From NCBI GenBank assembly GCA_050084515.1, contig CM114271.1, positions 8,494,001 to 8,558,000 of the forward strand: a DNA stretch of 64,000 nucleotides. The letters are read 5' to 3'. The notes under the pieces are model-generated. The model worked only from the letters and a program-made list of their open reading frames with translations, was not told the DNA's origin and ran no database searches. The stretch comes from Blasia pusilla (Eukaryota). The position numbers were made by a program, and so were the translations under genes. Of the stretch, positions 1 to 64,000 are shown piece by piece; position 1 is the first letter of the stretch; each line of letters opens with the position of its first letter.

Positions 1-15
1 CTTTAACACTTACGC

Positions 16-660
16 AACTCGTCGGACTCCGACGAGTTGCTCGATTGATGAATGGGTTAGGTTTTTTTTTGCTGAAAGCAACTCGTCGGAGTCCGACGGG
101 TTGCTCGACTCGACGCTTTTTCGGATGTTTTTTTAAGAATGTAACTCGTCGGACTCCGACGAGTTGTTCGATTGACCACAGATTTAATTAGTTTTTGGCC
201 CAAAGCAAACCGTCGGAGTCCGACGGGTTGCTCGACTCGCCGCCTTGTCAGGATGTTTTTTGAAGAATGCAACTCGTCGGACTTTGACGAGTTGTTCGAC
301 TGACTGCAGATTTAGAATTTTTTTTGCCCAAAGCAACCCGTCGGAGTACGACGGGTTGCTTGCTTCGAAACTTTTTTTGGCCGAAATCAACCCGTCGGAG
401 TCCGACGGGTTGCATTCGGAAGTTGGTTCCCCAAATTTCGCGTCAAATTGCAAGTTTCCATTCAATTGCGCAACCTGTCGGACTCCGATGCGTTGCTATG
501 TTCACGTTAGTATGTTCAGTTGCACAACCCGTCGAAGTCCGACGGGTTGAAACCAGGCATTAGCAAATCTGAACGCAATCCGTCGGACTCCAACGGGTTG
601 CATCATTTAGCTCGTTCCTAGAATCCGACCTTGAGTTGTGACGACTCCGACGGGTTGCAC
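16..660. repeat. Array of about 11 degenerate 25-bp palindromes (CAACYCGTCGGA-N-TCCGACGRGTTG) in intron 2 of copy A
   Basis: Copies start near 16, 79, 143, 207, 269, 334, 388, 471, 525 and 576, mostly spaced 55-65 bp apart. Confidence 0.9.
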
Positions 661-702
661 GAACCCATGTAATTTCCTGACGGGTTGAGTTTGGATGTGC
701 AG

Positions 703-3659
703 GATTGTATCGGAGGGGAATGTCATCCACCACTAGATCCATGACTGCGATCGGGTGAGGAAGATGCTTACGACGCACCTGAGAGAGTATAGGGGGTTCT
801 TGGGCGATGCCCTTGTCAATCAGATGCTTGCAAAGGGTGCTCAGATTAAAAAGAAAACTTGGGCAAATAAGTTTATTTCCCAAGATGCAACTGTAACCAT
901 CCTTTGCTGGTTGAAGATACAGGCCGCGAAGAAGAGCGCTGCACTGGAGCTGGAGCGGAGGGAGAAGGTATTTGCGTCTGAGCGCGCGAAATTCATCCAA
1001 GCTGTAGTATCTGCAGCAACAAAATATACGGCGAGCAAGATGCAGCGATACATCAGCATTCTCAACCCCGAACTTGGTCCGGAGTCCTACAAGGAGCTGA
1101 AGGCGATTATCAAGCGCCAGCGGAAAAGGGATGAAGATCCGCATGGTCGGATTGGGGAGAAAGTGTCCTTGGATCGCGTGCATCGGTTTGCGTTGTTCGG
1201 CATAAGCGAAGAGGATCTGACTGATGAAAATCAGTCTCGAGGGCACAAAGGCCCAGAAGAGGGCGGCACACCATCCTCCGGGTGTGTCCAATCCAGTGAT
1301 CTCCCACTGGCTACGCGAATGGTCGTTCTGGGACGCGTTGCGGGTTATCGGGAAGTCCGTGCTGGACGGTCTACAAGCGGAGCTCAGAAGATTAGAGCCC
1401 ATCCCGGATGAAGCAAACCTTGAAAGTTCTGGAGATTTCGAGGTTTGGCTCGACGACATCCGGACAAGCCAACCAAAACCCAGGATTCAAGACAATGTTC
1501 AAGGTTTGCGTCCTCCCTCAGCGAGCTTGACGAAGAAGTAGAGGGGAACAAACGGGATCAAGCAAAGAAGAAGCGAGATCTGAGCAGACGGCCGATGCGT
1601 TCGACTAAAAGCGCCCAACGGATGGTCTTGGTACCTCGTCCGTGTAAGAATGCAGTGCGTGGGGAAAATTACCGGCAGCCTTGAAATTGTGGGCTTCGCC
1701 GCCCAATGCAGAGACATTCTCCATGTACGACATGGAGATGGGGCAGCACATGTCCGATTGATAGATGGAGAATTTCCCCATTTGGCTCGACTTCAACGAC
1801 CCTGAAGACATCACTGATAAGGATTTACGAGTGCTTCATGATGCAGTGGCCTCAGGACAAGACGACATCCCCAATTTCGTGCAGCTTGAAGACTTCTTCG
1901 GAGGAGATGCAGAAGAGCAGGCCCACGAGACAGCTGAGTTGGCTTCCAAGGTCCGCACAACCAAAGACAAATCCACAGCGGGTCTCAAAGGCAACGCGAG
2001 GGGAGGGAAAAATTCAGAGGCCGAGTCTTCCCAAAGAGAGGCTGAAGATTCAAGGCCAGAGGCGGAATCTTCCGGGCAAGCGGGGAGAGAGGGTCGGACC
2101 ACGTCCTCGGCGAAAAAAACCCCACGAGAGTCTGAGGTCAAAGAGACCCTGACAAGCCGTCCGCAGACTCGGGAGAAGCGGAAGCGAGAGGTGCCAGGGT
2201 TGTCCCAAGGAGAATACAGTCCATCATCCTTGGGAAGACACAGACAAACAACGACCCGGACAAGCGTCCTCCTTCAGTTTCTCTCCTTTATTGGATGAGC
2301 TGAAGAGCTTCAGTTCTCAAGCGTCGATACCAGCCATCGATAAATTGACAACGCTGGGACGGAAGCTCCAACGAAACGGGCACGCTGCCTGGACGGTGAA
2401 CGGAGTGGTCAAAGAGGTTGCGGTGGATCTCTTGATCGCTAATCTGCCCTCGGGGTTGCGACTTTGGGGCGAGAATCCGTCGGACGAGGTACCTGAGTGG
2501 AATGTGCCGCTCTCTTATGACCCCATTGCGCTATTGTTCTCCTTTGCAGACGCCTATCTGAGTGAGAGGGGCTGCTTCTTGGTGTTGACTGGAGGGAGCG
2601 AGGACAAGCTCTTCAACCTCCAATGCGTCAAGAGGTCACTAAAGTGGAGGACGGCGCAATCGTGGATCATAAAAAATGAGTACCCACTCCGATCCGCGAC
2701 GAGTCAGATTCGGGTAAGGCTCAATTCCTGTACTATAATCTCAATTATATTTTAAAGATGCATATAATGAGTGTTCATCTCCGTTGAGTGAGTATAATGA
2801 GTGTCAATCTCCATTTTTTTTGTCCGTGAGCAACCCGTCGGAAGGCGACGGGTTGTTGGCTTACAACAGCCCATGCTCGGCTGAGAGCAACCCATCGGTT
2901 TCCGACGGGTTGCATCTTTCCCACATACACAGGGAAAACCGTGGTGTACCTGCAACCCGTCGGAACCTGACGGGTTGCAGTTGCTTTTGGTTTTTCCCTC
3001 TGTTTCCGGAAAGCTGCAACCCGTCGGAAGGCGACGGGTTGGTCCAGGATAAAACAACCCGTCGGACTCTGACATGTTGATCCAAAGTTAGTAATTGAAA
3101 ATGTTCTCAAGCCGACTTCTTTAGTTGCTGACATTGTTTCCAACGTGCTTATTTCTGAGATGGACCACTCCTCGTGTCTTTGGCCGTTCGCCCGAGCACA
3201 ATTTCGGTGTTCAAGATCCAGGATCCTGTGGATCCATGCTCGATGGGTACACTTAGATAGTTTGTACAATTCCCCGGAATTTACATGCAAAAACGATACC
3301 CTTCGGGAGGAAGGGAAAAGTCGCCAGCCCTGATGCAAACGCTCATCGAGCTCTGCTCAAGGCCAGGTGACTTGATGTTCGACTTAGTGGGACTTTCAGG
3401 GGCAAGTATCAAAGGCGCCTGGCAGAGTGGCAGGAACATTCTCTGCCTCGAGGGAAGGCAGGAACTGTTTGACCTTTGCAAGGAGGCAAAGGAAGAATAC
3501 GAAAGGCTCGTTGGGGCGTACAACTCTCCACCGAAGCCGAGAGCTCCGGTTCCAGACCCACCCTTGGTAGTGACTCCATTGTCACTTCCAACGATTCCAA
3601 AAATCGGGAGGGCAAGGCCAAAAGTAAATTTGCAAGAGCTCTCGGACGATGACGAGTGA
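703..3659 (+). pseudogene. Exons 3-4 of the ParB/amino-methyltransferase-like gene, copy A
   Basis: Acceptor TGCAG|G at 702/703, donor CGG|GTAAG at 2713/2714, acceptor GAG|ATG at 3159/3160. Motifs VDLLIANLPSG (about 2420-2455) and EKSPALMQTLIELCSRPGDLMFDLVGLSGASIKGAWQSGRNILCLE (about 3315-3450). Contains frameshifts and stops. Confidence 0.75.
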
Positions 3660-5272
3660 GTTCAAAGAACTCAACGACCCAGCTTGACTGCAGCGTTTGG
3701 AGTAGGGAGTTTTTTGATGATGAGGCAAAAGATTTCATAGAATAGATCAAATATACAGATTCGAGCTTTTTTCGGATGATATAAAGGAGAAGATTTTTTC
3801 GAACGATGGTGGTGCTTATAAAAGTTTGCTGAACATTTTTTGTCTTTTCGAATGTGATCGTCTATGAACTCCGCGGACTTCTATTTTGCAACCCATCGGA
3901 TTTCTCCTGCTTGCAACTTTTCACTTTTTGACCACTGCAACCCGTCGGATTTCTCCTACTTGCAACTTTTCACTTTTTGACCACTGCACCTTTTTACCAC
4001 TTCCAGGCAACCTGTCGGATTTCGACAGGTTGCCTGATCGGACTCTTTCTCTGTTGGTCCAACTTAAGAGGCAGTCTGGCGGGATTTTTCCCTTGGCACC
4101 TTCCCCTCGACCGTTATGGTGTACCTAGGGGGGGGCCAAGGCTCTCGAATTCACCAACATTTTCGATCCCCGTCTACAATCGGCCAGAGGAGCCACTTGT
4201 ATCCCAGGACATTCCTTTGGTACTGTCACCGAGGAGAGTTAGGAGTAAATTTGTAGATGATGAGGCTGAAGAAATCATAGACTAGGGCAAATGTACATTT
4301 CCGAGGTTCCTTCGGAGGTAATAAAGCACAAGATTTTTTCAACCCATAATGGTGTTTGTAAAAGTTTGCTAGAATATTTTTTTGGACTTGTGGATTGTGT
4401 TCTTTTAGCTACTCAGAATTACAATTCTGCAACCCGTATGATTCCGACGGGTTGCAACTTTTTGCTTTTTTGCCCATCGCAACTTTTTAACCATTTCAGG
4501 CAAGTGCCGGTTCGCGGAGTTCATTGCTTGAGTGATCGGACTCTTTCCTTGTGAGACCAACTTCTGACGCATTGTGGCGGGCTTCTTAACTTTTGGCTCG
4601 TTCCGCTACATTCGTAAAACCAGTTGTAGGCTTCTTTTCTTGTCTAAGATGCAGGATTCCTACTACCGTCGGATTGCCATTTCGGATTTCCAACTTTGTT
4701 AGATTGTCGTGGGTGCGGGGTGGAAGAAAATCACTTCTAAAAATCTTTCCTTTCTTATGGTGAGCTTTCTTATGGGTTGGGAGGGGTGCGGCTTCTCGGT
4801 TTCTCGACCTTAGGATCGATGTGTTTTCATTTCACAAAGTTGGTCTTGAGCAGACACCATTCATAACCAACAAAAAGTTGGTTATGGGGCAATTTAGGGA
4901 GGCCATGATGATGAGCAACAATCCTGCAAAAGAGAGGTTGGCATCCGGGTGGTCCTCCAAAAAAATACCAAAGTCTTGCTTTTTGTTGACCGAGACAGGG
5001 AATGTTAAGAAACTTAGGCTCACATTGAGAGTGATGGAAAAATGTTTGTAGTGGTCTTATGATGTCTCCTTTTTTTCCCTTGAGGAAAGAGGAGGTTTTT
5101 TTAGGGCCAAATGTGGACCACTAAATACTCTCTTCTAAAGATTTCCTGAATTTGAAAGCAAACAAAAATTTCAAATATGTCAAAAAGTTTTGAAGAGAGG
5201 AGGCGGATTTGGCCCTTTTTTTTTAAGAGAGACTCTCCTCTCTTACTCTCTCATGCCAGAATACCAGCCCCC

Positions 5273-5590
5273 GTTGTTCTTGGTACTACTCTTGGTGTTT
5301 TTGCTCCACATAGTTTTGTTGCTATAAGGCTCTTGTTCTCATATCTGCCTTCTTCTTGAAGCAAAGCTTTGCATAGTGATCCTTTATCCCACAGTAATTA
5401 CAAGATCCAGAAACCCTCTGTTGCTGACCTCGACCCCAACGATTTCCACCATCACTACCTTGTGATTGTGTCTGGTACTAGTTTGTAGTTGAGTGAGTGA
5501 CGTTATATTGAGTGCCTCTTCCTCCATATGCTTGATATCCACCATGACCATAGAAGTTTCTGCCATAACCCCTGCCTCAGTTTGATCCAT
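5273..5590 (-). mobile_element. Ty1/copia gag fragment (zinc-knuckle region), target of MULE copy A
   Basis: Reverse-complement match to about 7150-7470 of the downstream copia element. Confidence 0.8.
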
Positions 5591-5596
5591 CAATTG

Positions 5597-5690
5597 AGGT
5601 ACGTAAAGCATGCTAACAAGAGCAAGCGCCAAGTGAGATTCCAAGTGGGGGAACAAGTGTGGTTGAGTGTGAAGAATCTCACTCTTTCGA
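5597..5690 (+). mobile_element. Short fragment of chromovirus-type gypsy integrase C-terminal region
   Basis: RYVKHANKSKRQVRFQVGEQVWLSVKNLTL is nearly identical to the reverse complement of about 59775-59865. Confidence 0.8.
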
Positions 5691-5710
5691 CGAAGACCAT
5701 ATATGATTAA

Positions 5711-6023
5711 TATTGAAGATTCAGTTACAGCCAAGCTCATCATACACATGAACTGCTACATTTGGTACTCACACGAAGTAGGGAAACTTAATCTTGGTTA
5801 GTTATTTATGTGCAATTATCTTAACTAAGGTTAGTTAATCACAGTTAGTCTAACTTCAGACTATGGTTAAGATTAGGGTTAGGTTTTCTTATAGATACCC
5901 TATATAATTGAGAAGGGGACCAGCCTCCACTCATTCTCTCATTGCAAAATTTCATTCTCCATGGTGGTGTGTGAGTGTGAGAGCCGTTTCCCACTAGTTA
6001 TGCTTCTTTAGCAATTTTCTACA
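5711..6023 (+). repeat. Ty1/copia 5' LTR (about 313 bp)
   Basis: Runs TATTGAAG...CTACA, is followed immediately by a PBS, and is homologous to the solo LTR at 15764-16075. Confidence 0.85.
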
Positions 6024-6035
6024 TGGTATTAGAGC
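6024..6035 (+). promoter_or_regulatory. Primer-binding site, tRNA-iMet type (TGGTATTAGAGC, one mismatch to TGGTATCAGAGC)
   Basis: Directly follows the LTR-terminal CA. Confidence 0.85.
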
Positions 6036-6540
6036 GATAGGAGAACATCACTTGAAAATTTTGGTGTTTGAGGAGATAAGAGAGGCAAGAGAAGGAAAAT
6101 TTTCAGTTTGGGAGAAGGAAATTTCTTTCAGAGCTCAGTGGGTGCAGATTTCAGGTGGAGCTTTAACGATGATAAAACTTTGGAGGCTTTTTTGAGGCTT
6201 TCCCGGTCAATTTAGCCATCTGGATCCGCATTAGTTAGAACGATGCCAAAGAGTAGCTCTAGCGGTCTAGTAGAGCTTGTGGAGAGCTTTCTAACGCATC
6301 CAAAATTGCTAGATTATGACATTCTGAGCTACCGCAGTAGCAATTTCAGTGTAGGAAAGTGCAATTAGTGAAAAAAAAAGTTGTGGAATTTGCTTTTTAC
6401 AAGCCAATTTCGATGAGTTCTTTCATATAGTTGATCAATTTTGGAAAATTTCATGTTGATTTCTATTTAGGAGTGGTCTATGCTTCAATTGGAGCAGTGG
6501 GGAGTCTGAAGTTATATTTTTGTGAGTGAAATCGTTCGTC

Positions 6541-8974
6541 ATGGAGTATTCCTCAATAGCAATCACAAGAGAAGCTAGATAAGAAAAATTACAATGTCTC
6601 GAAGTTTCACATGAAACAATTTCTTATGGGTCAAGAAATATGGGAGCTTCTCACAAGTGATGAGGCCAAGCAAGAAGGTGAGTCAACAGACTTGAATGTT
6701 TACGCTTGGAACAAACGCGCAAGGCAAGTAATCCACTACATTTCAATAATGATCAGTTCGCCAATGATATGTCAAATTCAAGATGTTGATATTTCGAAGG
6801 AGGCTTGGGATGTATTGGAAAAGTTGTTCCAGACATCTACAAAGGCTATAAATTTTTAATTGAAACAACAATGGAATGAAGTGAGGAAAAGATCGTAGAG
6901 CATCAATGATTTGAATATGAGACATATTGTTGATCAATTGAATAGCATTGGAGTGAGAATAGAAGATGATGATCTGATTTTGTTCACTCTTCAAGGCCTT
7001 CCAACGGATTATAACTCCTTCAAAACCTCTTTCTCTCTGAGAGAGAAGTATCAAACCTGTCAAGAGTTTGTCCCATTGTTAATCAGTGAAAAGATGTGCC
7101 TGGTAGGTAGGAGTAGCTCGTCTAGTCTACGAGAGAGTGCATTATTTCCAAGTAATGGATCAAACAAAGGCAGGGGTCGAGGTAGCAGCTTTCTTGATCT
7201 TTGTAGATATCAAACATATGGAGGAAGAGGCACTCTATATAATGTCACTTAATCAACTACGAATCGATACCAGACACAATCACAAGGTGGTGATGGTGGA
7301 AACCATAAGGATCGAGGTCAGCAACAGAGGGTCTATGAATCTTACAATTATTGTGGGATAAAGGGTCACTATGCAAAGTTTTGCTTCAAGAAGAAGGCAG
7401 ATATGAGAACTAGAGCCTTACAGCAACAAACTATGTGGAGCAACTACACCAAGGGCAATACCAAGAACAACAACATTCACAAACTGAGCACCTCTTGGTC
7501 ATTACTCATCATATGGGAGCAATGGTCAAGAAAGACTCAACAGTAGATTGGTAAATTGACTTTGGTGCATCAAATCATATGGCATTGAGATCTAAACGGT
7601 TCAGTAGTATGGATCCGGTGAAAGATCTTGTAATTTTGCTCATAGGAGATGACACTTAGTATCATATGACGCATATTGGTAAAGTTCCAATGGCATCAAA
7701 TGATCTTTGTACTATAGGAAATGTTCTCTATGTTCCTACTATTGCAAGAAACTTGATCTCTGTAGGACAGATAGTAGAACAGGGTTATCAAGTGAAGTTT
7801 AACACAGATGGTTCTTTCATTGGAACAATGGATGACCATACTACGATCGCCAAAGGAACTAGATCTGGCAAAATGTTCAAATAAGATGTTTCTATGCTAG
7901 AGATTCAAACAATAATGTATGGTCAAATTGACCAACAAGTCACACATCTAAATGTGTGGCATAAGAGAATTGGACATATGAATCTTCAAATATTACAGAG
8001 TCTTTCATCATCTAATATACTAATAGGACTTCCTAAACTATCGAGTCCTCCTATGTTAGAGTTATGCCTTGCTTGCCAATTTGGAAAACAAGCTAGATTT
8101 CCATTTCCAAAGCAAGATAGAAGAGCATCCAAGATATTGGAGTTCATTCAGAGTGATGCGTGGACAACATCACAACATAGCCTCAGTGGTTTCCAATACT
8201 TTGTTTCATTTATTGATGACTTTTCTAGGTATATATGGGTATGCTTTCTGAAAGCCAAGTCAGAGGTATTCTCAATTTTCCAAACATTGAGAGTTCTAGT
8301 AGAGAAGCAAAGTGGAGAACACATTCTAAAATTGCATTGTGATGGAGGAGGAGAATATCTTTCAACAGATTTTGATGACGACTTACGTCAGAATGCCATT
8401 ACACTCCACAAAAAAATAGAGTGGTTGAGAGGAAGAATCAACATATTATTGAGGCGGCATGAGCTATGTTGAATGAGAAGAACATGCCTAAGGTGTATTG
8501 GGCAGAGGTTGTAGTATGTGCAGTCTTCTTACAAACCAAACTCTAACATCAAGAGTTCATGATAAGACTCCATTTGAAGTCATCATAAGAAGTAAACCTG
8601 ATTTTTCCTTCTTGAAAGTATTTGGTTGTATTTGTTATGCTCATGTTCTTTCTGAAAGACGTCAGAAATTAAACCCCAGATCTGAAAGATGTATATTCAT
8701 TGGCTACAGTGATGGAACTAAGGGATATAAGTGCTATATTCCATCCTCAAGGCAGCTAATTATTAGTCGTGATGTTATCTTTAATGAGCTAAAGTCATGG
8801 TATGCTCCATCTGAGCCTATTCCACCTCTAAACTCATCTATTGAGGGGAAGAATATGATTGTAAAAAAACAAACATTGCCTACAAATTCCCCAAGTACAA
8901 GTGCAGGATTAGGAGAGGTCCTAGATTCATCAATTAGATCTGTGAGTCCATGGATGGGAAGCGTATGTATTTAG
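6541..8974 (+). pseudogene. Ty1/copia gag-protease-integrase, degenerate and truncated before RT
   Basis: UBN2-like gag (KEAWDVLEKLF; LQGLPTDY), knuckle YCGIKGHYAKFC, protease IDFGASNHM, WHKRIGH, CLACQFGKQ, integrase FIDDFSRY and DGGGEY, then KVFGCICY...GYKCY. Copia domain order. Confidence 0.9.
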
Positions 8975-9061
8975 TTTGTTGACTCTAGTCAAAGCTCAAG
9001 TAAGGTGTCAGAGGCATCTACCTTTGAACAATAACTTTGTAGATCAAGTAGAGTCAATTGG

Positions 9062-10564
9062 TCTTTCCTCTTCCCCATTCTCGCAACCCGTATGAATCCG
9101 AGAGGTTGCAACTTGCATAGAATTAGACAAACTGAAAAATCTTTGGAATCAAACTTGTTGAACAAATCCCTTTATCCATCTAGGATATGAAAAAGATTCA
9201 TTATTTCTGCTCAGCTGATTAGAGTTCAAGCTCCTAGTGAACATTCTGGCCCTGCAAAGTACATTCTAACCCCTTCTGTTGCATCCTTAGAGTGGTTTGT
9301 TCAAGATAATTTGCACTTCTTTGAGGGAAAAAATTGGTTGGTGGATTCCTACTCCTACTTCCGACTCTCTTAAAAGTACAAGCAATACATAATACATCTG
9401 CTTACAAGGGAAATACCTTTTCCCAATTGTCTCTCTTTGGACAAATTCATTAAAGGAACATGTGGGAAAGCAACACATCTGTACCACACACACCCTTGCC
9501 ACACTTGAATTCAAAATATTGTTCCTAACCCAATACATCCTTCCTATTCCTTTGCCACTATGAAGATCTTTTGTAGCGATGATTTCCATGTTGGTCTCCC
9601 AAGCTGATGCGATTTGCTTTGCTCTCTCCATCGTTTGCCTACACATTATATTTCTCCTCACCCCATTTCTAGACTCAAACAAAAATAGTGGAGTGAGATC
9701 ATCCATCTTCTCTAGATACATGTTGACATCAATTTTGGGTTGGATCCGAAATGCGAAGGTCTTTGTAATGTGAACATGCTCCAAACTCCCTCCGTCTACG
9801 AGTCTAAAACGAGATAATTGTAAGATTGTCCACTTCCTCTTGAGTGCAATTAGTACCTATAGCAACGAGCCAAATCATGGGGATATTCCTTGGACCTCTA
9901 ATGGCAGTCAAATAAGACTTTTAGAAAGCGCATGATTCATTTATGTAGAAGAAGTACTTCAACTGATCTCCGGTTCTGGTAAAAAGATCAAAGGTTTTCA
10001 GCCCCCATAAGCCAAGTAGTGATCGTCAAGTCCTTGTAGAGTTCTTATTCAAGAAAGTGCCACATGCTCTTCTAATACCATCAGATCCTGCCTAGTCCAG
10101 GGATTGCTTCAAGAAATATGCCACCTCTCGAGGTTACAATCAACCTCAATGACCAAAATCCCATATTGTTGAACTTCCCTTGAGACTGTATGTTGGGAAG
10201 TTCCAACAACAGAGGAATTTTGAAATAAAACATTCAATAAGTAGGCAGAAGTTACTTCAACTCAAATTTGGGAGCAATCTGGTGTCTCCAAATACCTGGG
10301 TGCGGTAATTTCATCATCCAAATCAATCACTGGATTCTTTCCTCGATGTTGACACTTGACTTCCCCGAAGTCAATATACTTATATGGCCTCCAAGAGTTG
10401 TGCTCATAATGCTCTACCACCATCTGTATAGGATGTCTCAAAACACGCCCATGAATGTCCCCACCAATATGGACATCGTTCTCGAGAGGAGTTTTGGCTA
10501 CGCACCGATTGAAGGCTTCCACATACAATTTCTCATCCCCAAATCTCACAACGGCTCTAACATA
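9062..10564 (-). mobile_element. Older, diverged MULE copy D: 3' part of transposase including SWIM finger plus subterminal region
   Basis: ORF 9287-9784 (CFPTCS...FPCKQMYYV...ILNKPL*) and about 9950-10564 are homologous to 40150-41430 of copy B. Confidence 0.85.
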
Positions 10565-11149
10565 GGGGGCTGGTATTCTAGCAGGGGAGAGGAAGAGAGG
10601 AGAGTCTCTCTTCAAAAAAAAGGGCAGAATGAATTGACCAATAAGTAGCAATTTCATCTCAATGAAAGGTTCAAATAAAGACTCTAACTATGGTCCCAAT
10701 AGACTCATGTGCCCTTCAAGGTTTAACTTCTCTGAAGATGTGGTTGACATTATGGATTTTTGACTCTCCTCGCAAAAGGCATTAAATATCCCATCCGATC
10801 AATACTCATCCATGAGGGGGTTTTCCACAACAGAACAAATCACTCATCATTGATGGTAGCCAAAGACTTTCATGACATCATTGGATGATGTTGGCTCATG
10901 AATGGGTGCATAAAGTATACCATGGACTGTTGTGCGTTTGACAACTTAGTTTCACCATTCTCTCAGCCACTGAGAAATATATGCATCAAGAAGAAAATAT
11001 GACCAGACTGAGACGAAAATTGAACGAAAAGGCTCATAGTTGTCAAGAGTAAAGAGGAACCAATGCACCCATGTCCCTTCATTCAGACCCTGAATGTCAG
11101 AATCCGATAGGTTGCACCCCTTCCAACCCATCGAAATCCGACAAGTTGT

Positions 11150-11730
11150 AACTCTTGCAACCCGTCAGAATCCGATGGGTTGTACCCCTTGCAAGCAAGC
11201 ACACCACAACAAAAGAAAGATCTTGACAAGTGATTCCATTTCGCCCCGCATCCCATGAGAATTCGAGAGGTTGGGAATCCGATATGAGAATCCAACAGGT
11301 AGCAGGAATCCAATACGTCTCTGAAATATTGTGTTAGAGAAGAATGGTGTGACAATAATGGGGGAATGCGGAAAAAATGAAGAAGCCTGCTAGAATTCCC
11401 TAAAAAGTTGGACTAATAGGAAAAGAGTGGGATCACTCAAGCCGCCAACCTGTCGGAATCTGATGGGTTGCACCCCTTGCAAGCAAGCACACCACAACAA
11501 AAGAAGGATCTTGACAAGTTATTTCATTTTGCCCTACATCCCATGAGAATCCAACAGGTAGAAGGAATCCAACACGTCTCTGAAATACCGTGTTAGAGAA
11601 GAATGGTGTGACGATAATGGGGGAACGCGGAAAAAGTGAAAAAGCCTGCCAGAATGTTTGAAAAGTTGGACTAACAGGAAAAGAGTGGGATCACTCAAGC
11701 AGCCAACCTGTCGGAATCCGACAAGTTGCC
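11150..11730. repeat. Tandem duplication of about 290 bp containing palindromes
   Basis: GATGGGTTG(T/C)ACCCCTTGCAAGCAAGCACACC...GAAAAGAGTGGGATCACTCAAGC occurs twice, near 11174 and 11462. Confidence 0.8.
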
Positions 11731-12268
11731 TGAAAGGGGTTTAAAATATTGTGACAAGTTGCAACCCGTCGGAATCCGACTAGTTGCAAAAAAAGAGCCT
11801 CGAGTAGATAGACCAAAACAATCGACAAGAACAAAAAACAATTTAGAATTTTTTTACAAAAACCATCATGGTTCAAAAACTTCTTGTCCTTTATTACATT
11901 CGAGGGAAGCTTGGAAATGTACATTTGATCTAGTCTATGATTTCTTCAACCTTGTCATTTACAAATTTACTCCTAACTCTCCTAGGTTCTTGTACAAAAA
12001 GAATGTCTTGGGATATAAGTGGCTCCTCTGGTCGATTGTAGATGGGGATCGTAAATGTCGAGGAATTAAAGAGCCTTGGCCTTCCCGTAGGTACACCATA
12101 ACGGTCCCATGTAACATGATTTGAGTCCCAACGCCTTCCTCGACAATAAATCTTGTATGCTCTTCAAGGTGACACCCATCGAGTATCAATATGTGCTTCA
12201 TCCTTGGAAAGCATTAAATCCCTACTCCAAAATGCTTCAGTCAAGCTGGGTCCAATAAATCTTTGAAC

Positions 12269-12777
12269 TCACTCGTCATCGTCCGATAGCTCTTCCACAA
12301 TTACTCTCGGCTTTGCCCTCCCAATTTTCGGAATAAAAGGAAATGACGATGGTGTTACTATCAATGGTGGTTATGGAACTCGAGCTGTTGGCTTTGGAGG
12401 AGAGTTTTTTACTCCCACTAGCCTCTCGTAATCGGTCTCTGCCTCTTTGCAAAGGTCAAAAAGTTATGGCCTTCCCTCAAGGTAGAGAATGTTCCTGCCA
12501 CTATGCTAGGCGCCTCTGATACTCGCCCCTGATAGGTCCACTAAATCAAAGACTAGGTCACCCGACCTCAAGCATAGCTTGATGAGCGTTTGCATCAAGG
12601 CAGGTGACTTCTCCCTTCCTCCAAGTAAGGGGGTCCCGTCCTGCATGAAAATTCCGGGGGGGATTGTAGAGACTATCTAAGTTGTATCCATTGGAGCATG
12701 GATCCACTGGATCCGGGATCAGGAACACTTGGAAGTTGTGCTCGGGCCTTACAAAGCAGTAGAAAAATGAATGGTCC
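12269..12777 (-). pseudogene. MTase-like exon 4 of copy E
   Basis: Translates as DHSFFYCFVRPEHNFQ...GGREKSPALMQTLIKLCLRSGDLVFDLVDLSGASIRGA*HSGRNILYLEGR...ELSDDDE*. Confidence 0.8.
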
Positions 12778-14076
12778 TGTAATGTATTAGAAGTTTAGGA
12801 ATTGATATTTTTACAATAATTTTAATGAGTTCGAACCCCAAGAGGATCACGATTATGTGGAAACAGAGTTCAAGATGGCATTTATCTTGCAATAATTGTA
12901 GTTAAGTGTTTACAATTCGGATTCAATCACTTATCAATGTATTCTTCTCTCTCTTAGTACCAATAATTCTTTCCTCGATTCTCTCTAGTGGAATTGAATT
13001 CACGCTCAAGTAGATTTTCACTCAACATCAAAGAACCTCATAGAGACCTCAACAAGAAGCTGGCTTCTCCTACTTTTGGAACTCAATCCGTCTAGGCAGG
13101 CTACTCTCTGTCGAGCAGATTTCTTACAACTCAATGTTGATTATTCTAAGGATGAAAGTGTTCTCCTGATTCACTCTTCACTCTACAGACCCAATAAGAA
13201 TTCTCAGACATTGATATCGCACATCAGAATGAAGAAATGAGTGCTTTACTTCTCCATCAAGAATGAGAAAGCTTCAAAGTGTTATACAAGCTGGAGAGGG
13301 TACTACTCCCTTGCTCGGACCATTCCTACAGCATAAGGACTTCGTGAAAGAATGATGATGATAGCTACTTTCATGCTTCTTAAATATCTTCCAAGGGAGT
13401 AGTAGGTCCAAAGATCTGAAGCGTCTCTTACGAATCTATTGTCTATTGAGAATTTTTAACTACCTTGATCAACGGTTCTCTTATCTTTTCCTATGATCGC
13501 TATGAATCCGCTAGGCGTAACTGTCCTAACTTCCTATCTGGTCCAAAAAGTCACGCCTCTTCCTGGTCTAACTGTTCTAACAGTGTGTTTCTTGAAATCA
13601 CTTCGAGTCTTAGCTTTGCTTTGTTGCTAAGTCTGGACTTCTTCTTCTTCCCTTGAGGACAAAGCTCTTCCTAAGGACGAAGCTCTGCATTCTTCGCTCT
13701 TGTTCTAGGTGCTTCGTTCTTCGTGCTTCGCTGAAGAGCGAAGTACTTCTTTATCTTTGTCTTCATCATGCTGCGTTCAAGAGCAAAGCACTTCATTAAC
13801 AAGTTCTTAATAAGGCTTTGTTGTCTTTTTCAAGCTTCGCTCTTAGTCTTTAGACTTTGTTTCTGCATTTCCATCTCCTCTAAGGCAAATCCTTGATTCT
13901 CCACCTCTCTAACTTGTCATAGGAGCTTTGTGATCCATTTCAATATTACTCATTCTTCCAATTCACAAACATAATATCTAAAAAAATCTTATATGTACAA
14001 TCTTCAGTTCATAGAATCTATATTCCTTGAATCAAAATGTATAAATCTCTAAAAGTACAAAATTGTGGGTATCACA
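12778..14076 (-). repeat. 3' LTR of gypsy copy 1 (about 1.3 kb, TGTAAT...ATCACA)
   Basis: TG...CA termini. Near-identical to 22172-22605 and homologous to 57673-58966. A PPT (TGAGAGAGGGGG on the minus strand) lies at 14079-14090. Confidence 0.88.
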
Positions 14077-14149
14077 TACCCCCTCTCTCAATTATGAGCC
14101 GCCCTAGTGAATACTTTATGATGCATCATCTAAATCCATAAAGGTGTCT

Positions 14150-16280
14150 TCTAAGTTATCAAACTTAGTTGCAGGAGGAAAACGCCCATGAATCGTTAAA
14201 GGTTTTTTGATGATATTCGATGTGTGATTCTTCATTTTCTCTCGCACCATTTAATGACTACCATCAAATTTCCAAACACTTCGTTCTCAACGAGAACATC
14301 CGAGGGTGTAAACGAAGGAAGTTCTTGAAGATTAACTATATGAGTAGGTGTTACTTGCGGAAGAGACTTCATTTGATTATCGAACTGGCGCTCCCAATGT
14401 TTGTTGATATAGGCAATTTTTTTGTTCATTTGTTGTCCGAAGGTCATCCCTGCTTCGTCAAAAATTTCTTTCACATCTTCAGGGTCTAGCTGTACTTCAT
14501 TGAGAAGTTTTTGTTCTGCCTCCAAGATTGAGATCCTCCCTGTGGCCTCTGACAGTTGTGCGACTAAATCCGTATTAGTTTCCTATTGATCTTGAAGTAA
14601 CTTAGATATCCACGCGTTCTATGTTGCTACTTTCTTGAACTCGTGGTGGAGAAGATGCACTTGGTGTCGATATTGTTGAATCAACTGCGAAGCTTCCTTG
14701 ACTTGGGATATCAACTGATCCGCCCCTAACTCCATATTGATTGCCAAGCTTTCCCATTGTCGTGCATTTTAATATTCATATTGAGCTTGTACTAACTTGG
14801 TTTGAGCTCTACGAAGCATCATTTTAGTGTCTTCGACTTCTTGATTCTGAAGCTCGAGGTTTTTCTCCGCCACTCTTCGCTGTGCTTTGTTCTCTGACAA
14901 AGCTTGTGATCTACAATTCATATCATCAAGCGCTTGTAAATAGTGGTCCACCTCTGCTTCGTCGATAAGATGTAGTACTTGCTGGAGCTAGTTTATAACG
15001 GGAATGGCCAGATTAAGAAACCACACCATGTGCATTGCGGTCTATGTCATGCGACAAAGAGTAGGGGGCTCGTCGCTAGTGCGAGGAGTCTCGACCGAAT
15101 CCTCTTGGGGCGACGGGTCTATGTCTGACGGCGTCTCAAAATTTACCCTTCCACGTTTGGGTCTCGGAAGTTCAATTTGTGCTTCGTCTTTTCCTGAAGC
15201 CAAAGTATGGGGATGTATCTTGTGAATTGAGTCGCGGGTCGGGGTGACTTCACGGAGGGTAAAGTGTTGCCCGCCTTCAGTAAGCGTACTGGCCTCACTT
15301 GGTTCCAATCTAGCTCTTCATCAACTGTCAGTTCCTGCTTTTGAACATACAAGTGAATTAAAAATGGTGACAAGAAAGATTTGGTGCTCAGATAAAGGGC
15401 TTCGAGCATTGCGCATACATGTCCATCCAAGAATTTTGCGAAGTCAACACCTGGTGCTTCGGGGTCCAGATGTTGATTCCTGAGACGTAGCACATCTTAA
15501 CAAGCTTATTTGTCAAGTAATAAGAACGAGCAAGATAGAACAAGGTCATCAAATGCTCGCAAAACTGTCCAAACAAGGGGGGAGACAACGAAGTAGCCTT
15601 GTAGCCATTTCTGCCTAATCGGTCCGGCGTTACACAACCAAGTGTCAACAAGTCTTCGTGCTTTACCATCAAGTCAATGTCATACTCATACTCAGGAGCA
15701 GCAGGAAGTAGGGAAGTGGCTCGCCAATCATGTGTAGTCCAGTGTTGTGGCTAGGCTCGATACTATTGAAGATTAAGTTACAGTCAAGCTCATGAGACAC
15801 TTGAACTGCTACATTTGGCACTCACACGAAGTAGGGAAGCTTAATCTTGGTTAGTCATTTAAGCACGATTATCTTAACTAGGGTTAATTAATCACCATTA
15901 GTCTAACTTGAGACTATGGTTAAGGGTAGGGTTAGGGTTCCTTGTACATACCCTATATAATTGAGAAGAGGACCAGCCTCCACTTATTCTCTCATTGCAA
16001 ATTTTTTTCTCCATGGTGATGTGTGTGTGTGAGAGCCGTTTTCCACGAGTTATGCTTGTTTAGCAGTTTTCCACATATATCAGAATCCCCTCTTCGTGAA
16101 TCTTGCAGCTGCGCCTGAGGAGCGAAGCTCCCCTAGAAGCTCGCATGACGTCAATGTCCAATTTGATTAAAAGAATATCGCCACGGATTGTTCCTCGAGT
16201 GCTTCGATTAATTCGGGTGACAACTTTATGAGTGGCATGGCCGCACTTTGAAGGATGGGCGTTGCGTCTTCATGAGGCAT
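14150..16280 (-). pseudogene. Extra 3' ORF of gypsy copy 1 (coiled-coil rich), interrupted by a copia solo LTR
   Basis: ORF fragments 14232-14525, 14769-14951, 15042-15308, 15143-15493 and 15388-15672 match 25237-27116. Confidence 0.7.
15764..16075 (+). repeat. Ty1/copia solo LTR
   Basis: Homologous to 5711-6023 and absent at the equivalent site of gypsy copy 2 (about 26915). TSD is degenerate (GATAC/TATAT). Confidence 0.85.
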
Positions 16281-16339
16281 CGTGAATGTCGGGAGAAGTA
16301 CCCTCATGTTTGAGAATATCATGAGTTGCGGTTCATGAT

Positions 16340-19300
16340 ATTGTCAAACATGCATGCGATTGATTAGAGTGGGTAATGCTTCTCCGGTTAAGGTTTCCAA
16401 CTGCAGTGATCCATTGTCATATATTGCGATCACCCGATAGGATCCCATCTAGTTTAATTTTAGCTTCCCGGGAAACTTCAGCCGATGGTTATCATACAGC
16501 AACACCAGGTCCCCGATGTTGATGGATTGTGGCCGTAGATGTTGGTTGTATTGTTATTTATGTTCGTCTTTTACGCATTTGGTATGGCGTAGAGATAAGA
16601 CCCGTGCTTCCTCCAAGGCTACTAAGGTCTCATTTCTTGCGTGGAGAATTCCTGTGGCATCCTCCATTCTATTTCCCTCCAATACGAGATAAGTGGGCAG
16701 AGCCCATTCAATAGGGGTCAAAGGTTGAACTCCATAAGTAAGATAGAACGGGGTATACTTAGTAGTGACCTTCTCTGATGTTCGGTAGGCCCATAATGCC
16801 GCTAAGATTTTCACCTCCCAATGATAGGAATATGTAACCGTCAAGCGATTCAGTATCCGGCGGATCAGTCCGTTAGATGTTTTGGTTAACCCATTGGCTT
16901 TAGGGTTTTACGACGTGGTCTTCCGATGCTTGATTAAGAAGTGGGAAGTTAGGGACTCAATAGTCTTGTTCAAGAAGTGAGTGCCTTGATCACTTACTAA
17001 TTCCAATGGGCAACCATATTGAGTGAAAATTATTTCATATAAAAACTTGGCCACTGCCTCACGGTCATCTTTTCACATGGCCACCACCTCGACTATCTTG
17101 GTACAATATTCAGTGGCTATAAGGATATACTTCCACCTTGTTTGGCGGGTAGCGGGGGAAATAGGGCCCACAAAGTCAATACCCCATTTTTCAAAAGGGG
17201 CTAGCGGCATGATGGGTACCAAAGGCCACCGCGAGGTAGCGGTTGGTCGACCAACTCTTTGACAGGCATCACAACTCTGAATAAATTGGCCTACATCCTT
17301 GTACATGGTTGGCCACTAGTAACACGCGGCCAAGATTTTTTTTGATAGTGTTCTTGACGGCATAGTGTCCCCCAGAATCGGCCGCATGCATGGCCCTAAT
17401 AACGTGGGGAATTTTGTCTGTTTCCAAGCATCGTCAGTACTCTTCATCAGCACCTAATTTAAATAATACTCCCCGACACAACTCATATGGTCCTATCTTA
17501 TGTAAAAGGACTGCTCGTTCACCCACCGTCATAGGGGCTCGAAGTTGGAGGGTAATCAGAAAACGCAAAATATCTTCATGCAGGGATTGCCACAATCGGT
17601 CCTCAGTAATTTGGAACACGTCCTCGTCGGGGAAGGTATCATCCAAGGTCTGTGTAAGGTCCGCATTCGTCATCCGCAACCGGGATATGAAATTTGCGTT
17701 GGTATGGACCTTCCCTGCATGGGTAATTACATCAAATGTAAATTCCTGAAGTAACAAGATCCAATGCGCAATGCAACCTGAAAGGTCCGCCTTGACCATT
17801 AACGGTCGGAGTGCAAAATGGTCCATATGAAAGACAAACTCATACCCCAATAATGGCAAAACTTCTTGCCGTTCAGTAGTGGTATATTTCTATTCGACTG
17901 AAGATAGTTGTCGTCCTGCGTAAAAAATCGGATAATCGTGTTTGTTTTCATCAAGTTGGCTAAGCACCACCCCAATGGCAAACAACGATGTGTCCACATA
18001 CACCTGGAAGGGTTTCGTCCAGTCCGGGGACCAAAGTATGGGAGCTACAAGCAATGCTTGTTTCAATGTTGCAAATGCGACTTGGCAGGTTGGGATCCAT
18101 TCCCATTGGGTGGCCTTCTTAAGCAACGCGGTTAATGCTCATGCTTTTACCGCATAATCCTTAATGAACCGTCGATAGTATCTGACATGGCCCAGGAAGC
18201 CTCTCAATTCTCTGAGATTTGTGAGAGGTTCCAATGCTATAATAATATCTACTTTGGCCTTATCGACCTCAATTCCTTGGGCAGAAACTCGGTGTCCGAG
18301 CAAGATGCCTTGTCTCATAGCAATATATGATTTTTCAGGGTGGAGGGATAAATGCACTTTTCGGCATCGTGCCAAGGTTAATTCCAATTTTTGTAAATTC
18401 TCTACTGCTGTGCTGAAAATACAAAAGTCATCGAGGAAAATTTTGACAAACTTCCGCAGGTATCGTTGGAAGATAGAGATCATCATTCGCTAGAAGGTTT
18501 CCGCCACATTGCACAAACTAAACGACATTACTCGATACGTAAAGGTGCCCCAGTCCGTGGTGAAAGTCATTAGGGGCTGATCTTTCTCCCTAATGGATAC
18601 TTGGTTATACCTAGAGTACCTGTCCAAAAATGTATAACGATCGTGACCAGCAACTTTATCCAAAATACTGTCGGTGAAGGGTAGGGGATGATGGTCCTTC
18701 AAGGTGGCCACATTCAATTTCCGATAATCTTGGCACACCCTAATTTTCCCGGTTTTTTTCTTGGGTATAATTACAATGGGAGAAACCCACTCGCTACTTA
18801 ACAGGGGTTAAATTATTCCTACTTCTAGACGTTGGTCAATTTTGTCCTTGACCAACAACGAGTATTTAGGATTGAGGCGATACTGCCTCATCCGCACCTG
18901 GATAGCGCATGCTTTAAGATCGCTTTGGTATTCACCATACTGTGTTGGAATGCATGTCATTTCATCCATGGAATATGCAAACACATCCAAGTACTCAAGC
19001 AATAAGTTTTTCTACTTAGTGAGTTCTGTAGGAGACAATTTTGCCAATAGGCGTAAGGACTTCTGACTCGTGACTGGGACCTGTACATAGTCCTTTTCCT
19101 AAACCATATTTTCTGTAAATTGGAATGTGCTATGGCCTAGCTTTTCTTCCTCTTGGGTCAACCTCTGTTCCCTAGAGGCTGACTCTTCTTCAATTTCACT
19201 CTAAATAATATACGGTAGATGAGGACTAGGTAGCTGTGGTTTGATCTTGGTCTGAGGTATAGCCCTTATCAGTCAAGGGCGTTTCTCCTTGAGATAGTTG

Positions 19301-19870
19301 TGATTTCCATGAAAGCTTGATGAGTCTTTTTGGGACCAGGTCCGGAGCTTGGAATGTGAACCGTCTCCTTTTCCAGTCGGTGGTCACTCATGCACCATAG
19401 AGCCAGAGCCTTCCAATCAGCAAGGGATATCCCGTGGCCATCAAGGGTTGCAACACTAAGTAATCCAGTAGAAATAAGACATCTCCCAGCATCATTGGAA
19501 TCTGAGTGAGCTATCCAAGGGGTCACTTCCGGGACTGATTTGCAAACCGTAGATATTTGTCGATGCGCTCGTACCTTGTGTACCCCAATGCATGGGCTGT
19601 CTATTCATAATATTAATTCCAGTCCCAGAGTCAATGGGGACCTTCTTAATGGTGTGTCCCTTGATCTCAACTTCTACCTCTGGGGCTCCCAAATCTTCTA
19701 CTTCGATACAGAACAAATCCACTAGTGGTAGACTCTTTGAGAACTTCTTGGGTTTCCTTCGGTGACTTCGGTCGAAGGCAAGGTCAACATCTCCTTTGAG
19801 AATGGCCTTCTCGACGCGGAAGGTGTCAATCTTTTTCTTCTTGGGGTCTTTGTCTTTGTGCAAAGACGAA
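16340..19870 (-). pseudogene. Gypsy pol (PR, RT, RNase H, integrase), copy 1
   Basis: VPIDSG protease, CQDYRKLN and IFLDDFCIF RT, YVDTS RNase H, CDACQR, WGIDFVGP and ALWAYRT integrase. Confidence 0.9.
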
Positions 19871-19899
19871 GCCCCTTTTCTCGTTTTGGTTGTCCGAGC

Positions 19900-21720
19900 G
19901 GTTTGGGTCTTGGACCTCGTTGTGACAGCAAGAATTTCATTATGGAGTTCCTTGGGCCAGTCCGATGATTATTTGGGTGCCGTTGTGTTGGAGTCCTCGT
20001 CCTTGATGGTGACTTGCCTTGTCTTGGGGGACCCTAACTCTTCCACTCGAACGAGTTGCACATTTACTTCATTCTTGGAGTGTGTTTGGGCTGTTGGGGT
20101 GTTTACATACTTGACCAACAACTGCGGGACCTTGGGCTCCGGGCACTCGAGTGTAGTGTGCCCGCCCTTATTGCAATTCTTGCACAACGAATTGAGTCCT
20201 TCTGACCTCTTGGGATTTGGGCAATTATTGGCCCTATGGTCAGCTGCCCCACAATTTTAACAACAATTCCTTTTTATGGGTGGCGTGAAGGCTGTAGAGC
20301 CCATAATCTGTCTCAGGGGTCTCTGTTCCCCGTATTCCGGAGGCACATACCTTGGGATCCAACTTCATCCGGGATTAGGGGTTGGCATGGCTTGAATTGC
20401 ATAGCAACCTTCCCATTGTTTGGCTTCATACCACCCTTCTTCCATAGTTGGATCTTCCTGGATCCAACGTAGATCCCTCAGAAGGTGGCACTCCAAGGCA
20501 GTGTGCCCTTGGCTTCCATAGGTACTGCACCATATGTTGGGCCTCATCAGACCTGGTCTTCTTTTGGGGTCCTTCTAGGCCGCCAGATGTACTTTCAACT
20601 CCACCATTTTTTTACTTAACTCTTCAATGGCAGGCTTGCCTGCCTTCCTCGCGATCCCTCGTACTGGACTTATAGACCTCTGGGGGACCTACTTTGTTGG
20701 CATGGTTTTTCGTCTATGCTGGGGAGAGAGGTGGCGGGTGCTTTTTTTCTTCCGTTTGGATTTTAGATCTTCGGAGTCTGAGGGCCCCGTGGTGCCATCG
20801 GTGGAGGCTTCGGTGTCTGTAGAGGACGCTTCGTCCTCGGAGGGTGAACTAGTGTGCGACGAACCTCGCCGTTGATGACGCCGTCTTCGCATTTTGTGGG
20901 ACTTCTCGGAGGCCTTGTACGCCTCTGTTGATGCAATGATTTCTTCTAGGGAATCTTGTTGGCCTTGGCGGCAGTACCGGTCCATTTCCTTGGACAGTCC
21001 CGACACAAACCAATCTACCAACTGTGAGGTAGTTGTGAGTTCAAGTTTGTTTACGAGGCTTCGGAATCTTTGGGTGTATTCCCTAAGAGTTTCCTTCTTT
21101 TTACGTTTTAGATCATGAAGCTTCGTCAGAAGCCTGTCCTCGAACTCCAAGTCACAAAACTCATGAAGAAAGGCCTCCAGTACCCTCTTCGAGGTTTTAG
21201 TGACTTCCGCTCCCAAGCCCTCGTACCACTGGCTTGCTCGCTTCTTTAGCAGGACGGGAAATACTCGCAGCAAATCTTCCTCTAAGCCTTCTCCATTAGC
21301 CTTAGCTACATGGGTAAACTTGAGCACAAAGTTGTCAACATCATCTCTTCGTCCTCCCGCAAACGTGGTATATCTTAGCAGTGTCTTCCTATAATTAGCT
21401 ATCGGGAAATTTTGGCTACTAGGTCCCGGACTTGATGTTTGGGAAGGAGGAGATAGAGGGTCCGATCTAGTTGGTCTAGCCGGCCCCTCGTCCCCCTCAT
21501 CTCCAAAGGGATTCCAGGTTGACTCTTCATCCGGCTGCGAAGTGGCAAGAGACGTGTTGGGGAGCGAACTCCTATCCCTCTTTTTGCTCTTCGGCTTTGT
21601 TTGAGGACAAAGACTGGGAGATGCTCCCGGCGGTCTCCAAGACGGATGATCTTCTTGTTGCTTACTACGTCGGTCAGCTCGCTGATCTCAAGCGGATGGC
21701 CGGAAGGCTTCCCTGAGTCC
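19900..21720 (-). pseudogene. Gypsy gag with CCHC knuckles, copy 1
   Basis: ORF 20689-21327 (ASQWY...ETLREYTQRF) and knuckles such as CKNCNKGGHTTLEC. Confidence 0.85.
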
Positions 21721-21798
21721 CTCTTGGGATTCATGAGCTTGGTTGCGCACCCATGACTACTATAGGGTATCGATCTATGGAGAGAAAGTTGAGTCATC

Positions 21799-22128
21799 CT
21801 AATTCCTCTGGAAGTGTGAATGTGCTCTCAATCTACTTGCCAGGTTTTCCTCCCATAAACAAAAGTATCGGGTCATCACCAAGTACAATTGACGTTCATG
21901 GGTGAAGCAACGTTCGGCAACGGGTTCTTTGACAATACTAATTAACTGTTCTATCTTCTCTAGTACTAATGCAGCAAAAAGATTGCTATCCTGTTCCATC
22001 CATTGTCTTAGGGGAATAGCTAGAGATAGGAGATGATCTTCAGTGAGAACTAGATGGTTAGGCCTCCTAGGCAACGAGGCTTTTTCCCCGGGCCTGGGGT
22101 TACCCATCATCCTCTCTCTTTCCAGCAA
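21799..22128 (-). CDS. Short 5' extra ORF upstream of gag, function unknown
   Basis: Protein-level conservation with 57330-57605 (RRPNHLVL.ED.LLSL.IPLRQWM...ERQLYLVMTRYFCLWEENLA). Confidence 0.5.
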   Translation of the reverse strand: MLERERMMGNPRPGEKASLPRRPNHLVLTEDHLLSLAIPLRQWMEQDSNLFAALVLEKIEQLISIVKEPVAERCFTHERQLYLVMTRYFCLWEENLASRLRAHSHFQRN

Positions 22129-22138
22129 ATCTTATGAT

Positions 22139-22155
22139 CCCCGGTAGCGGCGCCA
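22139..22155 (-). promoter_or_regulatory. Athila-type PBS-like motif (TGGCGCCGCTACCGGGG)
   Basis: Lies about 16 nt inside the 5' LTR end. The equivalent motif TGGCACTGCTGCCGG is at about 57640-57654. Confidence 0.6.
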
Positions 22156-22171
22156 AGAGTTTGTTGCTATA

Positions 22172-22605
22172 TGTAATTTATAAGAAGTTTACGAATTGAT
22201 CTTTTTACAATAATTTTAATGAGTTCGATTCCCAAGAGGATCACGATTATGTGGAAATAGAGTTCAAGATGGCATTTATCTTGCAATAGTTGTAGTTAAG
22301 TGTTTACAATTCAGATTCAATCACTTATCAGTGTATTCTTCTCTCTCTTAGTACCAAGATTTCTTTCCTCGATTCTCTCTAGTGGAATTGAATTCACGCT
22401 CAAGTAGATTTTCACTCAACATCAAAGAACCTTATAGAGACCTCAACAAGAAGATGGCTTCTCCTACTTTCGGAACTCAATCCATCTAGGCAGGCTACTC
22501 TCTGTCAAGCAGATGTCTTACAACTCAATGTTGATTATTCTAATGATGAAGGCGTTCTCCTGATTCACTCTTCACTCTACAGACCCAATAAGAATTCTCA
22601 GGCAT
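22172..22605 (-). repeat. Truncated 5' LTR of gypsy copy 1
   Basis: Near-identical to 12778-13210. Confidence 0.85.
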
Positions 22606-24414
22606 CCATACATGTGGACCATCAAGGTCCAGCACCTCACCAGTATCTCGACGAATGGTCGTAAGTAAATCTGGCTCTCTGCCATAAAGTAGCAAGTATG
22701 GTGAAAAAGACGCTAAGGATGCCTACTTGCTAAATCTCTATCCTATCGCCAACCAGGGCAACTGGAGGTCCCAATATCCTAGGTGACCTCCTTGCAAGTC
22801 ATACTTGCGTAAACCCCTCTTCACCCTCTGCACAACTCTCTCCGCTAATCCATCCGCCTCAAGATGATCTTGCAAAGTCGTGCGGTGATCGATCAGCGCG
22901 TGATCACACAAGGCTTGGAACTCACCGCGAAACTCGGTACCTTGGTCTGTCAACACCTCAGCCGGTATGCCATAATGACTCAACACTCTATCAAGGAAGG
23001 CATAAGCTACTCCCTCACTTTCTTTGTCAGGCAATGCAACCAACTCGATCCACTTCAAGAAGTGCTTGACCATCACCAACACATAACGACCGTGACGCTC
23101 CGTCAAAGGCAAAGGTCGTGCAAAATCCAAACTCCATCTATACCCTAAGCCCATGATCGATAATGGATGCAACTGTGGATTCGGAGCATTGAACGATGCT
23201 TAGACCCGATCACACACCATGCACCTTGCAACAAACATGCCTCGCCACCAATACTGAATTTGGAGCAAGTTGTACGTCCGCTTCATCCCAAAGTGACCCA
23301 ACTCCTCGTGGGCATGCTGCACTAGTTGTGATCTCTGCAAAGGATGCAGCACTACGCGTACTCTGCCATCCTCCCAAACCCTCAAAACATGTGTCCCCTC
23401 CCAACGGAACCGTCTCGCCCGCTGTAGGATCCGATCTCGCTCTCTAGTACCCACGGTGCTCGCAACGCCACCTATACAAAGCTACTCCAAGACTACTCCA
23501 TCATCATGAATATCACGACCACCTGTCGTCTCCTCACTGGCCTCGGGATCCAAGGACTCTCCACTAGACCTTGTCGTCAAAGTCTCCACACTCTGGCTCT
23601 CCATAGCCGACATGCCTAAATAGGTTGACGCGTGCCATCCTGGCACTGACTCCTCATCACTCTCTCCATGCCATCGAGCTCCAGTCCCATCTCGCTGACT
23701 CGGGCATGGGTCATGACTCAACCCATCTGCATCTTGGTTGAGCATCCCAGGTCTATGTACCACCTGAAAATCATACTCATGCAACAACAGAGCCCATCTC
23801 GCAAGCTTCCATGTAAGCTTTTCAGACTCCATCAACCATTTCAGTGGTTGATGATCAGTGATGATGGTAAAGGGATTGCCGAATAAGTAACACTTGAAAT
23901 GCGCGACAATCCACACCGTAGCCAAGCACTCACCCTCATAAAAGTTGTACTTTGTCTCTGTAGTATTATTTGAGCGGATAGCGTAAGCCACCACAAATTC
24001 TCTACCCTCATCATCATGCTGGGTGAGCACTGCTCCAAGCCCCAACATGCTCCAATCTGTGTGCAATTGGAAAGGACGCCCCCTGATCGGTTTCCTCAAG
24101 ATGGGCACAGACGTCACACTATCCTTGAGCAACTGAAATGCTCGCTCCTGCTCATCCCCCCCAGTGCCACTCGTGATCCACTTTGGTCAGCAAGGTGAGC
24201 AACTTCGCAATCGAATTGAATCCCTTGACGTACCGTCGATAGAAGGTTGCCAATCCCATGAATGCGCGAACACGGCTCACATCTGTAGCCTCTACCTTGG
24301 TCTGCTGTACACCAAGGCCCTCTGGGTATATCGTATGACCCAAGTACTCAATCTGGTCGTAGAAGAACTTGCACTTGCCTGGATGTAGCTTCAGCCCATA
24401 TAATTGAAACACCT
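22606..24414 (-). pseudogene. Fragment of a different Ty3/gypsy pol (RT end, RNase H, integrase)
   Basis: LHTDWS, ITDHQPLKWL, HEELGHFG, CMVCDR, WSLDFARP, VLTDQGTEF and GLAERVV motifs. Confidence 0.88.
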
Positions 24415-25300
24415 TGTAATATACAAGAGTTTCTATTTTACAGTCGTTTACTAAGTTCGATCCCAAGAGGATCATTGTTTGATGAAAAGAGAGTTCAAAA
24501 TTACAATTCCGTTGTAATAGTTGTATTTAAATGTGTATGAGTTATATTCAATGTCTTATCAATATCTTCGGATCTTTCCTAGTACCAAAGTTTCTTTTCT
24601 CAATTCTCTCTAGTGGAGTTGACAGCATGCTTAGGTAGATTTCCTCTCGATATCAAGAAACCTCATAGAGACCTCAACATGAAAGTTGGCTTCTCCTACT
24701 TTCGAAACTCAATCCATCTCGGCAGGCTACTCTCTGTCCAACAGATTTCCTACAACTCTATGTTGATTATTCCATTGGTGAGAAAGGTTCGTCTGATTCA
24801 CTCTTCACTCTACAGACCCAAAAAGAATACTCACACATAACCATTGCACATCAGAATGAATGAATGATTGCTTTACTACTCCATCAAAAATGAGAAAGCT
24901 TGAAAAGTGTATACAAGCTCGAGAGGGTACTACTCCCTTGCTCGGACCATTCCTACAGCATGAGGACGTCGTAAGAGAATGATGATGACAGCTACTTCTA
25001 TGCTTCTTAAATACTCTCTGAAGGAGGAGTGATCTAAAGATTTGAAGCACTTTTTTATGGAGCTGGTGTCTCTTCAATATTTGTAACTACCTAGATCTAT
25101 GGTGCTCTATTCTTTTCCTAAGATCCCTATGAATCCGTAGAACAAAACTGTCATAACTACCAATTTGATACAAAGGGTTACGTCTTTTCCTATTCTAACT
25201 GTTCTAACTATGTGTCGCGTGAAATCACTGTCAATCTTAGCTTCGCTTTGCTGCTAAGTCTGGACCTCTTTTGCTTTGCTTGAGGATGAAGCTCTTTCTC
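24415..25300 (-). repeat. 3' LTR of gypsy copy 2; its inner part and the PPT are deleted
   Basis: Highly similar to 57673-58560, then jumps into the extra ORF. Confidence 0.85.
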
Positions 25301-27116
25301 TTGAGCTCCTGAAACTCAGGTGTAGGCGCAAAAAGACCGTGAATAGTAGAAGGTTTGTTGATAATTTTGGGGGTGTGATTTTGCATTCTCTCTCGCCATT
25401 TGTTAACAATTAGTGAACTTCCTAATACTTCGTTCTGGACTAAGACATCGGATGGAGTAAATAGTGGTAGTTCTTCAAGAGTAATTGAGAGGTTGGGAAC
25501 AACTTCCGGGAGAGACTTTGTATGGTTGTCAAATTGGCGCTTCCAATGTTTGTTGACATAGTCGATCTCCTCGCTCATCTGATGATCGAAATTCTTGCGT
25601 GCTTCGTCGACTAATTCCTTGACATCTTCCGGGTCTAGCTGCACTTCGTTGAGCAGCTTCTGTTCTGCCTCGAAGATAACGATCCTCCCTATAGCCTCCG
25701 ACCATTGTGCCACTAAGTCTTTGTTTGTTTCTTGATGTTCTTGAAGCAACTTCGAAGACTAAGCATGTTGTGTGGCCAATTTCTTGAATTTGTTGCTAAT
25801 ACGATGCATTTGGTGTCGATATTGTTGAATCAGTTGCGAAGCTTCCCAGACCTGCAAAGCTAACTGATCAGCCCCACACTCCAGGTTAATCGCCAAGCTC
25901 TCCCATTGGCGTGCGTTCCGTGCTTTGTATTGACTCTCGACCAAGTCGCTTTGAACTTTGCGAAGCGTCGTCTTAGTGTCTTGGAGTTCTTGATCCCGCA
26001 ACTGAAGATTTGCTTCCGCCACTTTGCGTTGTGCTTCGTTCTCTGACAAAGATTGGGCCCTACAGTTGAGGTCATCAAGGTCTTGTAAATACTTGTCCAC
26101 CGCCGCTGTGTCTTCCAGGTGAACATGTTGTAGTTGATTCATGATCGGGACAGCCAAATTCAGGAACCACACCATGTCGTTGGATGTCTGGGACATGAGA
26201 CAAAGAGCAAGACGGTGATCGCTAGCACAAGACGTCTCGTCAGAGTCCTCTTGAGTTGCGGGCTCAGGTTCCAAGGGTGTTTCGAAATTGACTCTGCCGC
26301 GCTTTGGTCTTGGCAATTTGGTGAACTCCTCGGCCTTCCCTAAAGCCGAAGTATGCGGATGTTGCTTTGAGGCTGCTTCGCGTGGCGGGGTGACTTTACA
26401 GCTCCCACTAGTGACCGTTTTGGTCTTTATTGGCAAGCGAATGGAGTGACTTGCGACCAATCTAGCGCCTCATCGGCCGTCAATTCCTGCTTATGAATAT
26501 ACATATGGATCAAAAAAGGAGACATGAATGACTTCGTGCTCGGATGAAGTGATTCTAGCATTGCACGTACGTGCCCGTCCACAAAAGAAGCGAAGTCGAC
26601 TCCCGGTGCTTCGGGGTCCTGGTACTAATTCCAAAGGATATAGCACATCTTGACGAGCTTATTTTTGAGGTAGTAAGAACGAGCAGGATAAAACAAAGTC
26701 ATCATATGCTTGCAAAATTGTCCAAACAATGGCGGTGACAGCAAAGTAGCCTTGTAGCCATTCCTGCCAAGGAGATCAGACGTTACACAACCGAGTGCCA
26801 AAAAATCTTCGTGCTTTACCAGCAATTCGATGTCATACTCGTACTCTGGAGCATCCGAGAGCATAAACGTTGCTCGCTAGTCATCCGGCGTCCATTTTTG
26901 TGGCCGAGCTCGATACCGAAGACCCTCTCTTCAAAACTTGGCTGCTGCAGTCGAGGAATGAAGCTCCACGAGGAGTTCCCCGGATGTCAAGGTCCAATTT
27001 GCTTGAAAGAAAGTCGCCAAAGACCGTTCCTCAAGCGCTTCGACCAACTCTGGTGACAGCTTGACCATAGGCATGGCCGCACTTCGCAGAATGGGTGTGG
27101 AGTCTTCACAAGGCAT
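25300..27116 (-). pseudogene. Extra 3' ORF of gypsy copy 2 (coiled-coil rich, function unknown)
   Basis: ORFs 26931-27116, 26625-26864, 25759-26460 and 25237-25749 lie on the pol strand and are conserved with copy 1. Confidence 0.7.
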
Positions 27117-27449
27117 GCTAGTAGATCTCGGTGAACGCCCCGCTTTGGTCTACTATGCAACTTTGTGGTGACTCCGTCTATGAAAATACCCGTCCGATTA
27201 AGTAGGGACGCTTATATAGTCCCAGCGTTATGCGGGCTCTTGGCCTTGGCGCCGAGACTGCAATAGTCAATTTGGCGCTTCGCTCTTTTGCGAAGCTCAA
27301 AAACTCTCGCGCTTTGCGCCTCTGCGAAGCTCCCATACATTACGCTTTGCGCTTCTGCAAAGTTCCAATAACCTCGCGCTTCGCCCTTTTGCAAAGCTTC
27401 AGGCAGTCGCTCACCCCCTTCCCTTTGGTTTCAGTCCAGGTAGGGTTGA

Positions 27450-29748
27450 GGCTCATGATACCGCCGAACATGCATCCCATTCACACGAGTGGGCAGGGAT
27501 TCGCCTTGTAAGGTCCCCAACTGCAGTGATTCGTTATCATAGATGGCCAATACCCGGTAGGGTCCCATCCAGTTTAATTTTAACTTTCCGGGGAACTTTA
27601 GTCAACGGTTATCATACAATAGCACCAAGTCTCCAACACTTATAGATTGTGGCCGGAGATGTCGATCGTATCGTTGCTTGCGTTCATTTTGCACATGTTT
27701 GGTCTGGCGTAAAGCCAACATGCGTGCTTCCTCCAACGCAACTAAGGTCTCATTCCTTCCTTGGAAAACCTTGCCGACTGCCTCTGTTCTCGTTCCTTCC
27801 AACACTCGATAAGTGGTCAAAGCCCATTCAATAGGTGTTAAGGGATGAACGCCATAAGTCAGGAAGAACGGGGTATACTTTGTAGTAACCTTCTCGGCTA
27901 TTCGGTATGCCCATAATGCCACGGCGATTTTCATGTCCCAATCATAGGAATACGTTACCGTCAATCGATTCAATATTCGGCAGATCAGGCCGTTAGATTT
28001 TTCAGTCAACTCGTTGGCTTTAGGGTTGTAGGGCGTGGTCTTCCGATGCTTAATGAGAAAGTGTGACGTTAAAGACTAAATAGTTTGGTTCAGAAAATGG
28101 GTGCCTCAATCACTTACTAATTCCAATGGGCACCCATACCGGGTGATAATCATTTCGTATAAAAATTTGGCCACAGCCTCACTATCATCTCTGCGCGTCA
28201 CCACCGCCTCCACCATCTTGGTACAATAGTCGGTAGCTATCAAAATATATTTTTGCCTTGTGTGGCGAGTAGCAAGGGAAATGGGGCCAACAAAGTCAAT
28301 ACCCCATTTTTCAAACGGTGCTAGCGGCATGATGGGTATCAAAGGCCACCTTGAGGTAGCCGTTGGTCGACCTGCTCTTTGGCATGCATCACAACTTTGG
28401 ATAAAGTTACCTACATCTTTGTACATAATTGGCCACCAATAACGTGCGGACAAGATTTTCTTAACGGTATTTTTTACAGCGTAGTGTCCACCAGAATCAA
28501 CCGCATGCATGGCTCTTATGACGTGGAGGATTTCTTTTGCTTCCAAGCATGGCCGATATTATCCCCTGACATATCTCATATGGTCCTATCTTATGTAGAA
28601 AGAGTGCTCGTTCCTCCGCTGTCATAGGGGCGGGAAGTCGCAGAGTAATTAAGAAATGCAAAATATCTTCATAAAGGGATTGGCACAACCGGTCCTCCGT
28701 GATCTGGAACAGGTCTTCATCGGGAAAGGTGTCATCCACGGATTGTGTGAGGTCCGCGTTCGTCATCCTCAACCGGGAAAGAAAATCCGCGTTGGTATGA
28801 ACCTTGTCGGCCCGGGTAATGACATCAAATGTGAATTCTTGGAGTAACAGGATCCATCGCACAATGCGACCTGACAGGTCCGCCTTAATCATTAATGGTC
28901 GGAATGATCTACATGGAAGACAAACTCGTACCCTAATAAATAGTGACGGAACTTTTTGCACGAGAAGACCATGCCTAACGCCTCTCGTTCGGTAGTTGTA
29001 TATTTCTGTTCCGCTGAAGATAGTTGTCGGCCTGCTTAGTAAATCGGGAAATCATGTTTGTTCTCATCCAGCTGGCTGAGCACCACTCCAATGGCAAACG
29101 AGGATGTATCCACATATACGTGGAAGGGTTTGGTCCAATCGGGGGACCAAAGTACAGGAGCCTTTTGCAATGCTTCCTTTAAGGCGTCAAATGTTGCTTG
29201 GCAGGGTGGGGTCTACTCCCATTCGGTAGTTTTTTAAAATAATGTGGTAAGGGCTCCTGCTTTCACCGCGTAATCCCTAATAAACCATCGGTAATATTGG
29301 ACGTGTTCCAAGAATCCTCTCAATTCTCGGAGATTTTTGGGTGGTTCCAATGCGACGATAATATCCACCTTGGCCTTGTCGACTTCAATTCCTTGAGCCG
29401 ACACTCTGTGCCCCAACAAAATCCCTTGTTTATGGCAATATACGATTTTTCCAGATGGAGGGACAAATGCACTTCGCGACAACGAGCGAGGTTTAATTCT
29501 AATTTTTCCAAGTGTTCGGCTTATGTACTGAAGATACAAAAGTCATCTAGGAAAATTTCAACAAACTTCCGCAGATACTCTTGGAAGATGGAGATCATCA
29601 TCCGTTGGAAGGTGGCCGGCACATTGCACAACCCAAAGGGCATCACACGATATGCGAAAGTTCCCCCGTCCGTGGTGAAAGTTGTGAGGGGCCGATCTTT
29701 TTCTCGTATGGATACCTGGTTATAAGCCGAGTATCCATCCAAAAAGAT
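27450..29748 (-). pseudogene. Gypsy copy 2 pol, part 3 (RT C-terminus, RNase H, integrase)
   Basis: MPFGLCN, IFLDDFCIF, CDACQR, WGIDFVGP, ELVSD and ALWAYR motifs. Confidence 0.9.
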
Positions 29749-30747
29749 GGGGCTGGTATTCTGACAGGAGAGAGTAAGAGAGGAGAGTCTCTCTTAAAAA
29801 AAAAAGGCCAAATCCGCCTCCTCTCTTCAAAACTTTTTGACATATTTGAAATTTTTGTTTGCTTTAAAATTCAGGAAATCTTTAGAAGAGAGTATTTAGT
29901 GGTCCATATTTGGCCCTAAAAAACCTCCTCTTTCTCGGGGCGAGAAAAAAAGGAGACATCATAAGACCACCTAAACATTTTCCATCACTCTCCATGTGAG
30001 CCTAAGTTTCTTAACATTCCTGTCTCGGTCAACAAAAAGCGTGCCCTTGGTATTTTTGTTGGAGGACCACCCGGATGGGTACCTCTCTTTGCAGGATTGT
30101 TTGCATCATGGCCTCCCTAAATTGCCCCATAACCAACTTTTTCGGTTATGAATGGTGTCGACTCAAGACCAACTTTCTGAAATGTGAACAAATCAGATCC
30201 TTAGGTGAGAAACGAGAGTTGCACCCCTCCCAACCCGTAAGAAAGCTCACCATAAGAAACGAAATATTTTTAGAAGTGATTTTCTTCCACCCTGCACCCA
30301 CGACGATCTAACGGGTTGGGAATCCGAAATGGCAATCCGACAGGTAGTAGGAATCCTGCACATCTTAGACAAGAAAAGAAGCCTACAACTAGTTGGACGA
30401 ATGAAGGGAAACGAGCCAAAAGTCAAGAAGCCGCCACAATGCGCCAGAAGTTGGTCTCTGCGGGATAGAGTCCGATCACTCAAGCAGTCAACCTGTCGGA
30501 ATCCGACAGGTTTCTTGGAAATGGTTAAAAAGTTGCAGTGGGCAAAAAGCAAAAAGTCGGAATCATACGAGTTGCAGAATTGTAATTATGAGTAGCTAAA
30601 AGAACACAATCCACAAGTCCAAAAACATATTCCAGAAAACTTTTACAAACACTATTATGGGTTGAAAAAATCTCGTCCTTTATTACCTCCAAAGGAACCT
30701 CGGAATTGTACATTTCACCTAGTCTATGATTTCTTTAGCCTCGTCAT

Positions 30748-31008
30748 CTACAAATTTACTCCTAACTCTCCTCGGTGACAGTACCAAAGGAATGTCCTGG
30801 GATTCAAGTGGCTCCTTTGGCCGATTGTAGACGGGGATCGAAAATGTTGGCGAATTCGAGAGCCTTGGCCCCTCCCTAGGTACACCATAACGGTCCCATG
30901 TAACCTGTCTCGAGTCCCACCACCTTCCTCGGCAGTATACCTTGTACGCTCTGCAATGTGACACCCATCCAATATCAATATCTGCTCCGTCCCCGGTAAT
31001 ACCATTAT
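30748..31008 (-). CDS. Small conserved ORF (about 85 aa) downstream of the ParB-MTase gene
   Basis: The same frame and stop position are kept in diverged copy E (11959-12201), with several synonymous changes. Confidence 0.4.
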   Translation of the reverse strand: MMVLPGTEQILILDGCHIAERTRYTAEEGGGTRDRLHGTVMVYLGRGQGSRIRQHFRSPSTIGQRSHLNPRTFLWYCHRGELGVNL

Positions 31009-31533
31009 GGCAACCGCACAGGTAGAAGGAATCCAACACGTCTGAGAGAAGAAAAGAAGAAGCCTACGCCTGCCTTTACGAGTTGAGGGGAAGGTGCCAA
31101 GGGAAGAAGCCCACCAGACTGCCTCTTAAGTTGGACCAACAGGGAAAGGGTCTGATTAGGCAACCTGTCGGAATCAGACAGGTTGCCTGGAGGTGGTAAA
31201 AAGGGTGCAGTGGTCAAAAAGCGAAAAGTTGCAAGGAGGAGAAATCCGACGGGTTGCAGTGGTCATAAAGTGAAAGTTGCAAGCAGGAGAAATCCGACGG
31301 GTTGCAAAATAGAAGTCCGTGGAGTACATAGACGATCACATTCGTAAAGACAAAAAATGATCAGCAAACATTTACAAGCACCATCATCGATCGAAAAAAT
31401 CTTCTTCTTTATATCATCCAAAAAAAGCTCGGAACTGTACATTTGATCTATTCTATGAAATCTTTTGCCTCATTATCAAAAAACTCCCTACTCCAAACGC
31501 TGCAGTCAAGCTGGGTCGTTGAGTTCTTTGAAC

Positions 31534-34500
31534 TCACTCGTCATCGTCCGAGAGCTCTTGCAAAATCACTTTCGGCCTTGCCCTCCTGATTTTGGGAATC
31601 GTTGGAAGTGACGATGGAGTCACTACCAAGGGTGGCTCTGGAACCGGAGCTCTCGGCTTCGGTGGAGAGTTGTACGCCCCAACGAGCCTTTTGTATTCTG
31701 CCTTTGCCTCCTTGCAAAGGTCAAATAGTACCTGCCTTCCTCAGGCGAGAAGAATGTTCTGCCACTCGCGGGCGCCTTTGATACTTGCCCTGAAAAGTCC
31801 CACTAAGTCGAACACCAAGTCACCCGGCCTTGAGCACGGACTCAATGAGCGTTTGAATCGGGTGGCGACTTTTCCCTTCCTCCCGTAAGTGGGTATCTTG
31901 TCTTGCATGTAAATTCCTGGGGGGGAATTGTACAAACTATCTAAGCTGTACCCATCTGAGCATGGATCCACAGGATCCCGGATCTTGAACAGCTGGAAAT
32001 TGTGCTTGGGCCGATCGAAGCAGTAGACGTAGGAGTGGTCCATTTGTAAATCAGCACGTTGGAAACAATGTCAGAAACTAAAGAAGTCGCCTTGAGAAGA
32101 TTTTCAATAACAGACTTTGGATCAACCTGTCGGAGTCTGACGGGTTGTTTTGTCCCATATCAACCCATCGGAACCCGACGGGTTGCAGTTGCTTTTGGAT
32201 TTTCCCAGTTGATTTTGGTTTTTGGATGCAACCCGTCGGAAGGCGACGGGTTGCTAGCCTAGAGCAACCCATGCTGGCTTGAGAGCAACCCATCGCTATC
32301 AGGCGGGTTGCATCCAAAACCAAAATAAACGGGAAAACTCCAAAAGCAATCGCAACCCGTCGGTTCGACGGAGTTTGCGTACACCGCGTTTTCCCTGTGT
32401 ATGTGGGAAAGATGCAACCGTCGAAAACCGACGGGTTGCTCTCACCGAGCATGGGTCGCTCTAAACCCGACAAGAACCCGCCTTCCGACGGGTTACTCAC
32501 GGACAAAAAAAACCCAGATTGACTCTCATTCTACACATCATTATAAGATAATTGAAATTATTGTACAGGAATTGAGCCTTACCCGAATCTGACTCGTCGC
32601 GGATCGGAGTGGGTACTCGTTTTTATGATCCACGACAGCCGTCCTCCACTTTAGCGACCTCTTGGCGACTGGAGGTTGAAGAGCTCGCCCTCGCTCCCTC
32701 CATCAATACCAAGAAGCAGCCCCTGTCACTCGGATAGGCGTCGCAAAGGAGAACAAAAGTGCAACTGGTCATAAGTGAGCGGCACATTCCACTCAGTACC
32801 TCGTCCGCCGGATTTTCGCCCCACAATCGCAACCTCGAGGGCAGATCGGCGATCAAGAGATCCACCGCAACCTCTTCCACCACTCCATTCACCGTCCAGG
32901 CAACGTGCCCGTTTTGTTGGAGCTTCCGCCCTAGCGTTGTCAATTTTTGATGGCGGTTGTCGACGCTTGAGAATCTATTCGGCTCATCGAAGAAAGAGGT
33001 GAATCGAAGGAGGACGCTTGTCGGGTCGTTGTTTGTCTGTCTTCCCAAGGATGATGGGTGTATTCTCCTTGGGACAACCTGTGCACCTCTCGCTCGCTTC
33101 TCTCCCTAGTCAGGGACGGCTTGTCGGGGTTTCTATGACCTCGGATTCGTGGCGTTTTCTTCGCCGAGGACTTGGTCCGACCCTCTCTCCCGCTTTCGTC
33201 CGGACGATTCCGCCTCGGCCTCTCATCTTGAGGCTCTCTTTGGGAAGTCTCGGCCTCTGAATTTTTCCCTCCCCTCGCCTTGCCTTTGAGACCCATTTGT
33301 GGATTTGTCTTTGGCTGTCCGGACCTTGGAAGCCAACTCGGCTATCTCGTGGGCTGCTCTTCTGCATCTCCTCGAAGAAGTCTTCAGCGGACGAAATTGG
33401 GGATGTCGTCTTGTCTGAGGCCCTTTGCATCATGAAGCACTCGTAATTCCTTATCCGTGATGTCTTCAGGATCGTTGAAGTCGAGCCAAATGGGGCAATT
33501 CTCCACCTCCCAATCGGACATGTGCTGCCCCATCTCCACGTCGTACATGGAGAATGTCTCTGCATCCGGCGGCGAAGCCCACAATTTCAAGGCTGCTGGT
33601 AATTTTCCCCACGTACCTGCGTTCTTACATTGGATGAGGTACCTGAAGACCATCCGTTGGGCAGCTTTTAGTTGAACAGAATCGGCCGTCTGCTCCTGTA
33701 GATCTCGCTTCTTCTTCGCTTGATCCCGTTTGTTCCCCTCTACTTCTTTGTCAAGCTCTGCCTGAGGGAGGACGCAAACCTTGAACATGGTCTTGAATCC
33801 AGGGTTTTTGGTTGGCTTGTCCCGGATGTCGTGGAGCCAAACTTGTAGTCTCCAGAATTTTCAAGGTTTGCTTCCGGCGGAATGGGCTCTAATCTTCGAG
33901 CTCGCTTGCGGACCGTCGCCCAAAGACGGACTTCCCGATTACCGCAACGCGCCCCGTAACGACCATTCGCGTAGCTAATGCGAGATCATCGGATCGGACA
34001 CACCCTAAGGATGGTGTGCCGCCCTCTTCCGGGCCTCTCAACCTCGAGATCGATTTTCATCGATCGTATCCTCTGAACTCGCTAATCCCGGATAACGCAA
34101 AACGATGCACGCGATCCGGCGACACTTTCTCCCCAATCCGACCATGCGGATCTTCATCCCTCTTCCGACGCTTGATAATCGCCTTGACTCCTTGTAGAAC
34201 TCCGGACCAAGTTTGGGGTTGAGAATGCTCATGTATCGCTGCATCTTGCTCGCCCAGCGTATTTTTTGCAGCAGATACAAACGGCTTGATGAATTTGGCG
34301 CGCCAGACGCAGATACCTTCTCCCTCCGCTCGGCTCCATTGCGGCGCTTTTTTCTTGCGGCTTTGTATCTTCGACCAAAGCAAAGGATGGTTACTGGCTT
34401 TGCATCTTGAGAAATAAACTTGTTTGCCCAAGTTTTCTTCTTAATCTGAGCACCCTTTGCAAGCATCATCTGATTGACAAGGGCATCGCCAAGAACCCCA

Positions 34501-36100
34501 GTACTCTCCCGGTGCGTCGTAAGCACCTTCCTCACCCGATCGCAGTCCTGGATCCAATGGTGGGTGACATTCCCTTCCGATACAATCCTGCACATCCAAA
34601 CTCAACCCGTCAGGAAATTACATGGGTTCCTACAACCCGTCGGACTCCAACGGGTCGTCACAGCTCAAGGTCGGATTCTAGCAACAAGCTAAATGATGCA
34701 ACCCATCGGAGTCCGACGGATTGCATTCAGATAAGCAAACCGTCGGACTCCGACGGTTTGCTTTGGGCCAAAAACTAGTCAAATCTATGTTCAATCAAAC
34801 AAGTCGTCGGAGTCCGACGAGTTGCTTTCGGCAAAAACAAACCTAACCCATTCATCAATCGAGCAACTCGTCGGAGTTCGACGAGTTGAGAAAGTGTTAA
34901 AGATACTCACGTGTTCATGGCATGCATTGCCATCTCCACCGTCGCCATGTGATGAGGGTATGGGTGAAGGACCACTGCCTTCACGCAGAAATGTGCCTCC
35001 AATGAGTTGGGCCGCTCCTCTGCAAATTTGGTCCACGCCATGAACCTGTGATTTCCATCCTAGATGAAGAAATGCAGATTCCTCATCCAGCTGAATTCCG
35101 TGCCCTCAACTTGCCTTCTGAAGTCCTGGTCTCGCATCCTTCAGAATGTGTCGAGCTTTTCCAAGTCCTCCTCGGTAACCACAGCTTGGGTTCCATGCTT
35201 GTCGTAAGGCTGAACATAGAAGGGAGGAAAGCTGTCGACGTAGGATGTTGTCGCCGCCGATTGTTTTAGCTTCGCGATGTCCTCGTCGGACTAAATTTCG
35301 CGGACGTATTCCATTGTCCGCAATCGGTAGAGTGGAATCCTCGGGGCGTTGTGGCCCTCCATGAGTGCCATCTGCTTTACCACTTGTCAGAACCGGGACA
35401 AGAATAAGCTACACTAGAATCCCAATGAATTGCAATTCTCATAATTAAAAAAACCCAGAACCTCTCTTACCCGCTCGAAAATGGGGTCGGTTTCTTGACC
35501 AGCTAACTTGTCTGCGACAGAGGCTGGCAAATCGACTGGAAACTCGTCGATCCGATAGAGGTCGATGACCTCTGCCAGGCTTGGAGTCGAGAATGACCGC
35601 TCTCCGGCTTCTTCGGCCATGTCCACCATCTCCACGTTGGCGGTCCTCATGACCTCGTCGTCATCGATTTCAACTTCTCTTGTTTCCACTATGTTGATTG
35701 TGTCCCCGGACTTTGTGGGGGACATTTTTCGCATCTCAACACTTGCGGTTGGACGGGCTGGGCTATCGTCAATGGCTATCACTTTTTCCCTCCTCGCTTT
35801 AGCCAATTCTGCCCTCCTCACCGACGCGTCAAGACGCTTCTTTTCTCTCTTTTCGTCGGCGATCCTTTTCTTCAAGGCCTGCGACGTCTCGGCCTCTTTG
35901 TTCTCTTTATCTAGCGCCTCTTGAACACGTCTTGCAAGAAGCACTTGGTTATGCATCTCCGCTTCCCTTTCCCGCTCCTCGATTTCCTGCTGCCTAATTT
36001 CATTCGCCGAACGAGGCCCAGGAGAAGCTGACGTAGGAGTCCTAATGGACTTGGGAGTGAAGCTCCCAGACTTGTTGGCTTGTGATTTTTTCCTCGTCAT
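31534..36100 (-). pseudogene. Four-exon ParB/Srx-domain plus amino-methyltransferase-like gene, copy B
   Basis: Exons are about 36100-35471, 35383-34911, 34587-32583 and 32043-31534, with GT donors and compatible phases. Exon 2 reads IPL.RL..M..VR....DIAKLK...FFI*DGNHRFMAW. VDLLIADLPS and GDLVFDLVGL motifs are present. Confidence 0.78.
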
Positions 36101-36374
36101 TTTTGCCGGAAATGCCTCCACCTATGTCCACGACAAATTCCTTGATCAGTCGCCTTGCTGATGTCGAGATGGGAGCTCGAATCGCCTTGATGGTTAGCTC
36201 GAATCGTCCCGCTATCGCTCGGTCGAACCGTCTCGCTCTCGTTCCCTCCTATCGACTCGCGATGTGTTGCCGTGTGAAATGCCCCTTCGTATCTGATCAG
36301 CTGCTGCGTGGGAGAGTGAGGAGTGAGGAATGAAGATCGCGAAATGAGAAACCGGAAATGAGCAATTTCTGCCC

Positions 36375-36382
36375 TATTTATA
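36375..36382 (-). promoter_or_regulatory. Putative TATA box of the ParB-MTase gene
   Basis: TATAAATA on the minus strand at the edge of the palindrome array. Copy C has TATAAAC near 49464-49470. Confidence 0.45.
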
Positions 36383-36469
36383 CTTTTCTAGCCGTTGGGC
36401 TGACCGTTGGGTCCCGTCCTCCTTTCGACGGCGACGTGCCGGATGTTACGGAAGTCCGAACGTGAAAAA

Positions 36470-37190
36470 TGGCAGCCCGTCGAAGTCCGACAGGTGGCGC
36501 GGCTCCGCCATCCTGGGTACGTCGCCACGTGTGCGAGCAACCCGTCGGAGACCGACGGGTCGAGCGCCTCCGTCGTCTTGGAAAAAGAACGCGAGGTACC
36601 CGCGCAACCCGTCGGAGACCAACATGTTGCGCGCCTCCACCATCCTGGGTACGTCCCCACATGCGCAAGCAACCCGTCGAAGACCGACGGGTTGAGCGCC
36701 TCCGTCGTCTTCGGAAAACAACGCAAGGTACCCGCGCAACCCGTCGAAGCCCGACATGTTGCGCGCCTCCGCCGTGTTTGGGACGGGAACAGGACCTATC
36801 TTGGGCAATCCGTCGGAGACCGTTGGGTTGCACGCTTCCCTCATCAAGGGTTAGGAACGAGGGCTTCCCGTGCAAGTCGTCGGAGTCTGGCTGGCTGCAC
36901 CACAAGGCGAGGCCCTTGCGCAACCCGTTGGACGGCGACGGGTTGCACGCTTCGCCGTCTTTGGGCTAAAAGGCGAGGCACCCGCGACACTCGTCGGGAA
37001 CAGACGGTTTGCACGCCTCCGGCATCTTCAGGCAAGAAGGATCAGTATCCGAACAACTCGTCGGAGAGCGACGGGTTGCTCGCTTCGAAAATGTTTCGCA
37101 GAAGCGTGCAACCTGTCCGATGCCGACGGGTTGCAGGCTTCGGTTAGCTTCGGGTAATTTCTGAGTTACCAGGACTCCGACGGGTTCCAA
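36470..37190. repeat. Palindrome array in the divergent intergenic region of copy B
   Basis: Copies start near 36473, 36538, 36605, 36670, 36737, 36806, 36873, 36921, 36987, 37054 and 37109, with a 65-69 bp period and a 132-bp dimer. Confidence 0.9.
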
Positions 37191-37343
37191 GTGTGATTCG
37201 CAACCCTCTGCTTCCCAAATCCGGTAACATATTGCAATAGAATTGAATGTGTTACAGAATTGGATCCATTGTGTCAGACAATGTCACCCACCGAATTCAT
37301 CTTGTCAATAAAAAACTGTCAAGAGTATCTGTTTCCTATTCAC

Positions 37344-37350
37344 TATAAAT
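37344..37350 (+). promoter_or_regulatory. Putative TATA box of the transposase gene
   Basis: TATAAAT about 50 bp upstream of ATG 37396, conserved at about 50430. Confidence 0.5.
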
Positions 37351-37395
37351 TAAATATTCTCATTCTCAGTCTCCTCCCGTTGGAATCTTCTTGGA

Positions 37396-40300
37396 ATGGA
37401 TAATTATGTTAAGCTCACTTGTGGCAGTCATCTGGCGGCCCTTCCTCAATCGGAAATCATTCGACTCCAAGCTCGTGAGTCTTTCAGAGCAGTGGATGAA
37501 AATTTTCTATCTGTTCGATTTCTTCTTCAAATTGGAACCATCTTTGTATCCAAAGATGTTAGGGTGGATGGTACGGAAGACATAATAGGTGAGACGGTCC
37601 AGCCAGTGACCTCAGACCGTAAAGTATGGAATCTCCTACCTCTACCAAATGGTCAATACAGAGTTTACGGCCCTTTCGACCGATTTGTTTCCCAAGTAGA
37701 CGGTCTAGAATTTCCTAGTGCTCCGAGCTCTACTTTTGCAACTCCAAGCTCTGCAGATCTGGCTTCGACTCCAACTTCGCACGCTCATAACAATGTTGTT
37801 TTTCCAGAAGAGATTCCGGATGTTATCAACCTCGGTGGATCTGCTTTCGGGCACCAATCGGGCCTCGTCCGCCTACTCGTTCTCTTGCGAGTATCGGCAA
37901 TAGTTTGCTTTTCGTCTCGCCCTTGAAAATTTTCAAGCACATTCTTGTCGACAAGCTGCCGCCCACGCACGATGGTAATTGCATTTTTGAGTTGCCTCCA
38001 CTTGCCGCTCTGCTCAAAAGAAGGATGGAGGGCGCTGAAGGGTATGGATGAAAAGTCTCGATTGTCATCGATGGTGCAGGCTTCAACGGACGGTGCTTCA
38101 ATTCAGATGGTCCTTGGATTGTCTCCCGCCGCCAATGCGTGGGAGCCTTGGAGTGTAGAAGTCCAAAGCATGCCCGTTTCTAGAGCGCAATGGCGAGTCA
38201 ATACGCCGCAATTCCCTCCCAAGAATGCAGAAACTCCATACGAGGTCGGTGCCACCATACCGGGGAGGCCATCGATGTCCTCATTGTCGCATCGCCCTTC
38301 TGCGTTGGAGCGTGTCTGCATACATATTTTTCATTGTCCACGACTTGGGCTCCACGCCGAGTATACAAGGCTGGCTGTCCATGTTGGCTCCCACACTCAT
38401 CCTGTGACCGATGCAATTCAAAGCCACATCAAGGAGGATGTGGCGAAGAAAGTAGCCGAGGTCTACAGAAACTCTCCGTGTTCAAAGCCCGGAGTGATCA
38501 AGCTCACAACGGCATCACAAATTTGTGAACAATTGCTTGGAATCCTTGGACAGGGCAAGATCACGGCGGTTGAGGAGAAACAACTCTGGGAAAATCTCGC
38601 ATTTCTCGCGGATCCTGAATGCTTCCGAATTTGCGTCGATACGAGTTCGGATGGAAAGACGGGCGAAATGGATGCCATCGCTAATCAAGGCCAACTTTAG
38701 ATTTCCATTCATTCAGAGATGGCAGTTCATGGGCCAAGGAGGCAAGGGATCCAGGGCCTATGTCTTTGAAATGTCAACCACAGGTCCGTCGAGTGGCCTT
38801 GATCTTATAGATCGAATGAGGGAAGGGGAAGATCTTTACGGGAGTTGGGTAAGCTTTGATATTTGCTCTGAGTCTTTGAACAGATGGTTGGCACGGGTGC
38901 TCACATTTATGACCATGTGGAGAAGGGACTCAAAACTATATTTGTCTGTGAAGTAAAGGCGTAAGACGCGTTGGCGGTTTGAAGATGTCTTTGGTTACTC
39001 TTCTTGGAGGTGGTGAAGGAAAACAAAAGGCCACCTCCGGAAATTTATGGGTTCATGGCGGACAATGCACAACCTGGGTGGATTGCTATCCGGGAAGTGT
39101 TCAGGGTGAGAGGTTCAACCGGAGAGGGAAAGGTCGGATGCTTTCCATTGGCAAATGATCTGTGACCCGGTACACCAAATCTTGCATCAAGGAGAATAAG
39201 AGGACAGAGCATGTCACTCTACTCCAACGCTGCAGGGATAGCAAAACCTTGAAGCAGGCCATGGAATGCCAGGAAGAACTTCATGGGTGGTGGAGGAAGC
39301 ATGCGATTGAGGGGAAGTACAAAGAGTTGTGCTCTTGGTTGAGTCGGTGGACTGTACGTATGAGACAATGGGGAAACTTCATGCGGCAGGTGAGTTCACT
39401 ATTTTGTCTTGTCAAGCTCACACTGAGAATTGTTTGTAAAGTTGTAGCTCAGGATGAGAAGCGTGGGAATTATATGGATTTCAAACCCAAGAAACCAAGC
39501 TAGCTGTCGGATGCGACGGGTTGCCCAAGTGTGCAACCCGACGGAAACTAACGGGTTGCCCAAGGGTGCAACCCGACGGAAACCGACGGGTTGCCCGAGT
39601 GTGCAACCCGACGGAAACTGACGGGTTGCCCAAGGGTGCAACCCGACGGAAACCGACGGGTTGCATCCAGATGTTTGGTGTCGTCCCGAGTGTGCAACCC
39701 ATCGGGACCCGACGGGTCCCAGAGTTGTTCATGGGATGCCGCCTTGCAACCCGTCGGGTTCCGACGGGTTGCAGTAGGTGGGTTTAAGGTTACAACACGT
39801 CGGGACCCGACGGGTCGAAGAGTCGTTCATGGGATGCCTCGAGCCTGCAACCCGTCTGGTTCCAACAGGTCGCTTATTTCTTTGACTTCAAGGTTATTTA
39901 CGTTCCCTTCTAACATTGCCGTCGTTGCAGGGATTGAACGTTCATGAAAATGCCCTCCGTCCCAACACAAGTGGAGCTGAAAGTGTTCATTCCTCTTGGA
40001 GGTCGTCACAAGCATGCCAACGAATTTCACTTGTGGAGGCATGCCAACAAGACCAGGCAAGAGCAATGCTACAGTCTGCATCATCCCATATCTTTCTCAC
40101 AAAAGGCATAACAAAAGGAAAAGGGCCGTCGATCTACGAGCTCTATGTCGATGTATTTGTGAGATCTCAGTGATGAAAAATTGTATGTCGAAGCCTTCAA
40201 CCGGTGCGTAGCTGGAACTCCACTCGAGCAAGACGTACACATAGGTGGGGATATTCGTGGGCGGGTTTCAAGACGTCCCATACAGATGGTGGTAGAGTAG

Positions 40301-41431
40301 TCCGAACGAGACTCGTGGAGACCAGATAAGTATCTTGACTTCAGGCAGGTGAAGAGGCAACATCGAGGAACGAATCAGGTGATTGATTTGGATGAGGAAA
40401 TTACACCGCCCAGGTATTCGGGGACCTCGGACCCGTCCCAAATCCGTGATGGAGTTACTTCTCCAAAATCAGTGAATGTTTTATTTCAAAAGCCCTCCGT
40501 TGCTGGAAGTTCGCAACATCCTGTCACTAGGGTGGTTCAACAATATGGGATTCCGGTAGTGGAGGTGGATTGCAACCTAAAACGGTGGCATATATCTCGG
40601 AGCAACCCAGGACATGGACCTACTTGCAGGGCAGGATCTGATGACATTAGGAGAGCATGCGGCACTTTCCTAAATAAGAACTGTACAAGGACTGGACGAC
40701 CTCTGCCTGGGTTTTGGGGACTCAAAACCTTTGATCGTTTCACGAGGACCGGGGATCAATTGAAGTACTTCTTCTGCCCAAATGAATCTTGCGCTTTCCG
40801 GAAGTCTTATCCGGCTGCCATTGGAGCTCCCGTGAATATCCCCACGATTTGGCCCATCGCCGCAGGCACGAACTGCACTCAAGACGAAGTGGACAATCTT
40901 ACAAGTGCCGGTTTGGACTCAGACGGGGAAGTTCGAGCATGTTTGCATTACTGAGAGACCTTCGTGATTTAGTATTCAACCCAAGATTGATGTCAACATG
41001 TACCCGGAGAAGGTGGATGATCTCAATCCATTATTTCTGTTTGAGTCCAAAAATGGGGTGAAGAGAAACAGAATGTGCAGGCCAACGGTGGAGAGAGCAA
41101 AGCGAATTGCATCAGCTCGGGAGGAAAAAATGGAGATCATTGCCACGAAAGATGTCTTGAGTGGCAATGGAATAGGAAGGATGTATTGGGTCAGGACAAC
41201 CACTGTAAATTCAAGTGTCATAGGGGTGTATGTGGTGCACATCTGTTGCTTTCCCACATGTTCATGTGATGACTTTGTCCAAAGAGAGACAAGTGGCAAA
41301 AGGTATTTCCTTGTAAGCACATGTACTATGTGTTCTTTGGTAGTTTTAAGAGAGTCGGAGGTAGGAGTAGGAATCCACCAACCAATTCATCCCTCAAAGA
41401 AGTGCGAAGTATTTTAAACAAACCACTTTGA
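37396..41431 (+). pseudogene. MULE DDE transposase with C-terminal SWIM zinc finger, copy B (intron 39390-39930)
   Basis: WVSFDIC (D, about 38858), FMAD (D, about 39061), DAFHW at the CxxH position, NTSGAESVHS (E, about 39979), and SWIM CSC...CKHMYY. Phase-0 intron CAG|GTGAGT...TTGCAG|GGA. Frameshifted. Confidence 0.85.
39500..39870. repeat. Palindrome array in the transposase intron, including four 35-bp tandem units
   Basis: CAACCCGACGGAAACYGACGGGTTG plus a 10-bp linker at 39534, 39569, 39604 and 39639. Confidence 0.9.
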
Positions 41432-41841
41432 GGATGCAAAATGAGGTTTTAGATTGTACTTTTATTTTTCCTCAACCTTCACTTTGAGCTTGAACTCTAT
41501 TCAGCCCGCGGAAAATGATAGATTTTTCCCAGACCTTGGATGGAAAAAGTGATTGGTTCCACACTTATGATTCCACTGATTTTTCAGTTTTCTAAATTTT
41601 GTGCAATTTGCAACTCGTCGGACTCACAGGGGTTGCCAAAATATGGAAGAGGAAAAAAAAACTGTGGGATTGTTGAATAAATGAACAAAAAAGTGCAAAA
41701 AAATTCACACAAAAAGTTTCCTCTCTTCAACCCAACGGAAACTCTCTTAAAAAAAAGTATCTATTTCGGTTGAAGGTAGTTTCCTCTCTCCTCTCTCCTC
41801 TCTTCCTCTCTTCCTCTCTTCCTCTCCTCTTACCGCACCTC

Positions 41842-42613
41842 CAAAAAGATATAACGCTCGTGGCCGGCGACTTTGTCCAAAATACTGTTAGTTAAAGGTA
41901 GGGGGTGATGGTCCTTTAAGGTGGCCGAATTCAATTTCCGATAATCCTGGCATACTCTGATTTTTCCCGTTTTTTTTTTGGGTACAATTACAATGGGCGA
42001 CACCCATTCGTTGCTTAACACAGGATAAATTATTCCTGCTTCGAGATGTTGGTCGATTTCGTCCTTGACTAACAACGAGTACTTTGGGTTGAGGCGATAC
42101 TGCCTCATCCGTACCGGGACCGCACCTTCTTTTAGGTCAATTCGGTGTTCACCATACCATGTTGGAATTCCTGTCATTTCATCCATGGAGTACGCAAACA
42201 CATCCAAATACTCAAACAATAACCTTTTGTACTTAATGAGTTCGGTTGGAGACAAATCCGCCAAGAGGCGTACAGACTTCTGACCTGTAATTAAGACCTG
42301 CACGTAGTCTTTTTCTTGAACCATATTTTCTGTGAACTCGAATGTGCTATGACCCAGCTTCTCTTCCTCTCGGGTTGACCTCTGTTTGCTAGGTACCGAC
42401 TTCTTGTCTATTTCATAACATTCTAAATAATACACATTATACGAGGACTCCGTAGCTGTAATGCGCTCTTGATCTGACATATAGCCTTCATCCGTCGGTG
42501 GCGTTTCTCCTTGGGGTGGTTGTGATTTCCACGATAGCTTGATGAGTCGTTTTGAGACCTGGTCCGGAGCCTGGAATGTGAATCGTCTCCTTTTCCAGTC
42601 CGTAGTCACTCTC
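41842..42613 (-). pseudogene. Gypsy copy 2 pol, part 2 (RT N-terminus) between two MULE insertions
   Basis: WVSPIVIVPKK...RVCQDYRKLN...RYIFL, bounded by TSDs. Confidence 0.92.
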
Positions 42614-44409
42614 GGGGGCTGGTATTCTGGCAGGAGAGAGTAAGAGAGGAGAGGAAGAGAGGAAGAGAGGAGAGTCTCTCTTCAAAAAAAAGGGCCAAAT
42701 CCGCCTCCTCTCTTCAAAATTTTTTGACATATTTGAAATTTTTGTTTGCTTTCAAATTCAAGAAATCTTTAGAAGAGAGTAGATAGTGGTCCACATTTGG
42801 CCCTAAAAAAACCTCCTCTTTCTTGGGGGCGAGAAAAAAGGAGACATCATAAGACCACCCTAAACATTTTTCCATCATTGTCCATGTGAGCCTAAGTTTC
42901 TTAACATTCCCTGTATCGGTCAACAAAAAGCAGTGCCCTTGATATTTTTGTTGGAGGACCACCCGGATGGGTACCTCTCTTTTTGCAGGGATTTTTGCCT
43001 GCATCATGGCCTCCCCTAAATTGCCCCATAACCAACTTTCTGTCAATTATGAATGGTGTCAGCTCAAGACCAACTTTCTGAAATGTGAAAAACTCAGATC
43101 CTAAGGCTCAGAAACCGAGAAGCTGCACCCCTCCCAACCCGTAAGAAAGCTCACCATAAGAAACGAACGATTTTTAGAAGTGATTTTCTTCCACCCTGCA
43201 CCCACGACAATCTAACGGGTTGGGAATCCGAAATGGCAATCCGACAGGTAGTAGGAATCTTGCACATCTTAGACAAGAAAAGAAGCCTGCAACTACTTGG
43301 ACGAATGAAGGGGAACGAGCCAAAAGTCAAGAAGCCCGCCACAATGCGTCAGAAGTTGGTCTCACCAGGATAGAGTCCGATCACTCAAGCAGTCAACCTC
43401 TCGGAATCCGAGAGGTTGCCTGGAAATGGTTAAAAAGTTGCAGTGGGCAAAAAGCAAAAAGTCGGAATCATACGGGTTGCAGAATTGTAATTCTGAGTAG
43501 CTAAAAGAACACAATCCACAAGTCCAAAACATATTCCAGAAAACTTTTACAAACACCATTATGGGTTGAAAAATCTCGCCCTTTATTACCTCCGAAGGAA
43601 CCTCGAAATGTACATTGAACCTAGTCTATGATTTCTTCACCTCGTCATCTACAAATTTACTCCTAACTCTCCTCGGTGATGCAGTACCAAAGGAATGTCC
43701 TGGGATTTAAGTGGCTCCTCCGGCGATTGTAGACGGGGATCGAAAATGTTGGCGAGTCGAGAGCCTTGGCCCCCCTAGGTACACCATAACGGTCCCATGT
43801 AACCTGTCTCGAGTCCCACCGCCTTCCTCGGTAGTATACCTTGTACGCTCTGCAATGTGACACCCATCCAATATCAATATCTGCTCCGTCCCCGGTAATA
43901 CCACCATGGCAACCGCACAGGTAGAAGGAATCCAACACGTCTAAGAGAAGAAAAGAAGCCTACGCCTGCCTTTACGAGTTGAGGGGAAGGTGCCAAGGGA
44001 AGAAGCCCGCTGATCTGCGTGATCCGAAGGGTCGATCGGCAACTGTCGGAATCAGACAGGTTGCCTAGAGGTGGTAAAAAGGGTCCAGTGGTCAAGAAGC
44101 GAAAAGTTGCAAGGAGGAGAAGTCCGACGGGTTGCAGTGGTCATAAAGTGAAAATTGCAAGCATGAGAAATCCGACGGGTTGCAAAGTAGAAGACCGTGG
44201 AGTACATAGACGATCACATTCGAAAAGACAAAATGATCAGCAAACATTTACAAGCACCACCATCGATCGAAAAAATCTTCTGCTTTATATCATCCGAAAA
44301 AAGCTCGGAACTGTACATTTGATCTATTCTATGAAATCTTTTGCCTCATTATCAAAAAACTCCCTACTCCAAACGCTGCAGTCAAGCTGGGTCGTTGAGT
44401 TCTTTGAAC

Positions 44410-47400
44410 TCACTCGTCATCGTCCGAGAGCTCTTGCAAAATCACTTTCGGCCTTGCCCTCCTAATTTTGGGAATCGTTGGAAGTGACGATGGAGTCACT
44501 ACCAAGGGTGGCTCTGGAACCGGAGCTCTCGGCTTCGGTGGAGAGTTGTACGCCCCAACGAGCCTTTTGTATTCTCGCTTTGCCTCCTTGCAAAGGTCAA
44601 CGATTCTGCCTTCCTCGGCGAGGAGAATGTTCCTGCCACTCTGCCAGGCGCCTTTGATACTCGCCCATGAAAGGCCCACTAAGTCGAACACCAAGTCACC
44701 CCGCCTTGAGTAGAGCTCGATGAGCGTTTGCATCAGGGCTGGCGACTTTTCCCTTCCTCCCAGAAGTGGGGTACTGTCTTGCATGTAAATTCCCGGGGGG
44801 GGGGGATTGTACAAACTATCTAAGCTGTACCCATCTGAGCATGGATCCACAGGATCCTGGATCTTGAACACCTGGAAATTGTGCTCGGGCCGAACGAAGC
44901 AGTACACGTAGGAGTGGTCCATCTGAAAATCAGCACAAAACAATGTCAGAAACTAAAGAAGTCGCCTTGAGAAGATTTTCAATAACTGACTTTGGATCAA
45001 CCTGTCGGAACCCGACGGGTTGCAGTTGCTTTTGGGTTTTCCAAGTTGATTTTGGTTTTCGGATGCAACCCGTCGGAAGGCGACGAGTTGCTCGCCTAGA
45101 CGAGCCCATGCTCGCCTGAGAGCAACCCGTCGCTATTACACGGGTTGCATCCAAAAACCAAAATCAACTACAACCCGTCGGGTTCCGAAAGGTTGAAGGT
45201 ACACCGCGGTTTTCCCTGTGTATGTGGGAAAGATGCAACCCGTCGGAAACCGACGGGTTGCTCTCAGCCGAGCATGGGCTGCTCTAAGCCAGCAACCCGT
45301 CGCCTTCCGATGGGTTGCTCACGGACAAAAAAAACCCAGATTGACTCATTCTACACATCATTATAAGATAATTGAAATTATTGTACAGGAATTGAGCCTT
45401 ACCCGAATCTGACTCGTCGCGGATCGGAGTGGATACTCGTTTTTGATGATCCACGATTGTGCCGTCCTCCACTTTAGCAACCTCTTGACGCACTGGAGGT
45501 TGAAGAGCTCGTCCTCGCTCCCTCCAGTCAATACCAAGAAGCAGCCCCCGCACACTCGGATAGGCGTCGCAAAGGAGAACAAAAGTGCAATCTGGTCATA
45601 AGTGAGCGCACATTCCACTCGGTACCTCGTCCGCCGGATTTTTCGCCCCCGATCGCAACCAGAGGGCAGATTGGCGATCAAGAGATCCACCGCAACCTCT
45701 TCCACCACTCCATTCACCGTCCAGGCAACGTGCCCGTTTTGTTGGAGCTTCCGTCCTAGCGTTGTCAATTTTTTGATGGCAGTTGTTGACGCTTGAGAAT
45801 CAAGTCATTCGGCTCATCCGAAAGAGGTGAATCGAAGGAGGACGCTTGTCCGGTCGTTGTTTGTCTGTGTCTTCCCAAGGATGATGGGTCAGTATTCTCC
45901 TTGGGACAACCCGGGCACCTCTCGCTTCCGCTTCTCCCTAGTCCAGGGACGGCTTGTCGGGGTTTCTATGACCTCGGATTCGGTGGCGTTTTCTTCGCCG
46001 AGGACCTGGTCCGACCCTCTCTCCTCGCTCGTCCGGACGATTCCGCCTCGGCCTCTCATCTTCAGGCTCTCTTTGGGAAGTCTCGGCCTCTGAATTTTTC
46101 CCTCCCCTCGCTTTCCTTTGAGACCTTTGTGGATTTGTCTTTGGTCTGTCCGGACCTTGGAAGCCAACTCGGCTATCTCGTGGGCTCGCTCTTCGCATCT
46201 CCTCCGAAGAAGTCTTCAGCCGACGAAATTGGGGATATCGTCTTGTCCCGAGGCCTTTGCATCATGAAGCACTCGTAAGTCCTTATCCGTGATGTCTTGT
46301 GGTCGTTGAAGTCGAGCCAAATGGGGCAATTCTCCACCTCCCAATCCGACATGTGTCGACCCATCTCCACGTTGTACATGGAGAATGTCTCGCATCCGTG
46401 GCGAAGCCCACAATTTCAAGGTCGCCGGTAATTTTCCCCACGCACTGCGTTCTTACACCGACGAGGTACCGAATACCATCCGTTGGGCAGCTTTTAGTCG
46501 AACATTATCGCCGTCTGCTCCTGTAGATCTCGCTTCTTCTTCGCTTGATCCCGTTTGTTACCCTCTACTTCTTCGTCAAGCTCGCTTTGAGGGAGGCGCA
46601 AACCTTGAACATGGTCTTGTATCCGGGGTTCTTGGTTGGCTTGTCCCGGATGTCGTCGAGCCAAACCTCATAATCTCGAGAACTTTCAAGGTTTGCTTCG
46701 GCGGAATGGGCTCTAATCTTCGAGCTCGCTTGCGCAGGCCGTCGGCCCAAAGACGGACTTCCCGATTACCCGCAACGCGTCCCAGAACGACCATTCGCGT
46801 AGCCAATGCGAGATCACTGGATCGGACACACCCTAAGGATGGTGTGCCGCCCTCTTCTGGGCCTCTGAACCCTCGAGACTGATTTTCATCAGTCGTATCC
46901 TCCTGAACTCGCTAATCCCGGATAACGCAAAACGATGCACGCGATCCAGCGACACTTTCTCCCCAATCCGACCATGCGGATCTTCATCCCTCTTCCGCTG
47001 ACGCTTGATAATCGCCTTCAGCTCCTTGTAGAACTCCGGACCAAGTTTGGGGTTGAGAATGCTCATGTATCGCTGCATCTTGCTCGCCGCGTATTTTTTT
47101 GCAGCAGATACAACAGCTTGGATGAATTTGGCGCGCTCAGACGCAGATACCTTCTCCCTCCGCTCCAGCTCCATTGCAGCGCTTTTCTTCGCGGCCTGTA
47201 TCTTCGACCTGCAAAGGATGGTTACTGCTGCATCTTGAGAAATAAACTTGTTTGCCCAAGTTTTCTTCTTAATCTGAGCACCCTTTGCAAGCATCTGATT
47301 GACAAGGGCATCGCCCAAGAACCCCCTGTACTCTCCCGAGTGCGTCGTAAGCACCTTCCTCACCCGATCGCAGTCCTGGATCCAATGGTGGGTGACATTC

Positions 47401-49188
47401 CCTTCCGATACAATCCTGCACATCCAAACTCAACCCGTCAGGAAATTACATGGGTTCCTGCAACCCGTCGGAGTCCGACGGGTCATCACAGCTCAGGGTC
47501 GGATTCTAGCAACAAGCTAAATGATGCAACCCGTCGGAGTCCGACGGTTTGCATTCAGATTTGCTAATGCCAGGTAAGCAACTTGTCGGACTCCGACGGG
47601 TTGCTGGACTGCACGCTTTTTCGGATGTTTTGTTAAGATTGCAACTCGTCGGACTCCGACGACTTGTTTGATTGAACATAGATTTAACTAGTTTTTGGCC
47701 CAAAACAAACCGTCGGAGTCGAGTTGCACTCTTCAAAAAAAATCCTCACAAGGCGGCCTGTCGAGCAACCCGTCGGACTCCGACGGTTTGCTTTGGGCCA
47801 AAAACTAGTTATATCTATGTTCCATCAAACAAGTTGTCGGATTCCGACGAGTTGCAATCTTAAAAAAACATCCGGAAAAGCGTGCAGTCTAGCAACCCGT
47901 CGGAGTCCGACGAGTTGCTTTCTGCCTAAACAAACCTAACCCATTCATCAATCGAGCAACTCGTCGGAGTCCGACGAGTTGCGAAAGTGTTAAAGATACT
48001 CACGTGTTCATGGCATGCATTGCCATCTCCACCGTCGCCATGTGATGAGGGTATGGGTGAAGGACCACTGCCTTCACGCAGAAATGTGCCTCCAATGAGT
48101 TGGGCGCTCCTCCTCCAAACTTGGTCCACGCCATGAACTGTGATTTCCATCCTAGATGAAGAAATGCAGATTCCTCATCCGGCTGAATTCCGTGCCCTCA
48201 ACTTGCCTTCAAGTCCTGGTCTCGCATCCTCCGAGAATGTGTCGAGATTTTCCAAGTCCTCCTCGGTAACAGAGCTTGGGTTCCATGCTCGTCGTAAGGC
48301 TGAACATAGAAGGAGGAAAGCTGTCCACGAGGATGTTGTCGCCCGATTGTTTTAGCTTTGCGATGTCCTCGTCGGATCAGATTTGTGGACGTATTCCATT
48401 GTCCTTAATCGGCAGAGTGGAATCCTCGGGGCGTTGTGGCCCTCCATGAGTGCCATCTGCTTTACCACCTATCAGAACCGGGACAAGAGGAATAAGCTAC
48501 ACTGAAATCCCAATGAATTGCAATTCACATAATTAAAAAAACCCAGAACCTCTCTTACCCGCTCAAAAATGGAGTCGGTTTCTTGACCAACTAACTTGTC
48601 TGAGACAAGGGCTGGCAGATCGACTGGGAACTCGTCGATCCAATAGAGGTCGATGTCCTCCGCCAGGCTTGGAGTCGAGAATGACCGCTCTCCGGCTTCT
48701 TCGGCCATGTCCACCATCTCCACGCTGGCGGTCCTCATGACCTCGTCGTCATCGATTTGAACTGGTGTTGTTTCCACTATATTGATTGTGTCCCCGGACT
48801 TCGTGGGGGACATTTCCCTCATCTCAACACTTGCGGTTGGACGGGCTGGGCTATCGTCAATGGCTATCGCTTTTTCCCGCCTCGCTTTAGCCAATTCTGC
48901 CCTCCTCAACGACGCGTCCAGACGCTTCTTTTCTCTCTTTTCGTCGGCGATCCTTTTCTTCAAGGCCTGCGACGTCTCGGCCTCTTCGTTCTGTTTATCT
49001 AGCGCCGCTTGAACGCGTCTCGCCAGAAGCACTTGGTTGTACATCTCCGCTTCCCTTTCCCGCTACTTGATTTCTTGTTGCCTAATTTCATTCGCCGAAC
49101 GAGGCCCAGGAGAAGCTGACGCAGGAGTCCTAATGGACTTGGGAGTGAAGCTCCCAGACTTGTTGGCTTGTGTTGTTTTCCTCGTCAT
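44410..49188 (-). pseudogene. Four-exon ParB/Srx-domain plus amino-methyltransferase-like gene, copy C
   Basis: Exons are about 49188-48559, 48468-48004, 47415-45403 and 44922-44410, with all three introns GT-AG. Motifs DGNH, VDLLIANLPSG and EKSPALMQTLIELYSRRGDLVFDLVGLS. Confidence 0.78.
47460..47985. repeat. Palindrome array in intron 2 of copy C
   Basis: About 9 copies of the 25-bp palindrome between exon 3 and exon 2. Confidence 0.88.
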
Positions 49189-49559
49189 TTTTTCCGGAAA
49201 TGCCTCCACCTATGCCCACGAAAAATCCCTTGATCAGTTGCCTTGCTGATGTCGAGATGGGAGCTCGTCTCGCCTTGATGGTTAGCTCGAATCGTCCCGA
49301 TATCGCTCGGTCGAACCGTCTCGCTCTCGTTCCCTCCTATCGACTCGCGATATGTCGCTGCGTGAAATGCCCCTTCGTATCTGATCAGCTACTGCGTGGG
49401 AGAGTGAGGAGTGAGGAATGAAGATCGCGAAATGAGAAACTGGAAATGAGCGATTTCTGCCCTGTTTATACTTTTCTAGCCGTTGGGCTGACCGTTGGGT
49501 CCCGTCGTCCTTTCGACGGCCACGTGCCGGATGTTACGGAAGTCTGGACGTGAAAAATC

Positions 49560-50280
49560 ACAACCCGTCGGAGTCCGACAGGTTGCGCGGCTCCGCCATC
49601 TTGGGTACGTCGCCACGTGCGCGAGCAACCCGTCGGAGACCGACGGGTTGAGCGCCTCCGTCGTCTTCGGAAAAGAACGCGAGGTACCCGCACAACCCGT
49701 CGGAGACCGACATGTTGCGCGCCTCCGCCATCCTGCGAACGTCGCCACGTGCGCGAACAACTCGTCGGAGACCGACGGGTTGAGCGCCTCCGTCTTCTTC
49801 GGAAAACAACGCGAGGTACCCGCGCAAGCCGTCGGAGACCGACATGTTGCGCGCCTCCGCCGTGTTTGGGACGGGAACGGGACGTATTTTGGGCAATCCG
49901 TCGGAGACTGTTGGGTTGCACGCTTCCCTCATCAAGGGTTAGGAACGATGGCTTCCCGTGCAAGTCGTCGGAGTCTGGCTGGCTGCACCACAAGGCGACG
50001 CCCTTGCGCAACCCGTTGGACGGCGACGGGTTGCACGCCTCGCCGTCTTTGGGCTAAAAGGCGAGGCACCCGCGGAACTCGTCGGGAACAGACGGTTTGC
50101 ACGCCTCCGGCATCTTCGAGCAAGAAGGAGCGGTATCCCAGCAAGTCGTCGGAGAGCGACGGGTTGCTCGCTTTGACAATGTTTCGCAGAAGCGTGCAAC
50201 CCGTCCGATGCCGACGGGTTGCAGGCTTCGGTAAGCTTCGGGTAATTTCTGAGTTACCAGGACTCGGACGGGTTCCAAGT
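49560..50280. repeat. Palindrome array in the divergent intergenic region of copy C
   Basis: Same 65-69 bp periodic array as 36470-37190. Confidence 0.9.
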
Positions 50281-50487
50281 GATGCGCAACCCTCTGCTTC
50301 CCAAATCCGGTAACATATTGCAACAAAATTGAATGTGTTACAGAATTGGATCCATTGTGTCAGATATTCTCCCCCACCGAATTCATCTTGTCAGTAAAAA
50401 TTTGTCAGGAGTATCTGTTTCCTATTCACTATAAATTAAATATTCTCATTCTCATTCTCAGTCTCCTCCCGTAGGAATCTTCTTGGA

Positions 50488-53400
50488 ATGGATAATTATG
50501 TTAAGCTCACTTGTGGCAGTCATCTGGCGGCCCTTCCTCAATCAGAAATCATTCGACCCCAAGCTCGTGAGTCTTTCGTAGCAGTGGATGAAAATTTTCT
50601 GTCTGTTCGATTTCTTCTTCAAATTGGAACCATCTTTGTATCCAAAGATGTTAGGGTGGAAGGTACGGAAGAAATAATAGGTGAGATGGTCCAGCCAGTG
50701 ACCTCAAACCGTAAAGTATGGAATCTCCTACCTCTCGCAAATGGTCAATACAGAGTTTACGGCCTGCCCTTGAATTCGTCTGTTTCCCAAGTAGACGGTC
50801 TAGAATTTCCTAGTGCTCCGAGCTCTACGTTTGCAACTCCAAGCTCTGCAGATCTGGCTTCGACTCCAACTTTGCACACTCGTAACAATGTTGTTCTTCC
50901 TGAAGAGATTCCGGATGTTATCAACCTCAGCGGATCTGTCGGACACCAATCAGGCCCTGTGTCCGCCTACTCGTTCCTCTTGCGAGTATCAGGCAATAGT
51001 TTGCTTTCGTCTCTGCCCTTGAAAATGTTCAAGCACATTCTTGGAGTGTAGAAGTTCAGCATGACTGTATCTAGAGCGCAACGGGCGAGTCAATACGTCG
51101 CAATTCCCTCCCAAGAATGCAGAAACTCCATACGAGGTCGGTGCCACAATACCGCCGGGAGGCCATCGATGTCCTCATTGTCAGGCATCGCCCTTCTGCG
51201 TTGGAGCGTGTCCTGCATAGATATTTTTCATTGTCCATGACTTGGGCTCCACGTCAGAGTATACAAGGCTGGAAGTTCATGTTGGCTCCCACACTCATCC
51301 TATGACCGATGCAATTCAAAGACACATCAAGGAGGATGTGGCGAAGAAAGTAGCCGAGGTCTTCAGAAACTCTCCTGGTTCAAAGCCTGGGGTGATCAAG
51401 CTCACAACGGCATCACAAATTTGTGAACAATTGCTTGGAATCCCTGGACAGGGCAAGATCACGGCGGTTGAGGAGAAACAACTTTGGGAAAATCTCGCAT
51501 TTCTCACTGATCCTGAATGCTTCCGGAATTTGCTGCGTCAGATACGAGTTTTGGATGGAAAGACGGCCGAAATGGATGCCATCGCTAGAATCAAGGCCAA
51601 CTCCAGATTTCCATTCATTCAGAGATGGCAGTTCATGGGCCAAGGAGGCGAGGGATCCAGGGCCTATGTCTTCAAAATATCAACCACAGGTCCCTCGAGT
51701 GGCCTCGATCTTATAGATCGAATGAGGGAAGGGGAAGATCTTTACGGGAGCTGGGTCAGCTTTGATATTTGCTACAGAGTGCTGAACGGATGGTTGACGA
51801 CGGGTGCTCACATTTATGACCATGTGGAGAAGGGACTCAAAACTATACTTGTGTGTGAAGTAAAGGCAGAAGACGTTGGCAGTTTGAAGATGTGCTGCTT
51901 ACTCTTATTGGAGGTGGTGAAGGAAAACAAAAGGCCACCTCCGGAAATTTATGGGTTCATGGCGGACCATGCACAACCTGGGTGGATTGCTATCCGGGAA
52001 GTGTTCTGGGGTGGAGAGGTTCAACCGGAGAGGGAAATTTCGGATGCTTTCCATTGGCAGCGATGATCAGTGACCGGTACACCAAATCTTGCATCAAGGA
52101 GAATAAGAGGATGAGCATGTCACTCTACTCCAACGCTGCAAGGGCAAAAAACCTTGAAGCAGGCCATGGACCGCGGGAAGAACTTCATGGGTGGTGGAGG
52201 AAGCATGCGATTGAGGGGAAGTACAAAGAGTTGTGCTCTTGGTTGAGTTGGTGGACTGTACATATGAGACAATGGGGAAACTTCATGCGGCAGGTGAGTT
52301 CACTATTTTGTCTTGTCAAGCTCACGCTGAGAATTGTTTGTAAAGTTGTAGCTCACGGTGAGAAGCGTGGGAATTATATGGATTTCAAACCCAAGAAACC
52401 AAGCAAGCTGTCGGATGCGACGGGTTGCCCGAGTGTGCAACTCGACGGAAACCGACGGGTTGCCCAAGGGTGCAACCCGACGGAAACCGACGGGTTGCAT
52501 CCAGATGTTTGGTGCAACCCAAGTGTGCAACCTGTCGGGACCCGACGGGTCACAGAGTCGTTCATGGGATGCCACGACCTTGCAACCCGTCGTGTTCCGA
52601 CGGGTTGCAGTAGGTGGGTTTAAGGTTACAACACGTCGGTTTCCGTCGGGTTGCAGAGTCGTTCATGGGATGCCTCGGGCCTGCAACCCGTCTGGTTCCG
52701 ACAGGTCGCTTATTTCTTTGACTCATGGGTTATTTTCGTTCCCTTGTAACATTGCCGTCATTGCTGGGATTGAACGTTCATGAAAATGCCCTCTGCCCCA
52801 ACACAAGTGGAGCAGAAAGTGTTCATTCCTCCTGGAGGTCGTCACAAGCATGCCAACGAATTTCACTTGTGGAGGCATGCCAACAAGACCAAGCAAGAGC
52901 AATGCTACAGTTTGCAGCATCCCATATCTTTCTCACAAAAGGCATAAGAAAAGGAAAAGGGCCGTCGATCTACGAGCTCTATGTCAGGGCGGCTGTGAGA
53001 TCTGGTGATGAAAAATTGTATGTCAAAGCCGTCAACCGGTGCGTAGCTGGAACTCCACTCGAGCAAGACGTACACATAGGTGGGGATATTCGTGGGCGGG
53101 TTTCAAGACATCCCATACAGATGATGGTAGAGCAGTCCGAACGAGACTCGTGGAGACCAGATAAGTATCTTGACTTCAGGCAGGTGAAGAGGCAACATCG
53201 AGGAACGAATCAGGTGATTGATTTGGATGAGGAAATTACACCGCCCAGGTATTCGGGGACCCCGGACCCGTCCCAAATCCGTGATGGAGTTACTTCTCCA
53301 AAATCAGTGAATGTTTTATTTCAAAAGCCCTCCGTTCTTTGGAAGTTCGCAACATCCATCCTTTGGGGTGGTTCAACAATATGGGATTCCGGTAATGGAG

Positions 53401-53777
53401 GTGGATTGCAACCTAAAACGGTGGCATATATCTCGGAGCAACCCAGGACGTGGACCCACCTGTAGGGCAGGATTTGATGGCATTAGGAGAGCATGCGGCA
53501 CTTTCCTAAATAAGAACTGTACAAGGACTTGACGACCTCTGCCTGGGTTTTGGGGACTCAAAACCGTTGATCGTTTCACGAGGACCGGGGATCAATTGAA
53601 GTACTTCTTCTGCCCAAATGAATCATGCGCTTTCGGAAGTCTTATCCGGCTGCCATTGAGCTCAGGAATACCCCACGATTTGGCCCATCGCCGCAGGCAC
53701 GAACTGCACTCAAGACAAAGTGGACAATCTTACAAGTGCCGGTTTCAAACTCGTAGACGGGGGAAGTTCGGAGCATG
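50488..53777 (+). pseudogene. MULE DDE transposase, copy C (SWIM region deleted; intron 52294-52766)
   Basis: ORF 51242-52066 contains SFDICY, FMAD and DAFHW. ORF 52725-53465 contains NTSGAESVHS. Confidence 0.85.
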
Positions 53778-54055
53778 ATTTTTCAGTTTTGTAAATTTTG
53801 TGCAATTTGCAACTCGTCGGACTCACAGGGGTTGCCAAAATATGGAAGAGGAAAAAAAAACTGTGAGATTGTTTAATAAATGAACAAAAATGTGCAAAAA
53901 AATTCACACAAAAAGTTTCCTCTCTTCAACCCAACGGAAACTCTCTTCAAAAAAAAGTATCTATTTCGGTTGAAGGTAGTTTCCTCTCTCCTCTCTCCTC
54001 TCTTCCTCTCTCCTCTGTCCTCTCTTCCTCTCTTCCTCTCCTCTTATCGCACCTC

Positions 54056-55493
54056 GTCACTCTCGCACCGTAAAGCCAGGGTCTTCCAATAAGCAAAGGA
54101 TAGCCAATGGCTATTAAGGGCTGCAACACTAAGTAGTCCAACAGAAATAGCACCCCGGCGAGCATGGTCGGGATCTGAGTGAGCTGTCCGAGGGGTTGCT
54201 TCCGGGACTGATCCGCGAACCGCGGATACTTGTCGGTGGGCTCGTACTCTGTATATCCTAGTGCCCGGGCCGTCTGTTCGGTCATAATGTTCATTCCACT
54301 TCCCGAGTCAATGGGAACCTTCTTAATGTTGTGTTCCTCAATCTCCACTTCTACCTCTGGGGCTCCCAAATCTTCCACTTCAATACTGAACAGATCCACT
54401 ACTGGTAGATTCTTTGCAGACTTCTTGGGTTTTCTGCGGCTTATCTTCCACCGCTGCAAAATTTTGCCATACACAGGGTTATCCATTAATAATTGCAGTA
54501 GGGTTATCTTGGCCGGGTTTGACGCCAAGTCCCTGAGTAAGTCGTAGGCTTCCAAGATCAGAGGTGACGTCACAATGGCTTGTACTGCCGGAACCATTCC
54601 GGTTCTCGACTTCTCTATGGTCTGCCTCCCTTCTGGCCCTTGGTCCTGGCGCACTTGAGCCCGAACCTGGTCCTCAATATCCTGATGGAAGTACTTAGGG
54701 TGACTTCGATTGAAGGCCGGGTCAACATTGCCTTTAGGATGGCCTTCCCGGCGCGGAAGGCGTCAACACTTTTCGTCTTGGGGTCTTTAGCTTCACGCGA
54801 AGACGAAGCACCTTTCCTTGCCTTGGGGATCCCAGCGGTCTGGTTCTTGGACCTCGTGGTGACAGCAAGAACGGTGTTTTGGAGCTCCTTGGGCCAGTCC
54901 GATGATTCTTCGGCCACCGCTAACGGTGGCCGAAGAATCATAGTCCTGGGGGATAGTGACTCGCTTTGTCCTGGGGGACCCTAACTCTTCCACTTGGACG
55001 AGTTGCACATTTACGTCATTCTTGGACTCTGGTTGGGCTGCTAGGGTGTTGACATACTTTACCAACAACCGCGGGACCTTGGGCTCCGGGCATTCCACTG
55101 CAGTGTGCCCGCCCTCCTTGCAATTTCCGCACAATGGATTGAGTCCTACTGGCCGCTTTGGATTTGTGCAATTATTAGCACAATGGTCAGCTGCCCCACA
55201 ATTATAACAACAATTCCTTTTCATGGGTGGCGTGAAGGCTGCCGCGCCCATAATCTGTCTTAGGGGTCTCTGTTTCCCGTATTCCGGAGGCACATATCGG
55301 ATGATCCAACTTCGTCAGGGATTAGGCGGTGGCCAAGCTTGGATTGCATAACACCCTTCCCACTGTTCGGGTTCATACCACCCTTCTTCTGTAGTTGGAT
55401 CTTCTTAGATCCAACGTAAATCTCTCTGAGTATGACTCAATAGACCTGTCGTCTTCTGGGATCCTTCTAGGCTACCAGATGTACCTTCAATTC
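54056..55493 (-). pseudogene. Gypsy copy 2 protease and gag zinc knuckles
   Basis: VPIDSGSGMNIM and LLIGRPWL protease motifs; CYNCGAADHCANNC and CGNCKEGGHTAVEC knuckles. Confidence 0.9.
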
Positions 55494-56090
55494 GGGGGCT
55501 GGTATTCTGGCAGGAGAGAGGAAGAGAGGAGAGGAAGAGAGGAGAGTCTCTCTTCAAAAAAAGGCACAAAAGGGGAAAAAAAATGAAACTCTCTTCAAAA
55601 AATATGAAGATTATGGATAATAAGTGAGTATTTTTTTTTGAGATTTTTTTTGAAGAGAGGAAACTTAGTGCAACCCGTCGGAATCCAACGTGTTGCAATT
55701 TTTTGGTTCTTTTTCTTTTTCTTATTCTTTTTGGGTTAAGGAAAAAAAATCAATTTTGGGGTTTTTTTTAACATTTGCAACCCGTCGGAGTCCCCCAAAA
55801 ATGTAAAAAAACCCCCCAAAATGAATTTTTTTCCTTAACCATAAAAAAAAAACCAAAAAAAGTTGCAACCCGTCGGATTTCTGACGGGTTGAAAAGGTAA
55901 AAAAATTACAAAAAAAAACAATTTCAAAATTTTTTTTCACCACCAAATTTTTCTGGAAAAAAATTTCCTTTTCAACTTGTCAAAACTTTCCTCTCTCCAA
56001 CTTGTTGGAAACTCTCTTCAAACCAAAAGAGCCATAGGGGTTGCCAATATCTTCCTCTCTCCTCTCTCCTCTCTCCTCTCTCCGCTCCTC
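55494..56090 (+). mobile_element. 597-bp non-autonomous (MITE-like) member of the same Mutator family
   Basis: 9-bp TSD CTTCAATTC at 55485-55493 and 56091-56099. Same left terminus, right terminus ...CTCTCCGCTCCTC, AT-rich interior with about 3 palindromes. Confidence 0.92.
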
Positions 56091-57206
56091 CTTCAATTCC
56101 GCCATTTGTTTACTTAACTCTTGAATGGCAGACTTGCCTGCCTTCCTTGCTATCCCCTGTACTGGACTTTCCGACTGCTGGGGAAGGTGCTTTGTTGGTG
56201 TGGTTTTCCTTCAATGCTTGGGAGAGTGGTGGCGCGTGCTTTTTCTTTTCCGCTTAGATTTTAAATCTTTTTCTGAGTTCGAGGACTCCGTGGCGTCCCC
56301 AATAGAGGATTCTGTGTCTGTAGAGGACGCTTCATCCTTTGACAAAGAACTAGTTTGCGAAGAACCTCGTCATTGATGACGCCATCTTCGTGTCTTACGG
56401 GACTTCTCGGAGGCCTCGTACGCCTCTGCGGATGCTATGACTGCTTCCAAGGAATCTCGTTGGCCTCGCCGACAGTACCGGTCCATTTCTTTGGACAATT
56501 GCGACACAAACCAATCTACCAACTGTGAGGTAGTAGTGTGTTCAAGTTTATTCACAAGGCTACGAAACCTTTGGGTGTATTCCTTGAGAGTTTCCTTCTT
56601 TTTACGTTTGAGGTCGCGAAGCTTCGTCAGAAGCTTGTCCTCGAACTCGAGGTCAGGGAACTCGTGAAGAAAGGCCTCTAGTACCCTTTTCCAGGTTTCC
56701 GTGACGTCCACTCCGAGACCCTCGTACCATTGGCTTGCTCGCTTCTTAAGCAGGCCAGGAAAGACTCGCAACAAATCCTCCTCTGAGCCTTCCCCATTAG
56801 CCTTAGCTACATGGGTAAATTCAAGCACAAAGTTGTCAACGTCATCTCGCCGTCCCCCTGCAAACGTGGGGTATCTTAGCAGCGTCTTCCTAGTGTTGGC
56901 CATTGGGAAATGTCTCCTGCTGGGTCCCGGACTTGATGCTCGGGAGGGAGGAGGCAGCGGTTCTGATCTAGTTGATTTGGTCGGCTCCTCGTCCCCAAAG
57001 GAGTTCCAGGTTGACTCTTTGTCCGACTGCAAACTGGCAGGAGATGTGCTCGGGAGCGTATTCCTGTCCCTCTTCTTGCTCTTGGGCTTCATGCAAGGCC
57101 GAAGACTGGGAGACACCCCCGATGGTCTCCAAGACGGGTGATCTTCTTGTTGCTTATTGCGTCGATCAGCTCGCTGATCTCGCAAAGAGGGCCGAGAGAC
57201 TTCCAT
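56091..57206 (-). pseudogene. Gypsy copy 2 gag
   Basis: ORF 56370-57206 (YPTFAGG...ASQWY...ETLKEYTQRF). Confidence 0.88.
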
Positions 57207-57672
57207 GAGTCCCTTCTAGGATTCGGGAGCTTGCTTCCGCACCCACGATCGCCACAAGGTAGGGGTCCATGGAGGGAAATTAGATCTTCCTAATTCCTAA
57301 AGCCTACAGGAGTGTCTGAGTGCTCTTAATCTTCTGCCAGGTTTTCCTCCCATAAACAGAAGTACCGGGTCATCACCAAGTACAACTGACGTTCATGGGC
57401 GAAGCACTATTCGGCGACTGGTTCTTTGACAATACTAATTAATTGTTCTATCTTTTCTAGCACCAATGCAGCTAACCAGTTGTTATCTTCTTTCATCCAT
57501 TGTCTTAGGGGGATAACTAGAGATAGCAAATAGTCTTCCATGAGAACTAGATGGTTGGGTCTTCTAGGAGACAAGGCTTCCTTCCCCGCTCCTGGGTTCC
57601 CCATGTGTCTCTCTCCCTCTCCACCAAAGCTTATGATCTCCGGCAGCAGTGCCAAAAAAATTTGGTTCTATA

Positions 57673-58966
57673 TGTAATGTACAAGAGTTTCTATTTTACA
57701 GTCGTTTACTAAGTTCGATCCCCAAGAGGATCATTGTTTGATGAAAAGAGAGTTCAAAATTACAATACTGTTGTAATAGTTGTATTTAAATATGTATGAT
57801 TGATATTCAATATCTTATCAATATCTTCGGATCTTTCTTAGTACCAAAGTTTCTTTTCTCAATTCTCTCTAGTGGAGTTGACAACATGCTCAGGTAGATT
57901 TCCTCTCGATATCAAGAAACCTCACAAAGACCTCAACCTGAAAGCTGGCTTATCCTACTTTCGGAACTCAATCCGTCTCGGCAGGCTACTCTATGTCAAA
58001 GAGATTTCTTACAACTCTATGTTGATTATTCCATTGATGAGAAAGGTTCGCCTGATTCACTCTTCACTTTGCAGACCCAAAAAGAATGCTCACACATAAG
58101 CATCGCACATCAGATTGAATGAATGATTGCTTTACTACTCCATCAAGAATGAGAAAGCTTCAAAAGTGTATACAAGCTCGAGAGGGTACTACTCCCTTGC
58201 TTGGACCATTCCTACAGCATGAGGACTTTGTAAGAGAATGATGATGATAACTACTTCTATGCTTCTTAAATACTCTCTGAAGGAGGAGTGATCGAAAGAT
58301 TTGAAGCAATTTTTTTATGAAGTTGGTGTCTCTTCAACATTTGTAACTACCTAGATCTATGGTGCTCTATTCTTTTCCTAAGATCCCTATGAATCCGTAG
58401 AACAAAGTTGTCATAACTACCAATTTGATACAAAGGGTTGCGTCTTTTCCTATTCCAACTGTTCTAACTATGTGTCGCTTGAAATCACTGTCAATCTTAG
58501 CTTCGCTTCGCTGCTAAGTCTGGACCTCTTTTGCTTCGCTTGAGGACGAAGCTCTTTCTCCTGATCTGTAGACAAAGCGCTCCATTCTTTGTTCTTGTTC
58601 CAAGTGCTTCGTTCTTTGAGCTTCATTCAAGAGCGAAGTACTTCTTTCTCTTCTTCATGCTTCGTTATACTTCGTTATAGAGCGAAGCACTTCATAGAGA
58701 GAGCTTAACAGAGCTCCACAAAGCTTCGTTGTCCTTCCGAAGCTTCTTGCTGGGTCTTTAGACTTCGTTATTTGATTCTCCTCTCCTCTTAGGCAAATCC
58801 TTGATTTTCTATCTCTCTGCCTTGTCCTTGGAGCTTCGTGATTCACTTTAATCTTACTCATCCCTCCCCATAATAATATATAATAATCAAAATCATAATG
58901 TATATACAAGTCTTCATTGAATAAAAAGATGTATTTCTTCAAAAGTATAAAATTGTGGGTATCACA
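57673..58966 (-). repeat. 5' LTR of gypsy copy 2 (1294 bp, TGTAAT...ATCACA)
   Basis: TG...CA termini, match to 24415-25300, and a PBS-like motif on its inner side. Confidence 0.9.
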
Positions 58967-59419
58967 AGTCTTCATTCCCATGGAGTGGAGCCTTGTGTGC
59001 GGGGTGAGGCGTTTAAGATCTTTAGAAGTTTTGGATGGATCGGGAAAGAAGCATTGAAATGTGCGAGCAAAGATTCGAGTGATGAAGAAGAGAAAGAGAA
59101 GAGCAAAGTGCATGGAGACCGCCAAGGATACCTACAAAGAATCGTTCCCCTCTTTGTCCAATCATTTGAATACAAGCTCTCACCTCAAATACTCATTGTC
59201 TATCCTCTTAACTTTACATCCTAAGCATATGAGGAACCACTCATTGCCATGCACTTCCAAAGGAAAATTGAAAATAACACAAGCATTGAATCTCCAAATC
59301 CATACATTCCCTTATTGCAACACTAGCGTGCTCTAGTTACAATAGCCTTTGGCTGAAGCTTCCTCTCGTCACAAGTCATATCCCTAGCTACTCCGTGTAC
59401 TAACGCATGTGCTTCCCTT

Positions 59420-62400
59420 GCAACCATTTGAAGTCTTGCAACACCTCTTGCCCATGTTCCAGGTCTGCCTACGCAATCCAAGTCACCTCTTGACCAAGTA
59501 CTCGTACTTGTTGGCCCTACGCCTCAAACGTAAGATGGTCTCCACCTCGAACTCCGGTTCTTTGATCATGATTACCGGGTGTGGTCTCAACGTTTGTCTT
59601 TGCTCGGGACACTCAATACCATGAAGGTAATTTTTAAACAATGATACATGGAAAGTGGGATATATCCTGAACTCTTTTGGCAGCTCCAATATATACATAT
59701 CCTCAAGCAGGTATGCCTTAATCACATTTGGTCCAACATACTCGGTAGATAGCTTTGCGGACAACTCCTTTGGAAGAGTGAGATTCTTCACACTCAACCA
59801 CACTTGTTCCCCTACTTGGAGTCTCACTTGGCGCTTGCTCTTGTTAGCATGCTTCACGTACCTAAGTTGAGCCTTTGCAAGGTTTGTCCTTGCTTGCTCC
59901 CCTCGATCTTGCATCTCTGCCCAAAAACTTTCTTCCATCCCTTGTCTAGTCTATGCCGATGTAGTACCCTTTGAAAGGGCCACGTCAAGAGGCCCTTCTA
60001 GATCACGTCCATAAGCCAAGAGAAATAGAGATTCTCCAATCGGAGAATGCTTGGTTGATGTGATAACCCACTCTTTTGAACCTTTTGTAGTTGGGGTGTT
60101 TTTTGTACATAAATAGGTAAAAGTCTTTATGAAGGAAGATTGAAGATTTTGTAGAAGATTGTAAATATGATTAGGGAAAGAGAAATAGTTAGAAGAGTAC
60201 TTGATAAGGCTAGTTAGTGAAACTCCATTGAGAAGACAAGGAGATTGGAAGATCAAAGAATTATCTTGGACGAGTGAGAATTTTTGTAAGTGGAGGAAGG
60301 GACAAGGAAGAAGTAGGAGAGGCGCGGGTACTTCTCGGCAAAGACCGCAGTACGGGAAGATGGGGAAAGACTGTTAAACGAAGACCTGTAAAGGACTTCT
60401 TCTTTGCAGTAGATGATCCAAGGGAGTCTTCGTGCAAAGACTACGAAGACCGTGAATAATGAAACATCAGAGCGGTTTCGGAAGGTAGAAATGGAGGGGC
60501 GCCATGTTTCGGTTGGAAGAGGAAGAGACACCAAACGACTTAAGGGAAGTGAAGGGTTGGAAGATCTGGACTCTCCGATTAATAGTTAGAAATTTAGAAG
60601 GAAGTTAGAAGGTCAATCCTGAATTGTAAGAGACTATTTAAAGAATAGAGCAGAAGAGCACGGGGTCATTCCCTTGTGTTGTGAGTTCCAAGTACTTTTG
60701 GTGGATTGTGTGAAGAAGTCTTTGGGAATGATCCAAGCCGAAGTGTCTTGTACCCTTTGAAGCTTGTATTACTTTCTAGTTTCCTCCACTCTTTGATGCG
60801 ATACAAGTGTCCTTATTCTTTCTTGCGGATGTGCGGAAGAAATTGTCAATCTTATTGGGCTGCCCTGAGGAGGAGTATATAGTCTTTGATTTTGGAAGTT
60901 CAGAAGGATAATTGGGAAGAGCGTATGAAAGTTGTTAGATAGTGAGTAACCTATCGTGACAGATTAAGTTCTGAAAGTAAGATGAGCCGTAATCTTCTTG
61001 AGATCTTTTTGAGGTCCTTGTTGAAGTTTTGGTATCCAAGATTCGCAGGATTCTTTCGTGCACTTGAGAAGAGTCTTTTCCAAGAGGGAAGAAAACCATT
61101 CTGTTTTGTTGTACTAGTGAAGACTTAGTCATTGAAATTAGTGAAGTGCTTAGTGAAGGAGTTATTCTTGATATTTCTTATAAAACCTCTCTTTACTGAG
61201 GAAACAATGATCTCTTGGGAATGAACTTAATACTTTGCGATTAAAAGAGTACCTTTTTCCTTGAGTTGTACATTACAGTTGAGTTGTAGCAATACTCAGC
61301 CATACTCAACCACTCCGCCCAATCTCGCTAGTCCACGCTCACGTAATTCCTTGAGTATTGGTTCACGATGGAGTCTACCTTTTCCGTCTGACCATCCTTC
61401 TACATATGGAAGGCCGTGCTAAAACTCAGCTTGGTCTTGAACCTCGTGAACAAGTGTTTCCAAAAGACACTGGCAAACTTTGGATCCTGATTTGAGAAAA
61501 AAATCCTAGTTAACCCGTGCGCGCCCCACCAACTATCCAAGAACAATCGAGACGTCATATAGGCCGTCGCACAATCCACCTTTGGCACGAATCTCCCCAA
61601 CTTATTGAACCGATCAACTATCAAAAGTATGGCATTGTATCCCTCAAGCTCTGGAAGACTCGTTATGAAGTCCATACTCACACTCTATAAGGATCCGTCC
61701 GGAATCGACAAAGGGTGGAGCAAGCCTTGTTTCCTTGCATAAGAAACTCTGTTTGCCTGGCAGGTCACACATGTATTCACATATTTAGAAACATCCTCTT
61801 TCATGTTGGGGCATAAAAACCTCTTAGCCAAAACAACCAGCGTGGATTTCTCCCCTTTATGTCCTGATAAGGGTTTGTCATAACATTCCACTAACATCTT
61901 GGTTCACATCCTACCTTCGGCCACGTAGATCCTTCTCTGCCTAAACCTTACCAAGCCATGCCTCAAACTTATGTTGGCCACTTTCTCACCCTGCTTCAAC
62001 TTCCTTAGGTACTCATTCTCCTGGGTGTCTTTCATGTATCCCTCATGAATCCTTCTTTCGTGATCTCTTTCCTTGGGGAACATTGCTCTCAAGACCCGTG
62101 TTGTCGATGGCATGTCCTCATCCCTACGACTCAACGCATCTGAAATGACATTATCCTTCCTTGGCTTGTGGATCAATTCCACATTCATCAATACCAAGGT
62201 ATCATGCAATCGCAGTTGTTTTGGGGTCACTCGATTCTGGGTGTCAAAATACTTGAGTGATACGCTATCGGTGAACACTTGAGTCCTGTGAAGTCTAAAG
62301 TAGTGACGCCACTTCCTCGAGCAATGAACCATCGTGAACAACTCTTTCTCATGAGTGGGTCACCTCTTGTTGGTGTCACTAAGCTTCTTGCTCTCATAGG

Positions 62401-64000
62401 CTACAGGTCTCCCTTCTTGTACCAACATTCTTGCAATCGCAAAATCACTAGCATCACTATGCACCTCAAACGATAAGACGAACTCTGGAAGCTTCAATAC
62501 TGGCTCCTGCGATAGGATCTCCTTGACTCGGTTGAGCGCGTCATTCACTTATTGGGTCCACGTCATATTAGCGTACTTCGCGGTCCAATCCGTGAGAGGT
62601 CTCACAATTCTTGAAAATTTCCTCACACAGGTTCTATAGAATTGAACCGTGCCGATGAATCTCTTCATTCCCTTCACTGTGGAAGGCAATTTTCATTCGA
62701 TGATCAATTTCACCTTGTCCATATTTGAACTAACTCCATTTGCGCTAACCACATGAGCCAAGAACTTGATCTTGCGCAACCTGAACTCACCCTTTTCCAT
62801 ATTTGCATACAAATTGTTTTCCCTTAGTTTCAACAACACCGCTCTCAAGTGTCGAATGTGCTCCTCTAGTGACTTTGAATAGATGAGTATATCATCTATG
62901 TAGATGATAACGAACTCATGATCATGTGTCTCCTCATGGAAAATTGAGTTCATCAATGTGGTGAACGTCGGAGGCGCATTACATAGACTGAAGGGCATCA
63001 CCACAAACTCGAACGAGTCATATCTTGTTCTACATGCTGTCTTCTCCACATCCGCTTTAGAAATCCAAATCTGGTAATATCCTGACTTCAAGTCAATCCT
63101 ACTAAAGTATTTCGCCCCCAAAAGTCTATCAAAGAGGTCATCAATCCTTGACAGAGGGTAATTTTTTCTCACCGTCACCTTATTCAGCACACGATAATCC
63201 ACACAAAGTCCCATTTTTCCATCCTTCTTCTTCACACAGAGAACATGTGCTCCTTACGGTGACTTGCTGGTACTGATGTAGCCCTTCTCCAAGAGCTCAC
63301 TTAATTGCTTTTTCAAATCATCAAATTCCTCCTGATTCAATCTTTATAGGGCCTTGGAAGGTGGTTGAGATCCGGGAATGACCTATATCTTATGATCAAT
63401 TGCCCTATGTGGTGGCAACTTGTTCGAAACCTCATTCGTCAAGACATCACCAAACTCCTTCACCACTCTTTGGAATAGTTTTTGGATTCCCCTCGAAGTC
63501 GCATCCTAATCTCTACGCTTCTTGCATGTGGCTTTCTCTACCTGTCTCATTAAGCAAAGAAACCCATCTTCCATCTCGGTCAAAATCCTTCTCGTAATGG
63601 CGTTTACCAACTCATTTTTCACATGAACCTCACGAACCAACCTCAATTGCAACCATTTTCCTTTCACTAAGACGTTCAACCTAAACGATCTCCGCCTCAG
63701 CCCCACCTCATATGCATCCAAGAATGTATTGCCCAAGACCCCGTCAATACCATTCATCTCGCACATGGTGAAATTCTCCTTCAACTCGAATACTCGGCAT
63801 CATATTGTGAGTCTAGCACCAACTTGGAAGTTCGATGAGACTTGCCTCCAACAAAGCCTACTCGGATGGGCTAGTCGGCCTTGGAGGTTGACAGAACCAA
63901 CTCCTTCATAATTCTCAGGCTTAGGAAGGAGTGCATCGTACCTGTATCCACGAGCAACATCACATCACAATTAGAAATCTTTGATCTCAAGTACACCAAG
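59420..64000 (-). mobile_element. Chromodomain-containing Ty3/gypsy (chromovirus) pol, degenerate
   Basis: RT LCVDYRVLN and IYIDDILIYS, RNase H HSDASD, integrase CVTCQ and SMDFITSLP, then YPTFHVS and chromodomain-like EFEVETIL...YLVK. Confidence 0.9.
60059..61277 (+). repeat. Solo LTR (1219 bp) inserted in the chromovirus integrase
   Basis: TGTGAT...ATTACA termini with a 5-bp TSD GTTGA (60054-60058 and 61278-61282). The termini resemble those of the Athila-like LTRs. Confidence 0.9.

Follow-up and report, generated by a model that had tools for sequence, protein, structure and literature searches.

Positions 2400-3460 of the window, the 64,000-nucleotide stretch of Blasia pusilla DNA analysed here, raise the question of what a DNA methyltransferase domain with altered catalytic and SAM-binding motifs does in a land plant. 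The first-pass annotation had recognised a beta-class motif order in this region and considered either an enzyme of altered specificity or an inactive DNA-binding module. The methyltransferase-like gene is an accessory gene of a Mutator-like DNA transposon of ~11.5-12 kb. We regard the region as a damaged copy of the core domain of this gene and, with moderate confidence, as most likely a non-catalytic pseudo-methyltransferase that the transposon would use for DNA binding or as an adaptor.

The gene, its copies and its relatives

A tblastn search places four copies of the gene in the window, A at 737-3659 (+), B at 47381-44410 (-), C at 34553-31534 (-) and D at 12658-12269 (-), with the following parts belonging to the domain.

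2411..2713 (+): copy A, N-terminal half of the methyltransferase-like domain, with the motif IV equivalent and the beta5 strand ERGCFLVL; its 3' end is the splice donor
2714..3159 (+): copy A, intron, filled with palindromes; donor gtaagg common to A, B and C, acceptor position deduced from copy B
3160..3659 (+): copy A, last exon, with the motif X, I and II equivalents at 3315-3452, followed by a Pro-rich tail; stop at 3657-3659
44413..44952 (-): copy B, last exon (P0001), an open 180-codon frame and the best-kept C-terminal half of the domain; Pfam E 0.027
45361..45956 (-): copy B, motif IV exon, with several frameshifts
31534..33109 (-): copy C, methyltransferase-like exons and intron; tetrad DLPS, many frameshifts, acceptor mutated
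12269..12658 (-): copy D, last exon only; DLVDLSGAS, in-frame stops, diverged subfamily

The motifs quoted in the annotation are present in copy A in the frames given for them, and the three further copies carry them as judged by tblastn and DNA alignment. In the frame of the ORF 2153-2755 (+), VDLLIANLPSG occupies 2423-2455 (tetrad NLPS, 2441-2452), and ERGCFLVL lies at 2564-2587. The stretch behind the intron, EKSPALMQTLIELCSRPGDLMFDLVGLSGASIKGAWQSGRNILCLE (EKSPALMQ...ILCLE), occupies 3315-3452 in the frame of the ORF 3261-3659 (+) and includes FDLVGLSGAS at 3378-3407 within the last exon. In the DNA alignment, copies A and B have the tetrad NLPS where C has DLPS, and motif I reads DLVGLSG in A, DLVGLSW in B, DLVGLFR in C and DLVDLSG in D.

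The donor of the intron lies at 2713/2714, where SQIR is followed by gtaagg, identically in copies A, B and C. The earlier placement of the acceptor, just before EKSP, is probably too far downstream. In copy B the open 180-codon frame lies in this region and reads MDHSYVYCFVRPEHNFQVFKIQDP...GGREKSPALMQ. For copy A an acceptor near 3160, corresponding to cag before ATGGACC in copy B, appears more likely, with ~3200 as an alternative. Small deletions at ~3185-3300 relative to B, C and D break the frame of copy A between MDHS... and EKSP....

None of the four copies (0/4) is intact, with several frameshifts in exon 3 of B and C and in-frame stops in D, so that an intact protein of Blasia pusilla is not seen in the window. 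A majority consensus of the gene from three copies gives no frame longer than that in copy A. Copies B and C are sister copies with common lesions.

Sequencing reads place these copies in a larger family. From the DNA run X1, 24259 contig pieces map onto the window, and the transposon family is highly repeated in the source organism. The family consensus of the first tetrad residue is D and not N, as 3025.7 of 3204.2 depth units of this run show G at position 2441, where the window has A, and the RNA reads listed at this position carry G in 2/2, 6/6 and 9/9 cases. In three RNA runs with the same species label, 172, 203 and 187 reads could be placed on the window at a likeness of at least 85%, none of them at 99% or more. 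They resemble the diverged subfamily of copy D. The RNA depth is ~0 over 2708-3203 as against 6-30 over 3204-3699, and no split reads across the copy A intron are listed among the placed reads.

Relatives outside the window comprise proteins of the moss Ceratodon purpureus and 22 further fragments; the fragments come from five source collections. An exhaustive phmmer search with P0001 gave three matches at E<=1e-3, of which the Ceratodon protein P0004 was kept; P0002 and P0003, internally repetitive proteins matched in 5-6 stretches, were dropped as spurious. A homologue search with the copy A last exon among longer proteins returned 0 of 332 candidates at E<=1e-3. Against an HMM of the Ceratodon domain, the copy A exon 2411..2713 matches with E 4e-9 (HMM positions 52-146) and the last exon with E 4e-10. 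The Ceratodon gene is multi-copy, on four chromosomes by locus tag, and its four paralogs share 89-92% identity in the domain as against 78-80% overall. These relatives are intact and annotated as ordinary hypothetical proteins, for example KAG0605740.1; other Ceratodon members are KAG0624017.1 and the genes M758_1G310400 and M758_6G158200, and the Ceratodon domain corresponds to residues 380-670.

Kinship with beta-class DNA methyltransferases

The HMMER comparison with Pfam N6_N4_Mtase, proposed as a check on the annotation, gave a divided result. The same region of the profile is matched by copy A (E 8.3e-4), copy B (0.027) and Ceratodon P0004 (0.015), but the best score, 19.8 bits for the copy A last exon over profile positions 165-220 of 221, stays below the gathering cut-off of 26.7 bits. 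At E<=1, 5 of 28 family rows match, and exon 3 alone has no match to Pfam. As a control, E. coli PrmA, a protein outside the DNA methyltransferases, scores 22 bits on N6_N4_Mtase at profile positions 170-219. Since PrmA scores equally, a match to motif I alone is not specific, and the Pfam match by itself would not establish homology to DNA methyltransferases. Sequence-to-profile searches between the family and 45 canonical enzymes remained at or below 22.6 bits, with a non-significant match of the copy A motif IV exon (E 1.8).

It is only the comparison of profile with profile that we consider decisive for homology. With hhalign, the family profile (33 rows) aligns to 45 beta-class N6A/N4C methyltransferases with a probability of 97.5% and E 5.8e-12 over 208 collinear columns, which run from IDLIIADAPE, paired with VDLIIxDPPY, to ALE, paired with GIE. 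The moss rows alone reach 96.4% and the three window rows alone 94.5% over 149 columns, while the reversed template gave 0.6% and five column shuffles 0.1-0.2%. Within this one domain the motifs follow the permuted beta-class order, IV and then X, I and II. At the level of aligned profiles, the claimed homology to beta-class methyltransferases and the claimed motif order are thus borne out, with 208 collinear columns at 97.5% set against 0.1-0.6% for the controls. The annotation had also pointed to eukaryotic N4C methyltransferases; the analysis revealed nothing that ties the family specifically to N4C enzymes.

Among PDB sequences the family profile finds DpnA best (E 0.089), and its alignment to CcrM (E 0.89) extends over motif IV through motif I. 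With P0001 of copy B as the sole query, the PDB sequences matched were designed TIM barrels and a precorrin methylase (E 0.62) only, which we discarded as noise. In the ESM Atlas, N6_N4_Mtase clusters account for 20 of 30 feature matches. The AF2 model of the domain is weak: its mean pLDDT is 51.7, with values of 68-91 for residues 55-170 and of 31-45 in the C-terminal half. That of the whole Ceratodon protein, at a mean pLDDT of 30, is unusable. Foldseek with the family model gave 20 matches at E<=1e-3, led by M1.HpyAVI (1.9e-5), CcrM (5.4e-5) and M.PvuII (6.7e-4), with TM-scores of only 0.3-0.48; METTL14 chains are also among the matches. Among the VIA matches listed, the top Z of 8.1 belongs to a tRNA methyltransferase over only 79 residues and the rest have Z < 8, while the alignments of ~140+ residues (138-157) are those to beta-class DNA methyltransferases or METTL3 chains.

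The transposon and its palindromes

The elements of this family and the putative transposase exon have the following extent and content.

1..5272 (+): element copy A, cut by the window start; its accessory-gene end reads ...CAGAATACCAGCCCC(C)
29749..41841 (-): element copy C, complete; 9-bp duplication CAAAAAGAT at 29740-29748 and 41842-41850
42614..54055 (-): element copy B, complete; 9-bp duplication GTCACTCTC at 42605-42613 and 54056-54064
55494..56090 (+): mini derivative of ~600 bp, internally deleted, with the same termini and three palindromes; 9-bp duplication CTTCAATTC at 55485-55493 and 56091-56099
51221..52066 (+): putative MULE-type transposase exon of copy B, oriented away from the methyltransferase-like gene

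All three insertions that are complete or internally deleted (C, B and the mini derivative) are flanked by 9-bp target duplications. For C and the mini derivative there are also paralogs of the empty site; for element C the uninterrupted paralog of the target lies at ~18623-18631. Target site duplications of MULEs are described as 8-11 bp long (PMC6446971), and 9 bp is the usual length. In an ESM Atlas feature search with the transposase ORF, every named cluster among the matches listed is a MULE transposase, with scores of 0.93-0.84; in Pfam, including PF10551, the candidate transposase ORFs have no match at E<=10. Long terminal inverted repeats were not found near the element ends, where only GA-rich low-complexity inverted stretches of ~26-46 bp occur; MULEs of the non-TIR kind are described (PMC6446971).

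The elements are rich in palindromes. Those of the copy A intron are of the type AACCCGTCGG-N-CGACGGGTT. CpG-rich palindromes with CCGTCGG/CCGACGG arms take up the sequence ahead of the accessory gene as well as the introns and the 3' flank. CCGTCGG occurs 82 times in the window against 4.1 expected, with 78 of the 82 occurrences in the four large copies and 3 more in the mini derivative.

Lost residues and the proposed role of the domain

The positions that had been called non-canonical, those of DPPY and DPFxGSG, are altered in the window copies, in the Ceratodon proteins and in the further fragments alike. In place of (D/S)-P-P-(Y/F) the family has the tetrad D-(L/A)-P-(S/E/D), which in the window reads NLPS or DLPS and in mosses DAPE, DAPS, DAPD or DTPS. 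In place of D-P-F-x-G-x-G, motif I is D-(L/W)-(V/S)-x-(L/S/N)-(S/T)-G, or DLVGLSG in the window and DWS(A/P)(S/N)TG in mosses. The aromatic residue (Y/F) at tetrad position 4 is found in 45 of 45 canonical enzymes and in 0 of 15 family rows covering the tetrad, and the same figures, 45/45 and 0/15 rows covering motif I, apply to the first glycine of FxGxG. The Phe of DPF is also missing from the family motif I, and HPTQKP is replaced by (G/S)REK(S/D)P, with the His-Pro gone. Two other positions vary among the canonical enzymes themselves, namely tetrad position 2 (DLPY in 5, DAPY in 3 and DIPY in 2 of the 45) and the third position of motif I (G, F or C). The acid of motif II is retained, as ILCLE in the window and LIALE in mosses, aligned with IGIE; since this acid and the GD-hydrophobic-D strand are kept, binding of SAM may persist.

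Selection on the domain was estimated from pairs of copies. For exon 3, dN/dS is 0.28 (A-B) and 0.33 (A-C); for exon 4 it is 0.13 for A-D, at a dS of 0.67, and ~1 for the close pairs A-B (1.17) and A-C (0.86). The values of 0.13-0.33 between diverged copies mark the altered motifs as a selected trait of the family. Together with the recurrence of the replacements in Ceratodon and in the further fragments, they support the earlier view of a family trait as opposed to decay.

As residues that such enzymes need are lost, the protein is probably a DNA-binding or adaptor module and not an enzyme, and from these losses we infer that catalysis has gone in the family. METTL14 and the ciliate MTA9 are paralogs with losses of this kind that act as non-catalytic partners. 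The domain descends from a DNA methyltransferase of bacteria or viruses, a beta-class N6-adenine/N4-cytosine enzyme of the PF01555 type whose motifs run IV ... X, I, II. In the transposon family the residues kept by working enzymes have been replaced, and selection has since held the replaced state. What is left is most likely a Rossmann-type scaffold that transfers no methyl group and that the element uses to bind DNA or as an adaptor. Speculatively, its target would be the element's own CpG-rich palindromes, where binding would modulate silencing or transposition. A bolder version, which we consider doubtful, holds that a land-plant MULE lineage turned a beta-class methyltransferase into a dead, sequence-specific reader of its own palindromes, which would shield the element against host methylation and silencing or recruit the transposase. 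Such a reader would be VANC-like on an independent fold and conserved with the moss family including Ceratodon.

The losses favour an inactive module over an enzyme of altered specificity, which is an improbable reading but one to be taken seriously. An active methyltransferase of DNA (or of RNA or protein) with an unusual active site would still bind SAM, using its D/N-x-P-x loop together with the retained acid of motif II, and act on an altered target, for example bases of the palindromes. The probably kept fold, the motif II glutamate and tetrad residues 1 (D) and 3 (P) speak for it, L, A and I also occur at tetrad position 2 of canonical enzymes, and purifying selection is compatible with any function; PF01555 domains on red-algal transposons and DAM domains on retrotransposons have likewise been proposed as active in the respective preprints (bioRxiv 10.1101/2025.02.11.637652; bioRxiv 10.64898/2026.05.21.726589). 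Against activity stand the tetrad aromatic and the first motif I glycine, invariant in all 45 canonical enzymes and absent from all 15 family rows in each case, as well as the loss of the Phe and the His-Pro. That the likeness arose by chance, or reflects a generic class I SAM methyltransferase outside the beta class, would account for the sub-threshold Pfam scores, the equal PrmA control and the TIM barrels returned for copy B alone, but we find it extremely unlikely in view of the hhalign result with its reversed and shuffled controls, the collinear CcrM match from motif IV to motif I and the specific Foldseek ranking.

The two remaining explanations concern the history of the gene. Mutational decay of dead copies that once encoded a canonical methyltransferase could be read from the frameshifts or stops in 4 of 4 window copies and from the exon 4 dN/dS of ~1 for A-B and A-C. 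It is made very unlikely by the same replacements in the intact annotated Ceratodon proteins and in fragments from the five source collections, by a DLPS common to most genomic copies and the RNA reads of the source organism, and by the low dN/dS of the more diverged pairs. Capture of a host gene or fragment in the manner of Pack-MULEs, where the gene would do nothing for the element and the Ceratodon proteins would be the host versions, seems unlikely to us. MULEs are described as acquiring additional ORFs (PMC6446971), and the Ceratodon relatives carry an ordinary hypothetical-protein annotation. Capture fits poorly with a Ceratodon gene in several copies on four chromosomes at 78-92% identity, with the presence of the complete gene, several exons and an intron included, in each large window copy, with dN/dS < 1 between element subfamilies and with the high repetition of the family in the source organism.

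DNA-modification domains on mobile elements are only now being catalogued, with TET/JBP in fungal elements, PF01555 plus SET in red-algal Plavaka and DAM in retrotransposons as cases. To these the pseudo-methyltransferase favoured here would join a DNA transposon lineage of land plants whose methyltransferase fold stayed under selection after loss of the catalytic signature. Like beta-class enzymes (PF01555; M1.HpyAVI, CcrM, M.PvuII, M.RsrI and E. coli YhdJ), the family shows the permuted order, IV and then X, I, II, a hydrophobic-D-L-I strand ahead of the tetrad, a GCxLL strand, a (Q/E)K-P helix ahead of motif I, GD-V-D and a Glu in motif II. Unlike these enzymes, it lacks the tetrad aromatic, the first Gly and the Phe of motif I and the His-Pro that precedes the Lys, and its gene has introns, sits in a eukaryotic transposon and scores below the Pfam cut-off. 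As predicted for the present family, METTL14 beside METTL3, and ciliate MTA9 beside MTA1, combine a permuted amino-methyltransferase fold with a degenerate tetrad, and METTL3-METTL14 and MTA1 entries are among the structural matches of the family model. However, they belong to the MT-A70 family and are partners of an active subunit, whereas no active partner is known here.

Among mobile elements, the PAG2 gene of red-algal Plavaka, Mutator and Zisupton elements is likewise a DNA-transposon accessory gene with a PF01555-type domain, and the preprint describes its elements as giant, with inverted-repeat arrays and several accessory genes, as here (bioRxiv 10.1101/2025.02.11.637652). Compared by this description only, the PF01555 domain of PAG2 is recognised by InterPro and fused to SET (bioRxiv 10.1101/2025.02.11.637652), while that of the present family is sub-threshold and degenerate. 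No SET domain match was obtained in the 117 window ORFs of at least 110 codons or in Ceratodon P0004. The DAM domains described for DIRS and LTR retrotransposons are also prokaryote-type adenine methyltransferases on eukaryotic mobile elements, but they are of a different methyltransferase family, sit in retrotransposons and keep the catalytic Asn-Pro-Pro and aromatic residue (bioRxiv 10.64898/2026.05.21.726589). VANC, the anti-silencing protein of the Mutator-like Arabidopsis VANDAL elements, is a MULE accessory protein whose short target motifs are described as accumulating in the non-coding parts of its own element (PMC5735166, PMC10398659). Its fold is reported as MAIN-like and not that of a methyltransferase (PMC13547354), and the likeness is an analogy of layout only.

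In the literature searched we found no description of a methyltransferase-like gene in a land-plant MULE; supplementary element annotations may hold one. The family would offer a directly testable case of a transposon reusing an enzyme scaffold, and its protein is a candidate partner of the conspicuous palindrome arrays. It also matters for annotation, since the Ceratodon records list such genes as 'hypothetical protein' and Pfam thresholds miss them.

Gene copies in the window

The peptides quoted by the first-pass annotation are present in copy A of the methyltransferase-like gene, in two open frames: 2153-2755 encodes VDLLIANLPSG (2423-2455) and ERGCFLVL (2564-2587), and 3261-3659 encodes EKSPALMQTLIELCSRPGDLMFDLVGLSGASIKGAWQSGRNILCLE (3315-3452). 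With these frames, tblastn located four gene copies in the window.

Copies of the methyltransferase-like gene
737-3659, + strand, copy A
47381-44410, - strand, copy B
34553-31534, - strand, copy C
12658-12269, - strand, copy D, last exon only

Copy D consists of the last exon and 3' flank only (12216-12777, 11604-12203), with ~80% identity to copy A. The splice donor SQIR/gtaagg at 2713/2714 is conserved in a DNA alignment of the copies. The acceptor position proposed earlier is probably too far downstream, since the last exon of copy B, open over 180 codons (44413-44952; product P0001, MDHSYVYCFVRPEHNFQVFKIQDP...GGREKSPALMQ), begins further upstream. All four copies are dead, copy A being the least damaged: its frame is broken by small deletions at about 3185 to 3300, the motif IV exon of copies B and C contains several frameshifts each, and copy D has in-frame stops.

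Relationship to beta-class amino-methyltransferases

An exhaustive phmmer search with P0001 against 1.84 billion representatives gave three matches at E<=1e-3; two were repeat proteins and were discarded. The retained match, P0004, is a 758 aa protein of Ceratodon purpureus (KAG0605740.1). Three paralogs and 22 shorter unnamed fragments (48-91% identity) came from word-indexed searches with the P0004 domain. Within the domain, the Ceratodon paralogs share 89-92% identity, vs 78-80% overall. An HMM built from all four Ceratodon domains matches both window exons, exon 3 with the motif IV region (E 4e-9) and the last exon, exon 4 (E 4e-10), hence the whole domain is common, beyond motif I. In the moss fragments, homology stops directly after ...LPHQK and resumes at THNFNIKV, at the same place as the window intron after ...SATSQIR. 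A second interruption, inside motif I (STG/AS), is found in moss-type fragments (P0008, P0009, P0013, P0016, P0020) and is absent from the window gene. These breaks are probably introns, and the common one together with the one confined to the moss type would suggest that the gene is old and that its intron positions are partly conserved.

On single sequences, the match to Pfam N6_N4_Mtase is weak. The last exon of copy A matches profile positions 165-220 of 221 with E 8.3e-4, but its 19.8 bits lie below the cut-off of 26.7 bits; copy B reaches E 0.027, and the motif IV exon has no Pfam match. As the same model also matches the protein methyltransferase PrmA of E. coli K-12 (22 bits, positions 170-219), a comparable match shows only the motif I region of class I SAM-methyltransferases. 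A sub-threshold match to the final part of the model is thus no specific sign of a DNA methyltransferase.

For a profile comparison, the family (33 rows) was aligned by hhalign to 45 canonical sequences, namely E. coli YhdJ and 44 relatives at 24-98% identity, the stop-free ones among 45 selected from 74 IMG/VR loci found. The alignment has a probability of 97.5% (E 5.8e-12) over 208 collinear columns, and its path pairs IDLIIADAPE with VDLIIxDPPY, GCILLMH with GsmyIm, EKDPSF with QKPEAL, DWSASTGAS with DPFAGSxTT, and ALE with GIE. Moss rows only gave 96.4% and the three window rows only 94.5% (149 columns), while a reversed template gave 0.6% and five column shuffles 0.1-0.2%. Homology to beta-class amino-methyltransferases, with the permuted motif order recognized in the first-pass annotation, is thus well supported. 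Against PDB sequences, the family profile ranked DpnA/M1.HpyAVI first (E 0.089), and its alignment to CcrM extends over motifs IV through I (E 0.89); N6_N4_Mtase clusters made up 20 of 30 ESM Atlas feature matches.

Support for the methyltransferase fold itself is only indirect. AF2 modelled the Ceratodon domain with partial confidence: the mean pLDDT is 51.7, reaching 68-91 for residues 55-170 but 31-45 in the C-terminal half. With this model, Foldseek found 20 PDB matches at E<=1e-3, but with TM-scores of 0.3-0.48, led by M1.HpyAVI (1.9e-5), CcrM (5.4e-5) and M.PvuII (6.7e-4) and followed by M.BceJIV, MTA1, M.RsrI and METTL3-METTL14. In VIA, which is independent of Foldseek, Z was below 8 except for the top match, a tRNA methyltransferase over 79 residues (Z 8.1). 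Among the VIA matches listed, those aligned over ~140 residues or more (138-157) were METTL3 chains or DNA methyltransferases of the beta class; for most other methyltransferases the alignment covers about 75-115 residues.

Altered motifs and possible function

The domain is beta-class-derived, conserved and transposon-borne, and it lacks four signature elements of active enzymes. The canonical tetrads (DPPY 29, DLPY 5, DAPY 3, SPPY 3, DPPF 2, DIPY 2, EPPY 1) vary at position 2 and have Y or F at position 4 in 45/45. The equivalent tetrads of mosses are DAPE, DAPS, DAPD or DTPS; the window has NLPS or DLPS. None of the 15 rows covering the site has an aromatic residue (P0024, unaligned there, was omitted). 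Canonical motif I has its first glycine in 45/45, followed at the next 'G' position by G, F or C; the family has DWS(A/P)(S/N)TG or DLVGLSG, with the invariant glycine in 0/15 rows and the Phe replaced by S or V. HPTQKP has become (S/G)REK(D/S)P, and the motif II glutamate is retained. The view that the shared changes are a family trait stands, as they recur in Ceratodon and the fragments; the Asn of copy A does not belong to it. At position 2441, 3025.7 of 3204.2 depth units of DNA run X1 have G (Asp), as do all RNA reads listed for that site, which makes DLPS the family state and Asn a minority variant.

Other degenerate methyltransferase paralogs serve as binding or adaptor scaffolds. From its sequence, the domain probably no longer methylates and would likewise have lost methyl transfer while its scaffold is used for binding or as an adaptor. 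The main rival explanation, a still active enzyme whose pocket is unusual, appears rather unlikely; it would have to work with the retained motif II glutamate and without the aromatic residue and glycine found in all 45 canonical sequences. Nei-Gojobori estimates of dN/dS, based on few codons, were 0.28 (A-B) and 0.33 (A-C) in the motif IV exon, and 1.17 (A-B), 0.86 (A-C) and 0.13 (A-D, dS 0.67) in the motif I part. Diverged lineages are thus under constraint relative to each other, and close copies differ by neutral decay.

In run X1, 24259 contig pieces match 600-4300, so the family has a high copy number. From three RNA runs of the same species label, 172, 203 and 187 reads match the copy A region. 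Relatives of copy A are transcribed at a low level; no read is assignable to copy A at 99% identity or above. Most first mates map to the minus strand; with the usual stranded libraries this would indicate sense transcription. RNA depth is about 0 over 2708-3203 vs 6-30 over 3204-3699, and none of the RNA reads listed is split over the copy A intron. The reads carry variants like subfamily D, so the transcribed relatives belong to the diverged copy D subfamily.

The transposon and its palindrome arrays

Self-comparison of the window placed the gene in a repeat of ~11.5-12 kb.

Copies of the element
1-5272, inverted, copy A, cut by the window start
29749-41841, copy C, CAAAAAGAT on both flanks (29740-29748 and 41842-41850)
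42614-54055, copy B, GTCACTCTC on flanks
55494-56090, internally deleted derivative of ~600 bp, termini as in the element, CTTCAATTC on flanks (55485-56099 including duplications)

Copy C is inserted in a gypsy-like repeat, whose uninterrupted paralog at about 18623-18631 (region 18590-18670) is the empty site and fixes the ends and the 9-bp duplication of copy C. The derivative has both termini, three palindromes and an empty-site paralog at about 20590-20600, and its 9-bp duplication implies that short non-autonomous members have transposed. The three 9-bp target duplications fit the Mutator superfamily, for which duplications of 8-11 bp and non-TIR members are described (PMC6446971); inverted sequence at the element ends is limited to GA-rich stretches. 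The large opposite-strand ORFs have no Pfam match. For ORF 51221-52066, all named clusters among the ESM Atlas feature matches listed are MULE transposase (scores 0.93-0.84), and this ORF and the methyltransferase-like gene diverge in orientation. Between the two genes, upstream of the methyltransferase-like gene, lies a 196-codon open frame (48472-49062, -; in copy C about 35417-36121, -) with a K-, E- and R-rich, coiled-coil-like product and no significant Pfam match (best E 0.035); it may represent a third gene or an upstream exon, if anything. Pfam matches show genes of copia and gypsy type in the window, whose eukaryotic DNA is rich in repeats. A copia-type element (5273-10600; gag, integrase, SH3-like) adjoins the end of copy A, and around the other copies there are several nested elements of gypsy type.

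The arm CCGTCGG occurs 82 times in the window vs 4.1 expected; the four large copies account for 78 of these and the ~600-bp derivative for another 3. The palindrome arms AACCCGTCGG / CCGACGGGTT contain two CpG each around centres of 3-7 nt, with 15 exact matches vs 0 expected.

Palindrome arrays
1-700
2826-3075
3890-4030
36540-37190
39530-39820
47460-47910
49560-50220
52450-52650

Only non-coding sequence of the element, introns of both genes included, contains these arrays: they occupy the upstream region, intron and 3' flank of the methyltransferase-like gene, the stretch between it and the transposase ORFs, and the gaps between those ORFs. By analogy to the layout of VANC and VANDAL elements, these CpG-rich arrays might be the ligand of the domain, which we regard as unlikely; VANC has a MAIN-like fold (PMC13547354), unlike the domain here, and the likeness is in layout only.

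The family is real, conserved and unannotated, and transposon-borne PF01555 domains are already known from red algae, where PAG2 combines PF01555 with SET in Plavaka, Mutator and Zisupton elements (bioRxiv 10.1101/2025.02.11.637652). Virus-integrated Mariner elements carry methyltransferases of other families (PMC3627910), and DAM domains of DIRS and LTR retrotransposons retain Asn-Pro-Pro and an aromatic residue (bioRxiv 10.64898/2026.05.21.726589). In the literature searched, main texts only, we found no account of a land-plant MULE that carries a methyltransferase-like gene. The PAG2-bearing red-algal elements also have inverted-repeat arrays (bioRxiv 10.1101/2025.02.11.637652).

Follow-up and report, generated by a model that had tools for sequence, protein, structure and literature searches.

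Arrays of a 25-base palindrome in the predicted introns and other non-coding DNA of a putative Mutator-type transposon family

Transposon copies at the locus

Within the window, the 64 kb stretch of DNA analysed here, one DNA-transposon family is represented by at least six copies that total 33.1 kb, all of which are decayed. Judged from its sequence, this palindrome-bearing family looks like a Mutator-superfamily DNA transposon of ~12 kb with two divergent genes, and the host genome looks liverwort-like. Copy B (29748..41841, plus strand) is a full-length element of 12,094 bp that sits in a gypsy element and is flanked by a 9-bp duplication, CAAAAAGAT. Copy C (42614..54055, plus strand; 11,442 bp) has GTCACTCTC as its 9-bp duplication; it lies in the same gypsy element ~770 bp away from B and is without ~630 bp of the 3' part of the transposase gene. 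The identity between B and C is 90.5–95% in every fully aligned compartment and reaches 98% in the right terminal region, where the alignment is partial; an origin of the pair by tandem duplication was ruled out by the different 9-bp duplications and the different positions within one gypsy element. Copy A (1..5272, plus strand) is truncated by the window start within intron 2 of gene 1, reaches an element terminus at ~5272 (...CCAGAATACCAGCCCCC) and matches the reverse of B 34732–29749 and of C 47980–42656 with 85–90% identity in self-BLAST; the three copies were placed in a three-way alignment. The region 9064..12777 holds fragment D (9064–10551), the reverse of B 40157–41655, and fragment E (10559–12777), with the left terminus and the 3' region of gene 1, and palindromes lie there at 9084, 11124, 11158, 11446, 11704 and 11762. 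Copy F (55494..56090, plus strand), a gene-less derivative of 597 bp, retains the termini of the family and has a 9-bp duplication, CTTCAATTC; in this copy two palindromes (55671 and 55866) and one half-site (55778) are kept and little other element interior is retained.

The 9-bp duplications, present at three of the three insertions with both flanks visible (B, C and F), were verified as target-site duplications against an uninterrupted gypsy copy at 18590–18660, and a target-site duplication of 9 bp is typical of Mutator (range 8–11 bp). The termini read GGGGGCTGG... and ...CGCACCTC, with the ~11 terminal nucleotides imperfectly inverted (seven of 11, read by eye) and GA-rich low-complexity inverted stretches inside them. 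Long terminal inverted repeats of the classical MuDR type were not found at the element ends, where the short imperfect inversion and GA-rich matches were the only ones seen. Ends of this kind resemble those of non-TIR MULEs such as VANDAL.

In copy B the transposase gene (37396..41417, plus strand) is decayed, with a D...D...E core (FDICY, MADHAQ and GAESVH) and a C-terminal CxC...CxH read by eye. Its putative intron (39390..39930, plus strand; CAG|GTGAGT...TTGCAG|G) is in phase 0, and its removal would bring ...WGNFMRQ next to GLNVHENALRPNTSGAES; copy C has the identical donor (two of two copies), whereas the acceptor is AG in one of the two, having mutated to TG in C. In an Atlas feature search, the C-copy ORF 51221–52063 fell with MULE clusters (0.93; 163 features in common), a match rated as a distant relative or chance, and among the best matches that have a family, ten of ten share a family or clan. 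Pfam returned no match at E up to 5 on eight transposase ORFs, in which MULE (PF10551) was looked for, the transposase was unrecognised by sequence match in the PDB and NCBIfam, and a word-index search of longer proteins, in which the transposase ORF was the query, gave no match. The MULE-like character of the transposase is treated here as a lead.

The accessory gene and its putative introns

Gene 1, the accessory gene, is represented in copy A by exon 3 (703..2713, plus strand), which is decayed by a TAG at ~734 and frameshifts and contains neither a palindrome nor a half-site, and by exon 4 (3160..3657, plus strand), with a frameshift near 3299. Between them lies a putative intron 3 (2714..3159, plus strand; GTAAGG...TTTCTGAG), the donor of which is in phase 0 after ...SATSQIR, while exon 4 begins at 3160 with MDHS. 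The boundaries and the in-frame join are as in the original prediction, in which a GT–AG segment joined SQIR to MDHS in frame, and the palindromes, which it put at about five, number exactly five (2831, 2888, 2953, 3017 and 3055). All three copies share one intron 3 donor, CGG|GTAAGG, and the acceptor is AG in A and C and AA in B (32044..32582, minus strand). For intron 2 (1..702 in A, plus strand, with the first ~8 nt beyond the window; 34588..34910 in B, minus strand), the acceptor TGTGCAG|G is conserved in all three copies and the donor AC|GTGAGT in both copies in which it is visible (B and C). This conservation of the splice sites holds among copies with 85–94% identity.

Exon 3 is colinear in tblastn with Riccia sorocarpa P0002 and R. 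fluitans P0001, with HMMER E values of 2e-12 and 6e-15. The HMMER search also returned P0003 and P0004, surface proteins of bacteria whose match is to a low-complexity stretch; both were left out of the alignment. When the gene 1 alignment was used in a word-index search, longer proteins gave no match and those of similar length gave P0002 itself alone. The putative intron 3 divides a methyltransferase-like domain, the halves of which lie on either side of it. For the upstream exon, the Atlas search gave methyltransferase neighbours at 0.87; at the position of motif IV this exon reads NLPS in A and DLPS in B, and the homologues read DLPK, DLPT, DIPN and DVPE, so that the catalytic motif IV, (D/N/S)PP(Y/F), is absent at the aligned position in A, B and the homologues. 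This upstream half of gene 1 retrieved nothing from the PDB in a profile search and was unrecognised by Pfam and NCBIfam. Exon 4 has a weak match to amino-methyltransferase motif I (PGDLMFDLVGLSG) and matches Pfam N6_N4_Mtase (PF01555) with an E value of 8.3e-4 and 19.8 bits, under the 26.7-bit cut-off; its other weak matches are to M.RsrI (E 0.02), DpnA (E 0.12) and an NCBIfam DNA methyltransferase (E 0.12). An AlphaFold model of the C-terminal ORF of exon 3 was unusable (mean pLDDT 37.9). A VANC-type protein carries DUF1985, and no VANC-type Pfam family was found among the 81 ORFs scanned by Pfam, out of 184 ORFs of at least 90 aa; among the 81 were the long ORFs of the element copies other than those in arrays, and a second scan, with E up to 5, covered 13. 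A search for published work on Mutator elements in Marchantia or Riccia, or on transposon-encoded methyltransferases, gave, among the matches listed, nothing that describes the present element.

From the conserved splice sites, the restored frames and the ends of the Riccia homologues, we infer that 2714–3159 is a spliceosomal intron. It would be very unlikely for the array-bearing segments to be gene-breaking insertions or expansions instead, in copies that spread as non-autonomous passengers. Such an origin would agree with the decay of every copy seen and with the mutated acceptors of intron 3 in B and of the transposase intron in C, but all three segments have canonical GT–AG ends in phase, with donors that are identical across copies, and the borders of 2714–3159 show neither duplications nor inverted ends. 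In addition, two Riccia proteins that are 31–35% identical to that of the window stop where intron 3 has its donor, the sequence in one of the two being ...KQFK|V, which suggests that an old intron lies there. Mismatches in exon 3 between A and C, counted by codon position, number 49/45/74, and this third-position excess shows that selection for coding acted on the flanking exons during the divergence of the A lineage from that of B/C, the arrays being already present in all three copies; the comparison of B with C shows no codon periodicity (30/29/35).

Distribution of the palindromes and candidate roles

The palindrome, CAACCCGTCG-N5-CGACGGGTTG, spans 25 bases, the central 5 nt of which are variable. 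With up to three mismatches, CAACCCGTCGGAnnnCGACGGGTTG gives 139 strand-hits in the window against 0.01 expected, a number reached by none of 100 shuffles, and 146 of the 147 half-sites in the window (10 nt, up to one mismatch) lie inside copies of the one transposon family, the expectation from a mononucleotide shuffle being ~2.3. A reading of the loop as a GANTC methylase site was rejected: it fits the intron 2 and subterminal arrays only, and not the loops GAAGG, GAAAC and GAGAC. A metagenome scan for the exact palindrome yielded 16 contigs with one site each and no array, which look like unrelated hairpins, and a literature search with the motif string gave, among the matches listed and judging by their titles, primer-type coincidences only.

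All of the intronic arrays that had been listed beforehand are present (16–660, 34600–34890, 47460–47985, intron 3 of B and C, and 39390–39930). Intron 2 contains ten palindromes in A, with a ~64-bp period and two alternating spacers, and five in B; intron 3 of B contains four palindromes and ten half-sites; and the transposase intron of B contains seven palindromes with the arm variant CAACCCGACG, the loop GAAAC and a period of 35/70 bp. The arrays of C lie at 44998–45317, 47461–47981, 49561–50221 and 52438–52708. The short intron 1 (~73 nt) has no site, and exons are free of palindromes, both as predicted: in copy B none of 52 half-sites falls in the coding sequence (7,113 bp), 33 being intronic (1,471 bp) and the other 19 located elsewhere in non-coding DNA (3,500 bp), and the position lists likewise contain no half-sites for the exons of A and C. 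Since tandem copies are not independent, the odds of this avoidance were reckoned on the seven separate clusters of B; given that non-coding DNA makes up 41% of the element, none of the seven would fall in coding sequence with a probability of ~0.002 (hand arithmetic). Exon avoidance would result from purifying selection on coding sequence for any expanding repeat.

The motif occupies every non-coding compartment larger than ~300 bp, namely two introns of the accessory gene, one of the transposase gene, the inter-gene region and both subterminal regions, and it is found in the gene-less derivative as well. The largest arrays are intergenic (36473–37178 and 49561–50221), and in B and C single sites occur ~200 bp inside the right terminus. 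In copy B the inter-gene region (36101..37395) runs between two start codons that face away from each other, that of gene 1 (ATG 36100, minus strand) and that of the transposase gene (ATG 37396), and holds the largest array, with eight palindromes, 14 half-sites, a 67/132-bp period and GC-rich spacers. The large intergenic arrays, the sites near the ends and the motif in the 597-bp derivative mean that the motif marks the non-coding DNA of the element and not introns as such; of the earlier statement that palindromes sit in introns and are absent from exons, the avoidance of coding DNA stands, but the picture is incomplete in view of these intergenic, near-terminal and gene-less-derivative sites.

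The arrays are tandem, with periods of 64, 67/132 and 35/70 bp, and whole units have been gained or lost between copies. The identity of spacers to the homologous array in other copies is 0.67–0.92, whereas between compartments it is 0.39–0.61, with a shuffled control at 0.53. This alignment agrees with the earlier statement that spacers differ between arrays, cross-compartment similarity being at background, and a common palindrome amid unrelated spacers indicates that the palindrome, and not the repeat unit, is what the arrays share. The palindrome and its local spacer were multiplied by tandem duplication in several compartments, with unit numbers that vary between copies.

Neutral palindromic minisatellites without function could produce much of this pattern if a hairpin-prone subterminal repeat had spread to other non-coding parts through ectopic repair or gene conversion, had grown by slippage during replication and had persisted only where coding sequence is not disrupted. 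The tandem arrangement and the variable unit numbers fit such an origin, exon avoidance would be trivial under selection on the genes, and most variants of the motif are one-sided C-to-T or G-to-A decay; between B and C the arms are moreover not conserved beyond the spacers (0.942 versus 0.933, p 0.72). However, the seven clusters of B share the 25-nt palindrome amid unrelated flanks, which would need an unexplained copying of the palindrome alone, and the motif is kept in the 597-bp copy F, where little else survives of the interior. Between the older lineages A and C, the arms, which are CpG-rich, are conserved at 0.90–0.92 and the spacers at 0.84 (p 0.05 and 0.002, according to the copy that defines the arms), a comparison of A with B/C that carries an ascertainment bias because arms are defined by closeness to the consensus. 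With neither codon periodicity nor an arm excess between B and C, constraint on the motif is visible only in the comparison of A with B/C. On this evidence we regard a neutral origin as possible, if doubtful. Since the seven clusters share the palindrome alone, the seeding of a 25-nt site into unrelated flanks becomes a concrete question.

The palindromes may also be considered as RNA hairpins in transcripts of the element, either as intronic stem-loops for splicing or stability or as precursors of small RNAs. For each unit the computed fold is an 11-bp stem at −17 to −20 kcal/mol (z −4.9 to −6.6), putative introns hold three of the arrays, and the whole of intron 3 (2714–3159) folds as RNA at −187 kcal/mol versus −121 in shuffles (z −10.9), a value expected for palindrome arrays. 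There is also a slight excess of compensated double stem changes (15 versus 7.9 in shuffles, three of 500 of which reach 15). Compensated changes fit a hairpin as well as the symmetry of a dimer, and the relatedness of units alone can yield them. Against a role in RNA, the largest arrays lie between the start codons, sites occur in the gene-less copy F and near the termini, loops are found in both orientations inside a single array, and a scan of the whole window against Rfam gave no match at gathering scores. Read in the sense orientation, the stems have 26 G.U and 20 A.C mismatches (p = 0.46), so that pairing in RNA is not favoured over pairing of the other strand. The hairpin alternative named in the original prediction therefore finds no support in the mismatches; we consider it unlikely, and less likely than clustered binding sites on DNA.

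With modest confidence, we favour the explanation that the arrays are clustered DNA binding sites for a protein encoded by the element, by analogy with VANDAL21/VANC or Spm/TnpA. The palindrome (GCAACCCGTCG, a 5-nt variable centre and CGACGGGTTGC) would be a cis-element of the transposon family, and the arrays would act on DNA as dense, two-fold-symmetric sites for a dimeric protein, for which the transposase and the methyltransferase-like accessory protein are the candidates. Binding, if it occurs, may mark cognate copies for transcriptional activation, anti-silencing or the assembly of a transposition complex; both the binding and its effect are put forward by inference. There is a slim chance that the accessory protein is the reader of the palindromes, which would make it an amino-methyltransferase fold of the restriction–modification type captured by a bryophyte Mutator element and now recognising the 25-bp palindrome of that element. 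It might do so as an inactive, sequence-specific factor against silencing, or as an enzyme by which the arrays receive N4-cytosine or N6-adenine marks that would hold off 5mC silencing.

The position of the sites relative to the ends of the element may be noted separately. In classical Mutator elements the site for the transposase is part of the terminal repeat, whereas the outermost ~100 bp of the present element are GA-rich and without a palindrome, which speaks against the binding-site reading.

Comparison with known transposon systems

VANDAL21 (Hiun) is an Arabidopsis Mutator-like element on which motif binding and loss of methylation by VANC21 have been demonstrated (Hosaka et al. 2017, PMC5735166); VANC21 binds motif arrays in introns and in intergenic and terminal non-coding regions there, arrays that evolve by tandem-repeat formation. 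Both elements are of the Mutator type with a transposase gene and an accessory gene; in both, a family-specific tandem motif occupies introns, the region upstream of the transposase and terminal non-coding DNA, is scarce in coding sequence and has repeat units gained or lost between related copies (PMC5735166). The motif of VANDAL21 is described there as a 9-nt asymmetric sequence in one orientation, whereas here it is a 25–27-bp palindrome of two 10–11-nt half-sites (PMC5735166). The accessory protein of the present element, moreover, is methyltransferase-like and matches no VANC-type family, and the host is bryophyte-like. The earlier proposal that the motif has been maintained or re-amplified separately in each compartment, in the manner of VANC and VANDAL, is consistent with the compartment-specific spacers, the 9-bp duplications and the lead to a MULE-like transposase, but the likeness to VANC falters on the lack of a VANC-type match among the scanned ORFs. 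By analogy, the element may work like a VANDAL, membership of that group being putative.

The classic TnpA motif is 12 bp long and occurs in direct and inverted orientation, and some sites form inverted pairs, a likeness to the palindromes described here. In En/Spm, a CACTA element, the element-encoded regulator TnpA binds dense clusters of the family motif (bioRxiv 10.64898/2026.08.24.746577), and this would be a likeness to the arrangement considered here. The present arrays are, in contrast, spread through the interior and are not solely subterminal, and neither the termini nor the 3-bp duplication of CACTA elements were found, the termini being GGGGGCTGG... and ...CGCACCTC and the duplications 9 bp. 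With MuDR/MURA the element has in common the 9-bp duplications, the MULE-like transposase, as a lead, and two genes that are divergent or convergent in one element; unlike MuDR, it has no long terminal inverted repeats, and its accessory gene is unrelated to mudrB by Pfam, which gave no hit.

Methyltransferases of the beta class typically read short palindromes. The accessory protein recalls the beta-class N6-adenine/N4-cytosine methyltransferases (PF01555, for example M.RsrI) in its domain order, with a motif IV-like sequence upstream and a weak motif I-like sequence downstream, but in place of (D/N/S)PP(Y/F) it has DLPS or NLPS, and DLPK or DLPT in Riccia, and its scores are below the family thresholds. 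Liverworts use N4-cytosine methyltransferases, the MpDN4MT1 enzymes, in sperm (bioRxiv 10.1101/2021.02.12.428880); if the accessory protein were the reader of the palindromes, it would represent a second, independently evolved VANC-like system with a possible link to these enzymes.

The sequence-specific self-protection or activation encoded by transposons has so far been worked out experimentally in flowering plants, for VANC/VANDAL21 and TnpA/Spm. If binding is confirmed, the present family would offer a defined 25-bp site together with two candidate proteins, and Mutator elements would either have had such an organisation of cis-sites for a long time or have arrived at it convergently. With those systems it shares an architecture in which one family motif is multiplied in all of the larger non-coding compartments, and it differs from them in its liverwort-like host, its palindromic site and an unrelated accessory gene with named homologues only in Riccia.

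The putative array-bearing introns and the genes they would divide

Segment 2714–3159, the putative intron 3 of the accessory gene (gene 1) in transposon copy A, begins with GTAAGG and ends with TTTCTGAG; the upstream frame stops at 2713 (...SATSQIR) and the downstream frame opens with MDHS at 3160, which gives a phase 0 join. It contains five copies of a palindrome with the consensus GCAACCCGTCGGAnTCCGACGGGTTGC (78 sites), composed of two arms of 10–11 nt and a variable 5-nt centre, and at the sequence level the original prediction of a GT–AG intron joining SQIR to MDHS in frame and holding about five palindromes is thus borne out. In the window, 139 strand-hits of the palindrome were found at ≤3 mismatches, compared with 0.01 expected. 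Canonical ends that restore the frame are present in all three array-bearing segments: intron 3 (CGG/GTAAGG...AG/ATG; donor in 3/3 copies, acceptor in 2/3), intron 2 (AC/GTGAGT...TGTGCAG/G; donor in 2/2 copies where it is visible, acceptor in 3/3) and the transposase intron at 39390–39930 (CAG/GTGAGT...TTGCAG/G), which joins WGNFMRQ to GLNVHENALRPNTSGAES and has its donor in 2/2 copies and its acceptor in 1/2. We infer that the array-bearing segments are introns, and consider it very improbable that they are not introns at all.

Gene 1 comprises four exons and lies on the plus strand in copy A and on the minus strand in copies B and C. A full HMMER search with ORF 2153–2752 matched six proteins: hypothetical proteins from Riccia fluitans and Riccia sorocarpa (E = 6e-15 and 2e-12; 31–35% identity), two short unnamed fragments, and two bacterial proteins that were dropped as low-complexity matches. 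The R. sorocarpa protein (P0002) is colinear with exon 3 across ~1.7 kb, and both Riccia proteins terminate at the intron 3 donor position (...SATKQFK/VTKT). Exon 4 weakly resembles motif I of the beta-class N6/N4 DNA methyltransferases (sub-threshold in Pfam, E = 8.3e-4; E = 0.02 for M.RsrI). The exon upstream of intron 3, for which the Atlas gives methyltransferases as neighbours (0.87), carries VDLLIADLPS at the place of DPPY in beta-class methyltransferases. Tentatively, segment 2714–3159 may therefore divide a methyltransferase-like domain, probably one without the catalytic motif; a PDB profile search with its upstream half gave no match. Downstream, in 3650–4460, a perfect donor-like GTGAGT (3656) shares bases with the gene 1 stop codon. 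Two similar modules come next, each of which closes with a short acidic ORF (...FFDDEAKDFIE* and ...KFVDDEAEEIID*); after the ORF comes sequence that is again similar, and after that half-sites or palindromes. The modules may represent additional or alternative exons at the 3' end.

The plus-strand gene of copy B (37396 to ~41417) was not recognized by Pfam or PDB. In an Atlas feature search its best ORF groups with clusters of MULE transposases at a score of 0.93; of the best hits having a family, 10/10 agree in family or clan. This is a lead to a MULE identity and not proof of it. D, D, E and CxC...CxH motifs were read by eye in this gene.

In the flanking exons, third-position differences are in excess for A versus C (49/45/74) and A versus B (54/56/82), which shows that the frames were under coding selection during the divergence of the older lineages. 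No such excess is found for B versus C (30/29/35), and these copies appear to have since decayed neutrally: their identity is 90.5–95% in each fully aligned compartment, and 43 of the 46 gaps in exon 3 are frame-shifting. Between B and C (29748–54055), indels of 1–2 bp are very dense in the coding parts; they could reflect decay, or they could be errors of a long-read assembly, and the damage to the copies may then be overstated. For exons 1 and 3 of copy B, its array-bearing introns and its intergenic region, the observed/expected CpG ratio is ~1.0 or above (1.01–1.28), compared with 0.4–0.8 in the remaining compartments, so that depletion is patchy despite decay.

Copies of the element in the window

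The window is plant-like repeat DNA in which a domain search found domains of Copia and gypsy elements (gag, integrase, RT and RNase H) dispersed throughout, and its self-comparison attributes the palindrome-bearing region to one repeated element. Copy A (1 to ~5272) is truncated by the window start, copy B (29748–41841) is full length, copy C (42614–54055) is missing ~630 bp from the 3' portion of the transposase gene, and D, E and F represent fragments or derivatives, F being 597 bp long. Copies B, C and F all lie within one gypsy element; at 16325–22600 there is a relative of this gypsy that carries no interruption. A distinct 9-bp duplication borders each of the three copies (CAAAAAGAT, GTCACTCTC and CTTCAATTC, respectively), which indicates three separate insertions and rules out tandem duplication as their origin. 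Duplications of this length are the hallmark of Mutator elements. At its termini the element reads GGGGGCTGGTATTC... and ...CGCACCTC; these ends are only weakly inverted, and GA-rich stretches follow.

B, C and F share a common orientation within this gypsy (27445–58092), with insertion points confined to a stretch of ~2 kb of its own sequence, and this clustering suggests local hopping or target preference. Within 9064–12777, fragment D (the element's right part, reversed) meets fragment E at the latter's left terminus (10559). Fragment E has five subterminal palindromes with the loop GAATC, more than the corresponding region of B, and an internal duplication of ~288 bp (11158–11471 versus 11446–11729). 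Nested copia and gypsy retrotransposon debris occupies 5273–10551, 12778–29745 and 56092–64000; its ORFs for gag, integrase, RT and RNase H are broken, and the palindrome is absent throughout this debris. Sixteen metagenome contigs carry one exact palindrome core each and no arrays; several are gut metagenome assemblies, going by the record names, and their cores are probably unrelated bacterial hairpins.

Distribution and structure of the arrays

Half-sites (single 10-nt palindrome arms) were counted in copy B at ≤1 mismatch (n = 52). None lies in the 7,113 bp of coding sequence and 33 lie in the 1,471 bp of introns (ten in intron 3, nine in intron 2 and 14 in the transposase intron), with 14 in the 1.3 kb separating the two start codons, four in the left non-coding region and one in the right. 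This is the comparison of exons with introns that had been proposed as a check, and the observation behind it is confirmed: the exons of A and C are also free of half-sites, as is the short 73-nt intron 1 of copy B, as had been claimed. By our own arithmetic, with the clusters counted as seven, the chance of all of them avoiding coding sequence is ~0.002. The placement of the palindromes in introns was a true but too narrow description, since the largest arrays are intergenic (36473–37178 and 49561–50221) and the gene-less F has two palindromes and one half-site.

The arrays consist of tandem units, with a period of 64 bp in intron 2, 67/132 bp in the intergenic region and 35/70 bp in the transposase intron, and the number of whole units varies among copies. 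Loops are array-specific and occur in both orientations (GAGTC/GACTC, GAAGG/GAAAC/GAACC, GAGAC, GAAAC and GAATC). Spacer similarity (0.67–0.92) is limited to the homologous array of other copies, and across compartments it is at background (0.39–0.61 versus 0.53 for the shuffled control), in agreement with the original prediction that spacers differ between arrays. A neutral palindromic minisatellite is a distinctly less probable explanation than binding sites, although not a negligible one; arms are no better conserved than spacers between B and C, and are better conserved between A and C (0.90–0.92 versus 0.84), a comparison that carries ascertainment bias.

DNA sites, RNA hairpins and known systems

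The arrays are most likely, by a modest preponderance, clusters of DNA binding sites, which an element-encoded dimeric protein would bind. The alternative raised earlier, that the motifs act as RNA hairpins, is unlikely. Predicted folding is strong (–17 to –20 kcal/mol per unit; z = –10.9 for the whole intron 3), but is expected of any palindrome, and compensated stem changes slightly exceed those in shuffles (15 cells versus 7.9, equalled in 3/500), but kinship of the units alone can yield such an excess. Stem mismatches in the sense orientation comprise 26 G.U and 20 A.C (p = 0.46), so that RNA pairing has no advantage; a search of Rfam gave no matching family; and arrays between genes, sites near the element ends and sites in the gene-less F all speak against hairpins.

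No published account of the palindrome or the element was found in a title-level literature search, and a Pfam search found no VANC-type family among the scanned ORFs, which include the long non-array ORFs of the element copies. Two reports describe comparable systems. VANC21 of VANDAL21 binds a densely arrayed 9-nt motif, whose arrays, located in the introns of VANB and VANC and upstream of VANA, evolve as tandem repeats are gained and lost (PMC5735166). TnpA of Spm binds dense motif clusters, and a Mutator transposase, too, can activate cognate copies (bioRxiv 10.64898/2026.08.24.746577). The earlier interpretation by analogy with VANDAL elements is partly supported. The present element shares this layout, but differs in its palindromic site, its unrelated accessory gene and its bryophyte-like host.

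Follow-up and report, generated by a model that had tools for sequence, protein, structure and literature searches.

A decayed, probably Mutator-type transposon of Blasia pusilla carrying a methyltransferase-like accessory gene and arrays of an element-specific palindrome

Introduction

A 64-kb stretch of the Blasia pusilla genome (GenBank assembly GCA_050084515.1, contig CM114271.1, positions 8,494,001 to 8,558,000; hereafter ‘the window’) contains six members of one DNA transposon family. On balance we favour reading it as a decayed Mutator-superfamily transposon of autonomous type, or a very divergent relative, that combined a transposase, an accessory gene (gene 2) whose product has a methyltransferase (MTase) fold, and palindromes serving as self-recognition sites. 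A preliminary description, made from the sequence alone, had proposed a transposon with a ParB-MTase gene and cognate palindrome arrays; the transposon, the MTase-like gene and the arrays stand, while the ParB domain is not supported and canonical catalysis is unlikely.

The element and its copies

Copy 1 is a full-length, decayed element of 12,093 bp (29749..41841, + strand) with CAAAAAGAT on both flanks, a perfect 9-bp target-site duplication (TSD; left 29740..29748, right 41842..41850 by flank comparison). Copy 2 (42614..54055, + strand) is likewise flanked by a perfect 9-bp TSD, GTCACTCTC, and has lost about 630 bp, including the SWIM-like exon. Both copies were delimited by self-BLAST, TSDs and empty sites. 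For each insertion, another copy of the host LTR retrotransposon within the window supplies a paralogous uninterrupted site, where the two flanks overlap by exactly 9 bp (18625-18633, with a single copy of CAAAAAGAT, and 19383-19391). The repeated 12-kb unit with a 9-bp TSD that had been described is thus borne out.

By self-BLAST, copies 1 and 2 are 91-94% identical. Copy 0 (1..5271, - strand) is inverted, cut by the window start, and belongs to a different subfamily, aligning at 79-5271 with 86-90% identity; on the + strand of the window it holds the best-preserved gene 2 frames, exon 3 through the last exon. The fourth copy, copy 3 (10566..12763, + strand), is an older left-end fragment of about 78% identity, whose left terminus begins at 10566 and which contains the last exon of gene 2 (12640-12272, - strand). 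A fifth fragment (9064..10551, - strand), about 80% identical to 40157-41655, is the right part of another old copy. Besides these two full and three partial copies there is a 597-bp miniature, non-autonomous derivative (55495..56091, + strand), recognized by terminus alignment, palindromes and flanks. It joins the family's left terminus (95% over 39 bp) to the right end with A/T-rich filler, and carries two palindromes and one half-site; the remainder does not align to the 12-kb unit. Its flanks, TTCAATTCG and TTCAATTCC, are identical at 8/9 positions.

All family copies in the window are dead. Since copies 1 and 2 have nonsense codons in common, their source was already defective and they presumably moved in trans.

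The left terminus of copy 1 (29749..29810, + strand) begins GGGGCTGGTATTC and continues in GA-rich (GAGAGG)n repeats; the right terminus (41780..41841, + strand) consists of TTCCTCTC-type repeats with a final ...CCGCACCTC. Local alignment pairs the two as an imperfect, low-complexity terminal inverted repeat, scoring 35 in copy 1 and 62 in copy 2, where the best of 200 shuffles reached 28; the low complexity makes caution necessary in reading these scores.

The transposase gene

Gene 1 (37396..41430, + strand) is spliced and frameshifted, and its frames were read by eye from the start MDNYVKL at 37396. Its motifs come in the correct order on the + strand: a CX5CX18HXH finger (38317-38400), a first D box, GSWVSFD (38840-38860), a second D box 67 aa on, GFMAD (39049-39063), the [D]xxH box DAFHW (39137-39151), the E box GAESVHSSW (39973-39999) and a frameshifted, SWIM-like CSC...CKH (41259-41329). 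A D...D...[D]xxH...E series with a C-terminal CxC...CxH is the Mutator-type pattern. In copy 2 the D...D core is covered by an intact frame of 281 aa (51221-52063), whose nearest ESM-atlas neighbours are MULE/ZSWIM RNaseH-like clusters (top score 0.93); all 10 of the 10 best family-bearing matches fall in one clan (MULE). The top matches have 163-167 of 256 features in common with the frame, fewer than the 170 usual for true family members. The MULE DDE/SWIM assignment made earlier is therefore backed by motifs and atlas but not by Pfam, which matched neither MULE nor SWIM, whether among 110 + 92 single frames or among 12 + 9 read-through frames and exons; in the same window it readily found RT, RNase H, integrase and gag even though their frames are decayed.

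These data point to a Mutator-superfamily DDE transposase, perhaps from a very divergent branch. We think it improbable that the element belongs instead to another DDE superfamily making 8-9-bp duplications: three members have 9-bp TSDs, while the duplications made by EnSpm/Plavaka are short; every atlas neighbour belongs to the MULE clan; and the D-67-D spacing, [D]xxH, E box and C-terminal CxC...CxH follow the Mutator pattern. In favour of such a placement are the missing Pfam matches, the poor GA-rich inverted repeats at the termini, and a precedent from red algae: according to the accessible part of a preprint, accessory genes in common led to elements initially taken for MULEs being moved to Plavaka/EnSpm (10.1101/2025.02.11.637652).

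The accessory gene

Gene 2 (31534..36100, - strand), spliced and decayed, lies head-to-head with gene 1, the ATGs being at 36100 (-) and 37396 (+). Its predicted splice sites derive from three-copy DNA alignments, GT/AG sites and matching phases. On the - strand, the K/E-rich exon 1 (36100-35471) is followed by exon 2 (35371-34911), with three in-frame stops and a DGNHR box at 35059-35048; exon block 3 (34587-32583), with a motif IV substitute, LLIADLPS, at 32859-32836; and the last exon (32043-31534), which has a SAM-binding block, DLVFDLV, at 31821-31801 and ends LSDDDE plus stop. Every gene 2 copy in the window is broken; the last exon of copy 2 is intact (44413-44952, - strand).

A HMMER search of 1.84 billion representatives returned three matches, one of them genuine: a hypothetical protein of the moss Ceratodon purpureus (P0003), with paralogues of about 90% identity on other Ceratodon chromosomes. 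In tblastn the moss protein matches colinearly the motif IV exon (E 2.6e-6), the last exon in three copies (E 1.2e-9, 9e-8 and 6e-10) and exon 3 (E 0.08). Sequence comparison thus shows gene 2 to be homologous to a multi-copy Ceratodon family (M758_9G084500 and paralogues; P0003-P0006), which is spread over several chromosomes and whose colinearity with gene 2 extends from exon 3 through the acidic C-terminal tail, at only 27-36% identity. As annotated, the moss proteins start within the exon 3 equivalent and have no K/E-rich or DGNHR part (exons 1-2). Differences between gene 2 subfamilies concentrate at third codon positions (91/204, p 0.003, and 79/171, p 0.0015, in comparisons that are not independent). 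This shows, at the level of codon positions, past purifying selection on gene 2, on which the preliminary description had made its reading depend.

The sole Pfam match of the last exon is PF01555, with E 0.0012 and 0.027 over positions 165-220 of the 221 in the profile, at 19.3 and 14.9 bits, below the gathering score of 26.7 bits. Beta-class PF01555 MTases are often fused to ParB in phages and plasmids. When a local profile built from 10 such fusions was run against 2505 window frames, the top three were the last exon of gene 2 in three copies; the motif IV exon alone, at rank 160, was not recognized by the phage-type profile. Conversely, a gene 2 family profile searched against PDB sequences gave beta-class amino-MTases in 5/6 matches (best DpnA, E 0.012). 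hhalign aligned the gene 2 family to the fusions over 198 columns (probability 78.6%, E 1.7e-5); once a third lineage had joined the family, the probability was 91.4% (E 9e-7, 197 columns). The highest scores among the controls were 17.1 for reversed and 24.1 for column-shuffled ones. A beta-class (PF01555, N4C/N6A-type) MTase fold in the C-terminal half of the predicted product is thus statistically supported.

Of the spliced N4C/N6A-MTase-like gene described before, the domain stands; the catalytic tetrad is non-canonical. Motif IV reads NLPS in copies 0 and 2, DLPS in copy 1, DAPE in 4/4 moss paralogues and GAPE in the third lineage (L012). In all three lineages seen, motif IV has no PP[YFW] and the first glycine of motif I is missing, so that the canonical [DNS]PP[YFW] tetrad and the FxGxG loop are both replaced, with Ceratodon non-canonical in motifs IV and I at the same positions as gene 2. 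An active MTase is therefore doubtful and canonical catalysis unlikely, judging from these residues; the replacements suggest that the product does not methylate bases in the ordinary way but has a DNA- or SAM-binding role that is altered or non-catalytic.

The N-terminal half fares differently in fold matching. Its ParB-like element is a single 11-residue DGNHR box in exon 2, directly preceded by a stop codon in both copies. Pfam gave no ParB match even at E 10, and no SET or 2OG domain, in frames, read-through frames or exons; a custom ParB profile reached 1.6 bits (E 47, rank 16 of about 2510); tblastn of the ParB-like part against plasmids and phages found no match at E 10; and the hhalign ParB probability was 1.6-3.3% over 11 residues. 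hhalign does lay the DGNHR box on the ParB box (score 20.5, reached by 1/120 shuffles and 0/120 natural frames), but the exon was chosen for its DGNHR motif, so the resulting p of about 0.01 is not independent. Both AlphaFold models (pLDDT 30.4 and 36.1) were unusable, the latter leaving the ParB part without structural support. Beyond the 11-residue box, then, the ParB domain is not supported.

This bears on the possibility that gene 2 encodes an active ParB-MTase fusion, whose ParB domain would load on the palindromes as on parS and whose MTase domain would then mark the arrays with 6mA/4mC, either as self or against silencing. The MTase fold supported by Pfam, profile and hhalign agrees with it, as does the hhalign placement of the box; the one prokaryotic tblastn match of the last exon (E 0.1) is a ParB_N + N6_N4_Mtase fusion; the DGNHR box, with a hydrophobic strand before it, lies N-terminal to the MTase part as in fusions; and a long, perfect, arrayed palindrome would make a suitable target. 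Set against the altered motifs IV and I, the failed ParB searches and the stop before the box, we regard this as unlikely.

Palindrome arrays

The whole window was searched with CAACCCGTCG-N5-CGACGGGTTG, allowing up to 3 mismatches. There were 78 matches versus 0 in 100 shuffles: copies 1 and 2 account for 28 and 27, copy 0 for 17, copy 3 for 5 and the miniature for 1, with none outside family members in the 64 kb. The claim that the arrays are element-specific and lie in non-coding DNA is confirmed. The core is a 27-bp perfect palindrome, GCAACCCGTCGGA-n-TCCGACGGGTTGC. In copy 1, nine units with a period of about 65-67 bp lie between the two divergent start codons (36473..37133), five in the predicted gene 2 intron between exons 2 and 3 (34633..34888), five in its predicted last intron (32123..32438), and seven with a 35-bp period in a predicted transposase intron between the [D]xxH and E boxes (39534..39817).

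Might these be fast-evolving, hairpin-forming tandem repeats with no protein partner, and gene 2 a host gene captured in Pack-MULE style and functionless for the element? Large DNA transposons commonly contain tandem repeats, unit number varies between copies (10, 5 and 7 in one same intron), and all gene 2 copies here are broken. The core, however, is conserved as a near-perfect palindrome between copies that differ by 10-22%, and departures from it are mainly C>T and G>A (82/134), which fits decay of methylated CpG rather than free drift. Gene 2, for its part, is present in two subfamilies as a whole gene of several exons that has a start, a stop and a promoter side of its own; it shows an excess of third-position changes and has multi-copy relatives in a moss. 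We therefore give this account little credence. The palindrome is most likely a binding site of a dimeric element-encoded protein.

A more serious contender, though still one we rate below the favoured reading, is that the palindromes are cis-acting transposase binding sites needed for efficient excision or transposition, comparable to the subterminal repeats of En/Spm or the MURA site, with the accessory gene unconnected. The miniature keeps little but termini, two palindromes and a half-site, and has its own 9-bp duplication; each full copy has a half-site about 230 bp in from its right end; and the zinc-finger-like CX5CX18HXH and CxC...CxH motifs of the transposase could read DNA. On the other side, the arrays of full copies are internal (promoter region and introns), palindromes being absent from the outer 740 bp at the left and 2 kb at the right save that one right half-site; and there is only one miniature, from a parent with about one palindrome per 430 bp (28 in 12,093 bp), so that one or two may have been retained by chance. 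That the miniature kept palindromes fits the transposase as candidate binder at least as well as the accessory protein.

Comparison with known systems

ParB_N + N6_N4_Mtase fusions of phages and plasmids include M.PhiCh1-I of Natrialba phage PhiCh1, phiH YcdA and the Wolbachia phage WO methylase. Gene 2 shares with them about 197 columns of MTase domain in the beta-class order (motif IV, HPTxKP, motif I) and an N-terminal extension with a DGxHR-type box. DPPY and GSG are invariant in the fusions, whereas gene 2 and its relatives have neither; Pfam recognizes the ParB domain of the fusions but not that of gene 2; and gene 2 is spliced, far longer and inside a eukaryotic transposon.

The Arabidopsis MULE VANDAL21 (Hiun) reportedly encodes an anti-silencing protein, VANC, that binds short-motif arrays in its own non-coding DNA. 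Both elements are MULE-like, with an accessory protein and motif arrays in their own non-coding DNA; the VANC motif, though, is said to be a short non-palindromic word and VANC not to be MTase-like. Maize MuDR is likewise a Mutator element with 9-bp TSDs and two genes, for the MURA transposase and for MURB, in convergent or divergent orientation; unlike the present element it has long, good TIRs, no MTase-like domain in MURB and no internal palindrome arrays. The available text of one paper states that insertion requires the MuDR accessory protein, which interacts with the transposase N-terminus (PMC12973397).

DIRS1 retrotransposons offer a precedent for a substituted MTase domain in a transposon: by the available text, the domain there is inactive with catalytic residues replaced, but it belongs to a different MTase group (PMC4738411). 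Bdelloid N4CMT and Marchantia MpDN4MT1a/b indicate, as far as the sources extend, that beta-class amino-MTases have entered eukaryotes, a liverwort included; these are active host enzymes, not transposon genes, and are likened here by fold class.

A further parallel comes from Plavaka, Mutator and Zisupton transposons of red algae, whose accessory genes PAG2 and PAG3 are described in a Bostrychia moritziana preprint. In its accessible part, a PF01555 methylase-like gene and a ParB-like gene occur in DNA transposons, inverted-repeat tandem arrays adjoin the ParB-like gene as proposed self-binding sites, and most copies are degenerate (10.1101/2025.02.11.637652). Such accessory genes with inverted-repeat arrays are thus already described in transposons, Mutator included, and the earlier caution about novelty was warranted in part by this 2025 preprint; for land plants our literature search found no published account. 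In the red-algal elements PF01555 is joined to SET (PAG2) and the ParB-like part to a 2OG oxygenase in a separate gene (PAG3), whereas the present element has a DGNHR box and an MTase-like fold in one gene, a comparison made by description only. Its nearest relatives are from moss, and its host lineage is different.

Proposed mode of action

The reading we favour has a cut-and-paste element whose insertion makes 9-bp duplications. The palindromes may be bound either by the N-terminal half of the accessory protein or by the zinc-finger region of the transposase. Through them the element would recognize itself, with consequent control of its two genes or of chromatin, where it may affect silencing; alternatively, self-recognition could serve the assembly of a transposition complex.

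Copies and boundaries of the element

The window is repeat-rich and eukaryotic, with nested LTR retrotransposons of the Ty3/Gypsy and Copia types. Self-BLAST of the 12.1-kb unit at 29749-41841 (copy 1) recovered a second long copy (copy 2, 42614-54055) at 91-94% identity over 42649-54024. It also recovered an inverted partial copy truncated by the window start (copy 0, aligned over 79-5271, 86-90% identity to copy 1), an older left-end fragment running from a left terminus at 10566 to 12763 (the fourth copy, ~78%), and an inverted right-part fragment at 9064-10551 (~80%).

Copy 1 carries a perfect 9-bp target site duplication (TSD) at both flanks, CAAAAAGAT, and copy 2 likewise carries a perfect 9-bp TSD, GTCACTCTC. 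Both copies were inserted in one LTR retrotransposon, an uninterrupted paralogue of which lies near 18.4-19.6 kb. On this empty-site paralogue the left and right flanks overlap by exactly 9 bp, at 18625-18633 and 19383-19391, and each empty site has its 9-mer once only; the boundaries and TSDs of both copies are therefore solid. The preliminary description had proposed a 12-kb unit with a 9-bp TSD and with repeated and partial copies, and that claim stands. The termini share only an imperfect GA-rich inverted similarity, with alignment scores of 35 (copy 1) and 62 (copy 2) where shuffled sequences reached at most 28.

The insertions are nested in several minus-strand copies of a Ty3/Gypsy-type LTR retrotransposon with gag, RT, RNase H and integrase domains, across 13000-29700, 41842-42613 and 54056-64000. 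A Copia-type fragment on the plus strand (7885-8971) retains GAG-pre-integrase, integrase core and retroviral SH3-like domains. Copies 1 and 2 have the same orientation and sit ~760 bp apart in the same retrotransposon copy, an arrangement that suggests local hopping or a preferred target. The fragments at 9064-10551 (minus) and 10566-12763 (plus) have opposite orientations and are 14 bp apart; they hold the right part of one family member and the left terminus plus left 2.2 kb of another, which looks like the insertion of one family copy into another. Copy 2 is without ~630 bp of copy 1 (40944-41577, missing at ~53776-53781), including the SWIM-like transposase exon, and without a further ~200 bp (37947-38147).

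Palindrome arrays

A 25-bp palindrome pattern has 78 matches in the window at up to three mismatches, against none in 100 dinucleotide-preserving shuffles. Every match lies in a family member (copy 1, 28; copy 2, 27; copy 0, 17; the fourth copy, five; a miniature element described below, one), and at the same threshold the window has none elsewhere, in agreement with the earlier claim of dozens of palindromes in the element's non-coding DNA. With its flanks the consensus becomes a 27-bp perfect palindrome, GCAACCCGTCGGA-n-TCCGACGGGTTGC, and the arrays have periods of 35 bp or ~64-67 bp. Among 134 mismatches to the consensus arms, C>T and G>A changes account for 82, the spectrum expected from deamination of methylated cytosines. 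The palindrome had no exact match in the collections of metagenome, prokaryote-genome or viral contigs.

The element has two genes head-to-head, a transposase gene on the plus strand and an accessory gene (gene 2) on the minus strand. In copy 1 one array lies between the two start codons (36473-37133) and others lie at 32123-32438, 34633-34888 and 39534-39817, such that arrays both flank gene 2 and occur inside it. Half-sites standing alone number just 20 in the window and mostly sit beside arrays; one, ~230 bp from the right end, is present in both full copies. The 3′ flank of gene 2 also has a 48-bp tandem repeat (31206-31306 in copy 1, ~44100-44200 in copy 2), every unit of which ends with the palindrome half-site CGACGGGTTGC.

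The miniature, MITE-like derivative is 597 bp long (55495-56091) and combines the left terminus (95% over 39 bp) with the right end of the family. It is bounded by a duplication of its own, TTCAATTCG and TTCAATTCC, identical at eight of nine positions. Its interior is A/T-rich filler that aligns to the parent only at two palindromes and one half-site. A family member stripped down to its ends and palindromes was thus still mobilised, a hint that the palindromes act in cis during transposition. The same element keeps the transposase in play as a candidate palindrome-binding protein.

The transposase gene

The transposase gene starts at an ATG at 37396 on the plus strand, its frames having been read by eye. 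No Pfam match to a MULE domain (PF10551 or PF00872) was obtained, at E-value limits of 0.1 to 10, from 202 single frames (110 from copy 1, 92 from copies 2 and 0) plus 21 read-through frames or exons. As a control, the RT, RNase H, integrase and gag domains of retrotransposons were recognised in decayed frames of the same window, so the silence of Pfam on the transposase reflects real divergence. A word-seeded protein search with the transposase core found no match among longer proteins.

Copy 2 retains an intact 281-aa transposase frame (51221-52063), whose nearest ESM-atlas clusters are of the MULE and ZSWIM RNaseH-like kind (top score 0.93). All ten of the best ten family-bearing matches fall in one clan, with shared features of only 163-167. 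By eye, and with no statistic attached, the transposase reads in order as a CX5CX18HXH finger, GSWVSFD, GFMAD, DAFHW, GAESVHSSW and CSC...CKH. In the intact copy 2 frame GSWVSFD is separated from GFMAD by 67 residues, GAESVHSSW sits after a palindrome-bearing intron, and CSC...CKH has a frameshift in copy 1 and is lost by deletion from copy 2.

The hallmarks of Mutator transposases are a DDE triad whose second D is followed by a [C/D]xxH box and, towards the C-terminus, a CxCxnCxH finger of the SWIM type. Membership of the superfamily (MULEs) goes with a TSD of about 9 bp (8-11) and with terminal inverted repeats, of which this element has only the imperfect GA-rich similarity described above. 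From the motif order, the atlas neighbours and the 9-bp TSD, the element probably belongs to the Mutator superfamily. A MULE DDE/SWIM transposase had been proposed from the first reading of the sequence; the motif order read by eye and the MULE-clan neighbours agree with it, and Pfam returned neither a MULE nor a SWIM match.

Structure and history of gene 2

The exon model of gene 2 was predicted from DNA alignments of the three copies, with an ATG at 36100 on the minus strand. Exon 1 (36100-35471) is K/E-rich and is followed by a 99-nt GT...AG intron. Exon 2 (35371-34911) ends at the donor CAC/GTGAGT in phase 2, and the intron behind it holds an array of palindromes. The split codon is completed at 34587, the start of exon 3, which would code up to ...SQIR/GTAAGG at 32583, with frame breaks in this stretch in every copy; the next intron holds another array. 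The last exon (32043-31534) ends in ...ELSDDDE and a stop, and its acceptor TTTTCAG is intact in copy 2. The spliced gene claimed earlier, head-to-head with the transposase, agrees with this coherent predicted exon/intron model.

Copies 1 and 2 have nonsense codons in common, for example before DGNH and between HHP and GV. One codon is TAG in one of these copies and TGA in the other, which suggests independent decay of TGG. In copy 0, which belongs to another subfamily, those stops are absent from the part covered.

Between subfamilies, third codon positions of gene 2 take 91 of 204 differences (p = 0.003). They take 79 of 171 (p = 0.0015) in a second comparison that is not independent of the first. 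Non-coding DNA has diverged more than coding DNA in one of the two comparisons, and a frame comparison of copy 1 with copy 2 did not tell them apart. The third-position excess indicates that gene 2 was once functional in the element's lineage, under purifying selection.

The methyltransferase-like half of gene 2

The last exon of gene 2 matches a single Pfam family, N6_N4_Mtase (PF01555), at profile positions 165-220 of 221. The match has an E-value of 0.0012 for copy 0 and 0.027 for copy 2, and neither reaches the gathering score. A HMMER scan of 1.84 billion representatives with the last exon gave three matches. Two, P0001 and P0002, have internal repeats and were set aside as spurious. The remaining match, M758_9G084500 (P0003), is a hypothetical protein from a moss, Ceratodon purpureus, and has paralogues of ~90% identity on other chromosomes; Ceratodon genes of the family also include 3G218200, 1G310400 and 6G158200.

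In tblastn the moss protein matches the window colinearly and with significance: the exon with VDLLIANLPSG is covered by its residues 432-534 (E 2.6e-6), the last exon of the three copies by residues 585-657 (E 1.2e-9, 9e-8 and 6e-10) and, weakly, exon 3 by residues 4-109 (E 0.08). A related-locus search with P0003 added a third lineage, the metagenome contig L012, a single short sequence (1512 bp) without flanks that has 40% identity to the moss protein and at least two apparent introns.

When the gene 2 family profile was compared with the PDB, five of six matches were beta-class DNA amino-methyltransferases (MTases), with DpnA at E 0.012. The last exon had one tblastn match among plasmids (E 0.1), and this was itself a ParB_N + N6_N4_Mtase fusion. 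Profiles were prepared from 11 such phage and plasmid fusions, the MTase half from 10 of them. With the MTase-half profile the last exons of the three copies rank as the top three of 2505 window frames.

An initial hhalign result (99.5%, E 2.8e-23) was rejected as an artefact, reversed queries having scored equally on the template's gappy acidic C-terminal tail. This tail (template columns ~482-530) gave ~99% probability for reversed or unrelated queries, and was caught by the reversed-sequence controls. With the tail trimmed, the family and the MTase domain of the fusions aligned across 198 columns that span motifs IV to I (78.6%, E 1.7e-5), and with L012 added the result rose to 91.4% (E 9e-7). 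Control scores were at most 17.1 for reversed and 24.1 for column-shuffled sequences.

The family has the motif order of the beta class, IV ... HPTxKP ... I. Under the invariant DPPY of the fusions (motif IV) it has NLPS in two copies, DLPS in one, DAPE in all four moss paralogues and GAPE in L012, and the catalytic [D/N/S]-P-P-[Y/F/W] is absent from every lineage seen. Motif I (FxGxG, DPFxGSGTT) reads DLVGLSGAS in the window and DWSA(N/S)TGAS in the moss, with the aspartate and second glycine kept and the first glycine lost. From these alignments the C-terminal half is predicted to be a beta-class amino-MTase fold whose catalytic motif is missing family-wide. The N4C/N6A-MTase-like motifs noted at the outset hold as a PF01555-type fold, with the canonical motifs IV and I missing. 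Since motif IV is lost, the putative protein is not filed here as an active MTase. There is precedent in the DIRS1 MTase domain, which Iyer, Zhang and Aravind consider inactive (PMC4738411).

Single-exon sequence searches of PDB, and of NCBIfam, gave nothing relevant, a word-seeded protein search with the motif IV exon gave no match near its length, and no usable ESM-atlas match was obtained for the first 240 residues of the moss protein. An AlphaFold model of the moss protein from an eight-row alignment was unusable (pLDDT 30.4).

A ParB-like box

Exon 2 encodes LHFFI-stop-DGNHRFMAW, in which a DGNHR box (35059-35048) resembles the ParB/Srx box, a DGxHR or GxxRxxA motif that follows a hydrophobic strand. 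The preliminary description had ParB-like motifs in this gene, and beyond this one box our searches returned little or nothing for it. Exon 2 had no Pfam match to ParB (PF02195) at E up to 10, no PDB or NCBIfam match, and no tblastn match among plasmids and phages at E up to 10. A custom ParB half-profile from the 11 fusions gave 1.6 bits (E 47, rank 16 of ~2510). In hhalign only the 11-residue box aligned (score 20.5, probability 1.6-3.3%), a score matched by one of 120 shuffles and by none of 120 natural frames. A single-sequence AlphaFold model of the exon was unusable (mean pLDDT 36.1).

By our estimate, chance alone would produce about one DGxHR word in a window of this 64-kb size. A location N-terminal to an MTase of the phage type makes ParB more likely. 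On balance we regard a ParB/Srx fold in exon 2 as possible, though somewhat doubtful.

Known systems and significance

VANDAL-type MULEs with their VANC proteins would resemble the gene 2 system in function only. Among published systems the closest is a cassette named PAG, carried by Plavaka, Mutator and Zisupton transposons of red algae and described in a preprint on Bostrychia moritziana (10.1101/2025.02.11.637652). In the part of that preprint available to us, the accessory gene PAG2 combines PF01555 with SET, PAG3 combines a weakly supported ParB-like domain with a 2OG oxygenase, and tandem inverted-repeat arrays beside PAG3 are proposed as self-binding sites. Tandem inverted-repeat arrays likewise adjoin gene 2. 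On the available description of PAG2 and PAG3, which is the basis of the comparison, the two systems differ in that the Blasia element has no SET or 2OG-oxygenase Pfam match in any frame of the three copies, that a DGNHR box and an MTase-like fold occur here in a single gene, and that gene 2 has its nearest relatives in a moss and has lost its catalytic motif. In our literature search for ParB or MTase genes in Mutator-like or plant transposons, this preprint was the one report found, with none for land plants.

The preliminary interpretation as a whole, a transposon system of transposase, ParB-MTase and binding-site arrays, is partly supported. In a fuller and rather improbable scenario, a bryophyte-type Mutator lineage would have domesticated a phage-type ParB-methyltransferase as a catalytically silent, sequence-specific reader. 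The protein might dimerise on the element's own 27-bp CpG-rich palindromes, in the bidirectional promoter and introns, and shield the element from host cytosine methylation or redirect it. Such an anti-silencing device would be analogous to VANC and to the proposed role of PAG3, and would be built from a pseudo-enzyme with an independent origin.

To our knowledge, few transposons encode a protein able to recognise the element's own DNA and alter its state; VANDAL/VANC is the only tested case, and for the PAG cassette such a role is proposed. If the palindromes are instead transposase sites, the element would still be a useful find, as a Mutator branch of unusual divergence that is missed by Pfam. 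Gene 2 itself presents a phage-type amino-methyltransferase fold with its catalytic motif lost in every lineage seen, yet with signs of purifying selection; here a eukaryotic transposon would have taken over DNA-modification machinery of prokaryote or phage origin. It offers a single protein and a single 27-bp palindrome as a definite pair for testing, and would give a function to a family of unannotated moss ‘hypothetical proteins’. Through a different protein, this transposon family would carry the theme of self-recognition into the bryophyte part of the land plants.

Follow-up and report, generated by a model that had tools for sequence, protein, structure and literature searches.

A palindrome array in Blasia pusilla forms part of a probable Mutator-like transposon and is a candidate binding site for an element-encoded protein

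The palindrome array at positions 36473–37133 of the window, by which we mean the whole 64-kb stretch of Blasia pusilla DNA that was analyzed, belongs to a DNA transposon of ~12 kb that is probably Mutator-like. Its motif is confined to this one transposon family within the one 64-kb locus. From the sequence, we give a probability of roughly one half to the interpretation that the arrays of this element are binding sites for an element-encoded dimeric protein that recognizes, regulates or marks the element's own copies. In a genome scan, the array should be catalogued among the parts of a transposon instead of as a regulatory region shared by two host genes. The features at the center of the element are as follows.

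36473–37133, no strand: central array with 11 palindromic sites, fifth of the seven clusters of transposon copy 2
37176–37187, minus strand: solitary half-site bordering the central array on the right, from the motif scan
36375–36382, minus strand: left-facing TATAAATA box, 90 bp from the first palindrome
37344–37350, plus strand: right-facing TATAAAT box, with the transposase ATG (37396) 46 bp further downstream

The unit of the central array is a 27-bp palindrome, GCAACCCGTCGGA-N-TCCGACGGGTTGC, with 13-bp arms. The original prediction of about 11 palindrome copies was borne out by 11 full sites and one half-site. When compared with the 25-mer CAACCCGTCGGA-N-TCCGACGGGTTG, the array yielded 11 matches with 2–7 mismatches in 24 positions, starting at 36473, 36538, 36605, 36670, 36737, 36806, 36873, 36921, 36987, 37054 and 37109. 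Half-sites with two or fewer mismatches number 189 in the 64-kb window, against 4.16 ± 1.97 in 100 shuffles (largest 10). The centers of successive sites in the array are separated by 65, 67, 65, 67, 69, 67, 48, 66, 67 and 55 bp, and the 65–69 bp spacing that had been proposed therefore holds for eight of the ten intervals but not for the two of 48 and 55 bp. Likewise, the proposed 132-bp higher-order dimer is limited to the first five units and does not describe the array as a whole, because the 132-bp period reported by Tandem Repeats Finder spans 36472–36770 only (2.3 copies, 87% matches).

The palindrome is better conserved than its spacers, as had been anticipated. In pairwise comparisons among the 11 units, identity was 74–79% over the 24 arm positions, whereas it was 44–45% over all spacer columns. 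Within the spacers, the 10 nt immediately 3′ of the palindrome reach 63% between-unit identity, and the remainder stands at 38%. The claim of CG richness also proved correct, with a GC content of 62% and a CpG observed/expected ratio of 1.26–1.37 versus 0.91 in the whole element. Searches of the 64-kb window returned no Rfam families and, with ARAGORN, no tRNAs. Among the matches listed in a literature search on the motif's two 11-mers, nothing was related by title.

The array is carried by one of three long copies of the same element in the window, which also holds a short derivative.

1–5271, minus strand: transposon copy 1, inverted and truncated by the window start, 88–90% identical to copies 2 and 3
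29749–41841, plus strand: transposon copy 2, 12,093 bp, with shared ends and a 9-bp duplication, inserted in a gypsy element
42614–54055, plus strand: transposon copy 3, 11,442 bp, 92–93% identical to copy 2
55494–56090, plus strand: non-autonomous derivative, 597 bp, with the same termini as the full element

Copy 2 begins with GGGGCTGGTATTCTG... and ends with ...CTCTTACCGCACCTC, and is flanked by a perfect 9-bp target-site duplication, CAAAAAGAT (29740–29748 and 41842–41850). Copy 3 is inserted in the same gypsy element as copy 2, is without ~200 bp and ~640 bp that are present in copy 2, and has its own perfect 9-bp duplication, GTCACTCTC (42605–42613 and 54056–54064). The 9-bp duplication of the derivative is CTTCAATTC (55485–55493 and 56091–56099). 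Perfect 9-bp duplications and common termini therefore accompany three of the three insertions for which both ends are visible, and an empty-site sequence in a related gypsy copy spans the insertion points of both full copies. On the strength of these three observations, we regard the element as a real transposon. An older subfamily of the element was found by BLAST at about 78–80% identity overall. Retroelement domains were detected by Pfam in the part of the window that lies outside the transposon.

Target-site duplications of Mutator/MULE elements are ~9 bp long, with a range of 8–11 bp, and the length observed here (9 bp in three of three insertions) fits that superfamily. The left and right termini share only an imperfect GA-rich inverted repeat. 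Its score in copy 3 was 51, above all 200 shuffles (maximum 42), and in copy 2 it was 28, which is not above the shuffles (maximum 29). We also considered the EnSpm/CACTA class, including Plavaka, for an element whose termini read GGGGCTGG... and ...GCACCTC. EnSpm/CACTA elements have 3-bp target-site duplications and CACTA-type termini, and this assignment was dropped because the duplications here are 9 bp.

Each complete copy carries seven motif clusters, which lie between ORF blocks as read from the ORF maps. In addition to the central array, we mapped the following clusters in copy 2, together with the copy 3 counterpart of the central array.

30231–30513, no strand: cluster 1, left subterminal, 5 half-sites
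31034–31304, no strand: cluster 2, 5 half-sites
32123–32495, no strand: cluster 3, 10 half-sites, adjoining the methylase-like ORF on its upstream side
34603–34888, no strand: cluster 4, an array with a 64-bp period, 11 half-sites
39512–39859, no strand: cluster 6, including an array with a 35-bp period whose palindromes are only 8 bp apart
41611–41739, no strand: cluster 7, right subterminal, ~100–230 bp from the end
49561–50221, no strand: paralogue of the central array in copy 3, with all 11 units, from the motif scan

All 98 full sites in the 64-kb window reside in element-derived DNA, as do 188 of the 189 half-sites, the sole outlier being a half-site at 54187 with one mismatch. Within the window, the motif is not abundant in unrelated sequences, given that ~21.5 kb of retroelement DNA (5272–9000, 12764–29749 and 41832–42613) contains none. 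The clusters of copy 1 lie at 15–687, 2831–3066, 3889–4032 and 4430–4454. Counterparts of cluster 4 are longer in copy 3 (47431–47981) and in copy 1 (15–687), and by copy the 64-bp array holds 5, 8 and at least 10 full sites. Spacings differ among clusters (35, 48, 55–57 and 63–69 bp), and a logo of 66 sites displays no conservation past the flanking G/C. The recurrence of one palindrome in clusters that are spaced so differently speaks for selection on its sequence and not on repetition alone. In the derivative, palindromes survive at 55670 and 55865, along with a half-site at 55778, within a filling that is otherwise unrelated and AT-rich. At three of three orthologous sites in the older subfamily, the palindrome is the better-kept part, with matches in 64 of 78 of its columns (82%) versus 66–76% elsewhere, in what is a small sample.

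Two further properties of the sites were considered and set aside. The spacings named above have no common phase, which removes helical phasing of the sites as a candidate. An excess of C-to-T changes at arm positions 5 and 6 (28 each among 189 half-sites) had suggested host CG/CHG methylation, but this reading was dropped because the arrays copy variants, such that sequences and not events were counted.

TATA-like boxes had been predicted on either side of the central array, and both are present at the predicted positions, with the array sitting between outward-facing boxes at 36375 and 37344. The copy 3 counterpart of the TATAAATA box reads TATAAACA. The TATAAAT box, a sequence that occurs only six times in the window with both strands counted, is kept in copy 3 at 50430. 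The right-hand gene of the divergent pair is the transposase. With seven clusters per element and a single transposon family carrying them in the window, the motif cannot be described as a feature of one bidirectional promoter, and its explanation has therefore to be sought at the level of the transposon instead of the two-gene locus. As for the proposal that the motif is the site of a dimeric protein, the long, well-kept palindrome with its free central base is of the kind that such a protein would be expected to use, but of the ligand named for it only one half was seen. Three genes and ORFs of the element are listed here.

37396–39503, plus strand: transposase gene, frame interrupted in copy 2, with an RNase-H-like catalytic core and 153 homologues
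31537–32070, minus strand: DNA-methylase-like ORF, split in this copy, that corresponds to the C-terminal portion of PF01555, sub-threshold in Pfam
35414–36100, minus strand: 228-aa ORF, charged and coiled-coil-like by eye, immediately left of the array

The transposase is RNase-H-like and probably of the Mutator/IS256 type. Its 153 relatives come from an exhaustive search of representative proteins, and the first transposase ORF, which starts with the ATG at 37396, aligns colinearly with the N-terminal ends of these transposase-family homologues; the protein possibly continues into Cys-rich ORFs at 40301–41417. In the PDB, an AF2 model of the transposase (pLDDT 82.8) is matched best by ISCth4, a transposase of the IS256 family (E = 0.019, prob 0.84). 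Further PDB matches are RNase-H-fold proteins, and none reaches E ≤ 0.001. IS256 is kin to MULE, and the nearest language-model clusters of the transposase are MULE/ZSWIM (0.93). A word-indexed protein search with the transposase ORF returned nothing among longer or near-length proteins. The Pfam MULE profile matched no window ORF, and among 150 homologues scanned it gave one weak match (P0127, E = 0.0057, below the cut-off). Pfam SWIM, FAR1 and DBD_Tnp_Mut gave no matches even at E ≤ 10, leaving the zinc-finger/SWIM signature of MULEs unobserved. The transposase-family profile produced only a chance calmodulin match among PDB sequences (E = 0.074). Note that inspection by eye revealed a C-x5-C...H-x-H pattern ahead of the catalytic core and a CxC...C pattern at 40968–41417, which we record as a lead only.

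Better copies of the methylase-like ORF lie at 44410–44952 (minus strand) and 3261–3659 (plus strand). PF01555 matched 3261–3656 with E = 8.3e-4 and 19.8 bits and 44413–44952 with E = 0.027, both below the 26.7-bit cut-off, and the matches cover only profile positions 165–220 of 221. Of the 30 nearest atlas clusters of this ORF, 29 are N6_N4_Mtase. No NCBIfam match was obtained, and tblastn found no match in 50,697 phage records. The ligand had originally been envisaged as a ParB-MTase protein. Its methylase half is represented by this ORF below the Pfam cut-off, but its ParB half found no counterpart in Pfam, solved structures or folding. Specifically, no ParB domain was detected by Pfam on element ORFs or by a PDB sequence search (phmmer), and the ORF at 46836–47429, which is ParB-like by eye alone, gave an AF2 model with a pLDDT of 42.6 from an alignment of three paralogues only.

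When Pfam was run over 13 + 50 + 14 + 47 + 72 window ORFs, the weak methylase match was the only one within the element. DNA-binding Pfam families were found in 0 of 13, 0 of 47 (beyond the methylase) and 0 of 72 element ORFs, and neither SET nor 2OG oxygenase was detected by Pfam in element ORFs (SET in three copies). The arrays at 34603–34888 and 36473–37133 and their paralogues abut accessory ORFs. For the 228-aa ORF beside the central array, a word-indexed protein search gave no homologue and Pfam no family. Because the accessory ORFs have no Pfam family, save for the sub-threshold methylase match, we do not claim a VANC-like gene.

The system is a decaying relic in the window's two complete copies. 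A comparison of copy 2 with copy 3 gave 15 differences over 264 arm positions (5.7%) and 29 over 428 spacer positions (6.8%; Fisher p = 0.63), and no third-position excess was found in ORF codons. Given this equal drift of arms and spacers and the lack of a third-position excess, these copies exhibit no sign of constraint. Compensatory evolution of the arms was likewise considered and rejected. Symmetric double changes numbered 20 versus 14 expected but are not independent, and there is no clear co-variation because many of the double changes are copies of one event.

The mechanism that we propose envisages an element with a transposase on its right arm and several accessory ORFs on its left, one of them methylase-like, and with palindrome clusters that lie between the ORF blocks, subterminally on either side and between the divergent TATA boxes. 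The binder would be either an accessory protein or the DNA-binding domain of the transposase itself. Once bound, this protein would single out copies of its own element and go on to activate them, relieve their silencing or mark them chemically. The central array would double as an upstream element common to the two divergent promoters. We consider it rather improbable that the palindrome is more specifically a eukaryotic counterpart of parS, onto which a ParB-like clamp with a PF01555-type methylase loads as a dimer. If true, this reading would imply a 6mA/4mC mark or a silencing block across the protein's own transposon, and hence a Mutator-like element with a private, sequence-addressed epigenetic identity. 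The center of the consensus site is GANTC, the sequence recognized by PF01555 enzymes of the CcrM/HinfI type; 39 of the 98 sites read so, including only 1 of 11 and 2 of 11 in the central arrays.

Several other explanations of the arrays have to be weighed against this proposal. The palindromes might be transposase sites for transposition itself, serving end recognition, synapsis and cleavage, with the internal arrays being surplus or a transposase sink. Sites do occur near the ends: the one at 41610 is ~205 bp short of the right end, the one at 30488 is ~740 bp inside the left end, and the 597-bp derivative retains sites ~175–200 bp from each end. The AtMu1c transposase binds its own ends, and the 12-bp subterminal repeats of Muta1 are reported to raise transposase binding and excision (PMC5499845). 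However, most sites are internal. Five of the seven clusters lie >1 kb inward of whichever end is closer, the central array is ~6.7 kb away from the left end and ~4.7 kb away from the right one, and the outermost ~100 bp at each end are GA-rich and palindrome-free. We judge this explanation unlikely, and it overlaps with our preferred one if the binder is the transposase. A quite improbable view holds that the arrays are functionless minisatellites produced by slippage or by hairpin-promoted replication errors, with the palindrome seeding amplification. Such an origin would be in keeping with the variable copy number of the 64-bp array, with the 132-bp higher-order period as a recent unit duplication, with the equal decay of arms and spacers since copies 2 and 3 split, and with the folding of a single strand of the array, which is far better than that of shuffles (z = −7.5). 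Slippage accounts for copy number but not for sequence fidelity across independent clusters, and the 27-mer is kept across seven differently spaced clusters with nothing conserved past its flanking bases, at orthologous sites in the older subfamily and at isolated sites in the derivative.

Recruitment of a host transcription factor, which would make the array an ordinary enhancer or a CpG-island-like bidirectional promoter, is in our judgment very unlikely. Palindromes suit a dimeric factor, and the flanking divergent TATA boxes and the high GC and CpG content agree with a promoter of this type. Nevertheless, there are no full sites outside the element family in the window, which is itself without evident host genes, and clusters are also found in subterminal positions and in the gene-free derivative. 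ORFs of 134–247 aa run through the array in all but one of the six frames, but five simultaneously open frames are expected of a stop-poor, GC-rich repeat and none of eight array ORFs has a Pfam match, so that a protein-coding array can be given hardly any weight.

To our knowledge, self-addressing by means of dense arrays of private words has been established experimentally only in Arabidopsis (VANC, TnpA and the AtMu1 transposase). A 2025 red-alga preprint and a study of the brown alga Ectocarpus, as described below, provide only hints that self-addressing extends to giant algal transposons, those with accessory genes of the ParB-like and methylase kinds. The Blasia locus is a cleanly delimited case, with exact ends, seven clusters, a 27-bp palindrome, a derivative and two subfamilies. 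With this clean delimitation, binding assays and methylation calling from long reads could test the idea directly.

Accessory genes for a PF01555 methylase and a ParB-like protein are described in red-algal giant transposons, where the ParB-like gene adjoins "tandem arrays of inverted repeats" that are proposed binding sites, and homologous accessory genes are reported in Mutator elements of another red alga (bioRxiv 10.1101/2025.02.11.637652). The likeness to these elements, going by their description, consists of a large DNA transposon with several accessory ORFs and with inverted-repeat arrays beside them, and possibly also of a PF01555-type methylase, which in Blasia is a sub-threshold match. 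However, the red-algal elements are described as Plavaka (EnSpm) of 17–19 kb, whereas the Blasia element is ~12 kb with 9-bp duplications. In the algal accounts, the methylase is fused to SET and the ParB-like protein to a 2OG oxygenase, whereas neither SET, oxygenase nor ParB was detected among the Blasia element ORFs. The PAG3 ParB-like and 2OG oxygenase assignments are themselves given as HHpred matches only (e = 0.29 and 0.016), and array function is presented as hypothetical there as well (bioRxiv 10.1101/2025.02.11.637652). A ParB-methyltransferase accessory protein is also reported for the Ectocarpus Sola1 element (PMC12477816). The Bostrychia preprint likens its arrays to bacterial/plasmid ParB-parS (bioRxiv 10.1101/2025.02.11.637652). 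The Blasia sites resemble parS, which is bound by dimeric ParB, in being palindromic and often tandem, but no ParB domain was found in the Blasia element and there is no sign of partition. An exact scan with the 25-mer over 596 billion bases of genome sequence, from 185,579 species of bacteria and archaea, gave no matches.

Muta1, a MULE of Aedes aegypti, is described as having 8–9 bp duplications and a non-autonomous derivative that retains its 12-bp repeats (PMC5499845). It shares with the Blasia element the duplication length, the keeping of repeats in a derivative and probably the Mutator superfamily. In contrast, the Muta1 repeats are reported as direct 12-mers inside a 145-bp terminal inverted repeat, whereas the Blasia motif is a 27-bp palindrome that is mostly internal. 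TnpA is reported to bind clustered motifs at the ends of Spm and to de-methylate and activate cognate copies, with its targeting set by motif density and not by a single site (bioRxiv 10.64898/2026.08.24.746577). The AtMu1c transposase alone, according to the same preprint, binds its own ends and hypomethylates and activates cognate copies (bioRxiv 10.64898/2026.08.24.746577). En/Spm and the Blasia element have in common dense clusters of a family-specific motif, bound by an element-encoded protein in the former and putatively so in the latter, but TnpA sites lie only at Spm ends whereas the Blasia sites are mostly internal. The target-site duplication of Spm is 3 bp, versus 9 bp in the Blasia element.

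In VANDAL21 (Hi), an Arabidopsis element of the Mutator superfamily, a short family-specific motif that has built up in tandem in the noncoding stretches between genes is described as being bound by the element's own VANC21, which acts on cognate copies only (PMC5735166; PMC10398659). Binding and methylation loss have been demonstrated for VANC, whereas both are predictions for the Blasia element, and the VANC motif, a non-palindromic word of 9 bases, differs from the 27-bp palindrome with 13-bp arms in Blasia. Nevertheless, the two share a transposase with accessory genes in what is for Blasia a probable Mutator-type element, family-specific motif clusters between ORF blocks and, as seen here, an array copy number that varies among related copies.

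The palindrome array between a minus-strand TATA-like box at 36375–36382 and a plus-strand TATAAAT at 37344–37350 is part of the anatomy of a transposon: a signature palindrome forms seven clusters in the element, and this array is the central cluster, lying in the divergent promoter region. Both boxes were found where the original prediction had placed them, and the array between them (36470–37190) proved to hold 11 matches to CAACCCGTCGGA-N-TCCGACGGGTTG, each with 2 to 7 mismatches in 24 positions.

Features of the central array
36473, 36538, 36605, 36670, 36737, 36806, 36873, 36921, 36987, 37054, 37109: starts of the 11 sites
37176–37187: lone half-site (one palindrome arm)
36520–36535, 36650–36665, 49608–49623, 49740–49755: CACGTG-bearing spacer stretches, the last two in the corresponding array of copy 3

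Site spacings are, in order, 65, 67, 65, 67, 69, 67, 48, 66, 67, and 55 bp, and thus the predicted 65 to 69 bp holds for eight of the ten intervals. Tandem Repeats Finder reports a 132-bp period only at 36472–36770 (2.3 copies, 87% matches); therefore, the higher-order dimer proposed for the whole array covers its first five units and not the rest. The claim that the palindrome is conserved better than its spacers was borne out by unit alignment (pairwise identity 74% in arms versus 44% in spacers), with spacer identity of 63% in the first 10 nt after the palindrome and 38% in the remainder. The CG richness likewise stood (62% GC, CpG observed/expected 1.26). With up to two mismatches allowed, the window holds 189 half-sites compared with 4.16 ± 1.97 in shuffles, and the array is real and non-random. 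Alternate spacers carry the stretch CCACGTG(T/C)GCGAG, itself a small palindromic core.

Self-comparison revealed a unit of ~12 kb three times in the window, and this unit represents a cut-and-paste DNA transposon family.

Element-derived sequences
1–5271: copy 1, inverted, cut off by the window edge
9064–10551 and 10566–12763: older-subfamily fragments, 78–80% identical to the element; one is inverted and one has an intact left terminus at 10566
29749–41841: copy 2
42614–54055: copy 3, 92–93% identical to copy 2
55494–56090: non-autonomous derivative, 597 bp, with termini as in copies 2 and 3 and the duplication CTTCAATTC
29749–29800, 41780–41841, 42614–42680, 53980–54055: GA/CT-rich termini

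Copies 2 and 3 start with GGGGCTGGTATTCTG, end with CTCTTAYCGCACCTC, are flanked by perfect 9-bp duplications (CAAAAAGAT and GTCACTCTC, respectively), and interrupt the same gypsy retroelement, of which a related copy at 16325–20479 is uninterrupted over both insertion points. The shared termini, duplications, and interruption rule out a duplicated host locus. Because each copy has its own 9-bp duplication, the two are independent insertions, which excludes one segmental duplication as their origin. They are separated by 770 bp, share one orientation, and sit within one gypsy retroelement, which would reflect local hopping or a preferred target. Left and right element ends match each other only as an imperfect, GA-rich inverted repeat; the termini are mostly microsatellite-like (AGAGAGGA or TCCTCTC units), giving weak, low-complexity inverted repeats. 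The derivative's body is AT-rich and internally self-complementary. The bulk of the remaining window consists of copia-type and gypsy-type retroelement fragments (7885–8971, 20692–24186, 27605–29051, and 54796–63253) with gag, integrase, RNase H, and RT domains recognized by Pfam, and no host genes are evident in the window.

The palindrome is not local to this promoter region: each full copy carries seven clusters, located in the two subterminal regions and between blocks of ORFs.

Palindrome clusters
Element positions ~480–870, 1290–1570, 2370–2750, 4820–5370, 6720–7660 (the central array), 9760–10110, 11200–11990: the seven clusters, copies 2 and 3 pooled
15–687 (copy 1), 34603–34888 (copy 2), 47431–47981 (copy 3): 64-bp-period array
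39514–39664 and 52418–52498: 35-bp-period array, palindromes just 8 bp apart

All 98 full sites (both arms, up to 7 mismatches in 26) in the window lie in element DNA. The half-sites are distributed among copy 1 (37), the old fragments (13), copy 2 (64), copy 3 (69), and the derivative (5), with one elsewhere, at 54187, and none in 5272–9000, 12764–29749, or 41832–42613. A logo of 66 sites reads GCAACCCGTCGGA-N-TCCGACGGGTTGC, with a free centre and no conservation outside 27 bp, and site spacings vary among clusters (35, 48, 55–57, and 63–69 bp). In the older subfamily, the palindrome is recognizable at all three alignable sites, where 64 of 78 positions are identical versus 66–76% elsewhere, albeit in a small sample; decayed palindromes occur at orthologous places in its fragments. 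The derivative retains two palindromes (55670 and 55865) and one half-site (55778) amid otherwise unrelated AT-rich filling. The 25-mer had no exact match in bacterial and archaeal genomes totalling 596 billion bases, and a borrowed prokaryotic site was therefore ruled out. At the centre of the consensus palindrome is GANTC, which CcrM/HinfI-type PF01555 methylases target. This centre is present in 39 of the 98 full sites. Within the 64-bp arrays of copies 2 and 3 it occurs in 12 of 13 sites, compared with only 1/11 and 2/11 sites of the central arrays at 36473–37133 and 49561–50221.

The plus-strand ORFs right of the central array are the transposase. A search of 1.84 billion representative proteins with the 281-aa ORF at 51221–52063 yielded 153 relatives at E ≤ 0.001, of which the best show 38–41% identity. 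These are colinear with 37492–39401 (one additionally with 40532–40666), and the aligned span includes the first ORF, whose ATG at 37396 lies 46 bp past the TATA box. Pfam recognized neither the window ORFs of this region nor any of 150 relatives, one of which gave a sub-threshold MULE match (E = 0.0057). AlphaFold, given 43 relatives as input, produced a confident model (pLDDT 82.8). Among PDB structures, this model matches the IS256-family ISCth4 transposase best (E = 0.019, probability 0.84) and RNase-H-fold proteins next, with no PDB match at E ≤ 0.001. In the language-model comparison, the closest clusters are MULE/ZSWIM (0.93). Given this fold and cluster evidence and the 9-bp duplications, the element is probably, although not provenly, Mutator-like. 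The 35-bp-period array sits between the transposase ORF end (39503) and Cys-rich ORFs (40301–41417) to which one homologue (P0050) also aligns, and from this placement it may lie within an intron of the transposase gene.

Left-arm ORFs
35414–36100: charged ORF of 228 aa, adjoining the central array on its left
2153–2752 (plus), 32626–33105 (minus), 45364–45804 (minus): putative upstream methylase ORF, identified by eye
46836–47429 (minus), 737–1408 (plus), 34041–34601 (minus): candidate ParB-like ORF, beginning right at the 64-bp array
563–1486, 34293–34775, 46926–47564: strand opposite the candidate ParB-like ORF, open in all three copies

Just one left-arm ORF is recognizable, corresponding to the C-terminal part of the DNA methylase family PF01555 (copy 1, E = 8.3e-4; copy 3, E = 0.027). 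Both matches score below the curated cut-off, and N6_N4_Mtase accounts for 29 of the ORF's 30 nearest atlas clusters. Upstream of it, with motif cluster 3 between, a stretch of the putative methylase ORF resembles by eye the PF01555 motif-IV region and following strands; Pfam is silent on this ORF. Homologue and family searches with the 228-aa ORF were both empty. By eye, the candidate ParB-like ORF contains QDCDR, a stretch resembling the DGxHR of ParB/Srx domains; its fold is of low confidence (pLDDT 42.6) and its PDB search gave no matches. Of the "ParB-MTase" protein that had been envisaged as the ligand, a methylase-like remnant was thus seen, but no ParB domain was found in the window by Pfam, NCBIfam, PDB sequence search, or fold.

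Copies 2 and 3 are both defective, with interrupted reading frames; copy 3 lacks ~200 bp and ~640 bp relative to copy 2, and substitutions between them show no codon-position bias. Between these two copies, arms and spacers have drifted alike (15/264 versus 29/428 differences, Fisher p = 0.63), and symmetric double changes in arms (20 observed versus 14 expected) are not independent events. Therefore, arm conservation stems from the active lineage that produced the copies rather than from constraint at this locus, and the evidence argues against a present-day function of the array here.

Because the palindrome is kept across independent clusters, confined to the family within the window, and retained in a geneless derivative, it is best explained as a site, used by the transposon itself, for predicted protein binding. 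A dimeric protein encoded by the element would bind the arrays, recognize cognate copies, and then regulate or mark them; we give this reading a probability of about 0.5. Sites needed solely for transposition would suit the subterminal clusters, and other clusters lie between ORF blocks; we consider this unlikely. The 64-bp array holds 5 full sites in copy 2, 8 in copy 3, and at least 10 in copy 1, and thus undergoes rapid expansion and contraction, as a passive minisatellite might. The central array numbers 11 units wherever it is in view (copies 2 and 3). Since the palindrome is kept across clusters of differing spacing, a passive origin seems doubtful, more so than a role in transposition alone. 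Sites for a host factor, which could also be dimeric, are slightly less probable still, given confinement to the family within the window. That the array is coding sequence is scarcely credible.

Binding of cognate arrays by an element-encoded protein would have precedents. VANC21 is reported to bind a 9-base motif accumulated as tandem repeats in VANDAL21 non-coding regions, where it removes methylation (PMC5735166; PMC10398659). One preprint describes dense motif clusters at Spm ends bound by TnpA, and an AtMu1c transposase that alone accomplishes end binding, hypomethylation, and activation of cognate copies (bioRxiv 10.64898/2026.08.24.746577), and Muta1 subterminal repeats are reported to increase transposase binding and excision (PMC5499845). 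Self-addressing motif arrays in transposons are demonstrated in Arabidopsis and only hypothesized in algae. The "ParB-MTase" idea is in line with reports of a ParB-methyltransferase accessory protein in an Ectocarpus Sola1 element (PMC12477816) and of ParB-HTH-methylase fusions in chlorophytes and chytrids (PMC4738411). The closest precedent to the Blasia element is provided by the giant transposons of the red alga Bostrychia moritziana, for which a preprint describes three accessory genes: one unknown, one with a PF01555 methylase and SET, and one with a ParB-like domain and 2OG oxygenase visible to HHpred only. According to the same preprint, homologous accessory genes occur in Chondrus crispus Mutator elements, and "tandem arrays of inverted repeats" adjoin the Bostrychia ParB-like gene and are proposed as binding sites of its product (bioRxiv 10.1101/2025.02.11.637652).
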